Position numbers and translations under genes: made by a program | From: a virus | IMG/VR virus record: IMGVR_UViG_3300035670_000083 | Span: 36,285 to 100,284 of that record | Strand: one strand, 5' to 3' | DNA length: 64,000 nucleotides | Part shown: positions 1-64,000 of the stretch, in pieces | How the letters are laid out: every line of letters starts with the position of its first letter | How positions within the stretch are numbered: the first letter of the stretch is position 1 | The notes under the pieces: generated by a model | Databases searched by the model: none | What the model was told of the DNA's origin: nothing | Seen by the model: only the letters and a program-made list of their open reading frames with translations

Positions 1-46
1 GGAGCTGAAGAATTAATTTTCTAAAATAAAAAATAAAAAAAAAGAT

Positions 47-259
47 ATGAATCAAAAATACTATGAAGCTTTGAAATTAAGATTTGAAGCTAAAATGAAA
101 GAAGCCGAGGCTAATCTAAGCATTTATCTATCTACCGATAATTTGGCTGCTATCGGAGAACATTCAGATTTAATGGAAGAACAAGAGAAATGGATTGAAG
201 TTTGGGTAGATTCCAAAGATAAACTCGAATCTTTAAAAGAGTTAAAAAAAATAATATAA
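47..259 (+). CDS. hypothetical protein (helical)
   Basis: 70-aa ORF, co-oriented with neighbours; no recognisable motif. Confidence 0.6.
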   Translation: MNQKYYEALKLRFEAKMKEAEANLSIYLSTDNLAAIGEHSDLMEEQEKWIEVWVDSKDKLESLKELKKII

Positions 260-263
260 TAAT

Positions 264-926
264 ATGAGTAATGATAAAAAATTCGAAAGTTTAACTGTAA
301 AACCAGATGTAAATTTCTTTGAAAATGAAGAAATGTTTAGAGTCTTAGACTTTGATGTTGAAGCTAACTTGGATTCTAAGGTAGAATCTGTTGAAAATTA
401 CATGATGGAAAATACAGGTGAAGGAAAAACTGAGCAAGAGAAAGATTCTCTTTATGCAAATGCTCAACAACTATATCTTGAATATAAAAATGAATTAAGA
501 GAAGCTAAATTCAATTTTTTCTTTAATCGACCACAATATAACTTATTGACTGATTTACTATTGAAAAAATTGGAGTATGATGTTAATACCTTATTCATAG
601 CTTTGGAACTTAATGAAATGTTAAATTCAATTCATGGAACTAAATTTAAAAATGATAACGATTTAGCTGAAATTAAACTAACAGCAACTGAATTAACTTA
701 TGTTTATCATTTGATACAAACACATAAAGTTAAAGGTTTGACTCAACAAGCTTTTACTTTCGCTTCTCTTTTGACTAGAATTGGAGACGCATCAAAAATC
801 ATAAACTATTATGATGCGAAGGCAAAAACTTTAGTTGAAGAGATTCAAAAATGGGCTTTGTCATTAGATGGTGGTCAACTATTGATGTCAGAAGTTTTAC
901 CAAGTCAAGAAACCAATGAAGGATAA
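264..926 (+). CDS. hypothetical protein
   Basis: 220-aa ORF with phage-like composition. Confidence 0.75.
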   Translation: MSNDKKFESLTVKPDVNFFENEEMFRVLDFDVEANLDSKVESVENYMMENTGEGKTEQEKDSLYANAQQLYLEYKNELREAKFNFFFNRPQYNLLTDLLLKKLEYDVNTLFIALELNEMLNSIHGTKFKNDNDLAEIKLTATELTYVYHLIQTHKVKGLTQQAFTFASLLTRIGDASKIINYYDAKAKTLVEEIQKWALSLDGGQLLMSEVLPSQETNEG

Positions 927-1128
927 CATAAAAGACTTAGTTAGTAGAATTAAAGGATTGAGGCGATTGAGAAATGCCTCAATCCGATATTCTGAATATA
1001 TTTCGGGATCCTTGGATAAAAGCATTTCTTACTCTGATTATTTATCAGATTTGAGTGATTCTTATGGTCCTGATGCAATATCCTATTCAAGTTATTTATC
1101 AGAAAATGTTGAAAAATCAACTAAGTGA
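916..1128 (+). CDS. small protein carrying scaffold-like SISYSEYL repeats
   Basis: SIRYSEYISGSLDKSISYSDYL...ISYSSYLSENVEK resembles the 14-aa repeats of 59458..61581. Confidence 0.6.
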   Translation: MKDNIKDLVSRIKGLRRLRNASIRYSEYISGSLDKSISYSDYLSDLSDSYGPDAISYSSYLSENVEKSTK

Positions 1129-1334
1129 TTAAAATTTTCTTTTATTTTCTGAGGTAGGTTTTTGTGTTTTGTTTTTGCAAAATCTCTTAAAGCTTTTTTA
1201 CCTTTCTTTTTTCCTTTTTTCATAAAGGATTTAGCTACTTTTTTTATTTCTTCTGGAACATCTTTAGTTTGTCCTGTTGCGTAAGCATAGGCTGCTCCCA
1301 TAAGTCTTTGTTGTGATTTAGATTTAGAAGGCAT
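1092..1334 (-). CDS. small basic protein (DUF3008-like)
   Basis: MPSKSKSQQRLMGAA...LRDFAKTKHKNLP pattern; TAATATATA upstream on minus strand. Confidence 0.7.
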   Translation of the reverse strand: MPSKSKSQQRLMGAAYAYATGQTKDVPEEIKKVAKSFMKKGKKKGKKALRDFAKTKHKNLPQKIKENFNHLVDFSTFSDK

Positions 1335-1361
1335 ATAATTTGAGATATTTTTTATTATATA

Positions 1362-1976
1362 TTAAATTGGACAATGTGATGCGGAGTAAATGAATTTCCA
1401 ATTTCTTTTAATATTCAATCCTAATGATTCTGCTGTTGTTATAATATCCTCTAAACACTCAGAATCTGATCCTCCAACGATTTCAATATTTTCACCTTTT
1501 AATTTTTGAAAAATTTCATAAAGTTTTTTTGGTAAATGGAACCATTTATGATTATTGCCAATATAAACTATTATAGTTCCTTCTTTTGTTGGAAAGAATT
1601 CACCTTTTTTCAATAAATTTTTATTTTCTTTTTCTTTTATGTTGTTATAAACTTTTTTATCCAGTATTTTTTTATAGAAATCGGCATTAACATCATAATT
1701 GTATCTTTTTTCAATTAGTTCTTTTTGATTTGTAAAGTGATATAGATCATCATGGATAGGTATTTCGGGTTCTTCGTGATAAAGGTAATCTTTATCTACA
1801 TTCTTACCTTCTACGTGGTTGTCCCAAATTTGATAAACATTTTCAAAGTTATTACAATGCTTCTTTAATTCGTTTAAATAAAGTTCTGTAAAGAATTTAG
1901 AGAATGACTTTTGTACATCAACAATTATAAGTGAAGTTTTAATATTGTGACTTTCAAATGTTTTAAGATATTTCAT
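1362..1976 (-). CDS. isochorismatase/cysteine-hydrolase family protein with capsid-targeting-like N-terminus
   Basis: LIIVDVQ motif, VGG..ECL Cys; starts MKYLKTFES. Confidence 0.65.
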   Translation of the reverse strand: MKYLKTFESHNIKTSLIIVDVQKSFSKFFTELYLNELKKHCNNFENVYQIWDNHVEGKNVDKDYLYHEEPEIPIHDDLYHFTNQKELIEKRYNYDVNADFYKKILDKKVYNNIKEKENKNLLKKGEFFPTKEGTIIVYIGNNHKWFHLPKKLYEIFQKLKGENIEIVGGSDSECLEDIITTAESLGLNIKRNWKFIYSASHCPI

Positions 1977-1990
1977 ACTATTATATATTT

Positions 1991-2019
1991 AAAAACCCAC
2001 TAAAAATTAGTGGGTTTTT
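1991..2019. terminator. intrinsic terminator (hairpin flanked by A/T tracts)
   Basis: AAAAACCCACTAA-AAA-TTAGTGGGTTTTT. Confidence 0.8.
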
Positions 2020-2043
2020 AAATAATTTAAAATTTTGTTTTGA

Positions 2044-2691
2044 TTAAAGTGGAAGTTCTTCTTCTCCTTCTTCACCTTCTGTTTCTTCTCCTTCTATTTC
2101 CTCGAATTCTCCTTGTCCCTGAGCTTGTCCTTGCATCTGAGTTTGTCCCTGAGCTTGTCCTTGCATCTGAGCTTGTCCCTGAGCTTGTCCTTGCATCTGA
2201 GCTTGTCCCTGAGCTTGTCCTTGTCCTTGAGCTTGTCCTTGCATCTGAGATTGTCCTTGCATCTGAGTTTGTCCTTGAGATTGTCCTTGCATTTGAGGTT
2301 CTTCTTGCATCTGTCCCTGTCCTTGCATTTGACCTTGTGGTTGTGCTTCCACTTGAATCTGTGCTTGTTGACCTTGAGGTTGAGTCTGTACTTCTCCTTG
2401 TCCTTGTGCATCACCAGTTAAAGCTCCTGCTGGAATTTGATCAACATTTAAGAAGTTCTGTGTTATATATTTTACAACTTCTTCAGCTATATCAACATCA
2501 CCAAAGAATTGTCTTAGGTTTTTACCAGTGTTGTCTTTCACTTTCTTAACATAAGCGTTAATCATTGATTGTGGTATGTCAATCATTGTTCTCACCTTAT
2601 AGATGTCGTTAACTTGTAGAACAGATTCTTTAATGATCTCTTCTTTTCTTTTTTTGGTTTGATAGTTTCCAAATTTTCTAATATGTTTCAT
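2044..2691 (-). CDS. putative head protein with Gln/Gly-rich and acidic C-terminus
   Basis: MKHIRKF N-terminus, QGQAQMQGQA repeats, EEL-rich end; late promoter motif upstream. Confidence 0.75.
   Translation of the reverse strand: MKHIRKFGNYQTKKRKEEIIKESVLQVNDIYKVRTMIDIPQSMINAYVKKVKDNTGKNLRQFFGDVDIAEEVVKYITQNFLNVDQIPAGALTGDAQGQGEVQTQPQGQQAQIQVEAQPQGQMQGQGQMQEEPQMQGQSQGQTQMQGQSQMQGQAQGQGQAQGQAQMQGQAQGQAQMQGQAQGQTQMQGQAQGQGEFEEIEGEETEGEEGEEELPL
2108..2345 (-). repeat. coding tandem repeat (Gln-Gly-Ala-Met, ~30-bp unit)
   Basis: repeated CTGAGCTTGTCCTTGCATCTGAGCTTGTCC on plus strand. Confidence 0.9.
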
Positions 2692-2742
2692 ATTAATAGA
2701 TAATTTTTTATATACTATATATTAGTTAAAAAAACTCACTTT

Positions 2743-3300
2743 TTACCGAGTTCCGAAGAATATTCCAAGAACAATTGCTGCTGCTGTGGCAACTCCTGTT
2801 GTTGTCCATCCTATTATTTTTTGGGTATTTGATTTATTGAGATCTTTTTTTAATCCTTCGATAATCTCATCTTTATTTTCTATTTGTTGATTTGTTAAAT
2901 CTAATTCTAAAATCTTTGAGGCAACTTGTTGTTTAAGATTGTTTATCTGTGACTTTTGATTATTTAGTTGTTGATTCAAATTTTCAATTTTTACTTCCTG
3001 TATATGTATTTTTCTATCTTGTTCATCAATAACAGCGACAAAATATGAATCTAAAGAATCACATTTCATGCCTTTTTTCTCAAAAAGTTCTAATAGATCA
3101 GTGTTGTTATCTAATATTTGAAGTTGTTTTACTGTTATTATTACTCCTATTGTATCACCATTTTGTACAAAGTATTCTGGTAAATTTTCTTTATTGAAAA
3201 CAACTGATTCTGTATTTGTTTCAGTAGATATTGTATCTATTTCTTGTGAGAAAACATTTATTGTGATAAAGAGTGATAAGATTAAAAAAATTGTTCTCAT
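2743..3300 (-). CDS. secreted/membrane coiled-coil protein (possible spanin-like lysis component)
   Basis: signal peptide ...INVFS|Q, coiled coil, C-terminal hydrophobic segment. Confidence 0.55.
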   Translation of the reverse strand: MRTIFLILSLFITINVFSQEIDTISTETNTESVVFNKENLPEYFVQNGDTIGVIITVKQLQILDNNTDLLELFEKKGMKCDSLDSYFVAVIDEQDRKIHIQEVKIENLNQQLNNQKSQINNLKQQVASKILELDLTNQQIENKDEIIEGLKKDLNKSNTQKIIGWTTTGVATAAAIVLGIFFGTR

Positions 3301-3304
3301 TTTG

Positions 3305-3754
3305 TTATTTTGTTTTTTCTTTGATTGAATCTAATAAAGATTTTCCAGTTCTATTTGGTGGATTTTTTTTAAATTCTTCAATATCTTTATTTAATTTTTC
3401 TTTTTCTGATAAGGCATCTTTCAATTCTTTGTTTTTTCTCATCAGGTTTTTATCAACTTGTATCAATCTAAGGTTCAATTCTTCGTATTCTGATTCAAGT
3501 TTTACTAGTTTGATAGAATCTTTTTCAAATTTCATAAGAAGTGTTTCATATTCTTTTCTTATCTTGTTTTTCTCTTTTTCAATTAATCTATTTTCTTTTT
3601 CAAGTTCTTTTCTTTGTTCTTTGTGAGTATTTCCATCTAACATTGCTTTTGTATAGAAAACTCCACATACTATAAATAGTATAATAATAATAACTGATTT
3701 TAGATCTAATCTAGCGACGAATGTTGTTCCGAACTCTTTTAGGTTTTCTTTCAT
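3305..3754 (-). CDS. N-terminal TM plus coiled-coil protein (i-spanin-like)
   Basis: VIIIILFIVCGVFY helix followed by long heptad region. Confidence 0.55.
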   Translation of the reverse strand: MKENLKEFGTTFVARLDLKSVIIIILFIVCGVFYTKAMLDGNTHKEQRKELEKENRLIEKEKNKIRKEYETLLMKFEKDSIKLVKLESEYEELNLRLIQVDKNLMRKNKELKDALSEKEKLNKDIEEFKKNPPNRTGKSLLDSIKEKTK

Positions 3755-3795
3755 GATTTTTAATAATTTTTTGATTTAGTATTCAAAAAAATAAC

Positions 3796-3803
3796 TATAT
3801 TTG
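3796..3803 (+). promoter_or_regulatory. Bacteroidota-type -7 promoter box TATATTTG
   Basis: matches TAnnTTTG consensus ~30 nt upstream of 3833 ATG. Confidence 0.6.
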
Positions 3804-3832
3804 TAAATATATATCAAAAATAAAACTCCCTA

Positions 3833-4360
3833 ATGATTAAAAGAATTGTATCATATGACTTTGATGGAACTTTATGTTTCACACCTGAACCTATTGAAGG
3901 TGAAAAAGTTTGGAAAAAAGAAACTGGAACCGATTGGCCTTATACTGGTTGGTGGTCAAAAAAAGAAACATTGGATTTGAATATTTTTGATATTCCTGTT
4001 AATCAATTTGTTTATAGGAAATATCTTGATGATATGGCTCGTAAAGAGGAAAAGAATGATACTTTTGTATTGTTGGCAACTGGTAGACTTGAAAGATTAA
4101 GAAAAGAAGTTGAAAAAGTTCTGAATCATCATAACTTATCATTTGATAAGGTTTCTCTTAATACAGGTGGAGATACTTATACATTCAAGAAAAGACTTTT
4201 TGAGGATTTGATTAAAGAATATAATCCTGAGGTTTTTGTTATGTATGATGATAGGCATGAGCATTTGGTAAAATTTGAAGAATGGGCGAAAACACAACCT
4301 TGTCGTGTAGAAATCATAGATGTTACTAAGAGTAATAAAACACCAAAAATTATAAATTAA
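3833..4360 (+). CDS. HAD-superfamily phosphatase-like protein
   Basis: YDFDGTL (motif I), ATGR (II), MYDDR (IV). Confidence 0.8.
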   Translation: MIKRIVSYDFDGTLCFTPEPIEGEKVWKKETGTDWPYTGWWSKKETLDLNIFDIPVNQFVYRKYLDDMARKEEKNDTFVLLATGRLERLRKEVEKVLNHHNLSFDKVSLNTGGDTYTFKKRLFEDLIKEYNPEVFVMYDDRHEHLVKFEEWAKTQPCRVEIIDVTKSNKTPKIIN

Positions 4361-4364
4361 AAAT

Positions 4365-4646
4365 ATGAGTACAATAACAGAAAAAAAATCAAAATCAAAA
4401 GTAGATGAAATACTTTCAAAGCCATTTAAGTTGATTCTTCACAACGATGATTATAATTCCTTCGAATGGGTAATAACTTGTTTGATTAAAGTTTGTGGAC
4501 ATGATCATCAACAAGCTGAGCAGTGTGCTCATATAGTTCATTTTAACGGTGAATGTGATGTTAAAAGAGGTGATTATGAGAAACTATCTGTGATGAAGGA
4601 GAAATTACAGAATGCTGGTTTGTCAGTTACTATAGAATCAAATTAG
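4365..4646 (+). CDS. clpS: ATP-dependent Clp protease adaptor ClpS
   Basis: LILHNDDYNSFEWV...AHIVHFNG signature. Confidence 0.9.
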   Translation: MSTITEKKSKSKVDEILSKPFKLILHNDDYNSFEWVITCLIKVCGHDHQQAEQCAHIVHFNGECDVKRGDYEKLSVMKEKLQNAGLSVTIESN

Positions 4647-4669
4647 TAAAGTATATCAAGAAATAGACT

Positions 4670-4701
4670 GAACCTCACATTACATATACATCTTGTTATA
4701 T
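4670..4701. repeat. attC-like half site A (right arm only)
   Basis: CTCACATTACATATACATCTTGTTA nearly identical to the right arm at 7072-7095. Confidence 0.7.
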
Positions 4702-4779
4702 TCAGTAATTTTTAAATTATTTTCAAAAAATCGTTTTTTTTTTTTATTAATATATAGAATATAAATATTATCAGAAGAA

Positions 4780-4818
4780 ATGAAAAATGTAAAACTATAT
4801 AAAGTGGATACGTATTAA
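4780..4818 (+). pseudogene. truncated cassette remnant MKNVKLYKVDTY
   Basis: late promoter at ~4748, MKxxKL start, stops after 12 codons, followed by a cassette end ACACATAAC. Confidence 0.4.
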
Positions 4819-4830
4819 TTTTTTTATTAC

Positions 4831-4880
4831 ACATAACGTTCCGATTATTTGCGTTCGGTGGGGCGTTACACCACCAATGA
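4831..4880. repeat. attC-like half site B (left arm)
   Basis: ACATAACGTTCCGATTATTTGCG..., no matching right arm/GTTA closing the stem. Confidence 0.55.
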
Positions 4881-4887
4881 TTATTAT

Positions 4888-5720
4888 ATGAGTAAAGAAA
4901 TGAGAAGGTTAATAGTTACTTTTAATAAGTTTGTTATTAAAGAAAAGTCTAATAATATTAAAAAATAGTTTCAAAATATGATGCTCCGTATGGAATTATT
5001 TTTGATGGGGAAAACAAAATATTAGTTGGTGATATGCACCAAACACCAGTTGAATTATCTAAAAAACTTGAAAATAAAGTAGTTAATGTTGCAAACAAAT
5101 ATGGTTATTATGGTGAAGGTATTGGTTTGGAACATAACGAAGCAATCACCAAATCATCTTTTTATGAAAGATTAGACCCCAAAAAACATTATGGTTCTTG
5201 GGATAGAAAATTAATTGAAAGTGGTGAAGTACCTGAAGATAAAAAATATTTTTTTTTGTATGCTTTGTTTTCAAATCCAAAAGAAAATCATAGATTAGAA
5301 AAATTATTGGAAAATACGGAAGAAGAAGATACAATTTTTTATGTCTTACTAAAAACTATACCCGATTGGTCAGCAGATATGGGTAAATTTAGTTTAGGAC
5401 AAAAAGAACTAAATAAATTTCTTAAAGAAATAAGTGAAAATGGAATTGATTTTATTCAAATGTCACAACAAAAAGCAGATGAAAAATCATTATCAGAATT
5501 TTTAGATTTAGGAGAAAAATTACAATGGCCTGAAAAAAATTGGCAAGATTATCCAAATATGGCAGGTAAATTTGCAAGAGTGGCGACAACCATTAGAGAC
5601 CAATTTTTAATTAATGCTGGACCTGGGGTTTATTTTGTCGGTGCGGGACATCTTAAAGATATTGTAAAAATGGGCAAAGAAAAAAAATTATCTTTAATAG
5701 GGGGCGAAAAAATCATGTAA
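4888..5720 (+). pseudogene. frameshifted cassette gene, TraB/GumN(TIKI)-like
   Basis: MSKEMRRLIVTFNKFVIKE... joins the 5034..5720 frame if one A is added in the A6 run 4960-4965; GDMH and YFVGAGHL motifs. Confidence 0.55.
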
Positions 5721-5733
5721 AAAATATTGTGTA

Positions 5734-5781
5734 TAACGTCCGATGATAAACAATCGCTTTAATGTTGTTTATCATTTGTTA
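5734..5781. repeat. attC-like site C (48 bp)
   Basis: TAAC-GTCCG-ATGATAAACAA-TCGCTTTAATG-TTGTTTATCAT-TT-GTTA. Confidence 0.9.
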
Positions 5782-5859
5782 TATTCAGTTAAATTTTTTC
5801 AATTATTTCAAAAAACCGTTTTCTTTATTAATATATAAAAGAAAAATAATATTAAAACT

Positions 5860-6534
5860 ATGAAACATATAAAAAAATATGAAACTTTTCTAGAAAAAAA
5901 ATGGATACTAGGAATAAATGAAAACATTTTTGATAAAATTGAATCACTAGTTAAGGGAAAATCAGACTCTGGTAAAATTATATCCGAATTCTTAACTAAG
6001 AACGGAATTAAAGAAACTGGGACTGCATATTCAATTCTCTATTTGGGCGGTGCTAATCCAGGCAAATCCGAATTAAGTCACCCATTTGATTATTTACATT
6101 ATACACCAGGTATCGCTAAGATTACAGAAGATGGTGTTTTAGTATTAAATGATGAAAAATCTAAATCATTAAAAACACCAGATACATTATCATTTCTAGC
6201 AATTATTGAAAAAGATGATATTGTTAAAAATTGGACATTTGGATTAAAACAAGGGTGTAGTGTAAATAAAAATGATTATACTTTTGATTTAACAAAGGAT
6301 ATTTCAACTCTAACTTTTAAAAAATCTATGTGGTCAATGTTGAAACAAACTTGGATTAAAGGAGAAGATGAAGTTGTAGAACTTGATAATGATATTACTG
6401 AACTTAAAGAGGAAGATACTATATCCTTCAAAACCCCTATGAATATGATAACTCTACAACAATGGGTTGATAAGTTGAATGAGACAGGATGGGTTAAAGA
6501 AAATAGTAAATATTTTAAAGAATATATAAAGTAG
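5860..6534 (+). CDS. cassette gene, hypothetical with capsid-targeting-like N-terminus
   Basis: MKHIKKYETFLE; TAATATATA at 5829-5837. Confidence 0.8.
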   Translation: MKHIKKYETFLEKKWILGINENIFDKIESLVKGKSDSGKIISEFLTKNGIKETGTAYSILYLGGANPGKSELSHPFDYLHYTPGIAKITEDGVLVLNDEKSKSLKTPDTLSFLAIIEKDDIVKNWTFGLKQGCSVNKNDYTFDLTKDISTLTFKKSMWSMLKQTWIKGEDEVVELDNDITELKEEDTISFKTPMNMITLQQWVDKLNETGWVKENSKYFKEYIK

Positions 6535-6617
6535 GCAATAATCCACAAATAAAAAACACCAATTCGTTAAGTGAAATTGATTATTTTATATCCACAATTG
6601 GAAAACGAAACAGAACT

Positions 6618-6665
6618 TAACGGTTGAGAATATGTGTTCGTTTTAATGACACATATTCTTTGTTA
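6618..6665. repeat. attC-like site D (48 bp)
   Basis: TAAC-GGTTG-AGAATATGTGT-TCGTTTTAATG-ACACATATTCT-TT-GTTA. Confidence 0.9.
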
Positions 6666-6691
6666 TATTTAGTATCAAAAATTTTATACAA

Positions 6692-6934
6692 ATGAAAAAA
6701 TGTAAATGTATTAAAGAATCTTCTTGGTTTTTAATTGATGATTCCTTCGATAAGAATTCTAAATTAAATGGTGGTGGATTTTCTTTTCAAGTAGGTAGTG
6801 AATATGATTATTTTGAAGAAGATACACCATTTGGAAATGGTATGTCGGTTATCCATCCTAAACATGGGAAAGAAAATCCTACTGGTTTTGATGAAAGAAG
6901 ATTCTACGAACACTTTGAAATAATAAACTCATAA
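6692..6934 (+). CDS. cassette gene, small hypothetical
   Basis: 80-aa ORF filling the interval between sites D and E. Confidence 0.75.
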   Translation: MKKCKCIKESSWFLIDDSFDKNSKLNGGGFSFQVGSEYDYFEEDTPFGNGMSVIHPKHGKENPTGFDERRFYEHFEIINS

Positions 6935-6952
6935 AATTTTTGATATTGAACC

Positions 6953-7095
6953 TAACGATACTCAGATATATTTAGGTTTTCTTTTTAATGTAGTGTGAGA
7001 TTTGAAACACTACCTGTCAATATACCAACAAACTCTATTAGAAGCACTTACCTTCAATTAACCACCGAATCTCACATTACATATACACCTTGTTA
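6953..7095. repeat. attC-like site E (chimeric, 143 bp)
   Basis: left arm of G/J type, right arm of I/A type, inner stem ATGTAGTGTGAGATT/AATCTCACATTACAT. Confidence 0.75.
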
Positions 7096-7204
7096 TGTGT
7101 AGGTGTGATTATTTACCACCAAACTCTATTCGGAGAACTGAAAGAAAATTTTAGAAAAAAGAAGGGAGGGAAATTTAATTCAGAATATTTTATATATATC
7201 ATCT

Positions 7205-8020
7205 ATGATACTCAAATTTAATCAGTTTATAACTGAAAGACTTTCCTATTCTGAAGATGTTGAGATGATCTCAAAGATTATAATTGAATACTTATATGGT
7301 AAAGAAAACTGGGAATCAGAAGAAGTGATAAAAATAGATAATTCGGTTATAAATGAAGTAAGAATACAATTCATAGATAATTTAAGTAAGTTAGGAAAAA
7401 AATCATCATTTAATCCAAATAAATCAGATTATAATAATCGTATGATATTTTTAGAATTTGATCCAGATGAAATCACCGAAGGATTGTTAAATCATGAAGT
7501 ATTTCATGGGTGGGAATGGATTCGAAATGAAGGAAAACATTTAACTAATTCTTTTCAATTCGCAATTATTCAATTAAATAATTACTTTGAAGAAGATGAA
7601 AACATATCTGAAATTATTCAACTATTTTATTTAATGTCAGATGCTGAAATTAGATCTCATTTAAATAGTGATATATTTGAATTTAAAAGATGGAAAGAGG
7701 ATAAAAATACCACTTCGATGGAAGAAATAGATTTATTAATAGAGGAAACAGATACATTTCAAAATTATCAATTTGTGAAAAAATTTAATCTAAACGAATA
7801 TTTAAATAAATTGAGTACTGAGAAATTAGATGAATTTATATCAGCAGTTGAACAAATGAAGTATATGAAAGATGGTGAAGAGTCTGAAATTATGGTGAAG
7901 AGATTTTCTGATTTAGAGAGAAGTAAATTTATACAAAAGTTAAATATTATACACAAACAACAAAGTGAAAAAATTACTAAATATTTAGGAAAATTAATAT
8001 TATATTTCAGAAACTCTTAA
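7205..8020 (+). CDS. cassette gene, HExxH metallopeptidase-like with capsid-targeting-like N-terminus
   Basis: MILKFNQFITE; LNHEVFHG. Confidence 0.7.
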   Translation: MILKFNQFITERLSYSEDVEMISKIIIEYLYGKENWESEEVIKIDNSVINEVRIQFIDNLSKLGKKSSFNPNKSDYNNRMIFLEFDPDEITEGLLNHEVFHGWEWIRNEGKHLTNSFQFAIIQLNNYFEEDENISEIIQLFYLMSDAEIRSHLNSDIFEFKRWKEDKNTTSMEEIDLLIEETDTFQNYQFVKKFNLNEYLNKLSTEKLDEFISAVEQMKYMKDGEESEIMVKRFSDLERSKFIQKLNIIHKQQSEKITKYLGKLILYFRNS

Positions 8021-8061
8021 ATTTTTTTTAGAAAAAATTTATTTGATACATTTTTAATTAC

Positions 8062-8069
8062 TATATTTG
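8062..8069 (+). promoter_or_regulatory. Bacteroidota-type -7 box TATATTTG
   Basis: TAnnTTTG, with TTTG at 8042-8045 upstream. Confidence 0.55.
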
Positions 8070-8088
8070 CGTATATAATAAAAATAAA

Positions 8089-8342
8089 ATGGAAAATCTC
8101 AAACAAGAAAATAACTACGAAAAATTTGTTATCAGACAGAAGGTGGTTGGGTATTAAAAGAAGGCGTGGCTAAAAAGGAAGAGATAAGTTTTTTTGTTGT
8201 TAGTCCTGATGGTAAAGAACTTACTTGTTTAGATGGTTCAAATATATTCTCTTCTGTTGATAAATCTGATTTGTTAGAATCGTTTAATATGAGGTTTAAA
8301 ACAAACTGTGTTAGTGTAGAAAGACCAAATGTTTTTGAATAA
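8089..8342 (+). pseudogene. frameshifted small cassette gene
   Basis: MENLKQENNYEKFVI then a 1-nt shift near 8135 into EGGWVLKEGVAKKE...PNVFE*. Confidence 0.55.
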
Positions 8343-8368
8343 GAAAATAATTGAAAAATAATTCAATA

Positions 8369-8448
8369 TAACGGTTGCAAATATGAGAAGTAAATTTTTT
8401 CCATAAAAAAATAGAAAAATCAAAATTTATTTCTTATATTTGTTGTTA
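8369..8448. repeat. attC-like site F (80 bp)
   Basis: TAACGGTT-GCAAATATGAGAAGTAAATTTT...AAAATTTATTTCTTATATTTGT-TGTTA. Confidence 0.85.
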
Positions 8449-8474
8449 TATTTAGTAAAAATTAATTTATACAT

Positions 8475-8654
8475 ATGAAATACGAAGCACTTAAAAAAGA
8501 ATATTATGCAGTTTATGAAAAAGAACCAAGACACCAGAATGAAAAGAATGGTGTGATACTTGCACCATATAACACGAAAGAAGAAGCTGAACAAGCGAGA
8601 ATTAAATATGGTTATAGTGATGATAACTACTATGTTGATAAACTCATAAATTAA
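8475..8654 (+). CDS. cassette gene, 59-aa hypothetical (below ORF-track cutoff)
   Basis: MKYEALKKEYYAVYEKEPRHQNEKNGVILAPYNTKEEAEQARIKYGYSDDNYYVDKLIN*, fills the F-G interval. Confidence 0.75.
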   Translation: MKYEALKKEYYAVYEKEPRHQNEKNGVILAPYNTKEEAEQARIKYGYSDDNYYVDKLIN

Positions 8655-8667
8655 TTTTTATTGAATA

Positions 8668-8789
8668 TAACGATACTCAGATATATTTAGGTTTTCTTTT
8701 TAATATATACTAAAAACAATTTATGAAAGATAATAAACACATAAAAAGTTTCAACGATCATCAAGAAAACTTGAATATATCTGATGTTA
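8668..8789. repeat. attC-like site G; loop contains late promoter and gene start
   Basis: TAACGATAC-TCAGATATATTTAGGTTTTC...GAAAACTTGAATATATCTGA-TGTTA; TAATATATA 8701-8709; ATG 8723. Confidence 0.9.
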
Positions 8790-9004
8790 GTGGTAGTGAA
8801 ATATTAAAATATCTTGATGATAAATATCATGTAAAAGATAATCTAATGATTGTTGGTAGATTTGATAAGAACAAAAAATATAATTATATTCAATTGTCTA
8901 ATGAAATATCAAAGGTATTTGGTTTGTCAACACAACAATCATTAGATTTAGTAGAAAAGTGGAAAGATATTAGATTTGAGAAAATTATGAAAAATAGATT
9001 TTAA
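8723..9004 (+). CDS. cassette gene starting inside site G
   Basis: MKDNKHIKSFNDHQENLNISDVS then unique C-terminus. Confidence 0.8.
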   Translation: MKDNKHIKSFNDHQENLNISDVSGSEILKYLDDKYHVKDNLMIVGRFDKNKKYNYIQLSNEISKVFGLSTQQSLDLVEKWKDIRFEKIMKNRF

Positions 9005-9018
9005 TATTTAATTATCAC

Positions 9019-9066
9019 TAACGTCCGATGATAAACAATCGTTTTAATGTTGTTTATCATTTGTTA
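9019..9066. repeat. attC-like site H (48 bp)
   Basis: differs from site C at one loop base. Confidence 0.9.
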
Positions 9067-9177
9067 TGTGTAGGTGTGGATTATTTACTACTAAACTTCA
9101 ATCGGAGAACTGAACAAAAATTTTAAAACAAAAAGAAGGGTGGGTTTTTTAATCTTACTATTTATATATAAAAGAAA

Positions 9178-9606
9178 ATGATGAAAGATTTGAGACAGTT
9201 TATTAAAACAACCATACGTGAGTTTTTGAATGAAGCATACATTGATGAGGATGGTAATTTAAAAGACTTTAATGATAAAATATTCTATGATTTTGATAAA
9301 ATTAAAAAGTTTGTAGATTGGTTTCAAAGTGAATATAGTGATTATACTCATAAACAGGGTTGGTCTATATTCGATTCTGATACAGAAGCACCTAATGAAA
9401 AATATCATAGTGAAAGAACTTTTAATGGTAAAAAATTGAATGGATATTATTGGCAAGTTCAAAGATTAGATTCACCAAGTGATGACGAAGCATTATTTGG
9501 GAAATTACCAAATGATTATAAGGCTGATGATTTAGCAAGAAAGTTAGGTTTAATGGTTGATGAATACGGTGTGGTTTATGGTTGGGATGGACAATCTTTT
9601 TTATAG
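9178..9606 (+). CDS. cassette gene, hypothetical with capsid-targeting-like N-terminus
   Basis: MKDLRQFIKTTIREFLNE; TTATATA upstream. Confidence 0.8.
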   Translation: MMKDLRQFIKTTIREFLNEAYIDEDGNLKDFNDKIFYDFDKIKKFVDWFQSEYSDYTHKQGWSIFDSDTEAPNEKYHSERTFNGKKLNGYYWQVQRLDSPSDDEALFGKLPNDYKADDLARKLGLMVDEYGVVYGWDGQSFL

Positions 9607-9676
9607 TGTGTGGGATTTTTCTTTTAAAATTTTCAACCGAAATATTGATTAGAACGATGAATGGAACACTTACACA

Positions 9677-9766
9677 TAACGGATGGGTGTATATGTAGGT
9701 TTTTTAACTTTAAAATTTAATATATACTTATGAACTGAATAAAAAACTTACATATACACCTTGTTA
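9677..9766. repeat. attC-like site I (90 bp); late promoter in loop
   Basis: TAACGGATG-GGTGTATATGTAGGTTTTTT...AAAAAACTTACATATACACC-TTGTTA; TAATATATA 9718-9726. Confidence 0.9.
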
Positions 9767-9797
9767 TGTGTTAGTAAAAAATAAAAGGAAAAAGAAT

Positions 9798-10103
9798 ATG
9801 AAAAGATTAAAATACATTAAAAGATTCAATGAATCAAATGAAATGGATATTGAAATTGAATTAATTGGTCCTGATATAGATGATATTTTAGATGCAATTA
9901 ACTTCATAAACAATAACTATGATGTGAGTGTAAATCCAACAGATTTTCAAGAAGGTTCTGATATGCCTTATGCTCATAAAAGAAATCAAAATTATTCAAT
10001 TTTTGTTAAGTTAAATCCTAGTGGTGATGAAAAAAGTCATATCAGATTTATTAATGATTTGTTGGATGAAAACGGATTCTCTTGTAGGTTGTATATGATT
10101 TAA
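9798..10103 (+). CDS. cassette gene, acidic hypothetical with capsid-targeting-like N-terminus
   Basis: MKRLKYIKRFNES; ATG 9798 preferred over 9768. Confidence 0.8.
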   Translation: MKRLKYIKRFNESNEMDIEIELIGPDIDDILDAINFINNNYDVSVNPTDFQEGSDMPYAHKRNQNYSIFVKLNPSGDEKSHIRFINDLLDENGFSCRLYMI

Positions 10104-10130
10104 TGATATTATTTATTTTCTTATTACACA

Positions 10131-10260
10131 TAACGATACTCAGATATATTTAGGTTTTCATTTTTAATATATAAACAAAAATAATTTAACAACATGAAAA
10201 GTTCAAATAATGTAAAAAGTTTCAAAGAGTTCAATGAAAACTTGAATATATCTGATGTTA
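10131..10260. repeat. attC-like site J; loop contains late promoter and gene start
   Basis: same arms as site G; TAATATATA 10165-10173; ATG 10194. Confidence 0.9.
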
Positions 10261-10424
10261 GTGATAGTTTTTTGTCACCCGAAGAATTTTTAATTGATTG
10301 GGAAGGTAAAGATGATTCAACACACCCCAATCAAGATATTAGAGACGAATGGACTAAAAGAATTAATCAATTAAAAATTTATTCAAAAATGGTTCTTGAT
10401 AACACTTTAAAAAATTATCACTAA
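10194..10424 (+). CDS. cassette gene starting inside site J
   Basis: MKSSNNVKSFKEFNENLNISDVS...; its stop codon is the TAA of the last TAAC. Confidence 0.8.
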   Translation: MKSSNNVKSFKEFNENLNISDVSDSFLSPEEFLIDWEGKDDSTHPNQDIRDEWTKRINQLKIYSKMVLDNTLKNYH

Positions 10425-10460
10425 CTATATTATATATGTAATGACCTATAAATAATTGAT
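10416..10460. other. candidate attI-like primary integration site
   Basis: final ATCACTAAC not followed by G or a hairpin, just 5' of the integrase. Confidence 0.55.
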
Positions 10461-10461
10461 T

Positions 10462-11265
10462 ATGAATGAAAAGGGTAAGTCAACTTTAAAGATTTGTGAA
10501 CAAAAACTTAATTATCTAAATTATTCTAAAAGAACGATTGATAATTATTTATCACATATTAATAGATTTTTAAAATCACAAAATAAATCATGTTTGCATT
10601 TATCATCTAATGATTTTCAGTCATATTTAGATAATTACAAATTTACTTCTATATCGCAACAAAACCAAGTTATTAATTCTATTCGATTTCTTTATAAAGA
10701 AGTTCTCGGTAAAAAGTATGATAAAGTCTCTTTCAAAAGACCTAAATCTGAAAAGAAACTTCCACAGGTTATAGATGGTGATTATATAAAATCACAATTA
10801 TCTAAAATTGATAATCTTAAACATAAGGCAATCCTCACACTAACATACTCGGTTGGATTAAGGGTTTCTGAAATAACCAATCTTAAAATTGAAGACATTG
10901 ATTCAAAAAGAATGATCATTCATATAAAAAATGCAAAAGGAAAGAAAGATAGGATTGTTCCACTTTCTGAAAATGTTTTAAATTTGCTTAGATATTATTG
11001 GAAACAATATAAACCAAAAGAATACCTTTTCAATGGATTATCCGGTAGATATTCAATTCAATCCTGTCAGAAAATATACAAAAAATATATTGATGAAAAA
11101 TCATCATTTCATACATTAAGACATTCTTCATTTACTAATTTACTTGAGTCAGGAACAGATTTGCGGATAATACAGAAAATAGCAGGTCATTCAAGCTCAA
11201 AAACAACCGAAATATATACTCACGTTTCAAATCAAATTTTAAGGAAAGTTAAATTACCCATCTAA
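10462..11265 (+). CDS. IntI-related tyrosine recombinase (N-terminal SAM-like domain plus catalytic domain)
   Basis: YSKRTIDNY, SQQNQVINSIRFLY, GLRVSE (R), KGKKDR (K), HTLRH, GHSSSKTTEIY. Confidence 0.92.
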   Translation: MNEKGKSTLKICEQKLNYLNYSKRTIDNYLSHINRFLKSQNKSCLHLSSNDFQSYLDNYKFTSISQQNQVINSIRFLYKEVLGKKYDKVSFKRPKSEKKLPQVIDGDYIKSQLSKIDNLKHKAILTLTYSVGLRVSEITNLKIEDIDSKRMIIHIKNAKGKKDRIVPLSENVLNLLRYYWKQYKPKEYLFNGLSGRYSIQSCQKIYKKYIDEKSSFHTLRHSSFTNLLESGTDLRIIQKIAGHSSSKTTEIYTHVSNQILRKVKLPI

Positions 11266-13464
11266 TCCCCAAGATTTTCTAGCTTCTACCATCCTTCTAT
11301 TATAAGAGATTTTATTTCTTCTTATATCCAGTAATTGTTTATAATCAACTCCTTCTTCATATGATATTTTATTTAAAATATCATCAACTTTATTTCTTAT
11401 CTGTATATCTTCTAAATTATCAAAATAATCATCTACCATCCCTCTGAAATCATTCTTACCAAAAATAGATGTTAGGTTAACCAAAGTCATAACCGTATCA
11501 TCATTTTTATTACCATCAGCTTTATAAGTAATATTTCCAGTTCTTGTTGTATGTTTTATAAATGTTGTCATTTCATCTATATTTTCGTTATTATAAATAA
11601 TAATTGATCTATCTTGCATTTTTTCTTGGTAATCTTTCACCATTAGGTTTTTATTCTCACCAACTTTTAATCCTATTTTTTCATCTAACGCATCTACTCT
11701 GTGTTTAAATCTAAAGAATATAGATGATCCATAGTTGTTATTTCCTTCAAATACATTCGGTAAGTGAGCAAGTAACTCATATCCGTATGTATTGACTTCT
11801 AATACAGCTTTTAAATTATCTGTATCAAAATGATCAAAAGCTAAAACATAAAGTAATTCTGATAATTCATTGACGGATATAAGATTGCTTCTATACATTC
11901 CTATTTGTTCAAGTTGAATAAAGTCAAGTATGTTTCTATAATTCTTATTTTGTCTTTCTATTAGATCTATCGGCTTTGATTTTAATTTGAAAATATTTAT
12001 CACCGTATAGTCCTGTCCTAATCCTTCAGATACATCTATACTTAATAGTATCCGATAATTTTTTCTTATTTGTGGATTATAAATTTCTTTATTCGGATGC
12101 CATTTTAGATCTTTGTAAGAGAATTTAAGTTTTTCTTCTATTTCAGGAATTTCCTGCCATTCAAATAATGTTTTTCTATCAGTTAATTCTTTTATTAATC
12201 CATCATCTAATAATGATCTAGATGAGTTAATAAACTTCAAGTCAAATTCTTGGTTAAAAGCTTCTTCACCACCAATATCTTTGATTGTTTGTTTTTTCCA
12301 AGTTGTTATTTCAGCAATTTCTGGTAATTTAATATCATTTATTGTTTCTTTAATGATATCTTCTTCCTGACAATCATCAGAATTAAAAACATGAACAACC
12401 CACTTATTTAACTCGTCATCAAATCTCAGCTCTGATTTATTTTTTGGAAAAGATTCTTTAATCCTACTTAAAACATCTTCTGGTTTGACATTGTAGTGAT
12501 CTAATTTCTTTTGATTCAATCTTATGTATGTCACGAATCTTTTCGGAACTTGCCACCAATAAACTCTTTTTGCCACATAAGATGATTTTTCGCCTTCAGG
12601 CTTTTCAGCTTCTATTAAAAGTTTGTGAAATAAATTAAATCCGTTTGGAGTAGAGGTTATTATAATTTTAGAATTATCGATGTTGGCAATAGTAGGAAAC
12701 ACCGATTTGTAGAATTTATCTGCAATATTATCTGGTAGATAAGCAAACTCATCTAAATATAAAAAGTCAGCAGATTGACCGATAGAAGCGGTTTTTGTTG
12801 TTGCAAATCCTTTTATACGACTTTTATTTTCAAATGACATGAATTTCTCATTCCACTTTTTAATACCTTGTTGTAAGAAAAATGGAAGTCTTTGGTATAT
12901 TTCTTTCATTTTATCAAGGATCTCAGTTGCTGTATCCAACTTATTTGCTGTTACAAGAACGTTTTTGTTATTATTAAAAAGAACAAAATGTAATATGGTT
13001 ATTGCTGATGTGATAGTATTATGTGATAAAATACCATTTGTATAATATCTATGATTTGGATGATCAATAGATAAATCAAACATAGATAGTTTATGATTTG
13101 TTTTTTCTATCATTTTAACTTTTGATATTCCTTGATCAGTTTGTATGTAATCGCCTATTTTTAAATCTTTTATGTATATTTGATTAAAGTCCACATCAAA
13201 TAAAATGTGATTATCAGCACCGTTAAGAAATAGTCCATTTTCTAGTTTTAAATTATATTCACTATAAGGTTGTGTTATATGTATTTGCGGAGCTATTTCA
13301 TAACCAGTGTCTGTTTTCACTGATAAGTTGCAACTTATTGTATTCAATATCTTTTTGGATATATCATGTTCATTCAAATCTAAATTTCTGTATTCGAAAA
13401 CTTCTATATACTCAATTAATTTTTTTATTAAATATATTATGATAAGAGTAAAAAATCTAAACAT
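11254..13464 (-). CDS. terminase large subunit C-terminal part preceded by split-intein IntC (149 aa)
   Basis: ...MFDLSIDHPNHRYYTNGILSHN|TITSA; Walker B LYLDEFA, ITSTPNG, nuclease DVSEGLGQD and DDTVM. Confidence 0.92.
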   Translation of the reverse strand: MFRFFTLIIIYLIKKLIEYIEVFEYRNLDLNEHDISKKILNTISCNLSVKTDTGYEIAPQIHITQPYSEYNLKLENGLFLNGADNHILFDVDFNQIYIKDLKIGDYIQTDQGISKVKMIEKTNHKLSMFDLSIDHPNHRYYTNGILSHNTITSAITILHFVLFNNNKNVLVTANKLDTATEILDKMKEIYQRLPFFLQQGIKKWNEKFMSFENKSRIKGFATTKTASIGQSADFLYLDEFAYLPDNIADKFYKSVFPTIANIDNSKIIITSTPNGFNLFHKLLIEAEKPEGEKSSYVAKRVYWWQVPKRFVTYIRLNQKKLDHYNVKPEDVLSRIKESFPKNKSELRFDDELNKWVVHVFNSDDCQEEDIIKETINDIKLPEIAEITTWKKQTIKDIGGEEAFNQEFDLKFINSSRSLLDDGLIKELTDRKTLFEWQEIPEIEEKLKFSYKDLKWHPNKEIYNPQIRKNYRILLSIDVSEGLGQDYTVINIFKLKSKPIDLIERQNKNYRNILDFIQLEQIGMYRSNLISVNELSELLYVLAFDHFDTDNLKAVLEVNTYGYELLAHLPNVFEGNNNYGSSIFFRFKHRVDALDEKIGLKVGENKNLMVKDYQEKMQDRSIIIYNNENIDEMTTFIKHTTRTGNITYKADGNKNDDTVMTLVNLTSIFGKNDFRGMVDDYFDNLEDIQIRNKVDDILNKISYEEGVDYKQLLDIRRNKISYNRRMVEARKSWGLDG

Positions 13465-14393
13465 TTTTGTATTGTTTCTTTTTTATTCTTACGATATTCA
13501 GAATCCCATATTACTAGAACTTCAAATCCGTGAGATTTTGCTACATCTAACTTTATTTTATCTTTTTCCCAAATTTCTTCCGATTTTCTTCCCTTTCTGA
13601 AAGGATGTGGATAATCATCACTTTTAAAAATATTTGGATTGGCATGATACTGATCACCATTATATTCAATTATCTTTTTATTTTTAAGATAAACAAAATC
13701 ATACATCCAGATACCACCACCATTCTTAGGTAGTCTAAATTCACCACCATTTGTAGCATATAGAGAATCTTTTTTGTTTATACTAATGGAATCAAATAGT
13801 TGCTGGCTACTTTTTGAGTATCCTTGTTTAAGATTTCCATTTTTAAGTAAAGAATTTTGCCATTTAATCTGCCTTTCTGTAAAAATTCTTTCACCATCCT
13901 CAGTTCCATATTTTTCTATACACTTATCTAAGTTAAATGTAGTTTGTCTTTCTCTTCTTTTTTCAATTGATTCATCTTCTGTAAATCCTTTATCTATCCA
14001 ATATTCTAATTTTGTAGGATTTGGTTTTTCTTCGTTAACTGATTTTATAAAATTTAATCTTTCTTCATCAGATTCATAATTTTTGAATTCTTTTGAAAAC
14101 GGACTTCTACTTTTTCTTTCTTCAGATGTAGTATTTGACTTGTGATTAGGATTTTTTTCACCAGAGAACATATCAGAGAACATCTTTTTATATTTTTCTT
14201 CTTTCATGTGTTTTCCGGAGTTTTTAGTAGTTTGTTTTAAATCTGATTTACACATTAATGGTGATCCCGGAAAAAGTTTTTTATATTCTTTTGATGACAT
14301 TCCATTGTGCTTATGTTTTAAGTGTTTACCATATATCCTTTTGCATTTTTCACCACAAATTCTACAAGTTATTAAGTTATCTATTTCTTCCAT
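13437..14393 (-). CDS. free-standing Vsr/DUF559-like homing endonuclease
   Basis: CRICG..HLKHKH zinc finger; IIEYNGDQYH...GFEVLVIWDSEY; lies between the two TerL fragments. Confidence 0.8.
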   Translation of the reverse strand: MEEIDNLITCRICGEKCKRIYGKHLKHKHNGMSSKEYKKLFPGSPLMCKSDLKQTTKNSGKHMKEEKYKKMFSDMFSGEKNPNHKSNTTSEERKSRSPFSKEFKNYESDEERLNFIKSVNEEKPNPTKLEYWIDKGFTEDESIEKRRERQTTFNLDKCIEKYGTEDGERIFTERQIKWQNSLLKNGNLKQGYSKSSQQLFDSISINKKDSLYATNGGEFRLPKNGGGIWMYDFVYLKNKKIIEYNGDQYHANPNIFKSDDYPHPFRKGRKSEEIWEKDKIKLDVAKSHGFEVLVIWDSEYRKNKKETIQKCLDFLLLS

Positions 14394-14407
14394 ATTTTAT
14401 ATATTAT

Positions 14408-14914
14408 TTATGGCTTCTCACCAATTAGGTAAAGTATATCATATAGTTTTATTTTTATTCTTTCTAATAAAGTTAGATCTCTTTCCAATGATGTTAGAAA
14501 ATAGTATAATCTACCAATACGAGTGTGTATTTCTATATCATTATCCTTCAGAATAATTTCCGTATTAAATGATATACATTTTCCGGTCTGACGGCTGGCC
14601 ATTAGTATATTGAATCTGTTGTTAAAAAAATTATCTAAAATTTCTTCTTGATAATCTCTTAATTTAATTTTTACTGGAGATCCTTTTTCTCCCTTTACCC
14701 AACAATAATTCTCAGCGAAATAATGAATATCCATTTTACATTTAATGTATTCATCGATTTCATGTGGAGTCATTTTAAATGAAAGTCCAGATTTTCTCAA
14801 TCCTATTACCTTTTCATGAAAGGGATTTTCGACATTTTTCAATATCTCACCCATGTTCAACATTTCTATCTTTTCATTTACTAATTTAGTTGTCCATATT
14901 ATTTGTTTCGACAT
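14408..14914 (-). CDS. terminase large subunit N-terminal part plus IntN (56 aa)
   Basis: DIHYFAENY, LRDYQ, Walker A SRQTGK followed by intein start CISFNT (Cys codon 14576-14578). Confidence 0.92.
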   Translation of the reverse strand: MSKQIIWTTKLVNEKIEMLNMGEILKNVENPFHEKVIGLRKSGLSFKMTPHEIDEYIKCKMDIHYFAENYCWVKGEKGSPVKIKLRDYQEEILDNFFNNRFNILMASRQTGKCISFNTEIILKDNDIEIHTRIGRLYYFLTSLERDLTLLERIKIKLYDILYLIGEKP

Positions 14915-15071
14915 AAACTTTGATTATTTTTCTTGATTCTTTCAAGTGTTTCTTTATTAACTTGTTGACCAAGTGAGATCTATTGATAGAATTTTCTTCA
15001 CAGAACTTTTTCAAATCATTTGAAACTTCTTTATCCAGCGAGAATCCTATATTTTCTTTGTTTAATCCCAT
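14886..15071 (-). CDS. ribbon-helix-helix (CopG-like) DNA-binding protein
   Basis: IGFSLDKEV..LKKFC...NRSHLVNKLI pattern. Confidence 0.65.
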   Translation of the reverse strand: MGLNKENIGFSLDKEVSNDLKKFCEENSINRSHLVNKLIKKHLKESRKIIKVYVETNNMDN

Positions 15072-15140
15072 AATGTATATATAATTAAGTAAAAATGGTA
15101 TTTTTCAGTTTAATATATATAAGTAAATAAATTTAATCTT

Positions 15141-15740
15141 ATGACTAAAAAAGAAAAAGAAATGAATAGATTGACAGATGAGTTTGATCTTATACAAGAA
15201 GACACCTCTGATTTTGATATAAGCCAGCACTTAGCAACAATGGATGATCTTCCCGACTTAGGACAGATAGAGTTATATGATTATGATGCGGATATTAAAA
15301 CAGCTTCTAAAAAAGGTAATGAGGTATTAGAATCATTAGTTGATCTTTACTTGGGAGAGTTTCCGGAGTTGAAAAATAATCAATATATTAGAAATAAGAT
15401 GAAGGAAGATGCTTTGGTTTATGCTGAAACACTTTTCTTACAGAAAATGACAAGAAAAAACTTTTTATCACAATTAAGACAAGTTGATAATGGTGATAAT
15501 TCAGCAAGAATGCACGAAGTTATAAATCAAACTATTAAGGAAGTAAGAGAAAACTCTAAATTTGCTTCAACAATGAGAAGTGATCTTGAGAAATTCTATA
15601 AAGAGTTGAGAACAGATATAACTGAAGGAATTGTTTCAAAAGGAGATAAAACAAAAGAAGATGATTTTGATGGTGAGATAGTAAATACTTCTCAATTGAA
15701 TGATCTTATTAATGAAGCAATAATGAAGAAAAGGGATTAA
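15141..15740 (+). CDS. probable terminase small subunit (T4 gp16-like)
   Basis: ARMHEVINQTIKE and C-terminal NTSQLNDLI resemble gp16 motifs; divergent from TerL. Confidence 0.55.
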   Translation: MTKKEKEMNRLTDEFDLIQEDTSDFDISQHLATMDDLPDLGQIELYDYDADIKTASKKGNEVLESLVDLYLGEFPELKNNQYIRNKMKEDALVYAETLFLQKMTRKNFLSQLRQVDNGDNSARMHEVINQTIKEVRENSKFASTMRSDLEKFYKELRTDITEGIVSKGDKTKEDDFDGEIVNTSQLNDLINEAIMKKRD

Positions 15741-16588
15741 TCTAAAAATTTGAAATTTTCAAAAGTTTTTATAACATTTGAAAACTCTAAAGGAATCAAA
15801 GTTTCTTCAAATTTATTTGACTTATTGTGTGTGTAAAATTTACATACAACTAAATTTTCTGCATTTCTTATTTTATCTTTAACGATCATTTTAACCTCTT
15901 TTTCACTTTTTAAAAGTAAGTTTTCCAATAATGTGTTTATGTTCTTAGTTAATTCTATTGATTTCTTATCATCGTCATAAAAATAAACCTTTTCATAATC
16001 AGTTATTTCCTCTGATGTTATTTTATCATTTTGGGTTTTAAGTCCTATTAGGTGTTGTAATAGTAATTTAACTTTCTTGTAAGCAATATCATCTTTATCC
16101 TTATTATAAAATGTTTCAGATAGAAAATAATAATCTTTAACTTTTAATCCTATTGATATAAGTTCCTCTTCAATTTTATCTAAGTGTTTTTGATAGTATT
16201 TCTTTTTATTCTTACCGCATATTATGTAAATATCATCATCGGTATTTATTATGTTATTAAACACTTCCATATCAATCTCAGAATCAATCTTTTCAATTAT
16301 TGATGGATTCAAATATTCTTGCATTGAAATAGCAAGATTTGATATGTCTTGTTTATATTTTTTTGATTTTATTTTTAGTTTATTCATAAAATCATTTGGT
16401 AGCCAAAAATTTTCACCATTAAATGATATTTTATTATTATGGCTTCTGAATATTCCTGACTTGAATGATTTAAATTGATATGGTTCAATTTTCATTATAG
16501 GAATGTTTGGATTATCTTTTGATACAATCCAAGGTTTAGTTTTCATATCCAATATTATATCTAAATCTATAAAATGTGCAGATCTCAT
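15737..16588 (-). CDS. HAD-like hypothetical protein
   Basis: FIDLD near N-terminus, FYDDD; ATG 16588 preferred. Confidence 0.55.
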   Translation of the reverse strand: MRSAHFIDLDIILDMKTKPWIVSKDNPNIPIMKIEPYQFKSFKSGIFRSHNNKISFNGENFWLPNDFMNKLKIKSKKYKQDISNLAISMQEYLNPSIIEKIDSEIDMEVFNNIINTDDDIYIICGKNKKKYYQKHLDKIEEELISIGLKVKDYYFLSETFYNKDKDDIAYKKVKLLLQHLIGLKTQNDKITSEEITDYEKVYFYDDDKKSIELTKNINTLLENLLLKSEKEVKMIVKDKIRNAENLVVCKFYTHNKSNKFEETLIPLEFSNVIKTFENFKFLD

Positions 16589-16600
16589 ACTACTATATAT

Positions 16601-16630
16601 AAAAAAACCCACTTAATTAAGTGGGTTTTT
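16601..16630. terminator. intrinsic terminator
   Basis: AAAACCCACTTAATTAAGTGGGTTTTT palindrome. Confidence 0.8.
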
Positions 16631-16635
16631 AGTTT

Positions 16636-17082
16636 TTAAGCTATTTCTTTTTCTAAGGCAAAATTATAAAGTGTTGCCAAGTTAAGATATTTGATAAATC
16701 CTTCTCTTATGTCTTTGAATGTTTTTGATTTTTTTATAATAGAATAAACTAATATTCCAAATTCTTCTTGGAATTTCAAATAACATTCTCCCCAGTTACA
16801 TTTATATTCCTCACCAAATCTCCATTCTTTATCACCACCAGAAAGCCAGTATAACGATTTTGAGGGTTCTATATCATAATAATTTATTTCATCGATTTTA
16901 ATGTTCCATACTGGATCGTTCCAATTTTTCATTTGTAACATTATAGCTATTGCCTCGCCAATATCAGATGTCATTTCATTGCCAATTTCAAAATGATAAC
17001 TATTATATTCTTTACTTATCTTAATCAATTCTGAGTTCCAAACGTTGTTGGGTCTCATCACAGTCACTTTTTTTCTTCTCAT
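16636..17082 (-). CDS. hypothetical protein
   Basis: 148-aa ORF. Confidence 0.7.
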   Translation of the reverse strand: MRRKKVTVMRPNNVWNSELIKISKEYNSYHFEIGNEMTSDIGEAIAIMLQMKNWNDPVWNIKIDEINYYDIEPSKSLYWLSGGDKEWRFGEEYKCNWGECYLKFQEEFGILVYSIIKKSKTFKDIREGFIKYLNLATLYNFALEKEIA

Positions 17083-17093
17083 TTTTGTTTTGA

Positions 17094-17399
17094 TTAATTT
17101 TTATATCCTTCAGATTGTAGATTTATACCGGAGTACCATTTACCCTTGAAAACTCCGTTTTCAAATATTCCATTTATAAAATTTCCGTAAAATGATCCAC
17201 CTTTAAATATTCCATAGTGCCAGTCTCCGGTGAAATAATTACCAGAGTGCCAAATTAAAGTATTATTCTTAATCTCGATATTGGCTTCTTCAAATTCTGA
17301 ATCTATAAGCCAGTAGAGCTTAAACTCTTTTAAAATAGAGTTTATTTGTTTTTCCGATTTGATTGATTTATTATCAATTATTAGTTGAGTGAATCTCAT
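17094..17399 (-). CDS. hypothetical protein with GxF/GxW pentapeptide-like repeats
   Basis: GNYFTGDWHYGIFKGGSFYGNFINGIFENGVFKGKW. Confidence 0.7.
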   Translation of the reverse strand: MRFTQLIIDNKSIKSEKQINSILKEFKLYWLIDSEFEEANIEIKNNTLIWHSGNYFTGDWHYGIFKGGSFYGNFINGIFENGVFKGKWYSGINLQSEGYKN

Positions 17400-17478
17400 A
17401 GTTAGAACATAAATTCTTGTTTTTATATATTAAAACATGATTTTCAGAATACTTCTGATATGGATTTTTTAGGAAAAT

Positions 17479-17508
17479 AAAAAAACCCGACTAAATTTAG
17501 TCGGGTTT
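17479..17508 (-). terminator. intrinsic terminator
   Basis: AAACCCGACTAAATTTAGTCGGGTTT. Confidence 0.75.
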
Positions 17509-17527
17509 GTATTTACTTTAATCTACA

Positions 17528-17902
17528 TTAGAATTTGTGAAGGTATTCAAACTCTTCCATGGTAAGTGAGTTTCTACCGTATTTTGAAACTTTTTCTAAG
17601 ATTGAATCAAGTTCTAAAACAACTGGAAGTTCCAATTCTTCCATACCTTCTATCATCTCAAAGAAACTTGGATCATCGCCAATTCTGAATTCGCCTTCAA
17701 TCTCAATATCATCAATAAATACTTTATCATTTTTATTGATTCTCAAAAACTCAATAAGATTTTTATCATCACCTTCGGCAAAAACTACAACTTTATCTCC
17801 ATTCATTTTACAATCATTTAAGAGACTTAGTGGTATTTTATATTCAGAGAAAATAAATTCAAGTTGAATGAGTGGTTTAGTCAAGTCTATTTTGAATCGC
17901 AT
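17528..17902 (-). CDS. hypothetical protein (early-type promoter)
   Basis: C-terminal LDSILEKVSKYGRNSLT..E; TATATTTG at 17931-17924 on minus strand. Confidence 0.7.
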   Translation of the reverse strand: MRFKIDLTKPLIQLEFIFSEYKIPLSLLNDCKMNGDKVVVFAEGDDKNLIEFLRINKNDKVFIDDIEIEGEFRIGDDPSFFEMIEGMEELELPVVLELDSILEKVSKYGRNSLTMEEFEYLHKF

Positions 17903-17994
17903 TGTCTTAGTTTGTTTGTTTTACAAATATAATAATTTTTTATCAAAAAAAGAAATTTAATTTTAATATATAAAAAAAATTAAATTGTTTCCTA

Positions 17995-20457
17995 ATGCGA
18001 AAAATACTAACAAGAAATCAGTTTTTAGATACTGTAAGAACGCAATCATATACAAAATATACTGGAATTGGTAAAACAAATGAAGCTTTTGCTAATGATG
18101 TGAATTGGGGAGATTCTTGGGTTGGTATATTAATCAGTTCTTTGAATAGAAAAGTTAAAACCAAAAGAAATCTTAAAAAGATGGATGGTGTTATAAAATT
18201 GATAAAAGAGAAATTTGATGAATTGGTAGATTTGTGTAAGATAGAAGTTGACGAGATTACTGAAGCAGTTACAATAACAGCATATTATCTAGATGAACTT
18301 GAAAGATCTATCATTAATAAGATGGAGGTTTCTGAGATTATTATAATTTGTAATCGTCTTATCACATTTATTAATGATTCTGATATTTTTACTGATAAGG
18401 ATTATCTTTTGAAGCCAATAAATAATTTCCTTAATTTTTTGAAGACTATCAAAGTTTCTGACTCTGATGACTCTAATGATGACTCTGATGTTGCTTCTGA
18501 TGATGACTCAGAAAAATCTACAGTCAACCCAGAAGATGATAAATTGATCAATGAGATACTTGCTCTTGATGTTGCTAAGAAAAATCCTTTACAATTAAAG
18601 CCTTATGTTGAAAAGGTAAAAAACTCGATTCAGATAGTTGAAGATCGATTAAAATCACCATCAAAGGTTAAAAGTGGTGTCGATGAAAAAGAGATATCAA
18701 AGATTTTTAATGAGATTATTAAATTAGTTCATCCAGATACTAAACATCCTTTATTTCCAGAAGAAAAATCAACAGATTTTAAAGTAAAGGCTGATGAATT
18801 TAAGAAAAAATATGACTTAGAAAACTTGAAAAATCTTCTTATACAAGTTAAATTGATAATCAAACAAATTGAGATTTATAATAAATTAAAAGAAGGTGAT
18901 AAAAAAGCAATCCAAAGTGAGTTTGATAAAAAAGTTGAATCTATTTACCAAGAATTAGTTAAAAAAGAGAAAGAAAAACAAAAAAAGGCAGGTAAAAATA
19001 CCAATCTAGGTGAGGGAACAAGAAAAAGATTACGTAGAGATGCTGAAGAAATGGCTAGAAAGAAAGAATTAGTTAGCTCTAATGAATCTAAAATATCAAA
19101 TTACTTAGATTTTATTATTGAAAAAGACTTGGTTCCTTATAAGAAGTCAGAAATTGTTAAATCCGAAGGATCTGATAAATCAGACGATTCAAGTGATAAA
19201 TCAGGAAAAGCAGAAAAGAATAAAACCGAAAAAACAGATATTTATGTAGAAATTGATGCTAAATTTAATGAATTTTTCACAGATGAAATAAGATCCAAAT
19301 TTGAAGTTGACGAGGAAACTGGCGAATATATTAAGAAGCAAGGTAAAGTAACTGAAAGTTTCACACTTACTAATGAGAATCAGATAATTGAATTGGTGAG
19401 GTTATTTATGAGAGCTTGGAGAATTCATACACCAGGTAGAATACCATCGGGTAGAACAGGTGGTAAGGTTGCTGGAAGAGTTTTCGACCAATATGAGTAT
19501 GTGGGTAAAGGTAATGAGGGTACTCCAGATGCTCCAGGTCCGGGACCATATAGGAATATTGAAATATATCAAAAATTTGAAACAGCTATGTTTGATATAA
19601 TGGCTGATACAAAATATACATCAACAATTTTTAGTGATGATGCTAAGTTTTATTTCAGTGAAGACAAAAAATCTCCAATAAAATTGTCAGAAGTTACTGT
19701 TGAGAAATTAGGAAGTCGTGGATATAATTCAGAGGATTATATGAAGGCGGCTAAACCTCTAGGTAAGATATTATTAAGGTTTATTAGAAATATGATTGAC
19801 AATCCACAAATGTATAGGGAAGGTTCCATTGGTAAGTTTTTGAATGAGTATTTTGGCATTGGTGGTGATATGAAGGAATCTGAATTACAATTTAAAGGAT
19901 TTGATGATGTTGATAAAAATGCTGAAACAACTGGAAATCAGAGAGATAAGATGAGAGCAAAGTTTGTCAAAATTAATGATCAAGAAGAATATAAATCAAT
20001 AGAAGAAAAAGTCAGAAACGAAAAGGATAAGAATTTTTTATTGAAATTAAAATTCAAAGGAGAGAAAAAAAATACTTACTTGCTTTATTTAGGTTTTTTT
20101 AATAAGAACTATTACTTCTTTAAGACACAAAGTAACGAGATACTTGATAAAAATGGAAGTAGTATTGATATTGAAAAACTACCTTTTGAAAAATTAAATA
20201 CTATTTATATTATCGAAACTGAAGATATTAAAGAATTGAAGAGTCGGGGTAATTTTAAATTTAAACAATCTGGTAATCTTAAAGATAAAGATTCTCTTGA
20301 CAATTTCAAATTTGAAGATTATCAAATAGAAGGTAATAAACCATTCATAGAACAGGATATAGAGATATTAGTGGGATTTAAAGATGAAGAGCCGCTTAAT
20401 GATATAAGTTTTGGTAAACAATACAATTCTATTTTTGAAAAAAAGGTTAAAAAATAA
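17995..20457 (+). CDS. large late protein with J-domain-like HPD segment
   Basis: 820 aa; FNEIIKLVHPDTK; late promoter at ~17964. Confidence 0.7.
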   Translation: MRKILTRNQFLDTVRTQSYTKYTGIGKTNEAFANDVNWGDSWVGILISSLNRKVKTKRNLKKMDGVIKLIKEKFDELVDLCKIEVDEITEAVTITAYYLDELERSIINKMEVSEIIIICNRLITFINDSDIFTDKDYLLKPINNFLNFLKTIKVSDSDDSNDDSDVASDDDSEKSTVNPEDDKLINEILALDVAKKNPLQLKPYVEKVKNSIQIVEDRLKSPSKVKSGVDEKEISKIFNEIIKLVHPDTKHPLFPEEKSTDFKVKADEFKKKYDLENLKNLLIQVKLIIKQIEIYNKLKEGDKKAIQSEFDKKVESIYQELVKKEKEKQKKAGKNTNLGEGTRKRLRRDAEEMARKKELVSSNESKISNYLDFIIEKDLVPYKKSEIVKSEGSDKSDDSSDKSGKAEKNKTEKTDIYVEIDAKFNEFFTDEIRSKFEVDEETGEYIKKQGKVTESFTLTNENQIIELVRLFMRAWRIHTPGRIPSGRTGGKVAGRVFDQYEYVGKGNEGTPDAPGPGPYRNIEIYQKFETAMFDIMADTKYTSTIFSDDAKFYFSEDKKSPIKLSEVTVEKLGSRGYNSEDYMKAAKPLGKILLRFIRNMIDNPQMYREGSIGKFLNEYFGIGGDMKESELQFKGFDDVDKNAETTGNQRDKMRAKFVKINDQEEYKSIEEKVRNEKDKNFLLKLKFKGEKKNTYLLYLGFFNKNYYFFKTQSNEILDKNGSSIDIEKLPFEKLNTIYIIETEDIKELKSRGNFKFKQSGNLKDKDSLDNFKFEDYQIEGNKPFIEQDIEILVGFKDEEPLNDISFGKQYNSIFEKKVKK

Positions 20458-20468
20458 TAATATATTAA

Positions 20469-21866
20469 ATGTCTGATATTAAAAAAATAAATGAATTTTT
20501 CAGCAAAAACTACGAATTTGATAAGAGAGCTAAAGAAGTTTTTCAGAAATTGATAAAATCTATAGATTCTTTAGATGTTATTAAATATGGTGATCATAAA
20601 AGAGAAGTTTCTGTGAATGGTTCTAATCCTAAATCAAAATCTGATCCAACTCCTAAGCCAAATCCTGATCCCGAACCAAATCCATTACCTGTATCTCCAA
20701 AGCCATTGCCACCTGGACCTGTGACTCCAAAGCCATTGCCACCTGGACCTGTACCTCCAAAGCCATTGCCACCTGGACCTGTACCTCCAAAGCCATTGCC
20801 ACCTGGACCTGTACCTCCAAAGCCATTGCCACCTGGACCTGTGCCTCCAAAGCCTTCACCATTTGAAGAGATAAAGAATTTCAATAGAAATGGGCAAATA
20901 GCTTATGTTCTATCAAAATTTGGTGATGATTGGGATATAACTAAATATACAAAAAAGAAAATTCCACCTCGTGGTAAGTTCAGTGATAATTATATTAAGA
21001 AAATAATTTCTGATAAAGAAACTAGTAAAGATTTAAGAGATTTATTGAAAATCATTTTATATTTTAGAAAAAGTGATTCTAAACAAGATAGATTTTTGAG
21101 ATTCATTGAAAGTCAATTTGAAGGAATCGAATTCGGAAAAAGAGTTAAGGCAATATCAACAAGACCTGCAGTTGATACTGCAGCACCTATAGGTGATAGT
21201 TTTAAATATAATGAATATGAACTTTTAAATGAAAATAATAAAGAGACGTTTAATAAATTTTTAGAAAATCATCCAATAAGTGAAAAGATTTTAAATAAAA
21301 ACAAAATCTTAATTTTAGGACTTATTTCATCTATGTATAGATCAAAGAAAAATCCTAACTATTCTATAGAAATAAAAGGTTTGGATAAAGAAAGTCTTGA
21401 TAAGGTTGAGCGTTTTGCTTTTTCTGATTTAAGTCGTAAAAATTATATCTTTCTTGATGAATCTAAAGTATTCAAATTCTCACAATTTAACGAAAAAATA
21501 GATAGTAAATTTAGAGATAGGGTAGGGACTAAAAAAACAAAAATAGTAAATACCACAAAAAAGGTAATAGATAGCACTATTAAAGATAATGAAACTCAAG
21601 TAGTTGTTCATAAAAACAAAGGTGGTGGAAGAGATTGGAGATTATTCAATGGATCAAGTGATAATTATGTTCTGGTAATAAATGGTGAGCACATGATTGA
21701 CGGTGAAGGTAATCCGAAAGTAAATCCTAAAATAACTAAGGTTTTCTGGGAATTTTTAGATTCTTTAAAAGATATTCAATACTCTTATAAAAAGAAAAAC
21801 TTGAGTGATAAAGAGTATAAGGATAAACTAAATCAATTGAAAACCTCATTCCAGAACAAAATTTAG
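20469..21866 (+). CDS. hypothetical protein with Pro-rich repeat
   Basis: MSDIKKINEF; PKPLPPGPVP x5. Confidence 0.75.
   Translation: MSDIKKINEFFSKNYEFDKRAKEVFQKLIKSIDSLDVIKYGDHKREVSVNGSNPKSKSDPTPKPNPDPEPNPLPVSPKPLPPGPVTPKPLPPGPVPPKPLPPGPVPPKPLPPGPVPPKPLPPGPVPPKPSPFEEIKNFNRNGQIAYVLSKFGDDWDITKYTKKKIPPRGKFSDNYIKKIISDKETSKDLRDLLKIILYFRKSDSKQDRFLRFIESQFEGIEFGKRVKAISTRPAVDTAAPIGDSFKYNEYELLNENNKETFNKFLENHPISEKILNKNKILILGLISSMYRSKKNPNYSIEIKGLDKESLDKVERFAFSDLSRKNYIFLDESKVFKFSQFNEKIDSKFRDRVGTKKTKIVNTTKKVIDSTIKDNETQVVVHKNKGGGRDWRLFNGSSDNYVLVINGEHMIDGEGNPKVNPKITKVFWEFLDSLKDIQYSYKKKNLSDKEYKDKLNQLKTSFQNKI
20696..20853 (+). repeat. 30-bp coding tandem repeat (~5 copies)
   Basis: CTCCAAAGCCATTGCCACCTGGACCTGTAC units. 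Confidence 0.95.
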
Positions 21867-21890
21867 GATGTAAAATTTTATATATAGAGT

Positions 21891-22496
21891 ATGAAATGGT
21901 TAAAGAAATACTCTATTTTCTTAGAACAAGATGAAACTTCTGATGATATCAATTCAACAGAAGAAACTTCTTTGATAGATGATAATGACAAAACAAATCA
22001 AGAATCGTTAGATCTCATTCAAAAAGATTTATCAGAATTTGGATCAAAAAAAGGAGTTGTTGAGGATATTTTATCTGATATGGAGAAGAATGATTCTCAA
22101 ATTGATTCTGAATTACAACAAAAGGTTTTTAACAATCAAAGAGAAGATTCTAAAAGAAATAAGTATCTAAGAATGTTAGTATCTCTTCATAAATTAAAAA
22201 GAAGAACAGATAAACTTGCTTTAGCTATTGAAACTGATGTAGAAAAAAAGTCAGAAGTTCAAAAGCAAATCTCAGATCTTATAGAAAGATTCAATCAATT
22301 AGAAAATCCATCTCAGAAAGTCAAAGTTGATTCACAGAGAAAGAAATCAGAAGAATATCTGAAGGAATTGAATCTGAAAATCAATGATAATAAAAAGGAA
22401 TTGGCTTTATCAGAAAAGAACTATGATAAGAAAAAAGAAGATTTTGAGAAACAAATGAAAATAGAAGAGGAAAAGATAAAATCATTACAAAAATAG
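21891..22496 (+). CDS. coiled-coil protein with capsid-targeting-like N-terminus
   Basis: MKWLKKYSIFLE. Confidence 0.75.
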   Translation: MKWLKKYSIFLEQDETSDDINSTEETSLIDDNDKTNQESLDLIQKDLSEFGSKKGVVEDILSDMEKNDSQIDSELQQKVFNNQREDSKRNKYLRMLVSLHKLKRRTDKLALAIETDVEKKSEVQKQISDLIERFNQLENPSQKVKVDSQRKKSEEYLKELNLKINDNKKELALSEKNYDKKKEDFEKQMKIEEEKIKSLQK

Positions 22497-22554
22497 AAAA
22501 ATATGGTTTTTTTCTTTTTATATATACCAATAAATAAAAAATAATTATAAGAAT

Positions 22555-25500
22555 ATGGCAATTCAAATCGGTAAATACAAAAGACCAGGCATCTTTATTG
22601 AAGAGTTTGATCAATCAGTGATTTCAAGCCCTACAGTTGAAGGAATAACAAATACTGTAATTGGTGTTTCGAGAAAAGGACCAGTTAATACTCCAATTCG
22701 TTTAACTAATGTTGCGGATTTAGAAAGAGTATTTGGACAACTTGATAGACAATTGGAAAGAAAGGGTTCTTTCTTCCATAGAACAATATCTAAAATGTTG
22801 GAAGCATCTCCAGTTTTCGCAATCAATTTACTTCTAACTGATGATACTTTGGATACTATTGAGTATCAATCATTATCTTGTGCTACTACAGAACAAAACG
22901 ATATTGAAAGAGAAGGACCTTATAGAAGATTTTTCGATACTACAGGTTTCTGGAGAAGAGATACTGAATCTTTTATAAATCTAACAAAAAATAACGTTGG
23001 TTATGAAAATAGACTATTGAATTTTACAAACTTATCTGATAAGTATGTTACTATTTTTGTTTTCAAATCTGAAAGAACTGGATTCGATATCTCTTTATTG
23101 GATTGGTATGGTGCTCAAGAAAAAGTACCTCCATATGTAAATCCAAAGGATTTAGCATCTGATTATTTAGTTGATGTTGTTGTTATTGCCGGTGATTATT
23201 CTGATTATAGAAATCTTTCTGTAGATCCAAGATTTTCACAATATTTCTCACCAAGTGGTCTTAGAAAAGATCAAGTTAGAAATTTCTCTAATGATAGAAA
23301 TGTTACAACATTGGCTTACGCTGAAGGACTCTCATTGATTCCTTATTTCAGAGATTTGAATGGTAATAATATTTTTATTGAAACTGTTATTAATAGAGGA
23401 ACTGATCAACACGGTGTATTCTGTGCTTTCAACGTTGATTTATTTGAGACTGATTATCCAAATGGATTAGTTGATTTAATTGGTAATAACTTTGTTGGAG
23501 ATGATTTGACAGCAAATCCACCAACATCAGGATTTACTAACTACGGAGAACTTGATTCAAATGATGGTACTTCAGATGGTGAGGTTAAAATCAACTTCCT
23601 TTCTTATAATGAGACTATTACTGAAAGTAATCCTTTCCAAACAACAGTATTGGATAGACCAGGTAATGTTATGGCTTTGTTTAGTGGTACTTCATCAAAT
23701 CCAAGTTCTATAAGTACACATACATTGAATCCAAACAGTGGTTCATTAGGTGGATATTTACAAGGTTATCCAAAAGATGTTGCTGGTAAATATGAAAGAA
23801 CTTATTGGTTTAATGAAGATTATGTTAATGATGTTTATGTTTCTTCTACGGCATCTACTGGACAAACTATATCAGTAACTTATGATGTTGCTACTGATAA
23901 TGGATACGTTGTTATAGGTGGTGAATATGTTTCTATAACTGACACATCTTCACAAGGAGGTTTGAATGGTCAGATTGATTTAGTTTCAACTTACTATTCA
24001 TCTTCATTGACAGTTACTCAATCTTATGTAGCTGCTTTTGTTGTTGATTCTAATGGACAGATTAAGTCTGTTCAGACAACTACACCAGGTGTAAATCCAC
24101 TTGTAAACGCTACTGATGTTGTTTTAGGATATGCTACATTCAGTTGTTTTGCTGGAACTTTCTCTGGTGTTAACTTCGTTCCAGTTTCTATTGATTTTGA
24201 TACAACTTTGAGTAGTGGTGGTGATTCTGCTTATTTACCTTTGGTATATGGAGTAGGTGGTGACTACTATTACACTGTTAATGGTTCACAATCATTGACT
24301 GTAACCTTTGATGATACAAATCAATCAATATCACCAAGAGATTATGAAAGATATAGAAGGTTAAAGACATTCAATCATATGGTAGATTATTTATCTTCTG
24401 ATACAGGAGTTTTACTTTTAGATCCAAATGGTTTATTGGGAGGTGAACAAGAAAAATTAGATTTATCTTTTGTTGAGATAGATAACATAATTAATACTAA
24501 TACACAAAATAGATCATTTGATTTATTGGTTGATGTTCCAGTGACAAATCCATCTACAAATACAGTTGTTGAGGATAATTACGTTGATAATTATTTTGCA
24601 ACAAACTCTGATGTAATCACATTAGCGACTGCTTCTATACCACTTGTTATATATAAGGTAGATGATGAATTCATTCTTGGTAAAGAAAGTGCTATCACTA
24701 AATCTACTCCTGCTGGATTAACTCAAGGAGTAGTTGCAAGGTACTCTACAATGTACCAAAGATACGAACAAGGTTTAATAAACAGCACTGATGTTATTTA
24801 TCAAAAGGTTAATTACTCACCAGTTCAAGTACAATTCATTGCTGGTGAATCTGTAACTGCTTCTCTATCAGGATATGATTATATCGTATTCGGTGTAAAT
24901 CAAAACGAAGAAGATTACTTAGGAAATCCTAGAACTGATATAATAAATCAGAATGATGCTTTCTTTACTGATGTAAATGATTTGTCTGGATATAAATTCT
25001 TATTATCAACTCCTGATAATAGTGGTGTATTCACTTACAAATCAGATGAAGGTTTAAATACAACAATTAATACACTGTTGACTTTACCAGCACCATACAA
25101 CGGATTTGGAAATAACTATACATCAGAACAAAGAGCGGATTTATTAGACACTTTATCTGGACAAGCTTTTGGATTCAGTGCTTCAGCTACTTACTCTTAT
25201 TACGCCTTTGAGGTGAATGAGAATATCACAGAAGAATTTGTAAATGCTGTTAATAACATATTCTCTTATAATTCAAACTTAGCCGATGCTCCAATTTACT
25301 TGGATATGCACTTAGATAATGAATTAAATATGGTTGTTACTTTTGAAGATAATCTTTTACAATCTTCAGTGCCATTTGATAGTGTAGTGACATCTACTAC
25401 TCCAGAACCACTATGGGCAAACTCAACAATAGTAGTTAAATCTTTGGATTCTAATTACAGACAATCTGTTGAAGTTGAATACCCTGCAAACTGGACTCCA

Positions 25501-26808
25501 GAGCCTAATAAGATTCTTGTAAGAGCTAGTAGATATACAGAATTGAGTGTAGGTGATTATTTAGAAGCATTCTATGATGAGTCATCACTTCAACCAAATG
25601 AAATGCCAAGAAAGCTTACAAGAGTTCTTAGAAAAAGACTTTGGAGTGGAGATTCTACTCTAGCTGAAATAACTTGTGATGCAGAAATCAAAATATCTGA
25701 CTTCGGATCAGGTGATAAGCAAACATTTATGTACACTCAACTTGATGACTATGTTTCTACTTATAAAGCTATTAGTTTGAAAGGATTTAGAATAAGACAA
25801 GATTCTTTACCAGATGGTACAGAAACTAAACAATCACAGATTCTTGATTTAGTTGCTAAGGGAACTCCACTTTTCAAAGCAGCTACAAACAAAGAAGCTT
25901 TTGATTTCAGATACTTGATAGATTCATTCGGATTAGGATTGACTGAAAGAAGTAAGCAACAATTAGTTGATATTTGTGGAGAAAGATTGGATTGTTTCGG
26001 TATATTGAATATGCCATCAATGAGATCATTCAAGAATTCTTCATCTCCATCATTTGTTAATAATGAAGGAGTTCTACAAACATCATTTATAGCATCAGGT
26101 GGTGATCCTAATTCATCTCCAGCTTTCCTTTACTCTTTAGGTGATGGAAGAGGTGTTTCCTCAGTTGGTTATTTCACACCATACTTGACTGTAAATGACA
26201 ATGGAAGACCTATTGATGTTCCACCATCAGCTTATGTTGGATTGACTTATATGAGAAAACATAACTCAACAGTTACTAATATTGTTCCTTGGACAATTGC
26301 GGCTGGTGTTACAAATGGTAGAATTACTAATATCGCAGGACTTGAACAGGATTTCAATCCTGAAGATATTGAGAACTTTAATCAGGCTCAAATGAATCCA
26401 ATTGTATTCAAGAGAAATAGAGGATTCACAATTGAAACTGAGAATACAGCTCAAACTCTATATTCATCAGCACTTTCTTTCATTCACGTTAGAGAAGTTC
26501 TTATTGAACTTGAAAGAGAGTTGTCTAGAATGTTACTTGATTTCCAATGGAGATTCAATACTCCTGAGGTTAGAGCAGAAATTAAGTTGAGAGCTGATGT
26601 TATCTGTGAGAGATATGTATCAAGAAATGGACTTTATAACTACTTTAACAAGTGTGATGAAGAAAATAACACTAACGAGATAATAGATAATCAAATAGGT
26701 GTACTTGATACTTATGTGGAGCCAATAAAGGGTATGGGTATTATAGTTAACAATATCACTATTCTTAGAACTGGAGCTATTCAAGCAGGTGGATTTATCC
26801 AACAGTAA
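22555..26808 (+). CDS. contractile tail sheath protein (gp18-like) with large insertion
   Basis: RPGIFIEEFD, KGPVNTP, C-terminal VPPS..AGVTNG..NPIV..IHVRE..CDEENN..VEPIKG. Confidence 0.92.
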   Translation: MAIQIGKYKRPGIFIEEFDQSVISSPTVEGITNTVIGVSRKGPVNTPIRLTNVADLERVFGQLDRQLERKGSFFHRTISKMLEASPVFAINLLLTDDTLDTIEYQSLSCATTEQNDIEREGPYRRFFDTTGFWRRDTESFINLTKNNVGYENRLLNFTNLSDKYVTIFVFKSERTGFDISLLDWYGAQEKVPPYVNPKDLASDYLVDVVVIAGDYSDYRNLSVDPRFSQYFSPSGLRKDQVRNFSNDRNVTTLAYAEGLSLIPYFRDLNGNNIFIETVINRGTDQHGVFCAFNVDLFETDYPNGLVDLIGNNFVGDDLTANPPTSGFTNYGELDSNDGTSDGEVKINFLSYNETITESNPFQTTVLDRPGNVMALFSGTSSNPSSISTHTLNPNSGSLGGYLQGYPKDVAGKYERTYWFNEDYVNDVYVSSTASTGQTISVTYDVATDNGYVVIGGEYVSITDTSSQGGLNGQIDLVSTYYSSSLTVTQSYVAAFVVDSNGQIKSVQTTTPGVNPLVNATDVVLGYATFSCFAGTFSGVNFVPVSIDFDTTLSSGGDSAYLPLVYGVGGDYYYTVNGSQSLTVTFDDTNQSISPRDYERYRRLKTFNHMVDYLSSDTGVLLLDPNGLLGGEQEKLDLSFVEIDNIINTNTQNRSFDLLVDVPVTNPSTNTVVEDNYVDNYFATNSDVITLATASIPLVIYKVDDEFILGKESAITKSTPAGLTQGVVARYSTMYQRYEQGLINSTDVIYQKVNYSPVQVQFIAGESVTASLSGYDYIVFGVNQNEEDYLGNPRTDIINQNDAFFTDVNDLSGYKFLLSTPDNSGVFTYKSDEGLNTTINTLLTLPAPYNGFGNNYTSEQRADLLDTLSGQAFGFSASATYSYYAFEVNENITEEFVNAVNNIFSYNSNLADAPIYLDMHLDNELNMVVTFEDNLLQSSVPFDSVVTSTTPEPLWANSTIVVKSLDSNYRQSVEVEYPANWTPEPNKILVRASRYTELSVGDYLEAFYDESSLQPNEMPRKLTRVLRKRLWSGDSTLAEITCDAEIKISDFGSGDKQTFMYTQLDDYVSTYKAISLKGFRIRQDSLPDGTETKQSQILDLVAKGTPLFKAATNKEAFDFRYLIDSFGLGLTERSKQQLVDICGERLDCFGILNMPSMRSFKNSSSPSFVNNEGVLQTSFIASGGDPNSSPAFLYSLGDGRGVSSVGYFTPYLTVNDNGRPIDVPPSAYVGLTYMRKHNSTVTNIVPWTIAAGVTNGRITNIAGLEQDFNPEDIENFNQAQMNPIVFKRNRGFTIETENTAQTLYSSALSFIHVREVLIELERELSRMLLDFQWRFNTPEVRAEIKLRADVICERYVSRNGLYNYFNKCDEENNTNEIIDNQIGVLDTYVEPIKGMGIIVNNITILRTGAIQAGGFIQQ

Positions 26809-26827
26809 TAAGTTATTGAAATAAATT

Positions 26828-26864
26828 AAATCCCTTCAAATTTGATTTGAAGGGATTTTTTTTT
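26828..26864 (+). terminator. intrinsic terminator after sheath
   Basis: AAATCCCTTCAAAT-TTG-ATTTGAAGGGATTT plus T run. Confidence 0.85.
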
Positions 26865-26953
26865 CAAACATATATCGGTATATTTAATATAGGGATCTGG
26901 TAATAAAAAAATGGTTTTTTTTTTAATATATAACAAAAAGATAATTTAAAATT

Positions 26954-27334
26954 ATGAAACATTTAAGAAAATTCAATGAAGGTTTTATGGACATCTTTAA
27001 GAAAAAGAAAAAAGAAGAAGATCCTAAAGAAAATTTGGAAAAAATAAGAGTTACTGATTGTGATTTTTGGGCAGAAAAAGGTCGATCCGAAGATACCTAC
27101 TATATCTATCATGGTTGGGGATTTGGTGCTAAGCCAATGGGATATGTTAAAGAAATTGATGGAAACTTAATTCTTAATATGAGAGATTATTTTGGAAATG
27201 GTATAAATAAAGTAAAAGTTAAAAGTGTGGAGCAAGCTCTTAAATACTTGGATAAATTAAACAAAGAGAAGAAACAAAAATATAGAGAGGAAGAAAAAAG
27301 ATTTGATAAGGATATATCAGATGAAGAACTTTAG
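26954..27334 (+). CDS. hypothetical with capsid-targeting-like N-terminus
   Basis: MKHLRKFNEGFMDIFKKKK. Confidence 0.75.
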   Translation: MKHLRKFNEGFMDIFKKKKKEEDPKENLEKIRVTDCDFWAEKGRSEDTYYIYHGWGFGAKPMGYVKEIDGNLILNMRDYFGNGINKVKVKSVEQALKYLDKLNKEKKQKYREEEKRFDKDISDEEL

Positions 27335-27363
27335 AAAAAACCTCCCTTTAAGGGAGGTTTTTT
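27335..27363. terminator. bidirectional terminator between convergent genes
   Basis: AAAAAACCTCCCTTTAAGGGAGGTTTTTT. Confidence 0.85.
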
Positions 27364-27366
27364 ATT

Positions 27367-29583
27367 TTAAAAACTTTCCATAAACACTGAATCAAACTTT
27401 TTAAATTCATAATGTTGATAAGCATCTTCCGCTAAGAATGGTGTCATTGGTGCTAATACTTTCATCATTTTTTCTGCACAATCTTTTAAAACATATTGAC
27501 AATCCATTCTTTCATTTGAATCAAGTTCATATTCATAAAGGAATGATTTCGTAACATCATCTAAGTAAAAAGATGATACTTCTGATACCCATTTCATAAC
27601 TTCTCTAAGAACAAATTTGAAATCATAATCATCATAATATTTCATACAATTTTCATACATTTCTTGATTCATATCTAAACACTTTCTATCCCTCTCAGAT
27701 AGTCTAGGTTCATATCCTTCTTCAAATCCGTACATATTACCTAAAAAGTATTTCATAGTATTCCTCAATTTAAAATAAGAAGAACTACAAGTATTTAGAA
27801 CAGCATCTCCTAATGTAACATCATTTCCATATGATGTTTGTGCTACCCATAATCTTAAAACATCTGTATTTGTTTTTTCTTGAACATCTTTTGGATCAAC
27901 AACATTACCTAATGATTTTGACATTTTTCTTCCCTGTTGATCCATTACAAATCCGTGTGTTAATACTTTCTTATATGGAGCTCTTCCTTTCATCGCTACT
28001 GATGTCAAAAGTGAAGATTGATACCAACCACGAAATTGATCAGATCCCTCTAAATACATATCTGAAACTTCTCCGTTCATTACGGATAACCAAGATGATC
28101 CACTATCAAACCATACATCAAGTGTATAATTACATTTTTCCAAACCTTTTCCTCTCCACTTTACTGGTAAAAGTTCATCATCAGTCAATTCAAACCAAAC
28201 ATCACATCCGGATTCTTCAAATAGTCCATATAAATGTTGATAAACCTCTTTATCTAATACCGGTTTTCCATCTTTAAGAAAAACAGCGAAAGGAAATCCC
28301 CATTGTCTTTGTCTTGATAAGCACCATTTATCTCGTCCTTTCAGCATATTTGTCAATCTGTTTTTCCATCTTTCTTCTGACATATCAACTTCTTCAAGTG
28401 ATTCGAGTGCCGATTCATTCAATTCTTTAAGGTTGAGAAAGAATTGTTCTGTCAATCTATAATATACTGGTTTCTTTGTTCTCCAGTCGTGTGGGTAAGA
28501 GTGTTTGTATTCTTCAGATCTTACCAACATTCCAAGTTGATTCATTTCTTCTACTACATCGTTTGAGTAATCTAAACAGAATTTTCCATTTACTTTTCCG
28601 GAATTATCTGTTAGATCTTCTCCTTCAAGATTGTTTCTTTTACAAACTTCAAAGTCTTCATCACCGTGTGCTGGACAAAGGTGAACTAATCCAGTTCCGC
28701 TATCTGATTTCACAAAATCATCTAATAATACAACTCCTTTTTCTCCTGTGAGTTTATTCACATAATTTAATCCTTCAAGTTCATTTCCTTTGAATTCTCT
28801 TGATGTTTCACCTTCAACAACATCTGAGAATTCACCAACTACATATGTTTGATTTTCTTTTACAACCTCTTTATATGTTAGATTAGGATTTACACATACA
28901 GCTTTATTTCCAAGTAAAGTCCAAGGTTGTGTTGTCCAAGCAACTAACTTTCTTCCATCTTCTAAATCAAATGTAAAGTAAGCAGATACATCAGTTCTAT
29001 CTTGATATTCTAATTCTGATTCAGCAAGAACGGTTCTTGTTGATGGTGAATAATGAACTGGTCTGTTATCAAGATAAACCAATCCTTTATTCATAAGAAA
29101 ATAAAGCAATTCTAATTGTTTTACTTCAAATTCTTTTTTATTGGTTTGATATTTATTTTCCCAGTCGGCAAAAACTCCTAAAGATTTGAATGTTTCCATT
29201 TGTTTTTCAACAAAACCATTTGCTAACTTGTGGCATTCTTTTCTCAAATCTGAATGAGATAGCTTTTCTTTGAATTTTTTCTGAACTGCTAACTCAGTTG
29301 GTAAGCCGTGACAATCCCAACCTGGTCGGAAATCCACTTTATACCCATTCATTAATTTCCATTTGACTACCATATCTTTGAGGACTTTATTTAAAACGTG
29401 TCCAACGTGTAATTCACCATTTGCATAAGGTGGTCCATCATGTAAAAGAAATCTTTTTTGATTTAATTTATTTCTTTCATTTAAAGTATTTTCCCATAAT
29501 TTTAACAATTCTGGTTCTTTTGTTTTGTGTTCAGATCTTTGTGTAAAGTCTGTTTTCGGCATGTTCAATTTTTTTGTTTCCAT
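27367..29583 (-). CDS. ileS: isoleucyl-tRNA synthetase (IleRS1-type, short C-terminus)
   Basis: HDGPPYANG.LHVGH, GWDCHGLP, WCLSRQRQWG, EGSDQFRGW, KMSKSLGN; ATG 29583. Confidence 0.93.
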   Translation of the reverse strand: METKKLNMPKTDFTQRSEHKTKEPELLKLWENTLNERNKLNQKRFLLHDGPPYANGELHVGHVLNKVLKDMVVKWKLMNGYKVDFRPGWDCHGLPTELAVQKKFKEKLSHSDLRKECHKLANGFVEKQMETFKSLGVFADWENKYQTNKKEFEVKQLELLYFLMNKGLVYLDNRPVHYSPSTRTVLAESELEYQDRTDVSAYFTFDLEDGRKLVAWTTQPWTLLGNKAVCVNPNLTYKEVVKENQTYVVGEFSDVVEGETSREFKGNELEGLNYVNKLTGEKGVVLLDDFVKSDSGTGLVHLCPAHGDEDFEVCKRNNLEGEDLTDNSGKVNGKFCLDYSNDVVEEMNQLGMLVRSEEYKHSYPHDWRTKKPVYYRLTEQFFLNLKELNESALESLEEVDMSEERWKNRLTNMLKGRDKWCLSRQRQWGFPFAVFLKDGKPVLDKEVYQHLYGLFEESGCDVWFELTDDELLPVKWRGKGLEKCNYTLDVWFDSGSSWLSVMNGEVSDMYLEGSDQFRGWYQSSLLTSVAMKGRAPYKKVLTHGFVMDQQGRKMSKSLGNVVDPKDVQEKTNTDVLRLWVAQTSYGNDVTLGDAVLNTCSSSYFKLRNTMKYFLGNMYGFEEGYEPRLSERDRKCLDMNQEMYENCMKYYDDYDFKFVLREVMKWVSEVSSFYLDDVTKSFLYEYELDSNERMDCQYVLKDCAEKMMKVLAPMTPFLAEDAYQHYEFKKFDSVFMESF

Positions 29584-29612
29584 ATTTTTAATTTTTTTTT
29601 TTAACAATAAAA

Positions 29613-29727
29613 AACCCAAGGACTCTTTTGAATCCTTGGGTTACTATTAGATAATATAATCACATTATCTTTGGGGTATCCAAGGATTTAATCTGTGAAT
29701 TATAATTATGTTTCTTTTCATTTTCAT
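29613..29727 (-). promoter_or_regulatory. ribosome-mediated Ile attenuator (leader peptide, antiterminator, terminator)
   Basis: terminator hairpin 29613-29642 with U tract; competing AATCCTTGG at 29688-29680. Confidence 0.85.
29665..29727 (-). CDS. ileS leader peptide MKMKRNIIIIHRLNPWIPQR
   Basis: four consecutive Ile codons ATA ATT ATA ATT, just downstream of TATATTTG (29739-29732). Confidence 0.85.
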   Translation of the reverse strand: MKMKRNIIIIHRLNPWIPQR

Positions 29728-29758
29728 TTTACAAATATATTAATTATATATGAATTTT

Positions 29759-31420
29759 TTACACCTTTGTTAAATTTTTTTCAAATTTTATTTTACCACA
29801 ATTCCAAACTTTATTTATTTGTAGTGATGATTCAGAAACACCTGTTATAGATTTTCTAAATCTTGATTTGTGTATCAATTCATTTTGAAAAAGGTATTTA
29901 TAATCTGGTTCAGTCTCATGAATTTTTTCAAATTCTAATTTATAGTATAAATCTCCTTCAGACCAGTCTTTATCTGCATAACTTATTATTCTTGTGGGTT
30001 TAAATTCCTTAATAAAAAAAGAAAGTAATTTTGAAGCTCCTCCAACAACAGAGTAATTTACCTTATTGCAAAACCTAGACAAATTCCATTCGTCATTACT
30101 CATTTTTTTTCTACCCTCGAAATGATCAAATAACATTATTGATACCAATTCATTTCTGTAGTATAATCCTAATTTAATATTTGATTTTACAAACCCTTGT
30201 ATATGATTTTTGTCTAAAAAGTCTCTTATAGATTTGATATCTTTAATCTCTTTTACTTCACATTTTCTTGCTGGTATTTTCTTACTCTTACCAATTATAT
30301 TACTTATCTGTGACTTTATTATTTCTTTCCTATTTGTCCAATCATTTTCCCATATATTTATTATCCTTATTCCTTTTTCCTTGAAATAATTTAGTTTGTT
30401 TATATGGTAATTTTTATCTTTAAATTTATCAGAATGCCAATATATTCCATTGAACTCAAACCCAATTTTAAATTCTGGTAAGTAGATATCTATTTCAAAT
30501 TTGTCTCTGAATGAACTTATTAATTCTCCATCATAGATTGATTCTATGAAATCAAAAATCTCTTTTTCCTTTATGGAAATAAGTTCGTTTATAGGAAAAC
30601 AAATTGTGCATAATGGAATATTGTTTTCTAATCTTGACTTGAAGTTATTATAAAGTATTTCAAATTCATGTTCTTTTTCACAATCACATTTAAAAATAGA
30701 AATACTATTTCCTTTATATTCTTTATAGTTTTCATGATTTGAGATATCATAATTATTTCTGAATGTGTTGGAATTAAAAACATTCATCCTATTTATATTA
30801 GATTTCTCAATATTTAAGGTGCTTTTAACTCCCCATTTTTCTAAATTTGTTGATTCTTTTTTATCTTTTATAGTTTGACTTTGTGAGAAATGTTCTAATC
30901 CCCATTTACTTAAATTGGATTCTTTTTGTTTTTGATAAAATTCTTCAGTTTTTGAGAAGTTTTCAGCTCCCCATTTTTCTAAATTTGTTTGCTTAAATTT
31001 GGATTTTATCTTTTCATTTTGTAATACGTGCTCAACTCCCCATTTTTTTAGATTTGTTTGTTTTCTTTTTTTAAGAATTTTTTCTAATTTTGATTTATCT
31101 ATTTTCCTACCTTTGTTAGGATTTATTTTTTTAGGTTCTAATTCTATTGTTTCTTTGAACTTTTCATTTCCGCACTTACGAGAGCAAGCATATTTATTCA
31201 ATTTACTTTTATAAACTATCCTATTATAATCAACAAATTTCCTTTCATGTTCTTTATTACAATAATCACATTTTACTAAAACGTTTATATTAATTGATTT
31301 AGGTAAATCTATTATCTTAACCTCTATTTCATCTAAAGAAATATCATATCCTAAAGACTCATAGTGTTTTAGTTTTTTGTTAGCAAACGTTTTTACTAAT
31401 ACTGTTTTTGATAATATCAT
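29759..31420 (-). CDS. putative homing endonuclease (Hef-like) with TNLEKWG repeats
   Basis: CDYC, repeated TNL(K/E)KWG, EIDIYLPE..GFEFNGIYWHS, RFCNK..VGGASKLL. Confidence 0.75.
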   Translation of the reverse strand: MILSKTVLVKTFANKKLKHYESLGYDISLDEIEVKIIDLPKSININVLVKCDYCNKEHERKFVDYNRIVYKSKLNKYACSRKCGNEKFKETIELEPKKINPNKGRKIDKSKLEKILKKRKQTNLKKWGVEHVLQNEKIKSKFKQTNLEKWGAENFSKTEEFYQKQKESNLSKWGLEHFSQSQTIKDKKESTNLEKWGVKSTLNIEKSNINRMNVFNSNTFRNNYDISNHENYKEYKGNSISIFKCDCEKEHEFEILYNNFKSRLENNIPLCTICFPINELISIKEKEIFDFIESIYDGELISSFRDKFEIDIYLPEFKIGFEFNGIYWHSDKFKDKNYHINKLNYFKEKGIRIINIWENDWTNRKEIIKSQISNIIGKSKKIPARKCEVKEIKDIKSIRDFLDKNHIQGFVKSNIKLGLYYRNELVSIMLFDHFEGRKKMSNDEWNLSRFCNKVNYSVVGGASKLLSFFIKEFKPTRIISYADKDWSEGDLYYKLEFEKIHETEPDYKYLFQNELIHKSRFRKSITGVSESSLQINKVWNCGKIKFEKNLTKV

Positions 31421-31456
31421 TAACTATATATTATAATTTAACAGGTTTCTCAAAGG

Positions 31457-31708
31457 TTATTGTTTAAATTTATTTGCCATGCTATTCATTTGACTCATAT
31501 AAGAGCTTGGATTAAAATTAGGCATAGATTTTTGTTGTTGTTCTTCTTGTTTATTTCTTTGTTTTTCTTCATCCTCTGATAACTCATTGATAATTGAAAC
31601 ATTTTCCTCTAACATCCAAAAAGGCCAATCATTAATTGCAAACTCATTTACATGATAATGCTTTTGTAAAAGAAGTTTATTCTTTAATAAAGGTCTCAAA
31701 GGCATCAT
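31457..31708 (-). CDS. small baseplate/tail assembly protein (gp51-like)
   Basis: overlaps end of hub-like gene; INDWPFW...E-rich pattern. Confidence 0.45.
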   Translation of the reverse strand: MMPLRPLLKNKLLLQKHYHVNEFAINDWPFWMLEENVSIINELSEDEEKQRNKQEEQQQKSMPNFNPSSYMSQMNSMANKFKQ

Positions 31709-32621
31709 GAATAACGAAAATACCCGACGCTCCGTTGGGAAATGTCATATCAGTGCGGACCTCCACACCGCACGAATAACATTGTTTTTTCAATTCTTTT
31801 ATTCCGAAAGTCATTTTACTGACAGCAGAATTAAGAAATTGAAATGAGATATCATCCATTTGTTGAAATTCTTTCAACTTTGATTTGATACCATCGTTTG
31901 TAATTGAAGATCTTCCAACTAACATAAATGGAATTATTTTCAAGAAAGCCAGATTAGGTTGTCTTTTTTCTTGATTTTCTTTGATAATATAATCAGCAAA
32001 TGCTTTTTGTATTCCAATATTTGGTGGAGTTAATTCAAATTCTTTATCATTTTTAGTGTTGAATATGAATGTTCCTCTGCTTGAATTATAGAATCTATCA
32101 AGTTTTTCATCAATTTGGTGAAAAGAGAAGTTTTCTCTTTTTAATTCGACTGAATTCTCGGCCCCACAAGAACAAGTCACATTGACTGCTAATGCGTTTC
32201 CTTTTTGGAAAGTAAGTTCTCTAATAAGGAAAATTGCATAAAGTCTATCTTGATCTTTCAAATCTAAATAAGATCCCATTTTACCATCTTGGTATTTTAT
32301 TCTTACACAAGCTTGTAACATATCATTCATCTTTTCAACGATATCATAGAAATTATTATCATCTACCATTGCATAAGCTTGAATTTCTTTTACTTGTGCT
32401 GCTCTTACCATTAGAAGTGTTCCTTTTGGATAAAATTTACCACAAGGTAATTCTTTTATATCAAAACTAAGGAATTGAAGATCTTCAACTCTTGAAGTAG
32501 TATTTTTATTTGTCATTGCATCGAAAATATCATTTTCTTCAGTGATATTTTGTTTCGATGATTCAACTTCTTGAATGTGTTGTTTTAGGTAGTCTTCTGG
32601 GGACATATTTTCATTAGGCAT
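31677..32621 (-). CDS. baseplate hub assembly protein (gp26-like)
   Basis: LPCGKFY..VRAAQVKE, DR.Y..FLIR, two CxxC pairs. Confidence 0.55.
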   Translation of the reverse strand: MPNENMSPEDYLKQHIQEVESSKQNITEENDIFDAMTNKNTTSRVEDLQFLSFDIKELPCGKFYPKGTLLMVRAAQVKEIQAYAMVDDNNFYDIVEKMNDMLQACVRIKYQDGKMGSYLDLKDQDRLYAIFLIRELTFQKGNALAVNVTCSCGAENSVELKRENFSFHQIDEKLDRFYNSSRGTFIFNTKNDKEFELTPPNIGIQKAFADYIIKENQEKRQPNLAFLKIIPFMLVGRSSITNDGIKSKLKEFQQMDDISFQFLNSAVSKMTFGIKELKKQCYSCGVEVRTDMTFPNGASGIFVIHDAFETFIKE

Positions 32622-32694
32622 ATTATTTGAATTATTTTTTATGCAGTATATATAGTTATATTTTTTTTCTCTTGTTAGTTTAATATATAAGTTT

Positions 32695-33324
32695 ATGGTT
32701 TATATAAAATTATTTGAAAAATTTCAACAAGATGATACTATTCCTGTTGAATTTCATTCAGATTTTAAAAAATTGGAAAAACTTATAAAGAGTAAGAACT
32801 TCAAAGAAGTTAAGAAATTGTTAAGAAAATTCAAAGTTTCATCTAAAAGTGATTATAAGGATTCTATCTTTTTCAAAACTGAATTTCCTTCTGAAGAATT
32901 GGAGAAAAAATCAAAAGTTAAAAATTTATCAAAAAAATGGAAATTGCCATTCAATTTCAATGAGGAAGAATTAGAGAACCTTATTGGAATTTTCATAGAA
33001 GATGAGAAAGTAACTGATATTTTCTTTAAAGAGATTGTAAAGTTGAATCCACAATTAGAAATTTTTAATGATATAAATTTTAAAGAAGGAGATTATTATC
33101 CTAAGAATAATGTTATTGGAGGTGTTTGTTCCAGGTTTAATTTGAGAGATATTTTAGATTTTGTTGATAATAGGAGAAGTATAGATTATGTAGAAGATGG
33201 TAATTATATTTTCAAATCTATTGATGATTTTTACTCGAACATTTATAATTCGGTAAAGAAAAGTGTTAAAGATATAGGATATTTTCCTTCACCTTACACA
33301 TTGATAAAGATTTTAGATAGGTGA
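32695..33324 (+). CDS. hypothetical with capsid-targeting-like N-terminus
   Basis: MVYIKLFEKF; TAATATATA at 32681. Confidence 0.7.
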   Translation: MVYIKLFEKFQQDDTIPVEFHSDFKKLEKLIKSKNFKEVKKLLRKFKVSSKSDYKDSIFFKTEFPSEELEKKSKVKNLSKKWKLPFNFNEEELENLIGIFIEDEKVTDIFFKEIVKLNPQLEIFNDINFKEGDYYPKNNVIGGVCSRFNLRDILDFVDNRRSIDYVEDGNYIFKSIDDFYSNIYNSVKKSVKDIGYFPSPYTLIKILDR

Positions 33325-33432
33325 TATTAGAAAAAATTGACTTTTTATTTATTATATATACTTTGTATGAGTGTTAAATATGAGCAAGAGACATATTTAG
33401 TATTAATATATATTAAAAAATAACTTAATGAT

Positions 33433-34059
33433 ATGCCATTACCACATTTTACTCAACTTAACATGACGGGTTCACCTGGCGGTCCAGGTACTCAGCCACA
33501 AGAACCGGTTTATAAGAATTTGTTTGAAATAACTTTTATTCTACCAACAATTTTACAAGCACAGGGTAGAGATCCTGTTCTTTTATTACAACAGGCATTG
33601 AAAGTTAATTTGTCAAATACAAATAAAACTTTAGAGACTACAAAACAAAGATTCAAGTATTCTGAAAGAGCTTTCATCAAGGCTGGTCCTGGAGATACAA
33701 CCGCAGATCTTAACATAGACTTTGAGGTTAATGTTAATAATCAAGGATCTATGGAGGTTTGGAATACATTAAGAGCTTGGTACGATCTAGCTTGGAATTC
33801 TCAGAATGGATATCTTCATTATAAGGCTGATACTATTGGTACTATCGTTGTAAATCAACATGATAAGAAAGGATTGGTTCTAAGAAGGGTAACATATCAG
33901 AACTGTCAATTATTAGATGTGGGTGGATTTGGTGATTTAGAATGGGCTCAATCTGGTGACATTGAAAGAGTAAGTACTAAATTCATAGCAGATTACTGGG
34001 TTGATGAGTACATTGACAATAACTTTACAATTGCTCCTCCATTTGTGGCTGGTTATTAA
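33433..34059 (+). CDS. tail tube protein (gp19-like)
   Basis: EPVYKNLFEITF, W.D.....G, DL.W, F.ADYW. Confidence 0.75.
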   Translation: MPLPHFTQLNMTGSPGGPGTQPQEPVYKNLFEITFILPTILQAQGRDPVLLLQQALKVNLSNTNKTLETTKQRFKYSERAFIKAGPGDTTADLNIDFEVNVNNQGSMEVWNTLRAWYDLAWNSQNGYLHYKADTIGTIVVNQHDKKGLVLRRVTYQNCQLLDVGGFGDLEWAQSGDIERVSTKFIADYWVDEYIDNNFTIAPPFVAGY

Positions 34060-34077
34060 AATTGATTATTTTAATTT

Positions 34078-34110
34078 AAAAACCGATAATTTTTATTATC
34101 GGTTTTTTTT
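34078..34110 (+). terminator. intrinsic terminator
   Basis: AAAAACCGATAAT-TTTT-ATTATCGGTTTTT. Confidence 0.8.
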
Positions 34111-34121
34111 ATATATAGAAC

Positions 34122-34835
34122 ATGAGATATTTGAGTTTATATGGTAATTTTATAAAGAGTAAAATTCTTCTTGAGAACTTCACATTAGATGATTTAGAAA
34201 TGCCTATGTCAAATTTTCTTGATGACTACAATAGTAATATTTCAAATATTCAAAACTTTAATCTCGTTGTGTTGAAAAATCATACAGATACATTAAGACA
34301 CATTTATAATTTGTTTAGATATGATAAAAATTTTGAAAAACTAGATGAAACATTTTTCTCAAATTTAGAAGAAATAGAAAGCGATAAATTGAGAAAAACT
34401 CCTGGATATATTAATCAAAATATAATTTTCACTTCTTCTGATCATCATATAGATATACATATACAAGATAAAATTTATTATGAATATCTTGTTGATCACA
34501 TATATTCATTAATAAAAGAAGAAAGAATAAAATACTATCCGATAGTTAAAGTTGATTTTGATGGAATTAAAATGTTTACAGAGACTAAGGAATTTAAAGA
34601 TTTTAAAGAATCATTGAAATCTATTTTTTATCAGACCGGATTAAGACCGATAGGACACGCTTGGTATGAAGATTATTTAGATGAGGATGATGAAGAAAAA
34701 ATATATCATTTATTTTTTACTGAAGAGTTGATTTTCATAGATTGTGATTCTGATGAAGAATATAAAAATCTTTATAAGATATTTAATTTCAAAGAGGATC
34801 AGGCGGGTAAAGAGTTTTTTGAAATTTTCATTTAA
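34122..34835 (+). CDS. hypothetical protein
   Basis: MRYLSLYGNF...LLEN. Confidence 0.7.
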   Translation: MRYLSLYGNFIKSKILLENFTLDDLEMPMSNFLDDYNSNISNIQNFNLVVLKNHTDTLRHIYNLFRYDKNFEKLDETFFSNLEEIESDKLRKTPGYINQNIIFTSSDHHIDIHIQDKIYYEYLVDHIYSLIKEERIKYYPIVKVDFDGIKMFTETKEFKDFKESLKSIFYQTGLRPIGHAWYEDYLDEDDEEKIYHLFFTEELIFIDCDSDEEYKNLYKIFNFKEDQAGKEFFEIFI

Positions 34836-34845
34836 TATATACAAT

Positions 34846-35277
34846 ATGAAGTATATAAAAAAATTTGAAAAATTTAATAAAATTAATGAAGAATTCATAG
34901 GATTTGTAGCTGGTGCTGCTCTCTGGGCAATCTATTACATTCTTATAGGTAGAAAATATCCTTTTCTTTCATATAACTTTTTTGAGAATATAAAAAGATG
35001 GTATCAGTTAAGTAAAGTTGTTAAAAAGTACGATAAATTATTGAAAGAATTAGATTCTCAATTCAAAGGAGATCCAGAATTAGAATCTTTTTATAGTGAA
35101 ATTAAAAAACTCGGACATAATTCTATTGGAAGTCAAATTCAAACTAAGCCTGGTGTTTATGTTGATGATTTAAAAGATTATATTTTGAGTAATGTTTCTC
35201 AAGATATTAAATCTGAATTTGAAGAGATGTTAGAAGAGATGAAAGAAGAGATAAATCAAATAGTTCCAAATTTGTAA
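34846..35277 (+). CDS. hypothetical with capsid-targeting-like N-terminus and one hydrophobic helix
   Basis: MKYIKKFEKFNKINEE; FVAGAALWAIYYILI; ATG 34846 after TAATATATA. Confidence 0.75.
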   Translation: MKYIKKFEKFNKINEEFIGFVAGAALWAIYYILIGRKYPFLSYNFFENIKRWYQLSKVVKKYDKLLKELDSQFKGDPELESFYSEIKKLGHNSIGSQIQTKPGVYVDDLKDYILSNVSQDIKSEFEEMLEEMKEEINQIVPNL

Positions 35278-35280
35278 AAC

Positions 35281-36396
35281 ATGAGATATTTAAAAACATA
35301 TGAGAATTTTGAACAACCCGAAGGAACAGGAACAGAAAGCTCTTGGGAAGTTGAAATAGATGGCAATCCTGTAAAGGTAACATTAACTGAGTTGATAGAT
35401 TATATTGATGGTGTTGTTGAGATTGATCCTAATGAAATTAAAGAATTACTTATAGATACTGATAGAGATCCAAAAAGAGTAGATGCGGCGGATTTAGATT
35501 ATCCGATTATTTTAAGTATGAAAAATGGTGAATATAAGAATATAATAGATGGACAGCACAGAGTTGTAAAAGCTTTAAAAGATGAGGTTCCTTTAAAAGC
35601 AAAAATTTTAAATCTTGATGATGCTCCTGAAAAGTATAGAAAAATATTTGATTCAAAATCAAATGAAAGTTATTTTAATTTATATCTTGATTCTAAAATA
35701 GGAGTAGATGAACTTATCAATAGTTTAGAATTAAGAATTGATGAGAATATAATTTCTAATTTTAAGTCTTTTATTGATAAGGGTAAGAAATTAACAGAAG
35801 AATCTATAAATAAGATATTAGGATGGATATCTAAACAACTTGAAGTTGAATCTTATATTTTTGATAAAATTATTGAAAATTTAAAAAAGGTAGGTAGTAA
35901 AATCATAGAACTTTTATTGGCAGTTTTAAAAAGAATAAAAGATTTTAAAGATAAACATCCTAAAATATTCAAAGCGATTGTAATTATTCTTACTATAGTT
36001 ATTATTATACTTATATCTGCGGTTGTTGCTTATTCACAAACCACTGGTCAACCTGTGAGTATTGAGGAATTCGGTATAAACTCAGAGATGTTAGATGCGA
36101 TGATAGGATTCTCATCTCAGTATAAGTTAGATCCAAAAATACAAGCAGCATTGGTTGACTTAAAAGATGGATCAATTGATTTAGATTGGAATAATGTTGA
36201 GACATCTAAATCATATATTGAATCAATAAGAAAATCAATGATATCTATGAAAGATGAGGAATATTTTTGGCATAGATTCAGTAATTGGATTGAAATAGGT
36301 GAAAAATATGTTGATGTAATTCACAAAAAAGTTACAATGGTTGGACAAGATTCAAGTTTTCAAAGTGATACTTATAGTTTTTATACAAAAAAATAG
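35281..36396 (+). CDS. ParB/Srx-like N-terminal domain protein with TM helix
   Basis: MRYLKTYENFE; YPII...IIDGQHRVVKA; AIVIILTIVIIILISAVVA. Confidence 0.65.
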   Translation: MRYLKTYENFEQPEGTGTESSWEVEIDGNPVKVTLTELIDYIDGVVEIDPNEIKELLIDTDRDPKRVDAADLDYPIILSMKNGEYKNIIDGQHRVVKALKDEVPLKAKILNLDDAPEKYRKIFDSKSNESYFNLYLDSKIGVDELINSLELRIDENIISNFKSFIDKGKKLTEESINKILGWISKQLEVESYIFDKIIENLKKVGSKIIELLLAVLKRIKDFKDKHPKIFKAIVIILTIVIIILISAVVAYSQTTGQPVSIEEFGINSEMLDAMIGFSSQYKLDPKIQAALVDLKDGSIDLDWNNVETSKSYIESIRKSMISMKDEEYFWHRFSNWIEIGEKYVDVIHKKVTMVGQDSSFQSDTYSFYTKK

Positions 36397-36480
36397 AACA
36401 ACAATCATTTAATTTCATATAAACTAAATAAAAATTATGTAGTTTTTCTGCTCATATTTTACAAAAAATAATTTTAAAAT

Positions 36481-37593
36481 TTGAAAGTTTATATGATTAC
36501 AGACACTCATTTTGGTGTCTATTTGAACAATTTAGATAAGTGGCAAAACATGATGGAATCAACTTTTTATGAGTTTGTTATTCCATTTTTGAAAAAAAAT
36601 GTTCAGGAAGGTGATATACTAATACATTTAGGTGATTTATTTGACAATAGAACTAGTATTCCCATAATAACTTTAAATAAGGTAGAAAAAATTCTCAAAG
36701 AAATAAGTCAGATTTTACCAATACATATGATTGTTGGTAATCACGATTTGTTTAATAAAGGTAGTAATGAGGTAAATTCAGTTAGATTATTTTCATACAT
36801 ATCTGATAATATCTACGTTTATGAAAAGACACACACGTTAGAAATATTTGATAAGAAATTAGTTCTTATGCCTTGGGTTGAAAAAAGGTTAGATATGATA
36901 AATGAGATTAAAAATAATTCTGGAGATTATTTATTCTGTCATTCTGATTTAAATGGTTGTAGGATGCACTTGAACTCAGTTGCTCATAGAAATCCAGATA
37001 AGATTGATGTTGATGAGTTTAGAAAATTTAAAAGAGTTTTTTCAGGACACATACACATAAGACAAGTCAGTGATAATTTTGAATTTATAGGATCATTATA
37101 TCAAATGGATAGAAATGATATAGGTGATAAAAAAGGTATAACAGTATTGGATTTAATTAACGGTGAAGTTGAGTTTGTAGAAAATACATATTCGCCTACT
37201 TTTAGAAAATTCACCGTAAAAGAAGAAGATGATGTAGAAAAACTAGAACTCATTAAAGATTCTAAAGATTACATTGATTTGGTTATCTCCAATAATTTGC
37301 TTGTTAATGATAGGAAGTTAAGAAGAAAGTTAGAAACTCTTTTAGAGGTAGGTAGTTTTACCTCTGTTGAGTATTTAGATGATATAGTTTCTGAAGATGC
37401 GTCTGAGAAAGAAGAAGAACTAACTCAAGAAGAGTTAGAGATATCGATACACTTAGACTATAAAGAGTTTATTTCAAATTATATTAAGAATCAAAATTAT
37501 GATAATGATAAGTTCAGAGGTGGTGTATTAGGTGAGTTCAATGAAATTATCAGAATTTATAATGAAAATTATAAATCTAAATCTGATACTTAA
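36481..37593 (+). CDS. recombination nuclease, Mre11/SbcD (T4 gp47-like)
   Basis: DTHFG, LGDLFD, VGNHD, SGHIH. Confidence 0.9.
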   Translation: MKVYMITDTHFGVYLNNLDKWQNMMESTFYEFVIPFLKKNVQEGDILIHLGDLFDNRTSIPIITLNKVEKILKEISQILPIHMIVGNHDLFNKGSNEVNSVRLFSYISDNIYVYEKTHTLEIFDKKLVLMPWVEKRLDMINEIKNNSGDYLFCHSDLNGCRMHLNSVAHRNPDKIDVDEFRKFKRVFSGHIHIRQVSDNFEFIGSLYQMDRNDIGDKKGITVLDLINGEVEFVENTYSPTFRKFTVKEEDDVEKLELIKDSKDYIDLVISNNLLVNDRKLRRKLETLLEVGSFTSVEYLDDIVSEDASEKEEELTQEELEISIHLDYKEFISNYIKNQNYDNDKFRGGVLGEFNEIIRIYNENYKSKSDT

Positions 37594-38117
37594 TCTTCTA
37601 AGTCTCCATCATAACCTTCATCATTATTTATTTCAAAGCATATTCTTAGTGTTTCTAGATCCATGCCGAAGGTAACATCTAAGCAATTTGAAAATTCCTT
37701 CAATCTTGGTGTGGTTTTATTTAAAAGAACTGAGAAAAGTTCAACTATTTTCTTTTGTGCTCTAATTGAATCATCTATTGCTAATTTTGCTTTTTCCAAT
37801 TTTGATATTTGATATTCTATATTTGGTATAGTATCTGGATAACCTTCATCATTTATTGATTCAGGTGAATCATAATCTGGAATTATATCCATTAGATAGT
37901 TATAAGAGAATGAGATATCCTCAGGGTAAATATCTAAGTTTAAAGGTGGTAAATTAACATGACAATCAAAAAATGGATCTTCTTCATTTGAATAGTCATG
38001 AAATGATAATTCAATATTTGAAAATTGATCTTCAATATCTACTTCTAAAATTAATTTAAAATCTTCGAAATCTAACTCTTGAGATATATTTTCATTGAAT
38101 TTTTTCAAATGTTTCAT
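37590..38117 (-). CDS. acidic hypothetical with capsid-targeting-like N-terminus
   Basis: MKHLKKFNEN. Confidence 0.75.
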   Translation of the reverse strand: MKHLKKFNENISQELDFEDFKLILEVDIEDQFSNIELSFHDYSNEEDPFFDCHVNLPPLNLDIYPEDISFSYNYLMDIIPDYDSPESINDEGYPDTIPNIEYQISKLEKAKLAIDDSIRAQKKIVELFSVLLNKTTPRLKEFSNCLDVTFGMDLETLRICFEINNDEGYDGDLED

Positions 38118-38380
38118 AGTTTTATCAATTTAATTTTTAAGTCACCATTTCCTTTAATTAGTCTATGATAAACTCCTTTTGGTATATATATTTTTTCTTT
38201 TATCAATTTTGGCAATTCATTATCAAGTTGAATTCTCCAATTTGTTTCACCGATTGGTGATATTATACGATCTTCTTTATCGCGATGCCACATAAAATCA
38301 ACTGAGTCGGTTTCATGTTTGAATACTCTTATGAATTCATTTCCTTTAATATGTTCTTCTTCGAATGGTAGTTTCATCAT
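38114..38380 (-). CDS. small cupin-like protein
   Basis: WHRDKEDR...IPKGVYHRLIKG. Confidence 0.65.
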   Translation of the reverse strand: MMKLPFEEEHIKGNEFIRVFKHETDSVDFMWHRDKEDRIISPIGETNWRIQLDNELPKLIKEKIYIPKGVYHRLIKGNGDLKIKLIKL

Positions 38381-38847
38381 ATAAGTTCTTTATTGAAGTC
38401 ATGATCGTATAGTTTACTAAAATCACTATCTGTTGCTATTAGTGCTGGACTACCTTCCATTTCGGCATAAAAAACATTTATTTGTTCTTTTGTACCATCA
38501 GGATTGGTTTTTATTAACCAAGTTTTAGCAATTCTTGATTCATTCGGAAACTCAAGTTTATTAGAAAATAATTTCCATGGTGTTTTAGCCAATCCAAAAA
38601 GGATATTTCGTTTGGATTGATCTAACATCTTTACTGCTTCAGTTCCATCTTCAGGAGTTATAAAGTAATATTTGCCTCTCAATCTTGGTGTGTATTCGTG
38701 TATTGCTTGTGATACATCTGCTCCGGCATCACCAAATTCTTTATCTATTTTCCAAAGGCTCCTTAACTCAGGCATTTTTGCTCTTGGGTATAATCCACGT
38801 ACTTTCAATTCTTCGTTTAGAAATGTATTAAAATTTAATATTTTCAT
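38377..38847 (-). CDS. hypothetical with capsid-targeting-like N-terminus
   Basis: MKILNFNTFLNEE. Confidence 0.7.
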   Translation of the reverse strand: MKILNFNTFLNEELKVRGLYPRAKMPELRSLWKIDKEFGDAGADVSQAIHEYTPRLRGKYYFITPEDGTEAVKMLDQSKRNILFGLAKTPWKLFSNKLEFPNESRIAKTWLIKTNPDGTKEQINVFYAEMEGSPALIATDSDFSKLYDHDFNKELI

Positions 38848-38865
38848 TTTTAACTTTTTTTTTAT

Positions 38866-39540
38866 TTACCAGTAGCCGGGATAGGTACGTCCGCCAAATA
38901 AATGCGCAAATTTATTCAAGCGACACGCCCAGTACCCTGGTTTTGTTTTATCTTTCTTTAAGTGACATTTATGGCGGGCGGCAAATTTCTTTCTAGCTTC
39001 TGGATCTGAAACTTTAGCAGATAGTCCACCTTTAACATCACCAAAGGTTACTTTTTTGATATTCTTGGTTTTTGGATCTCTTACATATACATAATACTTT
39101 TTACCACTTCCAGTATTTCTTTTGGGGTAGTTTAATTTTACTTTTTTCCCCTTATACTCAGCGGATTCTAATAAACTTTCAATATTTTCAAATGGTATAT
39201 CCAAAGGAACCATTTTACCTTCATACATTGCAAACTCACCTAAATCTGTATTTTCGAATATATTTTTATCATCTTCTGATAATAATTCTGTGAAATTTTT
39301 TGCTTCTGATATCAATTCAAGGAAAGCTTCAGATCCTGGTCTGAAAACATTATCTAAAATTGATATTTTATTTTCTAAGTGAAACTTTAGATTTTCCGAA
39401 GGATTGAATCCGAATTCAGAGAATTTCTTAATACTTTTTATTTGTTTTTCAATTTCTTTTTCATCTGTTTTTACCACAGGTGTATATGAAGTCAGATCAT
39501 TGAAATCTTCTATATTAAATGTTTTTTCATTTTCTTTCAC
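38866..39540 (-). CDS. conserved T4-like phage hypothetical
   Basis: KKYYVYV..KKVTFGD..ARHKC..YWAC C-terminal domain. Confidence 0.7.
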   Translation of the reverse strand: MKENEKTFNIEDFNDLTSYTPVVKTDEKEIEKQIKSIKKFSEFGFNPSENLKFHLENKISILDNVFRPGSEAFLELISEAKNFTELLSEDDKNIFENTDLGEFAMYEGKMVPLDIPFENIESLLESAEYKGKKVKLNYPKRNTGSGKKYYVYVRDPKTKNIKKVTFGDVKGGLSAKVSDPEARKKFAARHKCHLKKDKTKPGYWACRLNKFAHLFGGRTYPGYW

Positions 39541-40876
39541 GTTTGATCAAGTAATTTTTTATAAGAAGTTTCCAGGCTTCTTCTTTTTCGCCTCCAATTT
39601 CAATTATTTCATCATTACCTGCTCTTAAATTTATAGAGTGTATCAAAGTTCTGATATTTAGATCGAATTTGACTGGAAATGTTTCTGTAACATAAATCAG
39701 ATAATTTAAAGCCTCATTCTTAATATCATCATCAAGTTCTGGTGATATTTTCTTCATTATTTGCCTCATTCTATCATAAAGTTCTGATTTTGATAGATTC
39801 ACATCTACGTGTAAAGATCTTGAGAGAATAGCTTTATCGAATTTAGATTCAGGTAAATTAGATATAAAAATTATTTGTCCTTTGAATTGGAATTTATTTG
39901 GCAATTTACTTGGATCCTCTTCATACTTTTGTTGTATTTCTTCATCTGACATTCCAAATGAGTCAAATGTATTTCCTTTGGTATGTTTAGCAATTTCTCT
40001 TACTTTATAAGTATCTAATGCTCCTTTCAATATATTAACAGAGTTAATTTCCGAGAAAACAGCATCACAATCATCAAAAATTATCAATTTATTTCTATGT
40101 TTAAATAAAATTTCATACAATCCAGCAGTAGTGATTGTTCCAGTTGATGTGTAATAATCAGCATTTTCTATGAAATGTATATTAGTTAATGTTTCTTTCA
40201 CGGTTGCTGTTTTACCTACACCAGCTTGTCCAGATATTATCAAAGAATTACTTCTTTTGTAAGCTACTTGTTTTGTATAAAGTTCAATAGATTTAAAAAT
40301 GTCTAATTGTAAATTTTTCATTTTTATATCATCACTTTCAAGTTTTCTAGATTCGTCTGATGCGATTGCTGCTCTTAATCTATCAATTTGTGTTTTGATT
40401 TTTTCTTGGCTTGATGGTTTTCTGGACCTACTCAATTTTAATTCAAGTTCTTTTAACCTTTCATCACTATCATTTTCCTGTAATACTTCTTGTTTGGATA
40501 ATTCTATGAATGATTCAGGATTTTTAAAGAATTCTACAATTTGTGGAAGTGATTTAACAACGGAATTCTCTTCTAAAAAAAGCGTATAATTTGGATTTGA
40601 TTCAAATGTAAATTCATTCCATAAATCAATTGAGTGTATCTCACTTCTTAAATCATTTTCTAACCAATTTAATCTAATAGCAGTATTCTCAAATAAACTT
40701 AAAAAAAGTTGTCCATTAAGTATTACATCATATTTTTTTATTTCGAATATTTCATGATAAGGATAAAATTGAACACCAATATTTCTTTCTAAGTAATATA
40801 TTATTTTTCCTATTGCTTTTTCTTTATCAGAACTTTTGAAGGCTTCTAAAAACATTTCATACTTTTTATAGATCAT
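39527..40876 (-). CDS. AAA+ ATPase
   Basis: Walker A GQAGVGKT, Walker B IIFDDCD, FISN, arginine finger SR; starts MIYKKYEMFLE. Confidence 0.85.
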   Translation of the reverse strand: MIYKKYEMFLEAFKSSDKEKAIGKIIYYLERNIGVQFYPYHEIFEIKKYDVILNGQLFLSLFENTAIRLNWLENDLRSEIHSIDLWNEFTFESNPNYTLFLEENSVVKSLPQIVEFFKNPESFIELSKQEVLQENDSDERLKELELKLSRSRKPSSQEKIKTQIDRLRAAIASDESRKLESDDIKMKNLQLDIFKSIELYTKQVAYKRSNSLIISGQAGVGKTATVKETLTNIHFIENADYYTSTGTITTAGLYEILFKHRNKLIIFDDCDAVFSEINSVNILKGALDTYKVREIAKHTKGNTFDSFGMSDEEIQQKYEEDPSKLPNKFQFKGQIIFISNLPESKFDKAILSRSLHVDVNLSKSELYDRMRQIMKKISPELDDDIKNEALNYLIYVTETFPVKFDLNIRTLIHSINLRAGNDEIIEIGGEKEEAWKLLIKNYLIKRERK

Positions 40877-40963
40877 AATAAAATTAGTTATTTGTCTTAT
40901 ATATTAAGTTAATAACCGAGAAACTTTAATTTTATATATAATTGAAACTCTAATAATAACTGA

Positions 40964-43900
40964 ATGGATAATCTTGTTTTTTACGACAAAGAAGGCAATT
41001 ACTTGAATTTTAATTGGAATCAAACACTTGAAAGATACGAAGGAGATATTTTATTTCACGAAAATTCAAATGATACTTTTAAAACACAAGCTCTTTATAC
41101 TTTTGAGAAAATACCTTCTTTTGAATATGAAGACCAAAATTCATTGACATTAAGAAGATGGCAATTATTCAATGAGTTTGGGTTTCATTTTTATAACTCA
41201 GAATATGTTGATCAGAAAATCACTTTAATAGAACCAACAAATAATAGAAATGATTATTTCTCAAAGTGGATTTATGGTGATAATTTTCACGAGAAGTTTC
41301 CAAATGGAACTCTTATAAGATTCAATCAATCTATTTTTGAATTCACGAATTCTGATAGACTTTATACAGTTGTTTCTTCAAAAAGAGATGCTATATTGAT
41401 AATCTCAACTACTGATAATCAAACATTTAATTCAACTTACCCATTTTTTTCAACTTATCCTTATGGAAATGAAACAATATCTTCAGTTGATGTAATAGGT
41501 ATTTATGATTATGTTAATTCATCAACATTGACTTCAAATTTATCTAATTGGAATGAAAGAGATTTTTTCAATAGACTTTATAAAGAAAGAAAATTAAATA
41601 TTGTAAATTCATTTAATAATGATAATTATCAAATAACAGATAACCAAGTACCTAAAAGGTATATAGATGCTGAAGTAGTTTCTGTTAAAAATGAGAATAT
41701 ACAAGACCTAAGACACTTTGAATGGAGAGGAACAAACCTTCCATTAAATAATGAATTAAACATATCAGTTAAATTACTTACCGACTTACCTGTTATTTAT
41801 ACTGGGATTGTTGAGTTTTATGATTCATTAACACCATTAAATATAGGTGGTTTCAATTATCAGAATGTTATAAGGTTTGGATCAGGAGTTCCAGAAATAC
41901 TTTTACCTGGAGTTCAATTCAATGTTAGAAATACTGCTTTGAACCAACAAAATTATACAGTATCAAGTATTCCTCAATTTTTAGGAAATGCTAATTTGAT
42001 AACTTACAACGAGGGTGTTCAAGTTATTTGGGATAATCGAATTTATCAATGTATTCAAACACATGATTGGGTTTTGAATGCGGTTGATGTTGATTTAACA
42101 CTTCCTAGTCCAAGAACAAATGCTAATCCTGATAATACTGTTTTTTGGTCACCTAATCCAAGTTATGTCCCAGTAAATTCAAATACAACATCAGAAGGTC
42201 CTTTAAATACTGATGTTTATTTGACAAGTGATGTATTTATATTTACTCAATCTTTTACACAATCTTCAGAAATAACTTTAGCATTGGCAGTGGATAGATT
42301 TTCAGAAAGATTATCATCATTGAATATAGATCTTATGTATGAAAATGGAACAATAAGAGCTGATTTGATTTATCCAAGTCAATATGCTTTAGTCAATTTC
42401 ACTGGTTTTGATACTTCGGTTTCGCCGCCAGTATCGACTAATATTACTTCACAAACTAATGTATGGGAAAGAGCAATTGAAGTTGAAGAGAATTTAAATT
42501 TAGAGTATAATTATGATTTTTCAGAAAACTTTGAATATAATTTAGTTTTCACAGACATAGATGAGTTTGGTATTGTTATAACAATAAATGGTGAAAGGTA
42601 TGATGAGGACGTTGAGTTTGTTTTTTCTTCTGGACAGGTTGATATGGAAAGAACAATACATCAAACTCTTATAAATTGGTATCAATCTTGGGCTCCTCAG
42701 CTTGTTTCTTTAGGTATTTTTGTTAGCTTACAAACAATTGATATAATTTCGTTATATTTTAATTCAATTAAATTGGAAACTGAGTATCCGAATATACCAC
42801 TTGATTTTAAAGTTCAAGTTGGAATAACTGCTGATTTTTATATTCAGAATAAAAGACTTCAATTTTATGAGCCTTCTCAGTTGGCTTCAACAATTCCTGG
42901 TTATGCAGGAGCTTCATTCAGTTTAGGAAATTATATTAATATAGTTGTTAATAATCGTTCATATGGTATAACACATTCTTTACCTGATCCTATTTCATCA
43001 CTATCAACAACTCTGGATAATTGGGTTACTACTTATAGTGATATATTGGATGATTTTGGAATTTATGTTGAGAACAATGCTTCATCAATTGAATTCAGAA
43101 CTAAATCACAAACACAAAGATGTGATATAGAAGTAAGAGTCGGTTCTTCTGTTTTGCCAGGAGATAAAAGTTATGAGATAATAAACCTTCAACCAGGAAA
43201 TCACGGAACTCTTTTAACCTCTAATGAGATATTATTGGGAACATTTTCAAGTGCTACTCAATCATTAGAAGGAGCTGGTTTTGCAACTGGTATGATTACA
43301 GGAATAAATGGAACTTTTTACCCTCTACAGAATGTAGAGTATAATATTCTTTATTTAGAACCACAGATTATTAATTTAAGTTATGAAGGTCCTTTCTGGG
43401 GATTGACATCAGGAGTTTGTTTGAATTCACCATTTACTGTTTTAGCTTTTAATTCTGGATTCCAAAAATCTATTTGTGCAACTTCATCACAAGGAGGACA
43501 ATTTAATCAATTCCAATTTAACAGTTCTTTTAATATACAATCACAAAGTACAACATATTCTACTAATTTTATCAATGGTTTAGCTAATATGGTTGATTTG
43601 GTTTGGGTTCCACCGACAAACTCAATTTTTGTCTTAGGTTCTTCTTCAACAACAGGAGATGTATTTGTTTATGATTCAATAACATCAAATCAGATTGTTG
43701 ATTTGAATCTTCCTAATAACTCTCAGCCTTTGAAGATTATTTATAACTGGGTTGATAATTATGTTTGGGCTTTATCTGTTAATCATCTTTGGCAAATTGA
43801 TCCTTATTCTAATAGTGTGATTCAATCATTTCCAATTACCTCTAATGCCTTTAGCTTGGACTTCAATAGAAATAATGGAGAAGTTTGGGTAACAACTAAT

Positions 43901-46831
43901 AATTCAATTCAGATTTTCAACACATCGGGATTGATAACCTCTATTTCTTATGCTCCAGGATTTTATCATCTGGTTTTTAATGATTTTGAAGGTGATTTTT
44001 ATATAAGTAGTAGAAATGGTTTGGATGTTCTTAGATATAATGGAAATACAAGAACACTTTCAAATACATATCCAATAGTTGGATTGACAGCTGATCCTTT
44101 AATTTATGAAACTATAAATGAATCTGTTTATGTTTGGGGAACAAACCTTAATAGAATCGATAATAACTTAGTTATTACTTTATTTCCGACTAGTGGAACA
44201 TTCAATGATTTTGAATTCTCTAATATAACCAATGGAATTTACTTATCTACAGATTCTGAATTCAGTTTATGGGATATCAATAATGATACATATGAATTCA
44301 ATACTACTCCAGGATATTATGGATTCCAGGCTTTGAATTTATATGATGGTGATATTTATATTTCTAACCAAGATCCTGTTAATCCTGGAATTTACACATT
44401 AGGTTCACAAAATGGAAGTTTGAATAATGTTGTATTTTTGTCAGATCCAACGACAAAGATAATTTCCAATCCAGATAGGAATTCAGTTTGGGCTATACAA
44501 CCTAATACAAATGGTATAATAGAGGTTCAACCGTTGGTTACTAATATAATTACACCAATAAGTTCAACTTTTTCTCCTATCACTGCAAATTATTTTGGAA
44601 GTTTGGATCCTAATTTTATACAAAGAAATTATCTTTGGTTACATACAAAAGATTTTTTAAGAAGACCAAGACTTAATTTCAATGGTGATGTCAGAGGAAC
44701 TTTATATTGGAAGTGGTTTTCTGATAATGTTCCTGAGTTCTTTTTGTATGATTTCTCAGGTGACTTACTAAATGAAGGAGGTGTTTTATCATATGTAGGT
44801 CCTAAACCACTACCTAAGGTACATTTGAATAGAAATCCGAATAGAGATATTGATAAGGTTAATTTACCAGAGTATCAACAAACTATATTTCCGATTGTTT
44901 ATGAGGAATTGAGTTATATTGATGATAATGATGATCTTTCTATTGTTCCTGAGCCAATTGAGACTTATATTGGTTTTAATTCACAATTAGAAGGTGGATT
45001 AAGAAGTATTTTACAACTTTATATAAAAGAAGATATTGATTTCACTTTGAATACTAAGTTAGACACAACTGATGTTATGACTTTTCAAACAGTTATAAAT
45101 CAGAATGGTGAAAGAATAGGCGAAATATCATTAGATGTTTTATCAAATTCTAATTTTTTCACTGATGTTAATGGTGTGACAAGAGGATTGAAAGTCGGAC
45201 AACATCTTGCAATTTTTGTGAATGATGTTTCAAATACAAAAAATCAATACATTTCACCTAATAACGGTTATTTGGTTAGAATAAAACAGATACTTTATAA
45301 AAAGATCAGAGTTGAATTCTTCAAAGAAATTGATGCTTTTTCTTTAGAGTCCAGTATTGTTCAGGATTATCCTAAATCAGGACAAGTAACCTATTTATCT
45401 GTTAGATTCAGAGTTTGGGATAAAGAAATCGGAAGATTCAATGTTTATGGACAAACTGAGATTGAGGATATAAGATATAAAATTGAATTAGGAAATGTTG
45501 GTAAATTAGTATCATCTGATGATGTTTATATTTTCAAAGAATATGATATTGAAGAAGAAGGTATAGATTGGACTTTTTTAAATAAAAAGAGAAAAGAGAT
45601 GTTGATGATGAAATCATTAATTTATCCTTATATAGGTTCTTATAAAGCAATTATAAATGCTATCAACTATTTCGGATATAATGATTTAGAGTTAAATGAA
45701 TATTACAGGAATATAAATCCTTTATCAAAGAATTATTTTAAGTTATTTAAAGTTGAGATTCCTGATATTTTTTCTCCTTATGTGGATACTTGGAATGAAA
45801 GTGATTTCTTAAAAAATACTTTTCCGAATCCAAATTATGAAGAAACCAATCTATTCAACTTGACTTATAGAATTACGGATAGACAAGGTAATAATGTTCT
45901 CAATTATACTTTAAAAGAAGTTCAGATAAAACTACAAGGTTTGAAACATTGGCTAGAGAAAAACATTATTCCGATAACACATAAGATATTGGATATAACA
46001 GGAAGAGCTGATTTTGTTGGTACTACAACAATAAGTCATATTGTAAGAGATGTTAATATTATTAAAACACATGAGGATTTTACTCCTGTTTCTTTTAAAT
46101 TAAATGAATTATATTTGATGCCAGTAAATAATGGATCAACTGTTTATAATTGTGTTCTTGATTTTTATTTAAAGGATGATAATAATCAGTTTTATCCTGG
46201 AGTTTCAAAGACATTACCAGATTATTACACAATTGATATCAGAAGTTATCAAATTTACAGAGAATGGTATCCATTCAAAAATTATCAAACTGGTGATAAA
46301 GTTGTTTATTTTAATAAATTGTATGAGTCTCAGATTGATAATAACAAAACAAATAATCCAAGAAAATATGAATCAGTAAATTCTTGGCAATCTGGAACAA
46401 TTTATTCTGTTGGTGATGTTGTTGAATACCAAAGAGATTATTATGTTTATTCTGGGTATGGATTCACTGGTTCGGGTTTAACTGGATCAGCTCCTACGGC
46501 TTCAGTTGTTAGTCCTTTATTGGATTCTGATTTTGGAACAGCTTCTTGGCTGAATATAACAGAATGGAAGCAAATTGATATGCGACCAATTCAGAAAATA
46601 ACAGAAAGAAGAAGGATTGATAATCTTTATCCGTTTAATTTTACTATAGATTCAAATATAGATCCTTATCTTGTTATAGAGGTTTCTTCAGAAAATGGTT
46701 ATGGTGGTTCTTATAGAGATAAGAATAATTATGAGATAAAAGGAATATTGGATATAAGAGAATTAGAATCTTTCAGTAATCTAACATCAAAACAATATAC
46801 TAACTTAGTAATTCCTATTGTTAATCCATAA
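40964..46831 (+). CDS. very large structural protein (baseplate wedge/tail associated)
   Basis: 1955 aa; beta-propeller-like region, CBM-like WQSGTIYSVGDVVEY, YIGSYKAIINAINYFGY. Confidence 0.65.
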   Translation: MDNLVFYDKEGNYLNFNWNQTLERYEGDILFHENSNDTFKTQALYTFEKIPSFEYEDQNSLTLRRWQLFNEFGFHFYNSEYVDQKITLIEPTNNRNDYFSKWIYGDNFHEKFPNGTLIRFNQSIFEFTNSDRLYTVVSSKRDAILIISTTDNQTFNSTYPFFSTYPYGNETISSVDVIGIYDYVNSSTLTSNLSNWNERDFFNRLYKERKLNIVNSFNNDNYQITDNQVPKRYIDAEVVSVKNENIQDLRHFEWRGTNLPLNNELNISVKLLTDLPVIYTGIVEFYDSLTPLNIGGFNYQNVIRFGSGVPEILLPGVQFNVRNTALNQQNYTVSSIPQFLGNANLITYNEGVQVIWDNRIYQCIQTHDWVLNAVDVDLTLPSPRTNANPDNTVFWSPNPSYVPVNSNTTSEGPLNTDVYLTSDVFIFTQSFTQSSEITLALAVDRFSERLSSLNIDLMYENGTIRADLIYPSQYALVNFTGFDTSVSPPVSTNITSQTNVWERAIEVEENLNLEYNYDFSENFEYNLVFTDIDEFGIVITINGERYDEDVEFVFSSGQVDMERTIHQTLINWYQSWAPQLVSLGIFVSLQTIDIISLYFNSIKLETEYPNIPLDFKVQVGITADFYIQNKRLQFYEPSQLASTIPGYAGASFSLGNYINIVVNNRSYGITHSLPDPISSLSTTLDNWVTTYSDILDDFGIYVENNASSIEFRTKSQTQRCDIEVRVGSSVLPGDKSYEIINLQPGNHGTLLTSNEILLGTFSSATQSLEGAGFATGMITGINGTFYPLQNVEYNILYLEPQIINLSYEGPFWGLTSGVCLNSPFTVLAFNSGFQKSICATSSQGGQFNQFQFNSSFNIQSQSTTYSTNFINGLANMVDLVWVPPTNSIFVLGSSSTTGDVFVYDSITSNQIVDLNLPNNSQPLKIIYNWVDNYVWALSVNHLWQIDPYSNSVIQSFPITSNAFSLDFNRNNGEVWVTTNNSIQIFNTSGLITSISYAPGFYHLVFNDFEGDFYISSRNGLDVLRYNGNTRTLSNTYPIVGLTADPLIYETINESVYVWGTNLNRIDNNLVITLFPTSGTFNDFEFSNITNGIYLSTDSEFSLWDINNDTYEFNTTPGYYGFQALNLYDGDIYISNQDPVNPGIYTLGSQNGSLNNVVFLSDPTTKIISNPDRNSVWAIQPNTNGIIEVQPLVTNIITPISSTFSPITANYFGSLDPNFIQRNYLWLHTKDFLRRPRLNFNGDVRGTLYWKWFSDNVPEFFLYDFSGDLLNEGGVLSYVGPKPLPKVHLNRNPNRDIDKVNLPEYQQTIFPIVYEELSYIDDNDDLSIVPEPIETYIGFNSQLEGGLRSILQLYIKEDIDFTLNTKLDTTDVMTFQTVINQNGERIGEISLDVLSNSNFFTDVNGVTRGLKVGQHLAIFVNDVSNTKNQYISPNNGYLVRIKQILYKKIRVEFFKEIDAFSLESSIVQDYPKSGQVTYLSVRFRVWDKEIGRFNVYGQTEIEDIRYKIELGNVGKLVSSDDVYIFKEYDIEEEGIDWTFLNKKRKEMLMMKSLIYPYIGSYKAIINAINYFGYNDLELNEYYRNINPLSKNYFKLFKVEIPDIFSPYVDTWNESDFLKNTFPNPNYEETNLFNLTYRITDRQGNNVLNYTLKEVQIKLQGLKHWLEKNIIPITHKILDITGRADFVGTTTISHIVRDVNIIKTHEDFTPVSFKLNELYLMPVNNGSTVYNCVLDFYLKDDNNQFYPGVSKTLPDYYTIDIRSYQIYREWYPFKNYQTGDKVVYFNKLYESQIDNNKTNNPRKYESVNSWQSGTIYSVGDVVEYQRDYYVYSGYGFTGSGLTGSAPTASVVSPLLDSDFGTASWLNITEWKQIDMRPIQKITERRRIDNLYPFNFTIDSNIDPYLVIEVSSENGYGGSYRDKNNYEIKGILDIRELESFSNLTSKQYTNLVIPIVNP

Positions 46832-46862
46832 TATATATTAGTAAAAAATAAATATTAGTTAT

Positions 46863-47138
46863 ATGAAATATTTGAGAAAATACAATGAAGAGTTTATGGA
46901 TTTCTTTAAGAAAAAGAAAAGGAAGGAGAGTAGTTACGATTTTAATCATAGAAGTGAAGAATATCGAGGATTTAAATTGAATCAGTCAACCTTTCCAGAA
47001 GATTGGAAGTATGATCCTGAGTGGGCAGGTAAAACAAGATATCAGATATGGACTATACCATCTGATATTGGACCTGCGTATGAGGGTGAGGGTGATATAG
47101 AAGCAGCAAAGAAATTTTTAGATAGTGAATTAAAATAA
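46863..47138 (+). CDS. small hypothetical with capsid-targeting-like N-terminus
   Basis: MKYLRKYNEEFMDFFKKKK, similar to the start of 26954. Confidence 0.7.
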   Translation: MKYLRKYNEEFMDFFKKKKRKESSYDFNHRSEEYRGFKLNQSTFPEDWKYDPEWAGKTRYQIWTIPSDIGPAYEGEGDIEAAKKFLDSELK

Positions 47139-47139
47139 T

Positions 47140-47517
47140 TTAATCAATTAAAGCATAAACTTCATAATCAGCTAATTTGAATTCAACAACCATAACATCT
47201 TGGTATCTTTCTGGATCTTCTTCAAATGTTACATCTAATTGATAATTAACATCTTTAAGTTCTGGTATGTATTCGTTTATTTGATCAATTATAATTGATC
47301 TAACCGCGGGTGCTGATATCTTAGTTTCGTAAAGTAATCTTTCAAGATCTGCTCCGAAATTCGGATCACCAAGTAATTCACCTTTGTTAGTGAAAATTAA
47401 CATTTCATACTTTTGTATGATAACTCTTATCAGATCATCAGTAATTATCTTATTCACTGTGAACTTAGGATGTCCTTCATATCCTATATAAAAGTCTCTA
47501 AAATCGAATTCTGCCAT
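47140..47517 (-). CDS. baseplate wedge protein (gp25-like)
   Basis: TNKGELLGDPNFGADLERLLYE. Confidence 0.8.
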   Translation of the reverse strand: MAEFDFRDFYIGYEGHPKFTVNKIITDDLIRVIIQKYEMLIFTNKGELLGDPNFGADLERLLYETKISAPAVRSIIIDQINEYIPELKDVNYQLDVTFEEDPERYQDVMVVEFKLADYEVYALID

Positions 47518-47548
47518 GAATTATATATAAAATAATAATATATAGACT

Positions 47549-48496
47549 ATGAAAATTTTAAATTATTCTTCATTTATAAATGAGATATTCAATTATCCAA
47601 AAGAAACACCACATAAAAGTGATAAATCAATTCAATATGAAAAGGATAAATACGCAAAGTATTATGATTCTTTGAATCGTGAGTATGAATTAACTTATAA
47701 ACATTCTGATTTTCAAAAGATTTGGAAAAGGTTGGAAAAGGATTGTAAACCCTTTTTAGATGAGGTAAAAAGAACAAATTCAGATTTGATTTATAGAGGA
47801 GTTTATGGTGGACTTCAGAGTAATGAAACTTATGGAATGGATAAGAAAAAAGTTAGGAAAGATAGATATTCTAAAGATATGAATACAGATATTCAAATTT
47901 TGTTTGATAAAGAGTTTGATAGACAATTTGGTGTTAAATTAAGATCTGAATGTGTTTTTACGACTAAAGATCCTTTACAAGCAGAGGCTTATGCTAGTTA
48001 TTCACGGGAAAGAAAAAGAAAACAACCTTATTTGTTTTTTCCAATTGGTGAATATAAATACTTTTGGAATCCAGATATTGATGATCTTTACACAAAAATT
48101 GAGGATGAACCTTGGTATTACAAATGGTATTATATAAAGGAAATAGATAATATATCTGATTATGATTTAAGTTATGAGAAATCTGATTGGTTTAAGATAT
48201 ATGGTGATCCTGAGAAACAATCTGGTGGTTGGAATAATGTCGATGGTGGTGGAAAGGGGAAAAGAGTAGATGGTGAGTGGATTCCTGATGTTTCGTTTGA
48301 AGATTATGTTAAAAATTTAGTAATTGATATAGAAAAGGAAGGAAAAAGTGAAATTCAAAGAATGGTATCTGGTTATAAGCAGGTTGGATTATCAGAAATA
48401 AAACACCAAGAGATAACTTTTGACTGTAATGAATATTACTTAGTTGATGATGTTTTTCTTTATAAGATATTAAAGAAGTTAAAAAGAATGAAATAA
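47549..48496 (+). CDS. hypothetical with capsid-targeting-like N-terminus
   Basis: MKILNYSSFINE; IYRG...RSECVFTT..AY. Confidence 0.7.
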   Translation: MKILNYSSFINEIFNYPKETPHKSDKSIQYEKDKYAKYYDSLNREYELTYKHSDFQKIWKRLEKDCKPFLDEVKRTNSDLIYRGVYGGLQSNETYGMDKKKVRKDRYSKDMNTDIQILFDKEFDRQFGVKLRSECVFTTKDPLQAEAYASYSRERKRKQPYLFFPIGEYKYFWNPDIDDLYTKIEDEPWYYKWYYIKEIDNISDYDLSYEKSDWFKIYGDPEKQSGGWNNVDGGGKGKRVDGEWIPDVSFEDYVKNLVIDIEKEGKSEIQRMVSGYKQVGLSEIKHQEITFDCNEYYLVDDVFLYKILKKLKRMK

Positions 48497-48922
48497 TTCA
48501 TTCAATTTATTTTCTCTTAAAACTTGATTTAACGTCAAGTTTAAATCATCCTCAAATATAACATCATATTTATCACCAAATTCAAAAATAACTATATTAT
48601 CATCAAAGAATATCGGAAAACAATTGAATTTCTTTAAAAAGTATCTTTTAGTTATATCTTCGGATTTACAAGTAATAATATATCGATTAATAAATATCTC
48701 TTTATTTTTAAGATTTTTAATTTGATATAATATATCATTATCTAAAATTGTCATTTCTATAGAGTTGTCTCCAAACACTCTTGCCGATCTTCTTTGATGT
48801 CCAGATCTTCCAATCTTTGTATGGAAGTGTGTTCTAATATAGAAAGGATCAATTACGTATCTTACCTTGTCGTATTTGTTGGTTCTTTTATAATTTATCC
48901 CTTCGTATAAATCAAATATCAT
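48479..48922 (-). CDS. hypothetical protein
   Basis: ends LRENKLNEL. Confidence 0.6.
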   Translation of the reverse strand: MIFDLYEGINYKRTNKYDKVRYVIDPFYIRTHFHTKIGRSGHQRRSARVFGDNSIEMTILDNDILYQIKNLKNKEIFINRYIITCKSEDITKRYFLKKFNCFPIFFDDNIVIFEFGDKYDVIFEDDLNLTLNQVLRENKLNELFHSF

Positions 48923-49878
48923 AATAAAATATCTCTGAATTTACCTATTAGTGTCATTCCTAAGATCAAAGGATCTGTTTGTGAGTCTAATTTATCTCTA
49001 AGATCTGAGATAACATAATTACATTTGAATAGAGAATTGACATTTTTATTTTCTTTCAATGACCAATCAATGAATGTTTTACCTAAAATATTAAAAAGTA
49101 AATCTATTTTTTCAGCACCATAAGCTGACATTAAAAAATGATATATTTTTTCATAGCTGGCTGTTTTGTCATAAATAAGATTGTAAGTATCTAATATTAG
49201 TTTATTATTTATATTAGATGTCGTGTTGGACATTTCACCTGTTTCTTTGATATTTTGTAATTCTACAAAAATAGATCTGATGTCTGGAAATTGTTTATTT
49301 ATAAGTGAAACTAAAACTTCTTTGGTAATTGGGATATTTTCTTGTTCTGAGATTTCCATAATTCTTTTGTAAGTTCCAGTTTTTACAAATTTCTCTTCTT
49401 CACTATTCAAACAATCAAAGTTTATTGAAGTGAATCGCGATTTTATCCCATCTGATATTTTATTGAAGTGGTTTGTAGTTAAGATGAATCTCACATTATG
49501 GTGATATTTTTCTATGAATGCTTTAAGTGCGTCTTGATATTGTGGTGAAACTCTTTCAAACTCATCTAAGAAAACATATTTTATCGGATCTTCTGATTCG
49601 AACATAGGAACGGTTTTACAGAATTTCTCAATTTCACTTCTTAAAACATCGATAGATGTATAAAGAGATGAGTTTATTTCCAAGAAAGATTTATCTTTTG
49701 TGTATTTTCCGATAAGAATTCTCGCCAGTGAAGTTTTACCTGTTCCATAATTACCATAGAATATAAAATTCTTAGTAACTCCATTATTAAAATGGTTTTT
49801 AATTCTTAGAGGTAATATAGTTTCTTCTAAATTTTTTGGTCTCCATTTTTCCCAAAGTAAAAGATTATTTATTGACAT
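48919..49878 (-). CDS. sliding-clamp loader ATPase (T4 gp44/RFC-like)
   Basis: LWEKWRP, GNYGTGKT, FLDE, SRF, FPDIR. Confidence 0.9.
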   Translation of the reverse strand: MSINNLLLWEKWRPKNLEETILPLRIKNHFNNGVTKNFIFYGNYGTGKTSLARILIGKYTKDKSFLEINSSLYTSIDVLRSEIEKFCKTVPMFESEDPIKYVFLDEFERVSPQYQDALKAFIEKYHHNVRFILTTNHFNKISDGIKSRFTSINFDCLNSEEEKFVKTGTYKRIMEISEQENIPITKEVLVSLINKQFPDIRSIFVELQNIKETGEMSNTTSNINNKLILDTYNLIYDKTASYEKIYHFLMSAYGAEKIDLLFNILGKTFIDWSLKENKNVNSLFKCNYVISDLRDKLDSQTDPLILGMTLIGKFRDILL

Positions 49879-49938
49879 AAAGAGAAGTTTAATTATTTAT
49901 ATATACTTTATTAAAAAAAAGTGGATTGTTTATTATAA

Positions 49939-50691
49939 ATGGCTAAAATTGGAGAAAGTTTTAATTATGATGATTCTTATTTCAGAGATTTAACAATCTG
50001 TGTTTTAGATACCTTAGAAGGAAGAGTAAAATGGACAAATAAATTTACATCTGGTGATGTTGAAGTTGATGTTCCTTTTTATTATTCATTAACTGGTGAT
50101 GAAAGATTCTTGTTGGATTCTTTTCAAGATGATATCGTATCCAACAATAGGTTTGTTGAATTGAATACGGACATCATTCCAAGAGGGCATATCACTTTGA
50201 CTAATTGGCAAATAAGATCTGATGAATTTAGAAATCCTAATATTTGGTTAAGAAATGTGGTTGAGAATGATCAAGAGGTTAAAAGAGTTTTGAATAAGGT
50301 AAGAGCTATTCCGATAACTGCCACTTATGAATTGACGATACTTTTAAAAACAGAGATAGATGTTTTTAAATGTTCTCAATCCATTATGAATACACTTTGG
50401 TTGTATAAGTATATGTATTTTGAGCATAATTACATGCATATAGATGCTATAATGTTACAACCTGATAACAATCAAATTGAAATCGTAAGAGAGAAAAACT
50501 TGTCAAGTGACAATACTATCAAATTAACCGCTACTATTGAGGTTCAAAGTTATTATCCTGCTTTTGTTACGGATCAGGAAATAAAGCCTTTCAGAACTCG
50601 ATGGTTCAACAATATTATCTCACTCAGAACAGGAAGTCCTAGACCGGGGAATCCTAACGCTGGTTTAGATAACTTAAATAAAAATGACTAA
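49939..50691 (+). CDS. tail terminator/sheath-stabiliser-like protein (gp15-like)
   Basis: VPFYY, IPRGHI, AIP..A.YEL pattern; structural context. Confidence 0.5.
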   Translation: MAKIGESFNYDDSYFRDLTICVLDTLEGRVKWTNKFTSGDVEVDVPFYYSLTGDERFLLDSFQDDIVSNNRFVELNTDIIPRGHITLTNWQIRSDEFRNPNIWLRNVVENDQEVKRVLNKVRAIPITATYELTILLKTEIDVFKCSQSIMNTLWLYKYMYFEHNYMHIDAIMLQPDNNQIEIVREKNLSSDNTIKLTATIEVQSYYPAFVTDQEIKPFRTRWFNNIISLRTGSPRPGNPNAGLDNLNKND

Positions 50692-50758
50692 CTAAAAATT
50701 GAAAAAATTGACTTTTTTAATGTAATATATAGTTATAAGAAAAAATAATATTTTTAAT

Positions 50759-52039
50759 ATGAAGAATCTAAAACTTGAACTTTTCAACTTCAAAAAGTCT
50801 TTGAATTATGAACAAGAAGACGTAGAAAGAGTGATTGAAGGACACTTAAATAACTTTGTTGAGTTTGGTGAAAAACACATGATCCAATCTTTGAACGAGA
50901 AATTAAAACCTTATACTTATGATAAGGACGTAAAAACATTTCTAGAATCATTGAATGATGACATAGCTCAGTATGAATTGGTTTATGAGCTTAAAAGCTT
51001 ATATAATGTATTGAACTCCAAGAATCAAGGAGAACTTTACAGACAACCTATAAATGTTTTATTACAAACAATTAATCTTGAAACTGATCAAGATAGAATG
51101 TCAAAAATCTTAAATGAATTGGCAGTTTATGATTGGGTTCCAGAAGTAAAATTGTTTGTTCATAATTTAACAAAATCACCAGAGAAAAGAAATAATCTTT
51201 TAAGTGGTGGTAAAGCAGAATCTGTTTATACTATTGTAGAGCAAGTTGAAGATGGACATTTGGCTTTTATTAAGGATTCTTGGTTCCTATTATCTGATAA
51301 TGAAATTGAAAAAACTCTTTTAGAAAATCATGTTAAGGATGAATCTAGATTAAGAACTATGAGAAATTTACAAACAGCTCTTCAATTCTGTGAAGTTTCA
51401 GAAAGCAGAGTTGATTTTAGAATCTCTGAGTATCTTACAGTTGGTTTAGGTGTTTCAAATAAAAGTATTTATATCAATGAAGATGAATTGAATGAGGAAT
51501 CTACTTTAGAAAGTATTTTCTCTTCTCCTATTGTTCCTATTGTTAATAAGAATTTCTATCCTTTGATTCAAGAGGTTTCGAGTAATATCGATTCTTTTGT
51601 AGAATTAGATGTTGTTAAAAGAGTTTCTAATTTAGTTAATCCTACTTTGGAGGTTTTTGCTTTCAATTTCAAAGATAATCTTTATGTTTACAGATGTGAT
51701 GAAAGATATGGTTATTCATTCTTTAAATATGAATCAGCTTTAGAGTTGGTTAACGAGGTGAGAAATGAATTGAACTTTGATTTAGGTTATTTCTATGAGA
51801 ATAAGTTAGATTCTGAATTAGTTGCAAAAAGAAAACTTGAAGATAAAGAAAGACAAATTGAGTTGAAATTAGAAGATGTTAACTTCAATATTTCTAAGAT
51901 TAAAGCTTCTATCCAAATGATTGGAGAAACAAAAGTTTTAAATGAGGCTCTTTCTAACTTGGAAAAAAGATCAGAAAACCTTCAATCAGAATTACAAGCT
52001 GTTAAAGAGCTTCAGTACAATGAGAGAATTAAACTTTAA
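50759..52039 (+). CDS. hypothetical late protein, C-terminal coiled coil
   Basis: 426 aa with extended late promoter upstream. Confidence 0.7.
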   Translation: MKNLKLELFNFKKSLNYEQEDVERVIEGHLNNFVEFGEKHMIQSLNEKLKPYTYDKDVKTFLESLNDDIAQYELVYELKSLYNVLNSKNQGELYRQPINVLLQTINLETDQDRMSKILNELAVYDWVPEVKLFVHNLTKSPEKRNNLLSGGKAESVYTIVEQVEDGHLAFIKDSWFLLSDNEIEKTLLENHVKDESRLRTMRNLQTALQFCEVSESRVDFRISEYLTVGLGVSNKSIYINEDELNEESTLESIFSSPIVPIVNKNFYPLIQEVSSNIDSFVELDVVKRVSNLVNPTLEVFAFNFKDNLYVYRCDERYGYSFFKYESALELVNEVRNELNFDLGYFYENKLDSELVAKRKLEDKERQIELKLEDVNFNISKIKASIQMIGETKVLNEALSNLEKRSENLQSELQAVKELQYNERIKL

Positions 52040-52061
52040 GTTTTAGTTTATATTTTTTTTT

Positions 52062-52100
52062 AACACCACATTTTTTTTTAAGTGTGGTGTTTTTTTTTTT
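52062..52100 (+). terminator. intrinsic terminator
   Basis: AACACCACA...TGTGGTGTT plus T run. Confidence 0.7.
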
Positions 52101-52158
52101 AAACTTTTTAAAAAAAGTTTTGTATAACATGAAACCTTCAAAAAATTATCAAATATGA

Positions 52159-52524
52159 ATGTATTTAAATAACAAAGACCTCTACGTGGAAATAATCGTT
52201 TCAAAAGCACAAGGAAAATTAACAAGAAAAGCAGAAAGAATGTTAGAAATTCTTGGAAAAGAAACAATAAAAAAAATGAGATATTGGTCTTATGATGATA
52301 AGATGGATTGTTTCCAGTCAGGACTTTTAGATATGTACCAAAATTGGTATAATTTTAACGAACAAAAATCAGTAAACGCTTTCGCTTATTTTACTGAGAT
52401 ATTTAAAAGGGGATTAGCTAAAGGATACAACGAGCTTTACAAAAAGAAAGGGGATGCTGACCATCAGATAAAGTTAGTTTCATTAGAATCATCAAATGAT
52501 GGACAAGGATTACATTCACTTTAA
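52159..52524 (+). CDS. late-transcription sigma factor (T4 gp55-like)
   Basis: YLNNKDL...NFNEQKSVNAFAYFTEI. Confidence 0.75.
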   Translation: MYLNNKDLYVEIIVSKAQGKLTRKAERMLEILGKETIKKMRYWSYDDKMDCFQSGLLDMYQNWYNFNEQKSVNAFAYFTEIFKRGLAKGYNELYKKKGDADHQIKLVSLESSNDGQGLHSL

Positions 52525-52566
52525 ACTAATCAATTTCTAATCTATATAAATAGAAAATTTAAATTG

Positions 52567-53607
52567 ATGAGTAAAGTTGCACTAATCACAGGTATCACCG
52601 GTCAGGATGGTAGTTATTTGGCTGAACTTTTATTATCCAAAGGATATATAGTTCACGGAATTAAAAGAAGGAGTTCTTCTTTGAATACTGAGAGGATTGA
52701 TAGTATATATGAAAAAACTAAAGATTCTAACAACTTTTTTTTACATTATGGTGACTTAACAGATTCTACAAATTTAATTAGAATCATTCAAGAAGTACAA
52801 CCAGATGAGATTTATAATTTAGCTGCTCAATCACACGTTAAAGTTTCTTTTGAGACTCCAGAATATACGGCAAATTCTGATGCTTTAGGAACTCTAAGAA
52901 TATTAGAGGCAATTAGAATCTTGAAGCTTGAGAAAAAGACTAAATTCTATCAGGCTTCAACATCAGAAATGTTTGGTAAAGTGCAAGAAGTTCCACAGAA
53001 AGAAACAACTCCTTTTTATCCAAGAAGTCCTTATGGAGTTGCTAAATTATATGCACATTGGATTACTATAAATTATAGAGAATCTTATGGAATTTTTGCT
53101 TGCTCTGGAATACTTTTTAATCACGAAAGTCCAGTCAGAGGAGAAACATTTGTTACGAGAAAAATAACACAAGCAGTTGTTAAAATAAGTTTAGGTTTAC
53201 AAGATAAACTAAAGTTAGGTAATTTAGATTCTGAGCGTGATTGGGGTCATGCAAAAGATTATGTTGAGGGTATGTGGTTAATGTTACAACAGGATAAACC
53301 TGATGATTATGTTTTATCTACTGGTATAAAAATTTCAGTAAGAGATTTTGTAGAGATGTCTTTTAAGCAAGTAGGTATCAATATAGAATGGGTAGGTGAT
53401 GGTATTGATGAGGTTGGAATTTGTTCTGAAACAAAAAAAGTATTAGTTGAAGTCGATCCAAAATATTTTAGACCCACTGAGGTAGATGAACTTTTGGGTG
53501 ATTCTACAAAAGCAAGAAAAGTATTGGGATGGTCTCCTAAATATTCAGTAGAGGATTTATGTAAAGAAATGATAGACTCAGATTTAAAAAAGATTAAAAA
53601 TGGATAA
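52567..53607 (+). CDS. gmd: GDP-mannose 4,6-dehydratase
   Basis: [36 protein letters not shown]. Confidence 0.97.
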
Positions 53608-54532
53608 CTTATCAAAAATTTATGTTGCTGGTCACAATGGGATGGTGGGTTCAGCAATAGTTAGAAAATTAGAATCAGAAGGATTTAGTGAAATTTTAAA
53701 ACAAACTTCTAAAGAATTAGATTTAACAAATCAAAAAGAAGTAGATTGTTGGTTTTCTGTTTATAAACCTGACTATGTTTTTTTGGCAGCCGCTAAGGTA
53801 GGTGGAATACTAGCAAATAATGATTTTAAAGCAGACTTTATTTATCAGAATCTACAGATTCAAAATAATGTCATTCATTCTTCTTATAAATATGGTGTCA
53901 AAAAGCTTTTATTTTTAGGTTCATCTTGTATTTATCCTAAATTATCTAATCAACCGATAAAGGAAGATTATCTATTAACTGGTGAGTTAGAAGAAACTAA
54001 TGATGCTTATGCGATTGCAAAGATTGCTGGAATCAAAATGTGTCAATCATATAATAATCAATATGGTACTAACTTTATATCTGTAATGCCTACAAATCTA
54101 TTTGGTAAGAATGACAATTATGATTTAAATTCCTCTCACGTACTTCCGGCTTTGATTCGTAAGATACATGAAGCTAAAATGAATGAATCTAAAACTGTAG
54201 ATATTTGGGGAACTGGTTTACCAAGAAGAGAATTTCTTTATGTTGATGAATTAGCTGATGCTTGTTTCTTTCTTATGAATAATTACAATGATTCTGAAAT
54301 TATAAACATTGGTGTAGGTGAAGATATTTCTATCAAGGAACTTGCTTATCTTATATCTGATATTATCGGTTATGATGGTGACTTTTATTTTAACTCAGAA
54401 AAACCGGATGGAACGCCAAGAAAACTATTAGATGTTACAAAATTGAATAATCTTGGTTGGAAATCTAAACTTTCATTGAAAGAATCGATAAAATTGACAT
54501 ATAATCACTTTTTAAAAGATTTCAATGAATAA
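53600..54532 (+). CDS. fcl: GDP-L-fucose synthase
   Basis: [37 protein letters not shown]. Confidence 0.95.
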
Positions 54533-54833
54533 ATGTTATTTACAAAGATGGGAAGAATCTGAAAGAGGATGGGGTGTCCGTCCGGATGGAGCTTCAATTC
54601 ATATCAATATGAAATATTATAAATCTTATGTAGATTCTATCTATGAGAGTAGAGACTCTAAAAATATTCCTGATGAATATGAAAGGGTATCTGGTCCTGT
54701 ATTAGAGGTTTATATTGAGGATGGTTTATATCATAAATTAGTAGATAAGAAGAATATAAGATTGGGTGAACATCAACTAAACAATTTGATAAATTTAGAA
54801 GAAATGATTTTAGATAAGTCCGAATTTCTTTAA
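54525..54833 (+). CDS. hypothetical protein
   Basis: [14 protein letters not shown] motif. Confidence 0.7.
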
Positions 54834-55346
54834 AACTTCTTCTGTTATAACAACAAATTCCCAACCCTTTTTATCACAGAATTTTATCATGGTTTCCCAT
54901 TTTTTCATATTTTTGTGAGCCATTTTAACATCGTATTCTATATTTTTTAGTTTCTTTACAGTAGCATTGTCAGGAACACTTAGTTTCTTTTCTTGTATGG
55001 CTTTTACCATGTTGAATTCTTTTTGAGGCTTTACCTCAGCAACCACTTTTTTAGTTAATTCAGAGCCAGTATCTAACTCATAATAGAAGTCTGGATAGTA
55101 AGTATGTGATTTTAGATTTATGTCTCCACCTTTTTCATAATGGGTTAATTGATATGGTATTGATATACATTCTGCTCCCCATTTCTTAATCTTAGGATTG
55201 TTATCCAACCAAACCATGAATTTTAATTCCCAAGAAGATCTATAATAGATACCACCTTGAGAATTTAGTTTTATTACTTTATCCTTGTATTTAGGAATAT
55301 AATTACCATTGTGATAATTTGAATTACTTGGTTTAGAGTTCAACAT
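54810..55346 (-). CDS. head completion nuclease (T4 gp4-like, TnsA fold)
   Basis: YRSSWE..FM.WLD, YYPDF, EVKP, KW....C. Confidence 0.85.
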   Translation of the reverse strand: MLNSKPSNSNYHNGNYIPKYKDKVIKLNSQGGIYYRSSWELKFMVWLDNNPKIKKWGAECISIPYQLTHYEKGGDINLKSHTYYPDFYYELDTGSELTKKVVAEVKPQKEFNMVKAIQEKKLSVPDNATVKKLKNIEYDVKMAHKNMKKWETMIKFCDKKGWEFVVITEEVLKKFGLI

Positions 55347-55361
55347 ATAATATATATTAAT

Positions 55362-56057
55362 ATGGGAGCTCTTGAAGAAAAACGAAAACTAAGTCAAATA
55401 GTTCATGGAAGAGATTTGGTAGATTACTATAAGAATAATACAAATTTCATGTATTTCAAGTATGCTGAATCTGATTCAGATTGTGAATCTATAAATAAGG
55501 TTGATATAAGAACTGGTGGTTTCTACTTCTTACATTATTTAGATGACTCTAATTGGATGAAATATTCTCCTATTTTTTGTTGTGATTGGAGAAAGTTTGG
55601 AAATATGATAGTGATACTTGGTGTCAATTTTAATTTCATTCCTTTAGAGTTAAGAACAAGAATATTCGATAAATTCATAAAAGAAGAAGATTTTGAAAAA
55701 AACTCATTTTTAGAGGTTGATTTCAAAGGAATGTACACTGAATTGTTAAAATATGGATTTGAGTATTCAATACAAGAATATAATGTTGCTCAAATAAAAT
55801 TGGTTCATAGAATCAGTTTAGAACTTTTACCAAGGTTTCTTAATTCATCACATCCTAAAAATACTTATGATCCAGTAAAGTTGATGGAAATATGGGAAAC
55901 AAAACTATCAACAAAAGAACAAAGGCATAAAGAAATCATTTCGTCTGTTTTAAAAGACTTTTATGATGTCAATAAAGATATATCAGAAGGTTATAAAGAG
56001 TTGGGTGATCATATCTCAAGGTTAAGAAAGTCATATCAGAAATATGGTAAGCCATAA
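55362..56057 (+). CDS. possible DNA end protector (T4 gp2-like)
   Basis: PIF...GVNFNFIPLELR resembles gp2 GLNLHYLP; adjacent to gp4-like gene. Confidence 0.5.
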   Translation: MGALEEKRKLSQIVHGRDLVDYYKNNTNFMYFKYAESDSDCESINKVDIRTGGFYFLHYLDDSNWMKYSPIFCCDWRKFGNMIVILGVNFNFIPLELRTRIFDKFIKEEDFEKNSFLEVDFKGMYTELLKYGFEYSIQEYNVAQIKLVHRISLELLPRFLNSSHPKNTYDPVKLMEIWETKLSTKEQRHKEIISSVLKDFYDVNKDISEGYKELGDHISRLRKSYQKYGKP

Positions 56058-56090
56058 TAATATATAGTTTATAAAAATTAATTAAAAATC

Positions 56091-56306
56091 ATGAATCATA
56101 TTAAAAAATTTACAGAAAATCTTGAAACAGAAGTTCAAAACTCAGAAGATAGAAAACAAAGAAAAAATTCTGATCCTGTTTCAGACAGAAAAGAAGTTGT
56201 ACAATCCGTTATAGATTGTTTAGTAAAAGATCAAAACAATCATCCAGGGTATCAATCTTTCAGAGAAGAATTAGAAGATTTTTTAAGCACATTTCCAAAA
56301 GAGTGA
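56091..56306 (+). CDS. small protein with capsid-targeting-like N-terminus
   Basis: MNHIKKFTENLE. Confidence 0.7.
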   Translation: MNHIKKFTENLETEVQNSEDRKQRKNSDPVSDRKEVVQSVIDCLVKDQNNHPGYQSFREELEDFLSTFPKE

Positions 56307-56352
56307 GGGGAAGTGGATTTTTTATATATACTCTTAAAATTTAACACATTTA

Positions 56353-58065
56353 ATGGCATCATATAATCCGGCAAATAACGCAAATCAATTTCAATATAAT
56401 ATAAACTCTGCAGTTGAGAATAGAGGACTTTTTTCAAGAATTCTTAGAAACCTATCATCTTGGAGTATGAATTATGATGATATGATAATGAGAAATCAAG
56501 TTGGTGTTGGTATTAATGAAGATCCTTATTCACAACAAGGTGATTCTATGTATGATTTCTTTTCAAAAAGAGCTGTTGCTTCTATTTTAAATAAGAAATC
56601 TATTCCTTATTTAGATAGAGCCTACGCTGATAAAAGAAGAATTCTAAGAGAATATTCTATAAAAGATGAGATAAGGGATTTTATATCTACGGTGTGTGAT
56701 GAGGCTATTATTTATTCAGATAAAGACTTTTGTAATCCGAAAGCTCTTTCGAATGATTATTCACAGGATATAAAAGACAAATACCAAGAATATTTTGAAA
56801 AGATTTATAATAGATATGGTTTTGCTGATTCTGTTTCGGCGTGGCAAATGATGAAAGATTTTTTAATTGATGGTTATGTTGCTATGGAAATTGTTTGGGA
56901 CGATAAAAAGAAAAACATAATTGCTTTCAATAGACTAAGACCAGAAACAATAACTCCTGCTTACGAGCCTTCAATTGGGATGTTATGGATTCAATATCCA
57001 GAAGATCCACAACTAAGAAGAATATTCTTGGACTCACAAATAGTTTTTATTTCTTATTCCTCACAGAATGATTATTCAGAGACTTCATATGTAGAGGGTT
57101 TGATAAAACCTTATAATCAAGTAAAGATTCTAGAACAAACAAAAATAATGTTCAATATAATCAATGCTACTATTTATCAGAAATTTACTATTCCTATTAA
57201 AGGATTGGGTCGTCAAAGAGCAGAGGAACAAATTGGTCAATTGATACAAGATTATTCTGAAGAAGTAGAATGGGATGATTCTATGGGTACTTTAAGAATA
57301 AATGGACAAAAACACCTTCCTTATAATAAACAATTTTGGTTTCCAGAAGGAGAGGGTGGAACCCCTCAAATGGAACTTATGTCACCACAAGGGCATAATT
57401 TAAATGAGGATGATATGTTAAAATGGTTTTTCAATATTCTAAAAAGAGCTTCTAAGATACCAGCACAAAGATTTCAGTCCGAAGAAAATGGAGGTGGAAG
57501 TGTTTTTGCAGATGCTGCTGAAATAACTAGAGATGAAGCCAAATTTGGTAATTTTGTTCAGAGATTAAGAGCTAACTTCAGAGAGTTGATTGTAAAACCA
57601 TTAAGACTTCAGATGTTAGTTGAATTTCCTGAGTTAAAGGAAGATGAAAGATTTTTGAATGAGGTTGATATAAAATTCTTATCAAATCAATTGTTTGAAG
57701 AGTGGAAAAAACTAGGTAATCTTTCTAAGAAAGCTGAAATACTTTCTCAATTAACTGCTGTTCAAAAATCTGATGGTGAGCCTTATTTCCACATAGAATA
57801 TTTGATTGATACTGTTTTACAATTATCACCAGAAGAAAAAGAAGAAAATATGAAGTATTGGATGAAAGATGGTAAAGGAGCTGGTGCTGGTCCAGAAGGC
57901 GGTGAAGGTGGTGAAGGTGGTGAAGGTGGTGAAGGTGGTGAGTTCGGTGAAGCTGGAGGAGAAGCTGGAGGAGAAGCTGGAGGAGAAGCTGGGGGTGAAG
58001 AACCAGGAGGTGAAGAAGCTGGTGGAGAAGCTGGTGGAGCTGAAGGTGGAGAATTTGAATTCTAA
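56353..58065 (+). CDS. portal protein (T4 gp20-like)
   Basis: FLIDG, IKPYNQ..LE, FWFPEGEGG, ASKIP, EITRDE.KF; Gly/Glu-rich tail. Confidence 0.92.
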   Translation: MASYNPANNANQFQYNINSAVENRGLFSRILRNLSSWSMNYDDMIMRNQVGVGINEDPYSQQGDSMYDFFSKRAVASILNKKSIPYLDRAYADKRRILREYSIKDEIRDFISTVCDEAIIYSDKDFCNPKALSNDYSQDIKDKYQEYFEKIYNRYGFADSVSAWQMMKDFLIDGYVAMEIVWDDKKKNIIAFNRLRPETITPAYEPSIGMLWIQYPEDPQLRRIFLDSQIVFISYSSQNDYSETSYVEGLIKPYNQVKILEQTKIMFNIINATIYQKFTIPIKGLGRQRAEEQIGQLIQDYSEEVEWDDSMGTLRINGQKHLPYNKQFWFPEGEGGTPQMELMSPQGHNLNEDDMLKWFFNILKRASKIPAQRFQSEENGGGSVFADAAEITRDEAKFGNFVQRLRANFRELIVKPLRLQMLVEFPELKEDERFLNEVDIKFLSNQLFEEWKKLGNLSKKAEILSQLTAVQKSDGEPYFHIEYLIDTVLQLSPEEKEENMKYWMKDGKGAGAGPEGGEGGEGGEGGEGGEFGEAGGEAGGEAGGEAGGEEPGGEEAGGEAGGAEGGEFEF

Positions 58066-58457
58066 GAAAGAAAAAACTTAATTACACTTGATTCTCTAAC
58101 AACTGGATATAACTTTAAATTATTTTTAATTTTGGAATAAGTTTCTCCTCCTTGTGTTGTTAAAAATCTAACATTTACTTTAATTTCTCTTATGATTGAA
58201 TCTTTATTTATTATGATTTGAATTGATTTTATTGCACCAATAGCATCTCTCAAAAGAATATCATCTTTAGAATTACTATCTATAAACATATGTTGAACAT
58301 CAGTTATGTTCAACATACAACTTTCATTCAATATTGAATGTAACTTTATATCTCTTAAAATATCTTTTTGAGGATTCATCCTTTTTATCAGATTTGTCCA
58401 ACTTTCAATTGATTTTAAATCTTCATTTAATTCTACTGAGTATGTAAATTCTTCCAT
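58062..58457 (-). CDS. hypothetical protein
   Basis: 131-aa ORF. Confidence 0.6.
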   Translation of the reverse strand: MEEFTYSVELNEDLKSIESWTNLIKRMNPQKDILRDIKLHSILNESCMLNITDVQHMFIDSNSKDDILLRDAIGAIKSIQIIINKDSIIREIKVNVRFLTTQGGETYSKIKNNLKLYPVVRESSVIKFFLS

Positions 58458-58458
58458 A

Positions 58459-58812
58459 CTATTTTTTTCTATCAGACAAGGTTTGTTTCATTTTTTTGAA
58501 AATTTCCTTATTCTGAATAGGATATTCAACACCGTATGAATCTTTTAAAGATTCTTTTCTTTTCTTTTCAGAACATTTTCTACAATAGTAATATCCCCAT
58601 TTATTATCATACTTTACATAATTCTTGAATATTACATCTTTAATTATACCACATCCATCACATTCACACTTTATTTTATGATGAGATCCTTTTGATAAGA
58701 GTTCTACCGGTATTTTAATTTCTTCTCCTATTACAACATCATATCCTAAATCATCAAAATATTGAAAATTTGAAGTATTTACTTTAATTGTTATTTCTCT
58801 GGTAAGAATCAT
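58459..58812 (-). CDS. N-terminal fragment of Hef-like endonuclease family
   Basis: MILTRE..LGYD..CECDGC..CRKC..YGVEYP parallels the start of 29759..31420. Confidence 0.6.
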   Translation of the reverse strand: MILTREITIKVNTSNFQYFDDLGYDVVIGEEIKIPVELLSKGSHHKIKCECDGCGIIKDVIFKNYVKYDNKWGYYYCRKCSEKKRKESLKDSYGVEYPIQNKEIFKKMKQTLSDRKK

Positions 58813-58859
58813 AAAAAACCGTTAGAATTTAAAGTATATATTCTGATGTGGCATGTCTC

Positions 58860-59345
58860 CTAACAATTTTTGATGTAAAAAATCCAGTTCCCACTTTATT
58901 TTCCCGCAATCCCAGACTCTTGGTAAATTCAATTTAGATTCAGATATTCCTGTAACGGACTTTTTGAAATTTGATTTATGTATTCTTATGAAATCAACCA
59001 GATATTTATAATCTGGTTTGGTTTCATAAACTTTTCTAAATTAGTTTCCTTTATTTTATTTTGTATTTCTTTTGATTGTGATATAAACTCAACTCCGAAC
59101 TTTTCTAAGTTTGTTTTTTTGGTTTTTTCTTTTACTCCATCAAGTTGAAATACATTTTCTACTCCAAACTTTTCAAGGTTGTTTTTCTTTAACTTACATT
59201 TTCTACATAGGTATTCTCCATCAGAATAACCATAAGAAGTGTAAAGTTTAAACTTTACACTTTTTTCAATTCCACAGTCATCACATTTGACTGTTATTTC
59301 TTTTTTACTCCATTTCCCTAATCCTTCTATGTTACTAAGTATCAT
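58860..59345 (-). pseudogene. internally deleted Hef-like endonuclease
   Basis: N-terminal NLEKFGVE repeats joined out of frame to YETKPDYKYL...SVTGISES...VWDCGKIKW, matching the C-terminus of 29759..31420. Confidence 0.75.
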
Positions 59346-59457
59346 ATAAGTTATATATAATTTTACTTCAATTGTCTTTATTCCTATAAAAAATCCACCC
59401 TTTATTTTCTTTGGTTTTTTACAATCAATATATACTAAAAAATAAAGACAAAATTTC

Positions 59458-61581
59458 ATGAAACAAGTCCTAATTGTAGAAAACGCAACTAACTCATTAT
59501 CTCTTAATGAGAATAGTTCACCAAGTAAAGGGGAATATGTTTTGGGTGGAACATTCACTGAGTTCGATATTAAGAATCGTAACGAAAGAATTTACACGGC
59601 AGAGAAGTTTATTCCAGCTTTAGACGAGTTGAACGAAAGGATAAATTCTTTGGGTGTTGTTTATGGTGAGTTCGATCACCCCGACGTGTTTGACACCTCT
59701 TTATCGAGATCTTCACACATTTTAAAGAAGGCTCAATATGTAAGAGAAAATAACCGAGTTGAAGGTGAGATTAGACTTTTAAGTACTTATTGGGGAAAAG
59801 AAGCTAAATCATTAGTAAATGATGGTTGTCCAATATTTGTATCATCAAGAGCTGCCGGTGTTACTGAAGCTAACGGTACAGTTACTTTAAAGAAATTATT
59901 CACTTATGACATTGTAGCAGATCCTGGATTTTCATCAGCTAAGATGAATGTTGTGACTTTAAACGAATCGTTGGGTTACAACAAAAAATCAAATTTCAGA
60001 ATCTACGAGATGACAGATGAATCAAAAATTAATGAATTATTTAATATGAACACAAATGATTTTGTAACAAAGAAACAATTGACCGATTACTCAAACTATT
60101 TAGTTAATGAGTTAGCTTCTACGAAGAAGTCAGTAAAATCGGCATTGACAAAAGGGAATCTAAACCCTAAGAAATTAGAACAACTATTAGAGTATTATGA
60201 TGAACTCAACAACACTAATTCTCAAATTGTTAAGTATTTAGATTACTTAGCTGAGAAAGTTCAAGTTGTTGTTAATGAGAATAACTCATTGAGATCTACT
60301 ACTGATAAATTAATTAAACACAGTGATTACTTAGCAGAGAATTTAGAGAAATCAATCAATTATGCTGAGTACTTAGCAGAGAATCTTGATAAGAACATTG
60401 AGTATGCTGAATATATCGCAGAAAACTTGGATAAGAACATTTCTTACTCTGAGTACATTGCAGAGAATTTAGATAAATCAATCTCTTATGGAGAGTATTT
60501 AGCTGAGAACTTAGATAAGAACATTGCTTACTCTGAGTACTTAGCAGAGAATCTTGATAAGAATATCGAGTACTCTGAGTACATCGCTGAAAACTTAGAT
60601 AAGAATATTTCTTACTCTGAGTACATCGCAGAGCATTTGGATAACTCAATTGCTTATTCTGAATATTTAGCAGAGCATGTTGAAGGAAACATTGCATATG
60701 CTGAGTACATCGCAGAAAACTTAGATGACAATATAGCTTACTCTGAATACTTAGCAGAGAATCTTGACAATTCAATTTCTTACCAAGGATTGATAGTTGA
60801 AAGACTTAATTCTGGTAGATTGAATGAATCAATGGGTGGAGAAAAAGTTCCATCGTTGGAAGATATGGGATTCGAGCAAGTAGAAGAAGAGGAAGAAGAA
60901 ATGATGATGATGGGTGATGAAGATATGTACCCATCAAAAGAAGAAACTCCTGAATTGGATATGATGGAAGACGAAGAAGAAGAATCTGAAGAAGAGGTTA
61001 TGGAATCTCAAGAATCTGAAGAGGAAGAAGAGGAAGAATCATATGAAGTTAAAGGAGACTCTGATACTGAATTATCACAATCTATTGATAAATTGATCGA
61101 AGAAGCTAAAAAACGAAAAGCTGCTGAAACAACCGATCTACACTTTTTAAAGTTCTTAAACAAATCTCAGGTTGATAGTTTCTATAATCTTACACAAGAA
61201 GAGCAAGAAACTGTTAAACTTTATGTAAGCGAAAAAAGTTTCTTCAGTACTAAAGAAGTATTGAACCTGATATCTGAAGCTTTAAGTTCAAAAGAAGAAA
61301 CTCTTGAAGAAAGAGTAATCAGATTGATGCCAGAAAATGTAAAACCGATCTGGAATCAATTAAATGAGAGTTCTAGAAAGTCAGTCCTATCACAGGCAAG
61401 ACTTTACCCAGATGATGTGTTGAAAACAGAATCACAAGTTGAACACTTTTGGTTAACAAGAAATCTCAAGAAAAATGAGTCTGTTACTAAGAAATTAGTT
61501 TCACATGAGGCTTTAATCCAAGAAGATAAATTATCTGACAAGGAGTTAACAGCAATCATGGAAAGATTCAAAAGCCTTTAA
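59458..61581 (+). CDS. prohead protease (gp21-like) fused to scaffold
   Basis: NRNERIY, GEFDHP, VSSRAAG, YDIVADPGF; then 14-aa repeats and acidic linker. Confidence 0.9.
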   Translation: MKQVLIVENATNSLSLNENSSPSKGEYVLGGTFTEFDIKNRNERIYTAEKFIPALDELNERINSLGVVYGEFDHPDVFDTSLSRSSHILKKAQYVRENNRVEGEIRLLSTYWGKEAKSLVNDGCPIFVSSRAAGVTEANGTVTLKKLFTYDIVADPGFSSAKMNVVTLNESLGYNKKSNFRIYEMTDESKINELFNMNTNDFVTKKQLTDYSNYLVNELASTKKSVKSALTKGNLNPKKLEQLLEYYDELNNTNSQIVKYLDYLAEKVQVVVNENNSLRSTTDKLIKHSDYLAENLEKSINYAEYLAENLDKNIEYAEYIAENLDKNISYSEYIAENLDKSISYGEYLAENLDKNIAYSEYLAENLDKNIEYSEYIAENLDKNISYSEYIAEHLDNSIAYSEYLAEHVEGNIAYAEYIAENLDDNIAYSEYLAENLDNSISYQGLIVERLNSGRLNESMGGEKVPSLEDMGFEQVEEEEEEMMMMGDEDMYPSKEETPELDMMEDEEEESEEEVMESQESEEEEEEESYEVKGDSDTELSQSIDKLIEEAKKRKAAETTDLHFLKFLNKSQVDSFYNLTQEEQETVKLYVSEKSFFSTKEVLNLISEALSSKEETLEERVIRLMPENVKPIWNQLNESSRKSVLSQARLYPDDVLKTESQVEHFWLTRNLKKNESVTKKLVSHEALIQEDKLSDKELTAIMERFKSL
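60325..60783 (+). repeat. 42-bp/14-aa repeat EY(I/L)AENLDKNI(S/A/E)YS, about 11 copies
   Basis: visible in protein and DNA. Confidence 0.9.
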
Positions 61582-61623
61582 TCTACAGGTTTAAGTAGAT
61601 AATAAAAAAGAATAAAAAAAATT

Positions 61624-63351
61624 ATGTCACATATTAGAATAGACAAACAAAAAGCGGTTAAGAAGTGGACTCCAGTATTGGAGAACATGGGTGTTACTGG
61701 TGACAGAGTTGAATGGATGTCAGAATTGGCTGAATTCCACTCTATTAACGAGAACGCTTACGCTAACGCAACTACTGCAGGTATGGGTGGTGTTTTCTCA
61801 CCACAACCAAGTTCGCTTCCAGGTAACTTAAATCTTGGAAACACAATTGGTGTTAATGGTGTTGGATCAGGTGATCTTGGACAGAACTTACTTCCAGTAG
61901 CTATGAAAATTGCAGCTCAAACAATCGGTCTTGACCTTGTTGCTGTAAAACCTACTCCAGGTCCAAAAATCGATTTACTTTACATCGACTTCCAGTACGA
62001 TGATTTGAATATGACTGGTGGTGCTGGTAGACCTCAAGTATTTAAATTGAATGCTACAACTATTGCGCCAATTAGTGCAACTCTTTCAGCTTATGCAATT
62101 GGACAGGGTGCTAGACTTACTCAAGGTGGATTGGATGGTAGACAAGTATTTGTTGCTTTCAACAGCAGTGGTGCAGGTACAGCAGGTACATTCTACACAG
62201 CGGATCCTGGTGCTGGTGTCAACCAACAAGGTATCTTAGAATTCCTTGGATTCTCAAGAATAGATGGATTGCCAATGTTCAGAGCTTTTAGACAAGCTAA
62301 CTCAACTGTTCAGGGATCATTGTCATACCCATACACATTCACTCAGACTTTGAATACCTTCGATCAGACTGCTATCACAACACAGTTAACAAATGGTAAT
62401 TTTGGTGGATTTACTGCATCTACTTTTGGAACAGCAGCTGTTGAATTGATTTCAGCTCTTGAAGATCACTTACCAGGATTCTCAGCAAACTGGTCATCTA
62501 GTCTTTCTTCAGGTGATTACCCAATGGGTCGTCAACAAGATGATGATACATACTCTGGTGTAATCGGTCCAAAAATCTCTTCTAAATCAGTAGCAGTAGG
62601 TACTATTGAAGTATCAACAGCTCTTAGAAGAACTGAAATCGAGGATATCAAAGCTAACACTGGTATGGATATCGTTCAAAAGATGGAGTCTATCCTTGTT
62701 AACGAACTTTCTCAAACTATCTCAAGACAAATCGTTAAGAGAGTATTTGAATTAGGTGATGCTAACAGAGCAACTGCTCCAGCTTACGGTGGTTCAGCAT
62801 CTTTCACAGGTGTTCCAGGAACAGCAACAATCTTTGACTTAGATACATCATATGTTCTTGCAAATGGTGGTATCGGTGGTGAGACTACTCACGCTGTTCA
62901 AAGAAAGCTTATCACTAAGTTATCTCACGCTTCTAACTACATCGCAACAGAAGGTCGTATCGGACCAGCTCAGTTCGCTGTAACAAACGGGGGTCTTGCG
63001 GCAGCTCTTATGGATATCGCTGGTTACACTATTAACCCAGTTAAATCTAAAGTGAACGGTCAAGGTCAATTATATCCTGTAGGAACAATCGGAGACATTC
63101 AAATCTACGTTGATCCATATCAGAGATACAATGACAACAGAATCGTACTTGGTAGAAAGAATAACCCAGACCAACCAGGTCTTATCTTCGTACCTTACTT
63201 GATGGCTCAGTCTATCAGTGTAATTTCTGAAGCTACTTTCGCTCCAAGAATGTTACTACGTTCAAGATACGCGATTACTGATGTTGGTTTCTTCCCAGAG
63301 AAACAATTCATGACTCTTTATGTAGTTGATGAACAACAATTCCTTAACTAA
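61624..63351 (+). CDS. major capsid protein (T4 gp23-like)
   Basis: KWTPVLE, AAQTIGLDLVAVKP, NELSQ.I, IYVDPY, G.IFVPY, PRM...SRY. Confidence 0.93.
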   Translation: MSHIRIDKQKAVKKWTPVLENMGVTGDRVEWMSELAEFHSINENAYANATTAGMGGVFSPQPSSLPGNLNLGNTIGVNGVGSGDLGQNLLPVAMKIAAQTIGLDLVAVKPTPGPKIDLLYIDFQYDDLNMTGGAGRPQVFKLNATTIAPISATLSAYAIGQGARLTQGGLDGRQVFVAFNSSGAGTAGTFYTADPGAGVNQQGILEFLGFSRIDGLPMFRAFRQANSTVQGSLSYPYTFTQTLNTFDQTAITTQLTNGNFGGFTASTFGTAAVELISALEDHLPGFSANWSSSLSSGDYPMGRQQDDDTYSGVIGPKISSKSVAVGTIEVSTALRRTEIEDIKANTGMDIVQKMESILVNELSQTISRQIVKRVFELGDANRATAPAYGGSASFTGVPGTATIFDLDTSYVLANGGIGGETTHAVQRKLITKLSHASNYIATEGRIGPAQFAVTNGGLAAALMDIAGYTINPVKSKVNGQGQLYPVGTIGDIQIYVDPYQRYNDNRIVLGRKNNPDQPGLIFVPYLMAQSISVISEATFAPRMLLRSRYAITDVGFFPEKQFMTLYVVDEQQFLN

Positions 63352-63373
63352 TCTAAGATTAGTAGGTAAATTT

Positions 63374-63407
63374 AAAAACACCTTCCTTTCGGGAGGTGTT
63401 TTTTTTT
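63374..63407 (+). terminator. intrinsic terminator after capsid gene
   Basis: AAAAACACCTTCC-TTTC-GGGAGGTGTTTTTTT. Confidence 0.85.
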
Positions 63408-63478
63408 ATTCAAATAAATAATTTTTTAGTATAAGATAAACGGATCGAAAGTTTCTTGATATATATATATATATTGTA

Positions 63479-64000
63479 ATGAATTGTGAAAGATTAAAAG
63501 AAATAAATGAAATATTAGATGGTAGTTCTAATAGGATGAAATTAAGTTACTTTGATAAAAACTACCCGGAAACTTCAGAAAAGATTCAAAAATTTTGCTA
63601 CAAACTTGATTTACCTTTCAAACAAATGATATGGCATTGGGTTAATGACTATCCAAATTATTATTTATGTAAATGTGGTGAAAAAGTATCATTTAATAGA
63701 AATTGGTTGGATGGTTATAAGAAATCTTGTTCTGCTAAATGTGCTCAAAGTAATGAATCAGCTAAAGAAAAAAGAAAAAAGACAAACTTAAAAAAGTGGG
63801 GAGTTGATAATGTTGCTAAATTAGATTTAATAAAAGAAAAACAAGCTTCCACAAATAAGGAAAGGTATGGTACTACATCATCTTTTCAAAATAAAGATGT
63901 TCGTGATAAATGGAAAGAATCTTTTAAATCAAAATGGGGAGTTGATAATCCCTTCTATTTAGAAGACTTTAAAGAAAAATCGAAGAAAACCAGTTTAAAA
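63479..64000 (+). CDS. partial homing-endonuclease-like protein (runs off the window)
   Basis: open frame MNCERLKE..CKCG..CSAKC..TNLKKWGVDN repeats. Confidence 0.7.
   Translation, partial: MNCERLKEINEILDGSSNRMKLSYFDKNYPETSEKIQKFCYKLDLPFKQMIWHWVNDYPNYYLCKCGEKVSFNRNWLDGYKKSCSAKCAQSNESAKEKRKKTNLKKWGVDNVAKLDLIKEKQASTNKERYGTTSSFQNKDVRDKWKESFKSKWGVDNPFYLEDFKEKSKKTSLK

Follow-up and report, generated by a model that had tools for sequence, protein, structure and literature searches.

A phage-borne, integron-like array of hairpin-bounded gene cassettes beside a tyrosine recombinase

The window, a 64,000-nucleotide stretch of a 100-kb phage contig, carries a tyrosine recombinase gene that adjoins an array of short genes separated by hairpin sites with the consensus TAAC-G-NNN-stem-loop-stem-T(T)-GTTA. 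Array and recombinase together quite probably constitute a phage-borne, integron-like gene-capture platform, a reading based on the hypervariability of the arrays, exchange boundaries at TAAC, cassette-specific end complementarity and an attI-like junction. For comparison, about 80 related phage recombinase loci were used. These phages have the recombinase and the sites in common but almost no genes, so the locus appears to be the phages' own means of acquiring and exchanging accessory genes. No description of such a phage system was found in the literature searched.

The initial annotation had proposed an integron-like device that collects proteins packaged in the virion. Its recombinase and array core is strongly supported by the related loci, while virion packaging, integron-family membership and a comparison across the clpS-terL locus did not stand; the last fails as no relative has either clpS or terL within 10 kb of the recombinase. 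The carrier is plausibly a jumbo phage of lytic type; CheckV rates the 100-kb contig as 18% complete, and the contig has DNA matches to phage records of 634-642 kb.

Sites, cassettes and recombinase of the window

The features of the array, all on the + strand, are as follows.

4667-4699, +: distal remnant directly after clpS, long-hairpin 3' arm followed by TTGTTAT, left half absent; 91% identical to 7064-7096
4834-4880, +: left-half remnant with TAACG and the 5' arm of a site of the ~125-nt class, right arm absent; resembles complete sites in related loci L019 and L038
5034-5720, +: first cassette ORF, 228 aa, no Pfam or PHROG family
5734-5781, +: 48-nt hairpin site, near-identical copies in many related phage contigs
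5860-6534, +: cassette ORF, 224 aa, ORFan
6618-6665, +: 48-nt hairpin site, fully compensated stem variant; identical site and leader in L016
6692-6934, +: cassette ORF, 80 aa; 26-nt complementary ends 6662-6687 and 6931-6956
6953-7096, +: chimeric degenerate site, left arm of 8668 type plus the right part of another long hairpin
7097-7204, +: conserved leader module, paralogue of 9067-9177, common to relatives
7205-8020, +: cassette ORF, 271 aa, ORFan
8166-8342, +: small ORF, 58 aa, sharing the cassette interval of 7205-8020
8369-8448, +: 80-nt hairpin site, 22 pairs including 3 G.T
8475-8654, +: cassette ORF, 59 aa; 26-nt ends 8445-8470 and 8646-8671, 92% complementary
8668-8789, +: 122-nt hairpin site; loop holds a TATATA box and the 8723 gene start, 3' arm and GTTAG core coding
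8723-9004, +: cassette ORF, 93 aa; first 25 codons site-encoded and common to the 10194 gene
9019-9066, +: 48-nt hairpin site
9067-9177, +: conserved leader module; L038 and the window share 161 nt at 91%, from the left core
9178-9606, +: cassette ORF, 142 aa; complementary ends (from 9063 and up to 9681)
9677-9766, +: 90-nt hairpin site, z -6.7
9798-10103, +: cassette ORF, 101 aa
10131-10260, +: 130-nt hairpin site with the 10194 gene start inside
10194-10424, +: last cassette ORF, 76 aa, closest to the recombinase
10422-10455, +: attI-like junction, a cassette's terminal TAAC followed by TATATTATATATG; recombinase start ~35 nt downstream
10456-11265, +: tyrosine recombinase, Xer/IntI-like, 269 aa; likely start ATG at 10462

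With a threshold of 13 pairs, a scan of the window returned seven sites on the + strand and none on the - strand, 20 shuffles giving 0-2 each, and the whole 100-kb contig held no further strong site outside the array. The seven complete sites, all on the + strand between 5734 and 10260, have stems of 13-23 pairs, and their folding as single-stranded DNA matches the proposed fold (z -2.8 to -6.7); three remnants accompany them. Eight complete sites had been listed initially, of which those at 5734, 6618, 8369, 8668, 9019, 9677 and 10131 were recovered, whereas the one at 6953 is the chimera, whose right part ends in TTGTTAT at 7090-7096 and whose fold has a z of -1.7. The half sites proposed alongside are present: 4670 as a right half only, 4834 as a left half only and 10422 as TAAC joined to TATATTATATAT. 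The motif TTGTTATRT occurs 10 times in the 64 kb, 7 of them within 4693-9769.

In the sites at 8668 and 10131, the coding region includes the 3' arm and the GTTAG core, and the start codon with about 25 codons therefore lies in the loop; a recurring LNISDV peptide is the 3' arm and core translated in frame. TATATA boxes are located in or after several sites. The gene that had been claimed from 4888 runs for 26 codons before a stop, and the long ORF uses a different frame, from 5034; as the leader-like start (4889) ends so early and in another frame, the first-cassette gene may be decayed.

The positions checked in the recombinase (R, K, H, R, H and Y) are invariant across 78 phage homologues. 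The enzyme lacks the IntI-specific domain, which according to two reports (PMC8138268, PMC7790495) is indispensable both to integrons and to the recombination of attC sites in single-stranded form, so that it must process hairpins differently or use another form of the site.

Conservation and strand bias of the hairpins

Across 80 recombinase loci, 358 sites lie on the recombinase strand and 3 on the opposite strand; 340 of the co-oriented sites are upstream of the recombinase and 18 downstream. The inner stem of the 48-nt class is 99.6% paired across 22 distinct sequences, with compensatory double changes at 9 of 12 pairs and a covariation score of 0.497, compared with 0.133 in shuffles and at most 0.097 when the partner columns were slid. 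Judged from these alignments, the hairpin structure is under selection. Rfam returned no family match for the hairpins.

Stem imperfections are strongly biased as well: with a detection that treats both strands alike, the + strand shows 602 G.T or T.G against 93 A.C or C.A. Cassette ORFs of the phages lie on this folding strand in 240 of 245 cases. Bacterial relatives feature the same wobble bias, there on the strand opposite the cassette ORFs (antisense to 12/12), which argues for folding of DNA and not of mRNA.

Exchange boundaries, cassette ends and the junction

The comparison of relatives for cassette reordering and breakpoints, suggested initially, revealed hypervariable arrays with exchange boundaries at TAAC. 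Among 264 cassettes across the related loci, 240 are singletons, and the loci L010, L011 and L028 contain the same cassettes in a different order. L006 and L079 have 315 nt in common at 100% identity, from the TAAC of one site to the TAACG of the next, between unrelated flanks, and many shared segments end at 0/-1 or +3/+4 relative to TAAC. The hairpin accompanies the downstream cassette in 21 of 38 pairs, against 2 of 26 for the upstream cassette (p 1.3e-4). In 10 of the 38 pairs the downstream sequence is common and the hairpin different, and in three closely related contigs a spacer variant goes with the upstream cassette, so part of the exchange occurs at the right core or else through homologous recombination inside identical hairpins.

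The two ends of one cassette match each other at 9.8 of 16 positions, compared with 5.55 for the flanks of one site and 5.59 for random pairs, and wobbles in these pairings are 238 sense-strand G.U-compatible versus 28. Just upstream of the recombinase, 64 of 71 loci have the junction TAAC|TATnATATAT, whose left flank shares the consensus of internal sites. One cassette's TAAC end is followed by the junction and the recombinase in L010 and L011, and by a G-hairpin in L028. The junction may also serve, or be conserved simply, as the promoter of the recombinase gene.

Cargo

Nameable cargo consists mostly of orphan DNA methyltransferases, which account for 8 of the relatives' 10 longest array ORFs, and the cassettes probably carry accessory genes whose function would be largely counter-defence. 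In the window, 5 of 9 array ORFs carry the MKxIKxF-type N-terminus noted at the outset; the motif is not array-specific, as 11 of 59 ORFs outside have it too, nor is it enriched in the relatives' arrays (9% versus 7%). The proposal that these leaders target cassette proteins to the capsid for packaging in the head is thus unsupported, given a genome-wide leader and a relatives' cargo of methyltransferases.

Proposed mechanism and alternatives

The recombinase encoded at 10456-11265 is presumably the catalyst and would most likely act on structured sites made by folding of the + strand, the substrate being, we infer, folded single-stranded or extruded DNA. In the predicted fold, TAAC would pair with GTTA as an analogue of the R box, followed by an asymmetric unpaired spacer (5' G+NNN, 3' T or TT). 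Beyond the spacer, a stem of at least 12 bp with a variable tip would be the putative L-box analogue. Exchange would take place at or beside the TAAC of the folded strand, which would make the mobile unit the hairpin, the gene and its 3' end up to TAAC. Excised cassette circles presumably exist, and each could rebuild a longer stem out of the cassette's own complementary ends; the candidate insertion point is the junction TAAC|TATnATATAT immediately before the recombinase gene. Cassettes appear to have their own expression signals and are read on the folding strand toward the recombinase.

An unlikely alternative holds that the hairpins are regulatory elements, PeSL-like terminators plus promoters between small genes of a hyperplastic region, where shuffling would be a side effect of the phage's homologous recombination at repeated hairpins, and that the recombinase is unrelated to them. 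PeSLs are indeed conserved composites of stem-loop and promoter that flank ORFans and form mini-circles without a dedicated recombinase (PMC2839356, PMC4122927), and the TATATA boxes, the ~40 bp of homology offered by identical 48-nt hairpins, the upstream-following spacer variant and the right-side breaks in 10/38 pairs all suit it. The sites are nevertheless confined, in the 100-kb contig, to the array beside the recombinase, and lie just upstream of it in 340/358 cases among relatives; TAAC boundaries join different hairpin classes and unrelated flanks with only ~5 nt in common, the fold is antisense in bacterial relatives, and neither the cassette-specific complementary ends nor the conserved junction of TAAC and recombinase receives a role.

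It is very unlikely that the structures act mainly as RNA, with a long-range stem enclosing each cistron, the local hairpins serving as RNase III-like processing or stabilising sites and DNA mobility being secondary. Sense-strand G.U-compatible wobbles are enriched in hairpins and cassette-end pairings and each cistron's ends are complementary to each other, so that the phage G.T bias and own-end pairing, taken alone, fit RNA structure too; against this, the bias is antisense to 12/12 cassette ORFs in bacterial arrays, Rfam gave no match, and at 8668 and 10131 the likely promoter sits in the loop, so that a transcript starting there would lack the 5' arm. The TAAC boundaries, the junction and the link to the recombinase are also left unexplained. 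Highly improbable, finally, is an array that forms an insertion hotspot for miniature transposable elements with GTTA...TAAC terminal inverted repeats, a TAAC target and a transposase elsewhere. Its attractions are cassette-specific terminal inverted repeats of 16-26 nt, invariant 4-nt ends and identical units in unrelated contexts, but all units share a single orientation in a single array beside the recombinase, no transposase is seen in the locus, and strand-specific wobble would not be expected if a transposase bound the inverted repeats as duplex DNA. Site-flanked copies were not seen outside arrays: the own contig has none, and the lone homologue elsewhere, 69% identical to the 9178 ORF, is part of a 634-aa ORF in another phage contig that is itself without sites.

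Relation to known systems

Returning to the integron-like reading, the locus resembles integrons in its tyrosine recombinase adjoining a one-orientation array of short unrelated genes, in imperfect palindromes of 48 to ~130 nt with invariant AAC...GTT ends and structure conserved over sequence, in the folding of one strand with exchange at its AAC end (conventionally described as G|TT of R'), in a distinct junction site at the 5' end of the integrase gene with the same site polarity to it, and in arrays hypervariable among relatives. It differs in a recombinase without the IntI-specific domain, scoring 160 bits against the NCBIfam integron-integrase cut-off of 265, in cassette ORFs on the folding strand (240/245) with apparently their own promoters, some within the hairpin loop, and in own-end complementarity of 16-26 nt beyond the core. 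Its spacer is an asymmetric bulge, the 12-bp stem of its shortest class is perfect and free of extrahelical bases, and the carrier is a huge phage. Membership of the integron family as defined is ruled out by the missing domain and by ORFs on the opposite strand relative to site polarity.

PeSLs of T4-type phages (PMC2839356, PMC4122927) likewise combine stem-loop and promoter around ORFans in variable regions, with cassettes gained and lost between close relatives and circular intermediates proposed in both systems and detected for PeSLs. They are spread over several hyperplastic regions and exchange by homology within the repeat without a dedicated recombinase, whereas the phage array is single, with a conserved adjacent recombinase, invariant 4-nt cores, a junction site and no flanking homology at boundaries. 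CALINs and integron fragments in phages, including virulent ones (PMC9892861), also carry attC-type sites and methyltransferases, but theirs are canonical attC sites (IntegronFinder), usually at least two without an integrase, or fragments of bacterial integrons, while a phage-lineage recombinase, sites and junction are kept together here in ~60 distinct contigs.

The recombinase's best sequence match is XerA of Pyrococcus (4a8e, E 8e-33, end-to-end alignment), and the top NCBIfam model for this simple two-domain tyrosine recombinase is XerA_Arch, although its score of 175.8 is below the family cut-off of 220. In contrast to dif, a single ~28-bp site, the hairpin arrays have conserved arms 40-120 nt apart in the duplex, which can meet by folding only.

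Chromosomal systems of Bacteroidota and Desulfitobacterium, of which a description as integron-like systems without the IntI domain was not found in the literature searched, encode recombinases 41-49% identical that also lack this domain. Their arrays consist of TAAC...GTTA hairpins that share the bulge geometry and the 5'-G:3'-T wobble bias of the phage sites, and a similar ATATAnTAGTTA motif adjoins the recombinase in 3 of 10 loci checked. Unlike in the phages, the array lies 3' of the recombinase and the ORFs occupy the non-folding strand, as in canonical integrons.

Setting of the array in the phage genome

Huge phages appear, on balance, to own a native integron-type gene-capture system, in which an integrase devoid of the I2 region recombines folded-DNA sites and the self-expressed, inverted cassettes form a fast-turnover counter-defence store; together with relatives in Bacteroidota and Desulfitobacterium, it would represent a second, unrecognised integron-like branch. 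The window makes up the final 64 kb of an IMG/VR virus contig of 100,284 bases, with a CheckV completeness estimate of 18%, and the G+C content of the window DNA is ~27%. DNA searches gave matches only in clpS and a short stretch, to three huge uncultured phage records; the matches covering clpS alone belong to records 634 and 642 kb in size, likewise of uncultured phages. A T4-type large terminase is encoded in the window as well, and the contig fits a piece of a very large phage. The array stretch is bounded by clpS and a tyrosine recombinase gene.

Features of the array stretch and its flanks (window coordinates)
4365-4646, clpS (Pfam ClpS)
4667-4699, site remnant, right half
4834-4880, site remnant, left half
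5734-10260, + strand, seven complete hairpin sites
7097-7204 and 9067-9177, copies of the conserved leader
10422-10455, junction upstream of the recombinase gene
10456-11265, + strand, tyrosine recombinase (Pfam Phage_integrase and Phage_int_SAM_4)
11254-14914, - strand, large terminase gene, fragmented

The terminase arrangement looks like a split or invaded intein: the N part of 168 aa closes with what resembles the start of an intein (..GKC ISF..), a 318-aa ORF with only a weak zinc-finger-like match lies between the terminase parts, and the 736-aa terminase ORF opens with an intein-like C half (..SHNT), with Terminase_6N starting from residue 150. A 215-aa ORF at 2044-2691 (- strand) carries long low-complexity Q/G/M-rich repeats (..QGQAQGQ..).

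At least 207 relatives of the recombinase, with 58-81% identity, were found in IMG/VR on contigs of up to 362 kb. The initial annotation had proposed the clpS-terL locus as the frame for comparing related phages, a synteny that is absent, since neither clpS nor terL lies near the recombinase in any relative; the conserved unit is therefore the recombinase together with its array.

Hairpin sites

A structural scan for TAAC and GTTA located 38-190 nt apart, with a stem of at least 13 pairs and spacers of 2-7 nt and 0-3 nt, uncovered seven window sites, every one of them on the + strand and inside 5734-10260, while the - strand gave none and 20 shuffles gave 0-2 each. No further strong sites occurred in the whole 100-kb contig. 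Folding of the seven as single-stranded DNA recovered the proposed fold with z-scores of -2.8 to -6.7. The sites are largely as the initial annotation described them; the supposedly complete site at 6953 is instead a chimera in which a left arm like that of 8668/10131 is fused to the right-hand portion of a different long hairpin, and it has no single fold. An Rfam search of the array region returned no relevant family. Hairpins 8668 and 10131 enclose a TATATA box, a start codon and ~25 codons, and their 3' arm and GTTAG core are translated as ...NLNISDVS.

The same scan in 80 loci of the relatives revealed 358 sites on the recombinase strand versus 3 on the opposite one, 340 of them upstream and 18 downstream of the recombinase, in arrays of up to 17 sites. 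A second site cluster downstream of the recombinase was observed in a few related phage contigs (L008, L059 and L071). The sites fall into length classes of 48, ~79, ~88 and ~125 nt. A near-unchanged 48-nt sequence is common to many contigs, and its variants have wholly different yet matching stems around a constant 11-nt loop. Among 22 distinct 48-nt sites the inner stem was 99.6% paired, with both-side changes at 9 of 12 pairs and a covariation score of 0.497, compared with 0.133 for shuffles and at most 0.097 for slid partners. If the system operates as proposed, the 48-nt site and its compact recombinase could be turned into a tool for structure-specific recombination.

Folding strand and form of the substrate

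G.T and A.C wobbles in the stems, which were detected alike, amounted to 602 G.T/T.G versus 93 A.C/C.A, and this G.T excess on the + strand indicates that the + strand is the one under selection. The folding strand of the phages is their mRNA strand too, so in the phages taken by themselves the hairpins may equally be read as RNA structures. In the bacterial relatives, however, the same bias is antisense to 12 of 12 examined cassette ORFs and cannot be mRNA structure, which settles much of the choice between DNA and RNA. In duplex form, moreover, the two conserved arms of a site are 40-120 bp apart and meet only by folding, favouring folded or extruded DNA as the substrate.

Cassette boundaries and mobility

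In total, 240 of 264 inter-site segments had no relative among the other loci (blastn), and the shared ones run from the TAAC of one site to the TAACG of the next. The related phage loci L006 and L079, for instance, have 315 nt in common at 100% identity, with unrelated flanks and next hairpins of different classes. The order of shared cassettes differs among three nearly identical contigs:

L010, X-1-2-3-4-5-X
L011, a-b-6-4-5-X
L028, 6-X-1-2-3-4-...

Where the downstream 40 nt were shared and the upstream were not, the hairpin was common in 21 of 38 site pairs, versus 2 of 26 pairs in the reverse situation (Fisher p 1.3e-4). This linkage of the hairpin to its downstream side indicates that the usual unit is a hairpin plus the following gene up to the next TAAC. 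The downstream leader was common and the hairpins different in 10 of the 38 pairs, and one spacer variant tracks the upstream cassette, so that right-core exchange, or homologous exchange within identical hairpins, also occurs. These boundaries point to exchange at one end of the site, TAAC, as in integrons. The integron-like reading, put forward from this one sequence by the initial annotation, is well supported by the comparison of relatives, including the hypervariability of the arrays and the TAAC boundaries, and predicts that the system is active.

The 5' end of a cassette also resembles the complement of its own 3' end, with a mean of 9.8 matching positions over the 16 nt beyond the core, compared with 5.55 for the flanks of one site and 5.59 for random pairs (p 1e-49). 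Wobbles in this pairing were again biased on the + strand (238 G.T versus 28 A.C), and a one-base bulge was apparent by eye in some of the cassette-end stems. In a circularised cassette, its own complementary ends would extend the TAAC/GTTA stem of its site.

A leader of ~110 nt (GTGTAGGTGTGG...GAAGGG(A/T)GGG) follows GTTAT in many cassettes, including the two window copies at 7097-7204 and 9067-9177 and those in the phage loci L011, L025, L042, L048 and L079. It often precedes an N-terminus (..FIKTTIREFLNE) that is itself conserved although the rest of the protein is unrelated, and it pairs partly with the cassette 3' end. The 48-nt hairpin with its leader (window 9020-9250) reached ~80x the depth of the flanking cassettes in contigs from the probable source metagenome, so many other copies of the module must exist in the community. 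Logan contigs break at the hairpins with short-sided joints and are uninformative either way on excision or circles.

An attI-like junction

In 64 of the 71 loci whose sequence reaches far enough, the TAAC just upstream of the recombinase gene is followed by TATnATATAT rather than by G plus a hairpin, counted with a strict motif because a loose pattern matched many random places. The junction precedes the recombinase match by 25-92 nt, and its left flank has the consensus of the internal sites (A at -8, T at -7, T at -6). In L010 and L011 one cassette end (...GTGTATAAC) leads into the junction motif and the recombinase, whereas in L028 a G-hairpin follows the same end. It is inferred from these arrangements that the junction may serve as the cassette insertion site, an analogue of attI. 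Its likeness to the TATATA boxes before cassette genes means that it may double as the recombinase gene's promoter. Extra junction motifs (TAACTATTATATAT) were observed away from the recombinase in three related contigs (L059 at 1234, 13622 and 18352; L073 at 2300 and 5001; L071 at 10175), and no second recombinase was found near them.

The recombinase

Across 78 phage homologues, all 254-271 aa long, the R, K, H, R, H and Y positions that were checked do not vary. The closest solved relative is XerA (4a8e), which aligned end to end, while the Vibrio integron integrase VchIntIA (2a3v) aligned only at residues 16-174 and 260-308; between the aligned parts the query has 36 residues versus 85 in 2a3v, so the region holding the IntI-specific domain is missing. 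All NCBIfam scores stayed below the family cut-offs, including a two-piece match to the NCBIfam integron integrase TIGR02249 (160 versus 265) and a match to XerA_Arch NF040815 (175.8 versus 220). The additional domain, comprising the I2 helix region near patch III, is the criterion that IntegronFinder applies (PMC4889954), and judged by its sequence the recombinase is not an IntI under this usual definition. Published work treats this domain as essential to integron function and to recombining single-stranded attC sites (PMC7790495, PMC8138268). A classification of tyrosine recombinases describes the insertion as 'not fully conserved' in its integron-like subgroup (PMC8138268). If the reading holds, the phage system would offer a natural test of whether the IntI-specific domain is needed for recombination of hairpin sites.

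Comparison with known systems

The usual view takes integrons to be devices of bacteria whose defining part is an integrase with a domain specialised for hairpin DNA. Their attI adjoins the integrase gene and receives the cassettes, extrahelical bases set the strand choice, and exchange takes place between G and TT of R', which equals AA/C on the folded strand. Integron cassettes have no promoter and are transcribed from Pc; their ORFs occupy the non-folding (top) strand. As in integrons, a tyrosine recombinase adjoins the array in the window and in the relatives, where the array lies directly upstream, and the sites are attC-type imperfect palindromes with AAC...GTT ends and variable length, in which structure is kept more than sequence. 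Read on the - strand, the likeness extends to the layout: the recombinase gene points away, the junction is at its 5' end and the cassettes follow, each site having its AAC end first and its GTT end last, with exchange at the distal GTT end and folding of the complementary strand.

Different from integrons, the recombinase is without the IntI-specific domain, and 240 of 245 phage cassette ORFs are on the folding strand. The cassettes appear to bring promoters of their own, with TATATA boxes and start codons lying within or after the sites. Each cassette shows the long end complementarity, and the bulge is asymmetric (4-5 nt versus 1-2 nt). In the 48-nt class the inner stem is perfect and no extrahelical base is evident, the asymmetry arising from the bulge and the conserved G.T pairs. 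The system appears to work like an integron, yet lacks two defining features of the family.

Dimer resolution of the Xer (XerA) type acts on a single dif-like duplex site of chromosomes or plasmids, but here the family score is under the cut-off and arrays of as many as 17 hairpins accompany the gene. PeSL repeats of T4-type phages occupy several variable regions and exchange by homology inside the repeat without a dedicated recombinase (PMC2839356, PMC4122927), whereas here one array is located beside a recombinase, with its boundaries at TAAC and hairpins of differing class on either side. Phages are known to contain canonical attC clusters and fragments of integrons (PMC9892861), while a literature search of incomplete coverage found no description of a phage system combining a recombinase with a hairpin array. 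If the integron-like reading is true, viruses collect and exchange accessory genes by the integron strategy.

Relatives in bacteria and cultured phages

The nearest GenBank phage integrases, those of Cellulophaga phage Ingeline and Polaribacter phages Freya and Leef, are 34-40% identical, and no TAAC...GTTA sites were found in these cultured flavobacterial phage regions. Bacterial genome representatives contain hundreds of homologues with up to 52% identity, mostly in Bacteroidota. In four chromosomes, those of Desulfitobacterium sp. Sab5, Flavobacterium cheonanense, Arundinibacter roseus and Pseudopedobacter beijingensis, arrays of TAAC...GTTA hairpins lie on the 3' side of a recombinase that is likewise without the IntI domain and 41-49% identical to the phage recombinase.

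Hairpin arrays in the chromosomal loci
L102, 9732-16335
L154, 9862-12280
L155, 11642-15187
L118, 10711-12266

Their cassette ORFs are on the non-folding strand, and the folding strand antisense to the ORFs is the canonical integron geometry. No canonical integron integrase was found anywhere in the four genomes, and the chromosomal arrays may be integrons overlooked by current definitions. If the second branch is real, current tools would class it at best as arrays without an integrase, and some 'integrase-less' arrays of Bacteroidota and Firmicutes would have an unrecognised integrase beside them.

Cassette cargo

Searches of the window cassette proteins against Pfam and PHROGs gave no significant family, and the gene of cassette 7205 had no homologue in IMG/VR. 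The payload at 9178-9606 has one IMG/VR homologue (69% identity), internal to a 634-aa ORF without a Pfam family (L086, another phage contig, 4786-6690) in surroundings with neither sites nor a recombinase, a hint that pieces of larger genes can end up in cassettes. In relatives, the ten longest ORFs of the arrays encode eight DNA methyltransferases (five N6_N4, two D12 and one MT-A70), one glycosyltransferase and one RNA ligase. A cargo of mostly unknown small proteins and orphan DNA methyltransferases points to counter-defence, which is a reasonable inference for its role; the arrays would then be a ready catalogue of candidate anti-defence genes.

The T4 capsid-targeting sequence of internal proteins is a short peptide at the N-terminus, which only packaged proteins have and which the prohead protease cleaves off. 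A start of MKxIKxF type, which had been likened to it, is indeed carried by 5 of 9 window array ORFs, but it is not specific to the array, as 11 of 59 window ORFs outside have it too, and it is not enriched in relatives (9% of array versus 7% of other ORFs). An LNISDV-like peptide, present in 31 of 443 array ORFs versus 0 of 1088 others, is the site itself in frame. Packaging of the cassette proteins in the virion, as the initial annotation had suggested, is therefore unsupported. The Peptidase_S77 (prohead protease) profile had no match in the 100-kb fragment, but none in the control either. An N-terminus of MK(H/Y)LKK(F/Y)NE type opens 16 of 68 non-overlapping window ORFs, 11 of them outside the array; it may be a signal for targeting or for translation, or may reflect common descent. 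Examples are as follows.

Window ORFs with this N-terminus
1362-1976, - strand
21891-22496
26954-27334
35281-36396
37590-38117, - strand
46863-47138

Follow-up and report, generated by a model that had tools for sequence, protein, structure and literature searches.

Organization of the hairpin array

The 64,000-nt stretch of viral DNA analysed here (the window) carries an array of hairpin-forming sites that leads up to the gene (10456..11265) of a tyrosine recombinase, a protein of 269 aa from the Xer/IntI clade that lacks the insertion specific to IntI; all features described below lie on the + strand. Three of the sites, C (5734..5781), D (6618..6665) and H (9019..9066), are 48 nt long and score 73.5, 69.9 and 73.3 bits, respectively, with a covariance model. 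The window contains three matches to the pattern TAAC, 16 nt, TCGYTTTAATG (5734, 6618 and 9019), always on the + strand and with zero mismatches, which bears out the original prediction that the three sites share one geometry. The stem of D was also said to be unlike that of C and H and nevertheless perfectly paired; indeed, most positions differ and all are compensated. Site C has a C at loop position 4, an identical copy of site D is present in locus L011, and the stem family of site H is the commonest among related phages.

The array also contains longer sites. Site F (80 nt, 8369..8448) has the same geometry with a stem of about 21 bp that includes G·T pairs, and site I (90 nt, 9677..9766), again of the same geometry, reaches 34.6 bits with the 48-nt model. 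Inside the loop of site G (122 nt, 8668..8789) are a TAATATATA promoter-like box and the start codon (ATG, 8723) of the downstream ORF; this ORF runs on through the 3′ arm and GTTA. Site J (130 nt, 10131..10260) has arms identical to those of G, and ORF 10194-10424 starts inside its loop. From its sequence we read site E (6953..7095) as a degenerate fusion of a G/J-type 5′ part with an I-type 3′ part; it shows no regular-site fold and was missed by the geometry scan of the window. Distally, the array ends in a single 3′ arm with GTTA (4667..4697), which lacks a 5′ partner and reads as a decayed site. The first 11 nt of the cassette body carried by site H (9067..9676, ORF 9178-9606) are complementary to the last 11 nt ahead of the next TAAC, apart from a G·T at position 7. 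In the three cassettes that follow C, D and E the ends pair poorly, and these cassettes may be fossils. The array closes with a terminal cassette end, CACTAAC, followed by a conserved TAT-N-ATATATA box (10418..10437), an attI-like junction in the recombinase promoter region; CACTAAC is complementary to the GTTAGTG that opens the last cassette.

The recombinase and its junction with the array

The recombinase contains Phage_integrase and Phage_int_SAM_4 domains. Among NCBIfam models it is closest to XerA and integron integrase, but all scores are under cut-off, including those with both integron-integrase models. It is the only tyrosine recombinase on the contig. When it is compared with VchIntIA (2a3v), 37 residues of the query (175–212) stand against 86 residues of IntI (174–260), so that about 49 residues are missing at the place of the IntI I2 segment.

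In all related loci the sites lie at most 10 kb upstream of the recombinase gene. In 64 of 68 loci, TAAC and the TAT-N-ATATATA box that follows it stand no more than about 60 nt from the start codon, and the sequence ahead of this junction TAAC is a cassette end, the last cassette end pairing at 9.1 of 11 positions. The 68 loci lie in otherwise unrelated phage backbones, and none of the genes flanking the array in the window (HAD, ClpS, TerL) was found beside the recombinase in 80 related loci. The cultured phages with the nearest integrases (37–40% identity), Polaribacter Freya and Cellulophaga Ingeline, contain no TAAC...GTTA hairpins of such geometry.

Site geometry and covariation

DNA folding of the 48-nt site gives a 12-bp stem with a G·T basal pair; in addition, the G that follows TAAC is paired with the T that precedes GTTA. 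The stem base had been described as asymmetric, with 5 nt against 1 or 2. The asymmetry is real on the + strand, but because of this additional pair it is a 3-nt bulge on the 5′ arm, held between two G·T pairs that close the base; the 5×2 internal loop exists on the – strand only. The same bulge is common to about 360 sites in four size classes (48, ~79, ~88 and ~125 nt), and an offset grid gives a sharp peak at a 5′-arm excess of 3 nt. In related loci, sites of the TAAC...GTTA geometry are found 361 times on the recombinase strand versus 16 times on the opposite strand. When the cores were relaxed, 340 of 370 sites still had TAAC and GTTA. Next to the cores, position –1 is A or C and position +1 is T or G, while outer positions are cassette-specific. 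The bulge is pyrimidine-rich and a T-A/A-T step at stem pairs 6–7 is conserved. Variant cores (CAAC, GTTG and others) were considered for mapping the cleaved bond and were dropped as too rare and noisy.

In 200 related phage loci the 48-nt site occurs with at least 33 distinct stem arms, always on the same strand; each stem position is paired in 88–100% of cases, and the 11-nt loop hardly varies. Double-sided changes affect 11 of the 12 stem pairs in an alignment of 31 distinct 48-nt sites, in which 98% of cells are paired; these values were reached in 0 of 500 shuffles. Sites chosen by the loop alone, with pairing not required, agree: an uninterrupted 12-bp stem is present in 130 of 207 contexts, with 33 distinct arms. 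The covariation that the original prediction expected of a larger alignment is thus found, and with it the preservation of structure over sequence for which attC had been the comparison. All 32 distinct 48–49-nt sites found by geometry alone have the same 11-nt loop with at most one change. Short loops of other sequence are almost absent; the longer site classes vary in the loop. A covariance model built from the 48-nt class, likewise proposed at the outset, scored 151 times in the 1.28 Mb of related loci, without exception on the strand of the recombinase; chance would not nearly account for the pattern. Matches of genome contigs to TAACG-N15-loop were discarded as mostly due to chance (the hairpin is missing in 95 of 120); the pattern, with 16 fixed bases only, was scanned against 596 Gb.

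The probable folded strand

On the + strand, G·T/T·G pairs outnumber A·C/C·A pairs (687 versus 57), and in folding with DNA parameters this strand is the more stable one in 259 of 285 distinct sites. The pairing bias and the folding energies indicate that it is the coding (+) strand that would fold. The loop motif alone occurs 100 times on the recombinase strand of related loci and never on the other, and it is strand-specific even within a reversed GTTA...TAAC context. However, all cassettes are transcribed from the + strand, and RNA structure would therefore give the same G·T bias and the same strandedness of the loop.

Cassette ends, probable crossover side and proposed unit of mobility

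Cassette genes and hairpins are all on one strand, and the genes face the recombinase. TAATATATA-like boxes, putative promoters, precede individual ORFs, and of 129 long sites, 83 have the start of the downstream ORF within the loop. We found that positions +1 to +11 after GTTA are 72–88% complementary to positions –1 to –11 before the next TAAC, the sole exception being position 7, a conserved G·T. The two flanks of one and the same site are complementary at the level of random pairing only, and within arrays the helix outside TAAC/GTTA is accordingly unpaired. Cassette-end pairing shows a weak gradient with distance from the recombinase (Spearman –0.11, P-value 0.045). Because cassette ends pair across the gene and the arrays abut a tyrosine recombinase, the view that the sites separate cassettes and may behave as attC analogues is supported.

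Homology blocks delimited at long, diverse sites start at TAAC in 33 cases and at GTTA in 9, and end at TAAC in 30 and at GTTA in 7. Both clean indels internal to arrays (2/2) are bounded by TAAC; one of them corresponds to a single cassette (L262 versus L285). The block ends and the one-cassette indel put the probable crossover at TAAC(G), with a resolution equal to the invariant 4–6 nt, so that the hairpin would move with the downstream gene; such joint travel of gene and upstream hairpin is seen in 6 of 7 informative cassette pairs. The crossover side is a majority call and not a rule, since about one fifth of mapped breakpoints fall at GTTA and a SNP-level comparison of L023 with L006 favours the GTTA side. 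We rejected the canonical orientation (crossover at G|TTA, hairpin belonging to the upstream gene, folding of the – strand) on four grounds: the recombinase stands at the other array end, the G·T bias, the breakpoint statistics, and the joint travel of hairpin and downstream gene.

These data bear on the reading in which the hairpins act chiefly in RNA, as terminators, mRNA 3′ stabilisers or processing sites, and any role in DNA is incidental. Genes and hairpins on the same strand, the strong G·T (G·U) bias of that transcribed strand and the strandedness of the loop even in the reversed context would all suit it, and attC sites are themselves thought to be weak terminators (PMC9892861). Yet it leaves unexplained the pairing of cassette ends across a whole gene, the invariant 4-nt cores with breakpoints at TAAC, the co-travel of hairpin and downstream gene, and the end of the array at the recombinase promoter. 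Moreover, the stems are AT-rich, with an 11-nt loop and without a T run, whereas the evident terminators of this phage are short GC-rich stems followed by T runs. We regard an RNA role of this kind as unlikely.

The sites might instead be regulatory repeats like the PeSLs of T4-type phages, with homologous shuffling of cassettes between promoter/stem-loop motifs, the recombinase then being an unrelated lysogeny or dimer-resolution enzyme. The terminase and capsid of the phage are T4-like, many sites contain promoter-like boxes, some hybrids have their crossover inside the conserved loop or promoter regions, and mini-circles arising from PeSLs are documented (PMC2839356, PMC4122927). Most sites, however, have only 4–5 nt in common, which leaves homology unable to guide the exchange, and breakpoints nevertheless fall there. 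The stems covary and are not conserved in sequence, and 64 of 68 loci, of otherwise unrelated backbones, have the recombinase joined to the end of their array. Shuffling by homology is accordingly improbable.

In a conventional duplex site for a tyrosine recombinase, the stem would represent inverted arms and the loop the spacer within which strands are exchanged. This would account for 12-bp inverted arms around an invariant asymmetric 11-nt centre and for the few hybrids that join left and right arms of different stem families at the loop. It is nevertheless very unlikely: arm sequence is not conserved, so a protein could not read the arms; an 11-nt spacer exceeds the 6–8 bp of known tyrosine recombinases; the longer classes have the same geometry without the 11-nt centre; and breakpoints are mostly at TAAC and not in the loop. 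Finally, a single-strand transposon of the IS200/IS605 or REP/RAYT type, of which the hairpins would be ends or targets, is scarcely credible in spite of the strand-specific hairpin adjoining a fixed tetranucleotide, as the enzyme that accompanies the arrays throughout is a tyrosine recombinase, the two borders of a unit carry inverted copies of one core and its ends pair, as in integron cassettes, and the 100-kb contig (estimated at about 18% of the genome) has no match to the Y1 HUH transposase (PF01797).

A proposed model of cassette recombination

Overall, we suggest that the array is probably part of a phage-borne, integron-like cassette system of which the 48-nt sites form the minimal size class. 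Sites C, D and H would then probably belong to the smallest class among related folded-DNA recombination sites, which in this giant phage stand between exchangeable cassettes of one gene each, and we read the sites as an attC analogue of a distinct class. The single-stranded + strand, that is the coding strand of the cassettes, would fold into a hairpin composed of TAAC, G, the 3-nt bulge, a stem of at least 12 bp opening with a G·T, the loop, the return arm, T and GTTA. In an excised circular cassette the helix would be longer by 11 bp contributed by the two ends of the cassette itself, position 7 of this extension being the fixed G·T. Binding of the folded site would fall to the 269-aa Xer-like recombinase, which would exchange a single strand within TAAC(G), possibly cutting between A and C as happens at A|C in the bottom strand of attC. 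The mobile unit would be a hairpin with its downstream gene, and new units would enter at the TAAC abutting the recombinase promoter. The invariant loop might be a structured cap, or a protein contact replacing the distal stem of longer sites.

A more specific proposal, which we advance tentatively and to which we give slightly less than even chances, is that a Xer-like recombinase without I2 recombines folded single strands in the manner of integrons, on a site whose asymmetry mirrors that of attC: the coding strand folds, the bulge lies on the cut arm, the G·T wobbles enforce the strand, and the 11-nt loop is a recognition element. If this is true, giant phages would operate a second solution to cassette capture, either independent or ancestral. 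For IntI, the I2 segment is considered necessary for single-strand recombination (PMC7790495), and its absence from the phage recombinase counts against the model. In integrons, recombination is believed to rely on I2, the segment reading the extrahelical bases of attC. The same cassette logic with another site design and an enzyme without I2 would test which features single-strand capture needs. The 48-nt site is small enough for synthesis and its natural compensatory variants are catalogued, making it ideal for assays of binding and of recombination. More broadly, the system points to a dedicated engine for shuffling ORFan genes in giant phages of Bacteroidota-type hosts, and the renewal of accessory gene sets in such phages would thereby become easier to understand.

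Comparison with known systems

The phage system has much in common with integrons (IntI1; VchIntIA/VCR). In both, a recombinase of the Xer/IntI clade stands beside an array of mostly single-gene cassettes, the insertion point is in the recombinase promoter region near the 5′ end of the gene, and the cassette ends pair over 9–11 nt or more in the circular form. As in attC, the sites are imperfect palindromes with AAC...GTT cores and a conserved structure over variable sequence; a G follows AAC on the folded strand, unpaired extra bases make the strands unequal, and loop length ranges from about ten to >100 nt. The inverted core boxes R″ (RYYYAAC) and R′ (GTTRRRY) of attC are matched by the phage sites, as would be a crossover within the AAC/GTT core of one R box. 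In attC it is the bottom strand that folds: seen from the integrase, the hairpin stands at the far end of its cassette, with 5′-AAC...GTT-3′ running away (PMC2727003). The polarity of the phage sites relative to the recombinase and the insertion point is the canonical one.

Two or three isolated extrahelical bases (G in L″, T 6–8 nt on) interrupt attC stems, whereas phage stems are continuous; the phage bulge of 3 contiguous nt comes directly after AAC-G on the putative crossover arm, while the isolated bases of attC are on the opposite arm. The unpaired central spacer between the R and L boxes of attC is missing on the phage + strand, and fixed G·T wobbles further distinguish the phage sites. 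Terminal structure is free to vary in attC, unlike the invariant loop of the minimal phage class. These features, together with an enzyme short of the IntI insertion, uphold the earlier suggestion of a distinct site class. The folded strand is the bottom one in attC, antisense to the cassette gene, whereas in the phage it appears to be the coding strand. This apparently mirrored functional polarity, with the coding strand folding and the crossover at the TAAC end, had been overlooked in the original prediction. Finally, integron cassettes are promoterless, rely on a common Pc and have genes pointing away from intI, whereas phage cassettes bring their own putative promoters, often inside the hairpin loop, and their genes point towards the recombinase.

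We found no description of such a system in the literature beyond attC clusters in phages. Those clusters without an integrase (CALINs), for example in Polaribacter phage P12002L, were detected with IntegronFinder, read as components of bacterial integrons and tested with IntI1 (Qi et al. 2023, PMC9892861). They, too, are attC-like arrays in the genomes of virulent phages, among them phages that infect marine Bacteroidota, but their description, which contains no dedicated recombinase, mirrored polarity or 48-nt class, sets them apart. PeSL cassettes resemble the phage cassettes in carrying small ORFan genes within T4-like hyperplastic regions, in their stem-loop/promoter repeats and in their proposed circular intermediates. 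PeSL sequences are conserved, and their recombination proceeds by homology with no enzyme dedicated to it (PMC2839356, PMC4122927), whereas the present sites fix 4–5 nt only, have covarying stems and are always attached to a recombinase. The closest full-length relative of the enzyme, in both sequence and structure, is archaeal XerA, with which it is colinear over residues 22–264. Xer proteins resolve chromosome dimers at dif, one conserved duplex site of about 28 bp, whereas the phage enzyme is accompanied by an array of variable hairpins.

Hairpin sites of the array

The cassette array is bordered on its far side by a ClpS gene (4365–4646, + strand) and on its near side by the tyrosine recombinase gene (10456–11265, + strand), and small + strand ORFs without Pfam matches fill the interval. 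The three 48-nt hairpins C (5734–5781), D (6618–6665) and H (9019–9066), all on the + strand, were re-found with the layout originally proposed: TAAC, five bases, an 11-bp stem, the loop TCG(C/T)TTTAATG, TT and GTTA. The stem of D has a different sequence from that of C and H and still pairs perfectly. Sites F, I, G and J share this geometry, with longer stems and loops. Within the loops of G (8668–8789) and J (10131–10260) lie a promoter-like TAATATATA box and the codon at which the following ORF starts; this ORF continues across the 3′ arm and GTTA. G and J also have identical 20-nt arms, and their loops encode a similar N-terminal peptide of ~24 residues, the frame crossing GTTA into unrelated C-terminal parts. 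Site E (6953–7095) is the 5′ part of a G/J-type site fused to the 3′ part of another long site.

For comparison, 207 relatives of the recombinase were found in IMG/VR and 80 loci were kept (58–81% identity, contigs up to 362 kb); these are metagenomic and include some duplicates of one contig, and were deduplicated by sequence. A geometry scan of the related loci gave 361 sites on the recombinase strand versus 16 on the other, in length classes of 48, ~79, ~88 and ~125 nt, and an offset grid peaked sharply where the 5′ arm is 3 nt longer. Short sites other than the 48-nt class are almost absent from these loci. The 48-nt class comprises 78 copies and 32 distinct sequences, with the same loop (at most one change) in 32/32.

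The original prediction held that structure is conserved over sequence, as in the attC sites of bacterial integrons. Alignment of 31 distinct 48-nt sites bears this out: the 12-bp stem is 98% paired, both sides have changed in 11 of 12 pairs, the observed pairing values were reached by 0 of 500 shuffles, and the signal disappears when the 3′ partners are shifted by one to three columns. Because this set had been selected for pairing, the test was rerun on sites picked by the loop motif alone. An uninterrupted 12-bp stem is then present in 130 of 207 distinct contexts, and the 145 TAAC...GTTA contexts carry 33 different 5′ arms. Pairing amounts to 88–100% at every stem position, and 11 of the 12 positions show between two and four types of Watson-Crick pair; counting from the loop, the sixth and seventh pairs (A-T, T-A) hardly vary. 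When 1.28 Mb was searched on both strands with a covariance model built from the 48-nt sites, it returned 151 matches (E ≤0.01), all of them on the + strand; ~84 belong to the 48-nt class and the remainder to the longer classes, recognised via the common base.

The loop motif occurs 100 times on the + strand of the related loci and 0 times on the – strand. It also caps a reverse hairpin (GTTA, 5 nt, loop, 5 nt, TAAC), with nine copies in the first 80 loci and 18 distinct contexts in the larger loop-picked set. These are 21-nt "empty" cassette bodies, in which the 5-nt arms are complementary and the core polarity is opposite (e.g. 2333–2353 and 2724–2744 of locus L028, and just before the recombinase in L001, L008, L010 and L030). 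The ATG of the loop opens a long frame in 11 of 68 sites. Our best guess, a speculative one, is that the loop forms a structured cap, with possible T·G, G·A and T-A contacts, or is contacted by protein. Equally speculatively, it might replace the distal stem and wobble that longer sites have at an equal distance from the core. A few hybrid sites join the arms of two stem families at the loop, one family's 5′ arm being followed by another's 3′ arm (L037, 3888–3941; L038; L039; L011, near 7278), which suggests occasional exchange inside the loop.

The + strand is the likely folded strand

The 5-versus-2 asymmetry described earlier at the stem base is true of the – strand, where it forms a 5×2 internal loop, but not of the + strand, which folds as DNA into a single continuous helix. 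The G after TAAC pairs there with the T preceding GTTA, and the fifth spacer base, also G, with the second T, leaving a bulge of three bases on the 5′ arm. The – strand fold is less stable in 5/5 window sites tested, and under DNA parameters 259 of 285 distinct sites fold more stably on the + strand. Non-Watson-Crick stem cells on the + strand comprise 687 G·T or T·G versus 57 A·C or C·A, and fixed wobbles mark the base of the stem and, in long sites, pair 14.

Cassette ends and linkage to the recombinase

The 11 bases after GTTA are complementary to the 11 bases before the next TAAC (72–88% per position), except at position 7, a conserved G·T; their complementarity to the upstream flank of their own site is at the level of random pairing. 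Since its two ends are complementary, each gene-bearing segment carries an inverted repeat of its own that closes it, a pattern expected of units that pass via a circular form whose ends extend the hairpin. In the window, the ends of the cassettes behind C, D and E pair poorly, and the cassettes behind F to J, closer to the recombinase, are intact.

Every site in the related loci lies upstream of the recombinase gene and on its strand. Just ahead of the recombinase start codon, 64 of 68 loci have a TAAC that terminates the array, followed by a conserved TAT-N-ATATATA box. The bases ahead of this terminal core are paired with the first bases of the last cassette at 9.1 of 11 positions, equal to internal ends. 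The window conforms, CACTAAC (10418–10424) being complementary to the GTTAGTG at which the last cassette begins. The ORF of that cassette (10194–10424) has its TAA stop codon (10422–10424) inside the terminal core. Genes flanking the module are unrelated between loci; hence, recombinase and array stay together across unrelated phages.

Crossover side and mobile unit

Homology blocks common to arrays start at the T of TAAC and stop at its C or the G that follows. Beside long, diverse sites, 33 left block ends fall at TAAC versus 9 at GTTA, and 30 right ends versus 7, although these events are not phylogenetically independent. Two clean array-internal indels were found, both with TAAC at their borders. 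In one, locus L262 has a single unit (90-nt hairpin plus body) more than L285; TAACGG is common to both junctions, and a 48-nt site remains with its downstream body. Homologous cassettes in different contexts form 7 informative pairs, and in 6 of them the conserved neighbour is the upstream hairpin. Of 129 long sites (113–139 nt) in the related loci, 83 have the start of the downstream gene within the loop. Taken together, wobbles, energies, breakpoints, indels, co-travel and gene starts lead us to infer that the mobile unit is the hairpin plus its downstream gene, exchanged within TAAC(G). Since about a fifth of the breakpoints lie at GTTA, and one SNP-level comparison also favours it, crossover at the TAAC side is put forward as a majority inference. 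A single-stranded intermediate, the catalyst and the exact cleaved bond are each predicted computationally.

A role of the hairpins in RNA, as terminator or stabiliser, agrees with the strand bias but not with the cross-gene pairing, the invariant cores, the breakpoints or the recombinase linkage. Homologous shuffling as in the promoter/stem-loop (PeSL) cassettes of T4-type phages (PMC2839356, PMC4122927) fails because the sites have few bases in common, and a duplex recombination site in which the loop is the spacer is rejected for its variable arms and overlong spacer. An origin of the hairpins from HUH transposons lacks its enzyme, with no HUH transposase on the 100-kb contig.

The recombinase and comparison with integrons

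Exchange at the folded sites would be served by the array-linked enzyme; the contig encodes no other tyrosine recombinase. The domains of the enzyme are Phage_integrase and Phage_int_SAM_4. Among NCBIfam models it scores best with archaeal XerA and integron integrase, every match staying below its cut-off, and in alignment it is colinear with the XerA structure 4a8e. Between two aligned blocks it has 37 residues versus 86 in VchIntIA (2a3v), so ~49 residues are missing. This stretch is the region of the I2 segment, which has been tied to single-strand recombination (PMC7790495).

As in integrons, seen from the recombinase, the insertion site lies at the enzyme's promoter and the hairpin at the cassette's far end. 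As in attC, the strand predicted to fold is the one that reads AAC...GTT, and G follows AAC as in attC bottom strands (PMC2727003). In contrast to a classical integron, the phage cassette genes face the enzyme and the bulge is on the arm predicted to be cut. The conserved loop is the sole feature of the phage sites without a counterpart in attC. Clusters of attC have been reported from phages, found by IntegronFinder and tested with IntI1 (PMC9892861). We found no description in the literature of this recombinase-linked phage cassette system or its site design; the present analysis adds the numbers for the 48-nt class, a covariation test free of pairing selection, the anatomy of bulge and wobbles, and the placing of the crossover at TAAC.

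Distribution and genomic context

A TAACG-N15-loop pattern gave a full hairpin in 96 of 119 cases among the matches listed from all IMG/VR, and in 25 of 120 among those listed from bacterial and archaeal genomes; nearly all of these listed 25 loci are short contigs of metagenome bins. The chromosome of a Fluviicola sp. MAG (CP121319.1, 2,528,001–2,536,000; loci L138 and L322) has four family sites on one strand, and a truncated recombinase homologue (55% identity) lies ~21 kb off on the opposite strand. These sites could belong to a prophage or a bacterial array, or reflect mis-assembly.

The cultured flavobacterial phages Polaribacter phage Freya_10 (L081) and Cellulophaga phage Ingeline_1 (L082) carry integrases 37–40% identical to the array recombinase, and hairpin sites are absent from both integrase-bearing loci. 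Just before the integrase gene they have GTTAGCAAC...GTTGCTAAC inverted ends (Freya_10, 3950–4150; Ingeline_1, 7500–7710), and the region upstream of this gene differs by up to 4 kb between Freya isolates.

The source phage is large and AT-rich (27% G+C), the 100-kb fragment representing 18% of the genome by CheckV estimate. It encodes a T4-type large terminase and a Gp23-type capsid protein, the latter 66% identical to capsid proteins of uncultured 640-kb phages. A HAD_SAK_1 phosphatase-like protein and the ClpS adaptor homologue directly precede the array (3833–4646, + strand). A class I aminoacyl-tRNA synthetase of 750 aa (27367–29619, – strand) has a tRNA-synt_1 domain (E 2e–112) and an anticodon-binding domain. 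A 215-aa ORF (2044–2691, – strand) contains a long low-complexity stretch of repeated short G/Q/A-rich units, and its DNA repeats are visible at 2100–2300.

Follow-up and report, generated by a model that had tools for sequence, protein, structure and literature searches.

The closest described relatives of the locus analysed here are integrons, for which hairpin recognition is a defining peculiarity usually attributed to an IntI-specific domain; integron genes are mostly promoterless, are read from Pc, and lie antisense on the recombined strand. A second precedent is CTX phage, whose single-stranded DNA is integrated by XerCD via a folded attP hairpin with exchange of one strand pair. In integron cassettes, the attC site (59-base element) is recombined by IntI as a folded bottom-strand hairpin (PMC2727003; PMC5027507). 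The window, a 64,000-nt stretch of viral DNA to which all coordinates refer (arms and features on the + strand), resembles integrons in holding an array of single-gene cassettes with an adjacent tyrosine recombinase gene and an attI between them, although its host is a huge phage. The sites are likewise imperfect palindromes with AAC...GTT cores, inner repeats resembling the outer ones (1L-2L...2R-1R), and a variable top. Our main reading, to which we give a probability of about 70%, is that these are integron-type cassettes whose two ends would jointly build one recombinase arm, the one next to the crossover, in a folded site that is whole only in the circle.

As an earlier note on this DNA had observed, each of six units between sites (6662-6956, 8445-8671, 8786-9022, 9063-9680, 9763-10134, and 10257-10425) opens with a stretch that is the reverse complement of its end, here ~14-30 nt long, and the strings and coordinates quoted in the note are all present. 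Within-unit and between-unit pairing were compared by an anchored complementarity score, in which every unit start was set against all ten unit ends of the window; the own end proved to be the best partner of each of these starts, with one tie, and the arms facing each other across a site paired at the random level only, both in the window and in related contigs, in line with the note. Non-own pairings mostly scored 4-9, rising to 10-13 for ends of the same arm family. The start arm at 6662-6687, which opens with GTTA, is complementary at 22 of 26 nt to the end arm at 6931-6956 (own-end score 18), which closes with TAAC and contains the crossover within its final AAC. For the arms at 8445-8470 and 8646-8671 the figures are 24/26 and 22, and compensating changes in both arms distinguish these two paralogous units. 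The arms at 8786-8815, within ORF 8723-9004, and 8993-9022, overlapping a stop codon, score 20 and pair at 22 of 26 nt, or over a length of 30 if G.T is allowed. Those at 9063-9077 and 9666-9680 pair over 15 nt and score 13, the value tied with a paralogous start at 7092, while those at 9763-9788 and 10109-10134 score 16 with one 1-nt indel, seen as a bulge in the pairing. The last cassette, with its start arm at 10257-10273 inside ORF 10194-10424 and its end arm at 10409-10425 abutting attI, scores 15.

By the same anchored scoring, own-end pairing is absent or weak in four further units: 4695-4837, ~4838-5737, 5778-6621 (weak), and 7092-8372. The first three make up a distal, degenerate part of the array (4667-6621), which also holds a truncated hairpin centre at 4667-4694; the fourth is a composite with arms of two families, and its end arm at 8372 matches the non-adjacent start at 4695 with a score of 22. 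The site at 6957-7091 is chimeric and not intact, its left side being a centre of the type at 8672 and its right side belonging to another centre family, and the hairpin finder gave no match there.

The signature extends well beyond the window and exceeds chance by a wide margin. On ~70 related huge-phage contigs, 231 distinct units beside integrase homologues and a hold-out set of 67 more were scored. Among the 231, the median own-end score was 13, whereas across-site and random pairs both had a median of 5, and the own score exceeded the across-site score in 191; in the hold-out set, the medians were 13 and 6, and the own score was higher in 59. GTTA and TAAC are invariant at unit ends in these contigs, whereas positions 5-10 and 12-15 vary (entropy 1-1.9 bits each) and covary, being Watson-Crick in 70-84% of own pairs versus 28-58% of shuffled ones. 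At most two mismatches in these ten positions were seen in 151 of 231 own pairs, compared to ~6 after shuffling and 8/231 across the site, and the perfectly paired hexamers comprise 49 different ones; the covariation recurred in the 67 hold-out units. Position 11 is a conserved G.T in 170/231 units, with T in the end arm of 229. Arms range from 10 to 30 nt and typically form 15 bp, with pairing dropping sharply past position 15 in most units and reaching 20-30 bp in about a quarter; own-end pairing is absent in ~17% of units on the related contigs.

Comparison of arrays places the crossover at TAA/C (the slash marking the cut), on the left side of each site. Homology breakpoints fall at TAAC in 18 of 32 cases on the left and 17 of 24 on the right, compared to none and four, respectively, at GTT, and among 101 non-syntenic pairs, units were linked to their upstream centre in 37 and to their downstream centre in 6. 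Because the crossover sits to the left of each site, what moves is a hairpin centre together with the unit that follows it downstream; the earlier identification of the inter-site unit as the mobile entity was mistaken. Cassette mobility is evident from a relocated cassette (W, 99.9% identical), which lies beside attI in L010 and L009 and mid-array in L027 with TAAC on both sides. Cultured phage isolates Freya_1, Freya_5, and Freya_10 differ by blocks inserted at attI, and indels among them stop exactly after AAC. In the window, the 40-nt centre at 6622-6661 moves with unit 6662-6956: this centre and the start arm are 100% identical in L015, the identity beginning at TAAC. Unrelated payloads can have centres of one family, which implies that DNA is also exchanged at other points, or by homologous recombination inside centres.

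The remaining centres vary in length and content. Those at 5738-5777 and 9023-9062 (the latter belonging to the cassette ending at 9680) are 40 nt long and of one family; the cassette ending at 8671 has a 72-nt centre with 22 inner pairs (8373-8444), and the cassette ending at 10134 has one of 82 nt (9681-9762). ORF 8723-9004 has its start codon inside the 114-nt centre at 8672-8785, which also contains the promoter-like TTAATATATA, and ORF 10194-10424 starts inside the 122-nt centre of the last cassette (10135-10256). Where a hairpin includes the promoter, start codon, and N-terminal peptide, these share one cassette with the payload, so no fusion across the crossover is needed.

Covariation between the ends of a unit makes sense only if these ends are brought together, and a circle would be the simplest state joining them. 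Predicted hairpins at circle junctions average -23.1 kcal/mol versus -16.3 kcal/mol at array sites (a difference of 6.8) and are more stable in 196 of 227 cases; in the window, the predicted values for circle and array are -20.0 and -9.2 kcal/mol (6662-6956), -26.4 and -15.6 (8445-8671), -27.9 and -15.8 (8786-9022), -19.6 and -10.0 (9063-9680), and -27.3 and -17.9 (10257-10425). In 218/227 cases, the + strand is predicted to give a more stable hairpin than the - strand; the G.T wobbles are located on the + strand, and the base 3' of AAC is G. By these features, the + strand is the counterpart of the integron "bottom strand". In ~84% of 254 centres, a mirror image of the conserved G.T occupies inner pair 14/15, and immediately 3' to AAC the cleaved arm has a one-sided bulge of 3-5 nt that faces 0-1 nt. 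Covariation, G.T asymmetry, and modelled folding energies indirectly suggest that the DNA folds as a single strand.

These features can be assembled into a mechanism in which the adjacent recombinase, an Xer/IntI-like enzyme without the IntI insertion, would move the cassettes. On the + strand, a cassette would comprise C, the hairpin centre, the GTTA-start arm, the gene, and the end arm up to TAA; closure of the circle would make end arm, centre, and start arm contiguous, such that the + strand could fold into one long hairpin. Its outer stem would typically have 15 bp (GTTA/TAAC, six free pairs, the G.T at 11, and four free pairs), sometimes 20-30 bp, followed by the 3-5 nt bulge just 3' of AAC and an inner stem with the mirrored G.T, and this fold would mimic the two-armed core site of a tyrosine recombinase. 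The outer stem would be the arm beside the scissile TAA/C and the analogue of the attC R box; we infer that it is the arm of the cleaving monomer. An enzyme that reads shape and not sequence would leave the arm free to drift if both strands change together, and the two strands of this arm would be the two ends of one cassette, hence the covariation of ends. An array site would be a hybrid in which the neighbour's end arm meets the centre and start arm of the cassette, leaving little of the outer stem. Counting against this mechanism are the bulge on the cleaved arm, the ~17% of units without own-end pairing, the lack of decay of that pairing with distance from attI, the sharing of centre families by unrelated payloads, and the need to excise cassettes from array sites devoid of the outer stem.

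The recombinase gene (10456-11265, + strand) encodes 269 aa with a SAM-like N domain and a catalytic domain (Pfam, NCBIfam). The IntI model TIGR02249 was matched in two stretches (model positions 3-180 and 254-312; 160 bits versus a cut-off of 265), with positions 181-253 unmatched, so the IntI insertion is absent. The best NCBIfam model is NF040815 (archaeal XerA), below its cut-off (175.8 versus 220), and every Xer model fell under its cut-off, leaving no equivalog-level match to XerC, XerD, or XerA. Hairpin sites, 40 to ~190 nt in size, lie upstream of most integrase homologues with enough flank. The attI-like junction beside the gene (10423-10455) consists of the variable cassette end, TAAC, and the conserved TAT-N-ATATAT; at ~70 loci, this motif follows TAAC 30-50 nt upstream of the gene, and conservation is confined to the right of TAAC, the left side being variable cassette ends, which is a further line of evidence for the crossover at TAA/C.

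The likeness to integrons includes an attI-type entry site beside the recombinase gene, a recombined strand that folds better than its complement, the same polarity of the recombinase gene relative to the folding strand, cassette starts complementary to their own ends, and array sites that are hybrids of two cassettes; the crossover in the AAC of one strand, followed by G, also matches attC bottom strands (PMC2727003). There are also differences. The phage recombinase lacks the extra segment of IntI (~20-35 residues between catalytic patches), and its sites have own-end stems that typically measure 15 bp and can reach 30, whereas the integron R box is 7 nt by definition. The phage arrays conserve a G.T at position 11 and its counterpart in the inner arm; these wobbles stand in place of the extrahelical bases and the two-sided unpaired central spacer of 5-6 nt found in attC. 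Extrahelical bases of attC lie on the arm opposite cleavage (PMC2727003), in contrast to the phage bulge on the cleaved arm. In 212 of 224 phage cassettes, the folding (+) strand carries the longest ORF, and the genes are thus inverted, sense on the folding strand, compared to class 1 genes, which in the same orientation lie on the - strand. Many phage cassettes also have a promoter-like motif or even a start codon inside the site.

Other systems share single features. With CTX/XerCD the locus shares an Xer-type recombinase without the IntI insertion and, if our reading holds, a hairpin of single-stranded DNA imitating a duplex core, but CTX uses host enzymes and a single dif target, and it has no cassette arrays, no attI beside a recombinase gene, and no covarying arms of free sequence. 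Xer/dif and XerA systems resemble it in protein size and domains and in arms of ~11-15 bp flanking a short central region; however, they have one conserved duplex site per replicon, with a conserved dif arm sequence, as opposed to hundreds of differing hairpin sites with arms free in sequence but paired.

An unlikely alternative, with part of the evidence in its favour, is that pairing serves the integrated state: in a single-stranded array, the arms of a cassette would pair at long range and loop out the gene, and the two TAA/C points with their flanking centre hairpins would form one branched junction, resolved to excise the cassette. Array sites indeed lack a local outer stem, across-site pairing being random, yet cassettes move; the units are short (median about 250-390 nt); and own pairing is retained at all array ranks, without decay with distance from attI (rho 0.07, p 0.21) and so without any sign of relaxed selection after integration. 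Against this stand the loops of 200-1000 nt, which would have to be closed by weak, AT-rich 15-bp stems, and two facts on classical integrons: they need no such pairing for excision from hybrid sites, and class 1 cassettes share the signature. This arrangement is also compatible with pairing in the circle, and both may hold.

A role in RNA, in which the 5' and 3' ends of a transcript pair (G.U allowed) for protection, processing, or regulation of the mRNA, is quite improbable. The wobbles do lie on the sense strand, the arms abut or overlap start and stop codons, and in the centres beginning at 8672, 9681, and 10135 a promoter-like TWAATATATA precedes the start arm; however, the motif lies ~50 nt downstream of the start arm in the units beginning at 4695 and 5778, and a variant lies ~90 nt downstream in that beginning at 9063, such that the unit's own transcript would lack the start arm. 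Moreover, the arms start exactly at the invariant crossover GTTA/TAAC and extend the centre hairpin, the inner arm repeats the conserved G.T in mirror image about the crossover, and class 1 cassettes, with genes on the other strand, pair their own ends too. Less probable still is a functionless origin of the pairing, either as a relic of cassette birth from a long palindrome cut mid-way or through quasi-palindrome correction during replication of the circle. Such an origin would suit the variation in arm length from 10 to 30 nt and the pairing past position 15 in a minority only, but not arms that are highly diverse yet paired, compensatory differences between paralogues, the sharp stop after position 15 in most units, or a conserved non-Watson-Crick G.T at position 11, a wobble that correction would erase. 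A transposon-like unit with terminal inverted repeats and hairpins as target or spacer DNA, suggested by the 14-30 nt repeats with the same first 4 nt at both ends of each short unit (as in MITEs and small IS elements), can be dismissed, since the moved block takes in the upstream centre and has TAAC at either end, GTTA never being its left limit, the repeats differ from unit to unit and covary without matching a single transposase-binding sequence, and the only nearby recombinase is a tyrosine recombinase, a transposase being absent. Limits of the mobile unit at the terminal inverted repeats were accordingly rejected, as moved blocks start at the TAAC upstream of the centre and not at GTTA.

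Returning to pairing in the circle, the covariation is the strongest sequence-only evidence that an insertion-less phage recombinase recognises a folded hairpin and not a duplex sequence, and with crossover, folding strand, cassette limits, and arm length fixed, there is a basis for recombination assays and for annotating hundreds of arrays. More tentatively, and with some doubt, a recombinase without the IntI insertion may use folded single-stranded sites to run a full integron-like cycle in huge phages. The duplex of the cleaving arm, 15 bp long and marked by a G.T found in the folded + strand alone, would then form only from the two ends of one cassette. If so, excised circles or self-folded cassettes would be full substrates and integrated junctions crippled, a built-in bias tuned by G.T marks and arm length, and hairpin-based cassette recombination would not require the IntI insertion and could predate integrons or occur more widely than they do.

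The note overstated the contrast with integrons. The typical excess is about 3-4 bp, for an arm of 15 bp, with a long tail in which roughly one unit in four reaches 20-30 bp. The earlier baseline of ~7 bp for integrons was itself too low: in a control of 12 class 1 cassettes, analysed in the same manner as the phage units, seven paired over 8-12 nt, six of them over 10-12. The anchored median was 9.5 for own ends versus 5 across the site, with the own-end signature in most of the cassettes sampled, and this small control suggests that classical own-end pairing also exceeds the textbook 7 nt.

The window comes from a 100-kb IMG/VR viral contig that is approximately 18% complete (CheckV). It carries clpS at 4365–4646, an array of short ORFs on the + strand downstream of it (approximately 4667 to 10425) and then, on the strand of these ORFs, the gene for a tyrosine recombinase of 269 aa (10456–11265). 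The recombinase combines a SAM-like N domain with a phage-integrase catalytic domain, and its best NCBIfam models (archaeal XerA/integron integrase and the integron-integrase subfamily) all score under the cut-off; since the model for the integron integrase IntI aligned only at model positions 3–180 and 254–312, the enzyme lacks the IntI-specific segment, an insertion that integron integrases possess. Between the array ORFs lie sites of the form TAAC–hairpin–GTTA. We call the hairpin the centre, the GTTA...TAAC stretch between two sites a unit, and the two ends of a unit its start arm and end arm. A blastn search of cultured and deposited phages found no close relative of the array, only three short matches. 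IMG/VR contigs, many of them longer than 100 kb, contain 207 relatives of the recombinase (58–81% identity), and most homologues with sufficient flank are preceded by arrays of 1–17 sites, with centres in length classes of 40, ~70, ~80, ~105–123 and ~180 nt; these were located with a hairpin-based site finder, simple start/end motif scans being too unspecific in AT-rich DNA. The same finder marks four cassette units in a deposited huge-phage genome (L004; LR756500.1, a 462-kb uncultured phage), in which a 72-nt-class site at 8001–8096 is 88% identical to window positions 8369–8465.

The earlier note had claimed that each of six units begins with the near reverse complement of its own end, and the strings and coordinates that it quoted were all correct on re-reading the sequence. 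Nine unit starts were each scored against the reverse complement of all ten unit ends (anchored complementarity), and in each of the six units the own end was the best partner, with one tie that is due to a paralogous start. Own scores, followed by folding energies (kcal/mol) for the modelled circle junction and for the array site, were 18 (−20.0 and −9.2) for 6662–6956, 22 (−26.4 and −15.6) for 8445–8671, 20 (−27.9 and −15.8) for 8786–9022, 13 (−19.6 and −10.0) for 9063–9680, 16 (−25.6 and −23.0) for 9763–10134 and 15 (−27.3 and −17.9) for 10257–10425; other start/end combinations in the window mostly scored 4–9. The paralogous units 6662–6956 and 8445–8671 have their first 13 nt and flanks in common, and further out both arms differ in a compensating manner. 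Own-end pairing is weak or absent in four distal or composite units (4695–4837, ~4838–5737, 5778–6621 and 7092–8372). However, the most distal start arm (4695–4724) is 87% complementary over 30 nt to the non-adjacent end arm 8343–8372, 3.6 kb away. Intervening units have arms of other families at their start or end, a pattern suggestive of cassettes from one family that broke or fused. The site 6957–7091 is a chimera of two centre families, its first ~33 nt being as in the 8672-type centre and the rest belonging to another family that resembles a miniature cassette (a start-arm-like and an end-arm-like half); it probably arose by deletion between two neighbouring sites. Both the 4695/8372 match and this chimera look like products of internal deletions. 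As a side observation, cassettes with GTTATGTGTAGG-type arms (window 9063–9177 plus 9603–9680; also 7092–7200) consist of a conserved ~115-nt leader and ~75-nt trailer around a differing middle, and this leader and trailer recur in many related contigs (L010, L022, L037, L047, L078 and L097).

Own-end complementarity is real, statistically overwhelming and general to a large family of huge-phage arrays. Among 231 distinct units from related contigs, the median score was 13 for own ends, 5 for the ends facing each other across a site and 5 for random pairs, in line with the earlier claim that neighbours over a site usually do not match; the own score exceeded the across-site score in 191 units, fell below it in 23 and tied in 17. 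For 67 hold-out units, whose loci were retrieved by DNA motif rather than by protein, own ends scored 13 against 6 across sites and were better in 59. Arm positions are counted outward, with the G of GTTA and the C of AAC as position 1. Positions 1–4 are invariant in the 231 units, and positions 5–10 and 12–15 are variable (1.0–1.9 bits), being Watson-Crick paired in 70–84% of own pairs versus 28–58% of shuffled ones. At most two mismatches over the ten variable positions were found in 151 of the 231 own pairs, in ~6 shuffled pairs and in 8 pairs across a site, and perfectly paired hexamers at positions 5–10 comprise 49 different ones. Position 11 is almost never Watson-Crick paired: 229 of 231 end arms have T there, and the start arms mostly have G (170), with T, C and A in 32, 16 and 11 units. 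Pairing falls at position 16 and reaches background by ~23–26; paired lengths have their mode at 15 and extend to 20–30 in about one unit in four, and the window's cassettes, for which ~14–26 bp had been reported, sit at this long end. The covariation of the arms thus places pairing itself under selection. Had selection acted only before integration, own-end pairing should decay with distance from attI, but it showed no such trend (rho 0.07, p 0.21); this fits continued cassette cycling or young arrays. Inner and outer stem lengths showed no compensation (r = 0.09).

Crossover takes place at the AAC left of each site and not at GTT, as five independent lines indicate. First, in two homologous cassette pairs in different contexts (alignments A1 and A2), similarity runs from the TAAC upstream of the centre to the next TAAC(G). 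Second, across all loci, high-identity blocks end at TAAC in 18 of 32 cases on the left and 17 of 24 on the right, compared with 0 and 4 at GTT. Third, 101 non-syntenic pairs of units share their arms; of these, 37 also share the upstream centre (at least 80% identity) and 6 the downstream one. Fourth, all loci have beside the recombinase gene a variable cassette end, TAAC and a conserved TAT-N-ATATAT, a junction that we take to be attI, its conserved part starting directly behind AAC. Fifth, one 960-nt cassette, 99.9% identical and forming a common TAAC–centre–unit–TAAC block, is attI-adjacent in two related contigs (L010, 9011–9970; L009, 2634–3593) and mid-array in a third (L027, 583–1542) whose flanking genome is 97% identical, which points to recent relocation of the cassette. 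The cultured Polaribacter phages Freya_1, Freya_5 and Freya_10 (integrase 37% identical) likewise differ by presence or absence of blocks of up to ~4.9 kb directly upstream of the integrase, with junctions exactly after AAC. With crossover at TAA/C, the + strand cassette is therefore C + centre + GTTA...gene...TAA. The idea of the inter-site unit as the mobile entity was right in assigning both arms to one element, but it omitted the hairpin centre, and the TAA/C breakpoints shift its limits by one hairpin.

The arms appear to fold on the + strand. Non-Watson-Crick arm pairs are mostly G.T on this strand and would be A.C mismatches on the other, and in 218 of 227 reconstituted sites the + hairpin was the more stable, by a mean of 3.95 kcal/mol (DNA parameters). 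The + strand corresponds exactly to the bottom strand of integrons, given that its 5' arm carries the crossover 5'-TAA/C and that the recombinase gene follows downstream in the same orientation. In nearly every centre AAC is followed by G, which is also the case in the bottom strands of the integron cassette site attC (PMC2727003). When the circle junction was modelled as a cassette's end arm followed by the centre and start arm of the same cassette, one continuous hairpin resulted, with a bulge of 3–5 nt just 3' of AAC; this bulge is one-sided and on the cleaved arm, whereas integron attC sites have extrahelical bases on the other arm. Modelled circles averaged −23.1 kcal/mol versus −16.3 for array sites and were the more stable in 196 of 227. 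The inner stem contributes a second conserved G.T, which is pair 14/15 counted from GTT in ~84% of 254 centres (window plus the related contigs L005–L084; for example, window 9681–9762); the 5' arm supplies its G and the 3' arm its T. This mirrors the outer G.T at position 11, giving the folded site a pseudo-two-fold symmetry. Since the hairpin is continuous, the G.T pairs are mirrored and the inner arms are similar in sequence to the outer ones (as 2L/2R are to 1R/1L in integron attC), the fold imitates a two-armed tyrosine-recombinase core site, in which the outer stem is modelled as the arm adjoining the scissile bond.

By the published definition, the R' and R'' boxes that bound an integron attC are heptanucleotides complementary to each other, and crossover falls between A and C on the bottom strand (PMC2727003, PMC5027507). 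As a control, the measurements made on the phage units were repeated on 12 distinct class 1 cassettes, taken from seven plasmids (L116–L123) and oriented with intI1 on the + strand. In this small sample, where one or two attC sites (cmlA1, orfF) may be misplaced, which would lower rather than raise the figures, perfect own-end runs were 10, 12, 11, 4, 4, 8, 12, 11, 4, 12, 4 and 7 nt. Classical cassettes thus pair beyond the 7-nt box, over 8–12 nt in 7 of 12 (10–12 in six), and the previously assumed baseline of ~7 bp is too low. Their anchored score had a median of 9.5 for own ends and 5 across sites, and pairing stayed at or above 0.67 through position 11, with background from position 13. 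The proposal that cassette ends meet in a closed form was right in kind, the arms of one mobile element covarying, but overstated the contrast with integrons: what the phage arrays have in addition is ~3–4 bp (a 15-bp arm), the conserved G.T at position 11 and, in a tail of units, far longer arms. Genes are sense on the folding strand in 212 of 224 phage cassettes, whereas class 1 genes are antisense when the locus is turned likewise. The phage arrays also differ from integrons in their host, a phage; an IntegronFinder survey of phage genomes reported canonical integrons and CALINs only (PMC9892861), and we found no description of this array type in the literature.

We propose that the recombinase would bind the folded + strand by shape, and that the monomer on the outer arm would cleave TAA/C and exchange that strand with attI or with a different site. 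A duplex outer arm would form only when the two ends of one cassette lie side by side, as in a circle, and selection on integration would for that reason preserve the complementarity of the ends but no particular sequence. Because the G.T marks occur in the folded + strand alone, they are candidate signals for choosing the strand and for discriminating folded from duplex DNA. A possible alternative, as a way out of the array, is a long-range fold of the cassette on itself, given that the local hairpin of an array site, a hybrid of two cassettes, loses most of the outer stem and that pairing across sites equals random; yet classical integrons manage excision from hybrid array sites, and our class 1 sample is in the same hybrid state. 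Pairing of the arms at the RNA level would account for wobbles on the sense strand, but it explains neither why the crossover core is where the arms begin nor why the G.T pairs are mirrored around the crossover; moreover, some cassettes have a promoter-like motif downstream of the start arm, and class 1 cassettes behave alike although their genes lie on the other strand. The compensatory arm changes and the conserved mismatch contradict the idea that the complementarity is a relic without function. The breakpoints rule out a TIR transposon as the unit, and the shuffles and the across-site control rule out chance or family-level similarity as the cause of pairing.

Folding of circularized cassettes, as we propose it, concerns elements whose sites, unlike those of integrons, can hold promoter-like motifs and even start codons. 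The ORFs 8723–9004 and 10194–10424 start in the centres 8672–8785 and 10135–10256, respectively, and read through GTTA into the unit. Because crossover at TAA/C precedes the centre, promoter-like motif, start codon, N-terminal peptide and payload form one cassette, and these ORFs need no in-frame fusion over the recombination point. Unrelated payloads can share a centre family. Over the window, TWAATATATA occurs 18 times versus 2.7 expected, including at 1356 and 1982 on the − strand and at 3804, 4747, 5828, 8700, 9717, 10164, 15110 and 17963 on the + strand; of the copies compared with the ORF list, most directly precede an ORF start on their own strand, making the motif a candidate phage promoter element. 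Outside the array, the minus-strand ORF 2044–2691 (215 aa) contains tandem 12/18-nt repeats (window 2047–2406, 14–17 copies), and its product is thus a repetitive low-complexity protein.

What the first reader, a model, noticed from the sequence alone, without database searches (positions are those of the whole stretch)
8369..10460. Plus-strand G-T wobble bias and candidate attI imply an integron whose genes all point toward the integrase
Seen: almost all imperfect pairs in sites F, G, I, J and in cassette ends are G-T on the plus strand (A-C on the minus strand), so the plus strand folds better. All complete sites start TAACG, but the integrase-proximal one (10422) is TAACT with no hairpin. 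In integrons the better-folding strand is cut at AA|C, and attI lies 5' of intI (established). Inference: 10424|10425 is the insertion point, each hairpin travels with the gene to its right, and genes are inverted relative to classical cassettes, relying on their own promoters rather than Pc. The wobble bias could alternatively reflect mRNA folding.
Basis: partly seen in the sequence, partly recalled or inferred. Interest (0 to 1): 0.7.

Follow-up and report, generated by a model that had tools for sequence, protein, structure and literature searches.

The report
Phage integron-like array, genes facing recombinase
A large phage keeps small accessory genes as swappable units, each led by a folding DNA hairpin, that are inserted at one four-base spot just upstream of a short Xer-type recombinase gene: a bacterial integron's layout, but with the genes turned round, each with its own promoter, and an enzyme lacking the part thought essential for integrons.

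Summary
All seven complete sites in the window read TAAC-G, a 3-4 nt bulge, stem, loop, stem, T-GTTA. They hold 15 G.T and no A.C stem pairs, and all fold better on the + strand. In 245 unique family sites, 221 fold better on that strand.

In 82 related phage loci these sites pile up directly upstream of the recombinase, on its strand. Phages with identical recombinases are identical up to TAAC|T and unrelated beyond it. One pair differs by exactly one unit inserted there. A 960-nt unit sits beside attI in one phage and inside the array in another, bounded by TAAC on both sides with its hairpin on the left. So 10422-10425 is the attI-like junction, and each hairpin travels with the gene on its right. 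Of 273 units, 264 point toward the recombinase.

The wobbles sit at fixed positions. In bacterial relatives they stay on the TAACG-first strand although the genes there run the other way, which argues against mRNA folding as the cause. That the + strand is the one cut is inference only. The recombinase lacks the IntI insertion, so this is integron-like, not an integron. This scan has noted the same system in many other phage genomes. I found no paper describing it.

The parts
4680..4698 (+). Distal half-site A: a right arm plus GTTA only, directly after clpS. This is the far end of the array.
4834..4869 (+). Site B: TAACG with a degenerate short fold and no proper GTTA box.
5734..5781 (+). Site C: a 48-nt hairpin with loop TCGTTTTAATG. 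It heads the unit holding ORF 5860-6534.
6618..6665 (+). Site D: a 48-nt hairpin with the same loop and a compensated stem. It heads the unit holding ORF 6692-6934.
6953..7095 (+). Site E: a chimeric site. The left part is G/J-type and is joined to the inner part and right arm of an I-like hairpin. It heads a two-ORF unit (7205-8020 and 8166-8342).
8369..8448 (+). Site F: an 80-nt hairpin heading the unit with ORF 8475-8654.
8668..8789 (+). Site G: a 122-nt hairpin. Its loop and right arm hold the promoter-like box 8700-8709, the start codon and the first ~20 codons of ORF 8723-9004.
9019..9066 (+). Site H: a 48-nt hairpin, 98% identical to C, heading the unit with ORF 9178-9606.
9677..9766 (+). 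Site I: a 90-nt hairpin with promoter-like box 9717-9726 in its loop, heading the unit with ORF 9798-10103.
10131..10260 (+). Site J: a 130-nt hairpin of the G type that encloses promoter-like box 10164-10173 and the start of ORF 10194-10424. The TAA stop of that ORF is part of the attI TAAC.
10422..10440 (+). attI-like site: TAAC|T followed by an A/T-rich TATAT box, with no hairpin. It is the boundary between the conserved recombinase side and the variable array, and probably overlaps the recombinase promoter.
10456..11265 (+). Xer-type tyrosine recombinase of 269 aa counted from TTG 10456 (the likely start is ATG 10462). Motifs that in the aligned solved recombinases hold the catalytic residues are present (GLRVSE from residue 134, KGKKDR from 161, HTLRHS from 219, GHSS from 244, EIYTH from 252). 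It lacks about 50 aa where IntI carries its specific insertion.

Best explanation
This is an integron-like gene-capture platform in a large phage.

The unit. A mobile unit runs from the C of one TAAC to the TAA of the next. It holds, in order: a + strand hairpin site; a GTTA box with a unit-specific flank; a promoter-like box; one or two small genes; and the complementary flank.

How it moves (inferred). The neighbouring Xer-type recombinase recombines the TAAC box of a circularised unit with the hairpin-less TAAC|T site about 35 nt upstream of its own gene. The newest unit therefore lands next to the recombinase, and every gene points toward it.

By analogy with integrons and with CTX phage integration, the + strand (TAACG first) is the strand that folds and is cut between A and C. 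Only one strand is exchanged, and replication completes the event.

Shown here: the site structure, the site's link with the recombinase, unit boundaries inside TAAC, insertion next to the recombinase, and gene polarity.

Inferred: the catalyst, the single-stranded substrate, which strand is used, and the exact phosphodiester cut.
For: Link with the recombinase. In 82 loci, sites number 108, 90, 62 and 41 in the first four kb upstream on the recombinase strand. Elsewhere they number 0-6 per kb.

Site conservation. Hairpins are 90-100% identical between phages whose recombinase DNA is about 72% identical, while the ORFs between them are unrelated.

Structure. In the 48-nt class, 10 of 12 stem pairs change on both sides, 98.9% of cells pair against 80% in shuffles, and the covariation score is 0.50 against 0.14 (0 of 500 shuffles).

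Junctions at base resolution fall in TAAC, and one single-unit insertion lies at attI.

Unit ends are inverted repeats. Of the 8 flank positions, 5.5 are Watson-Crick and 1.1 G.T between the two ends of one unit. Between the two flanks of one site the figures are 2.8 and 1.5, no better than random pairs.

Too little shared sequence for ordinary exchange. attI and the hairpin sites share only 4-5 bases. That is too few for homologous recombination and fewer than the 6-8 identical bases a classical two-strand exchange needs (my own knowledge of tyrosine recombinases).

Strand. The TAAC | attI | recombinase order on the + strand matches the bottom strand of a class 1 integron (my own knowledge). 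In bacterial relatives (L130, L118, L120) the same bulge and G.T pairs stay on the TAACG-first strand, although all 12 cassette ORFs run the other way.

Cultured support. Polaribacter phage Freya isolates differ by whole units placed 47 nt upstream of their 37%-identical integrase. Freya_10 equals Freya_9 plus 307 nt, and Freya_6 equals Freya_5 plus 442 nt.
Against: No experiment or read-level data show excision, circles or strand use here; the runs were available only as contigs.

The enzyme lacks the IntI insertion that integron integrases use on folded attC (PMC4792948).

Most of the evidence comes from metagenomic contigs, which can be misjoined at repeats. Against that, the blocks come from different samples, and the Freya genomes come from isolates.

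Junctions cannot be placed more finely than TAAC.

The Freya sites showed no long hairpins in my folds, so that support concerns only where units are inserted.
Confidence: 0.72

Rival explanations
1. The recombinase performs ordinary double-stranded site-specific recombination at a short TAAC core. The palindromes matter for something else, such as cruciform or protein binding, or termination of read-through transcripts. The fixed G.T pairs are then recognition bases or RNA features, not marks of a single-stranded substrate.
For: The enzyme is Xer-like and lacks the IntI insertion. The double-stranded products seen cannot tell which strand was used. Each hairpin sits at the 3' end of the upstream gene and is followed by a T-rich TGTTAT. 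The wobbles sit at fixed positions, as recognition bases would.
Against: attI and the hairpin sites share only 4-5 bases. Stems covary with no sequence conservation, and loop length varies from 11 to over 100 nt while the geometry next to the core stays fixed. Unit ends are complementary, which only matters if they pair. In bacterial relatives the G.T pairs lie on the strand that is not in the mRNA. No hairpin meets the simple terminator criteria, though those criteria exclude A/T-rich stems.
Confidence: 0.17
2. The sites fold and recombine as single strands, but on the minus strand. The + strand wobble bias then comes from RNA folding or from composition.
For: Both strands can fold. The + strand is G-rich here, with GC skew up to 0.29.
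Against: Junctions lie at the + strand TAAC box. On the minus strand that is the 3' GTTA box, whereas integron integrases cut the 5' AAC box of the folded strand (my own knowledge). The minus strand is less stable in 221 of 245 sites. Variable positions show no G.T excess, so composition is not the cause. The wobble follows site polarity and not transcription in bacterial relatives.
Confidence: 0.06
3. These are regulatory stem-loop plus promoter cassettes, like the PeSL elements of T4-type phages. They are shuffled by homologous recombination between repeats, and the recombinase is an unrelated lysogeny integrase.
For: Small ORFs are each preceded by a stem-loop and a phage promoter-like box. 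In contigs of other runs, ORFs are replaced between a conserved leader and trailer. PeSL is described in PMC2839356 and PMC4122927.
Against: The arrays always abut the recombinase, on its strand. The attI junction shares only TAAC with the hairpins, so homology cannot explain it. Breakpoints fall at one four-base spot. The recombinase is 60-80% identical across phages whose terminases are 25-36% identical, so it travels with the array.
Confidence: 0.04

Closest known systems
Integrons (IntI, attI, attC cassette arrays), especially sedentary chromosomal integrons
   Same: A tyrosine recombinase gene lies next to a hairpin-less insertion site. The array is made of discrete units bounded at an AAC/GTT core. 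The sites are imperfect hairpins with a paired core box, an unpaired spacer, a stem and a variable loop. Each unit's two ends are complementary. The core | attI | recombinase order is the same on the strand that codes for the recombinase. The solved structures nearest to the model are VchIntIA (2a3v) and archaeal XerA.
   Different: The recombinase lacks the roughly 50-aa IntI-specific region. The genes lie on the TAACG-first strand, so they point toward the recombinase. The hairpin precedes its gene instead of following it. Units carry their own promoter-like box, sometimes inside the hairpin loop. Fixed G.T pairs and a 3-4 nt bulge stand where attC has extrahelical bases. The host is a phage.
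Phage CALINs reported by Qi et al. 2023 (PMC9892861), in particular Polaribacter phage P12002L
   Same: P12002L_attC1, as given in that paper's primer table, is a 48-nt-class hairpin with the same loop TCGTTTTAATG. In the genome it sits upstream of a methyltransferase gene, on that gene's strand, and the unit ends are complementary.
   Different: The paper treats it as a classical attC in a cluster without an integrase. IntI1 did not recombine it. No phage recombinase, attI or inverted polarity is described, and no integrase is annotated in P12002L.
CTX phage integration by XerC/D at dif (my own knowledge)
   Same: A Xer-type enzyme without an IntI insertion recombines a folded single strand of phage DNA with a double-stranded site by a single strand exchange, and replication completes the event.
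   Different: That system has one site and one integration event into the host chromosome. It has no cassette array, and the enzymes are host-encoded.
PeSL promoter-terminator cassettes of T4-type phages (PMC2839356, PMC4122927)
   Same: Stem-loop plus promoter modules lie between small variable genes in a hyperplastic region of a large phage.
   Different: PeSL shuffling is ascribed to homology, with no dedicated recombinase, attI or fixed four-base junction.

Membership tests
Integron | An integrase of the IntI type that carries the IntI-specific additional domain (I2 helix region) | tested here: not met
   TIGR02249 scores 160 bits against a cutoff of 265, in two stretches. The alignment to IntI4 (2a3v) skips chain residues 174-260 against query residues 175-212. 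The model shows no extra helix there.
Integron | An attI site next to the 5' end of the integrase gene, where cassettes are inserted | tested here: met
   The conserved/variable boundary falls exactly at TAAC|T in phages with identical recombinases, and one single-unit insertion lies there. This evidence is comparative, not experimental.
Integron | attC-type sites: imperfect hairpins with AAC/GTT core boxes, an unpaired spacer and a variable loop | tested here: met
   The geometry is shared by 238 of 293 unique sites. Covariation is strong. Site lengths fall in three main classes around 48, 80-90 and 115-130 nt, with a few longer.
Integron | Extrahelical bases that mark the recombined strand | tested here: inconclusive
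   A 3-4 nt 5' bulge and fixed G.T pairs occupy that place. Whether they serve the same function is unknown.
Integron | Cassettes are mostly promoterless, point away from intI and are read from Pc | tested here: not met
   264 of 273 units point toward the recombinase, and a promoter-like box lies in the units.
Integron | Recombination of the folded bottom strand with replicative resolution | not testable with these tools
   Only double-stranded products are visible, and the reads were available only as contigs.
Xer recombinases (XerA/XerC/XerD) | The sequence reaches the family model's cutoff | tested here: not met
   NF040815 XerA scores 175.8 against 220. XerC and XerD score about 140 against 330-335. 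By fold the protein is nearest to IntI4 and XerA.
PeSL regulatory cassettes | Shuffling by homology between repeats, without a dedicated recombinase or a fixed junction | tested here: not met
   The junction with attI shares only TAAC, and the arrays are tied to the recombinase.
CALIN (attC cluster lacking an integrase) | No integrase beside the array | tested here: not met
   An intact recombinase gene starts about 35 nt from the last junction.

The most novel reading that the evidence does not exclude
A Xer-type recombinase without the I2 region recombines folded single-stranded hairpins on the strand that also codes for the genes. Phages would then own a separate, or ancestral, form of the integron. 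In it, promoter-bearing units are exchanged between very different large phages, and fixed G.T pairs plus a bulge take the role of attC's extrahelical bases in choosing the strand.
Probability: 0.5. Interest if true: 0.9.

Novelty: new variant of a known kind. Interest (0 to 1): 0.8.

Why it matters
Integron recombination is held to depend on the IntI-specific domain reading extrahelical bases of folded attC. Here the same platform logic runs beside an enzyme without that domain, in viruses, and with the genes turned round. This gives a direct handle on how integrons arose from Xer-like enzymes. It also shows how large phages trade accessory genes, and it points to a second, compact structure-specific recombination system. 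Cultured Polaribacter phages (Freya, P12002L) carry related arrays, so the questions can be tested at the bench.

Tried and rejected
Reads. Laying public runs on 4600-11300 gave only contigs, which break at the hairpins. The listed joints are other units that share hairpins or leaders. This is no evidence for or against excision or circles.

Age gradient. Unit-end complementarity does not fall with rank from attI (Spearman 0.07, p = 0.24). The better-kept ends of the proximal units in this window are therefore not a family-wide trend.

ORF family against hairpin type. Only 13 homologous ORF pairs exist among 273 units. Upstream hairpins were more alike than downstream ones (0.76 against 0.37), but the sample is too small to count.

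BLAST segment ends. Left ends cluster at TAAC, but most ends fall inside ORFs, so this was used only as a weak pointer.

Promoter and terminator scan. No hairpin was flagged, and sigma-70-like promoters occur at chance level.

Synteny. ClpS, the HAD protein and TerL are not near the recombinase in any relative.

Bacterial prophage search for the host. Cellular relatives are at most about 52% identical, apart from one partial 69% match. Most lie in Bacteroidota MAGs, so no host can be assigned.

Literature. Four searches found no description of this system. The paper on the Freya phages reads their integrase only as a sign of a possible temperate lifestyle.

Full report
WHAT THE WINDOW IS. The window is part of a 100-kb IMG/VR virus record, estimated 18% complete, with about 27% G+C. 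Between clpS (4365-4646) and a 269-aa tyrosine recombinase (10456-11265) lies a row of small + strand ORFs. A T4-type terminase gene follows on the other strand.

THE OBSERVATION. Seven complete sites share one geometry: TAAC, then G plus a 3-4 nt bulge, a stem of 13-23 pairs, a loop, the return stem, one T, and GTTA.
- Their stems hold 15 G.T and no A.C pairs.
- With DNA parameters every site is more stable on the + strand.
- The site nearest the recombinase, at 10422, reads TAACT and does not fold.
- No further + strand site of this kind occurs in the 100-kb record; the only other hit, on the minus strand at 29602-29772, looks spurious.

IT HOLDS ACROSS A LARGE FAMILY. The recombinase has 207 relatives in IMG/VR, on contigs of up to 362 kb.
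- In 82 loci the sites pile up directly upstream of the recombinase, on its strand: 108, 90, 62 and 41 in the first four kb, against 0-6 per kb elsewhere.
- A detector that treats both strands alike finds 622 G.T against 84 A.C pairs.
- The recombinase strand folds better in 221 of 245 unique sites.
- The 48-nt class shows textbook covariation: 10 of 12 stem pairs change on both sides.

WHAT THE UNITS ARE. Hairpins are 90-100% identical between phages whose recombinase DNA is only about 72% identical. The ORFs between them are unrelated. Four results fix the unit boundaries.
- L041/L043, L042 and L044 have identical recombinases. They are identical up to TAAC|T and unrelated beyond it. The same holds for L046/L047 and L024/L029.
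- L042 equals L044 plus one unit of about 800 nt placed between the same neighbouring unit and attI.
- A 960-nt block, 99.9% identical, abuts attI in L006 and lies inside the array in L024. It starts at the T of a hairpin's TAAC and ends at the C of the next TAAC.
- A second block of 1828 nt ends at TAACG in both phages and is followed by different hairpins.

Therefore the junction lies within TAAC, and the hairpin belongs to the gene on its right.

The flanks add to this. The 8 nt after a site's GTTA pair with the 8 nt before the next TAAC, that is, with the other end of the same unit. On average 5.5 of these are Watson-Crick and 1.1 are G.T. The two flanks of one site pair no better than random. 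In this window units F-G, G-H, H-I and J-attI pair over most or all of 16 positions. A circularised unit would therefore carry a fully paired outer box around its hairpin, as an integron cassette does.

POLARITY AND PROMOTERS. The longest ORF is on the recombinase strand in 264 of 273 unique units, and in 88 of them the ORF starts inside the site. The box TTAATATATA lies 15-30 nt before the start of most cassette ORFs, and 70 nt before that of unit I. It also lies before many ordinary genes on both strands of the phage, at 65 matches against 36 expected. The units therefore bring their own promoter-like element.

THE STRAND QUESTION. Double-stranded products cannot show which strand was exchanged, so this part is inference. 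Four points favour the + strand.
- Order. The sequence unit, TAA|C, attI, recombinase on the + strand is that of the bottom strand of a class 1 integron (my own knowledge).
- Position of the junction. Junctions lie at the 5' box of the + strand fold, which is where integron integrases cut (my own knowledge).
- Shared identity. attI and the hairpin sites share only 4-5 bases. This fits a single strand exchange better than a classical two-strand one.
- The wobbles are fixed features. They are the pair next to the core (25 of 26 distinct sites in the 48-nt class), stem pair 1, stem pair 14 (140 of 176) and outer position 7 (157 of 206). Variable outer positions show no bias, which excludes a mutational cause.

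The mRNA-folding alternative is weakened by bacterial relatives. In a Desulfitobacterium chromosome and in two contigs of one Nitrospirae MAG, a 45-48% identical recombinase that is likewise insertion-less sits beside arrays with the same site geometry. All 12 of their ORFs run opposite to the TAACG-first strand, yet the G.T pairs (11 against 1 A.C) and the bulge stay on that strand. These loci also show that the phage genes, and not the sites, are what is inverted relative to the classical layout.

CULTURED SUPPORT. Polaribacter phage Freya isolates have a 37%-identical integrase. They differ by whole units placed at (C/T)AAC|ACCCC, 47 nt upstream of the integrase. Freya_10 equals Freya_1 plus 4.9 kb, and also Freya_9 plus 307 nt. 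Freya_6 equals Freya_5 plus a different 442-nt unit. I saw no long hairpins at those sites, so this supports only the place of insertion.

THE ENZYME. It scores below the cutoff for the XerA, IntI and XerC/D models. Its alignment to IntI4 skips about 50 aa where the IntI-specific region lies. The nine-sequence model (pLDDT 76.5) is nearest to IntI4 and XerA. It is far better conserved between these phages (60-80%) than their terminases are (25-36%), so the module appears to move between phage lineages.

LITERATURE. Qi et al. 2023 reported attC clusters in phages. Their P12002L_attC1 is a member of this hairpin family, with the same loop and the gene-sense orientation. IntI1 failed to recombine it, and no phage recombinase was linked to it. 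I found no description of the system as such. Earlier notes of this scan report the same system in many other phage genomes.

CAVEATS. Most comparisons use metagenomic contigs, and repeats invite misassembly. Junctions are resolved only to four bases. No direct evidence of excision, circles or strand use was obtainable.

Noticed in passing
L130:5680-12162 (Desulfitobacterium sp. Sab5 chromosome); also L118 and L120 (one Nitrospirae MAG): These bacterial arrays have the same site geometry and complementary unit ends. They lie downstream of a co-oriented, insertion-less, XerA-like recombinase, and their ORFs run antisense to the TAACG-first strand. They look like integron-like arrays in bacteria that lack a classical IntI.
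   Followed up: partly
L195:29150-32350 (Polaribacter phage P12002L, minus strand): DNA methyltransferase genes are each preceded by a hairpin of this family (loop TCGTTTTAATG) and have complementary unit ends. No integrase is annotated in this phage. The site published as attC2 is the hairpin-less TAAC end of the row.
   Followed up: partly
window 8668-8797 and 10131-10268: Sites G and J enclose the promoter-like box, the start codon and a conserved N-terminal stretch of about 25 aa. Two otherwise different ORFs share this stretch. The same module occurs in 26 other viral contigs.
   Followed up: partly
window 9061-9233, 7090-7198 and 9605-9681: A conserved 5' leader and a 75-nt 3' trailer are shared by units with unrelated ORFs. 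Contigs of other runs keep the leader and trailer while the ORF between start and stop codon is replaced (joints 9177 to 9606 and 6700 to 6927).
   Followed up: no
window 6953-7095: Site E is a chimera. The left part of a G/J-type site is joined to the inner part and right arm of an I-like hairpin, as if a gene had been lost by an illegitimate event.
   Followed up: no
window 11254-13464 (minus strand): The large terminase subunit is 736 aa, with a weak intein-splicing match just before the ATPase domain. No relative within 10 kb of the recombinase in other phages has a similar terminase.
   Followed up: no
whole window, e.g. 15110, 17963, 26923, 32680, 33403, 40898 (-), 55351 (-): TTAATATATA lies 15-30 nt upstream of many start codons on the gene's own strand. 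It is probably this phage's own promoter motif.
   Followed up: partly
L002-L081 compared with the window: The recombinase-plus-array module sits in different genomic neighbourhoods in different large phages. It is much more conserved than the terminase, which suggests the whole module moves horizontally.
   Followed up: partly
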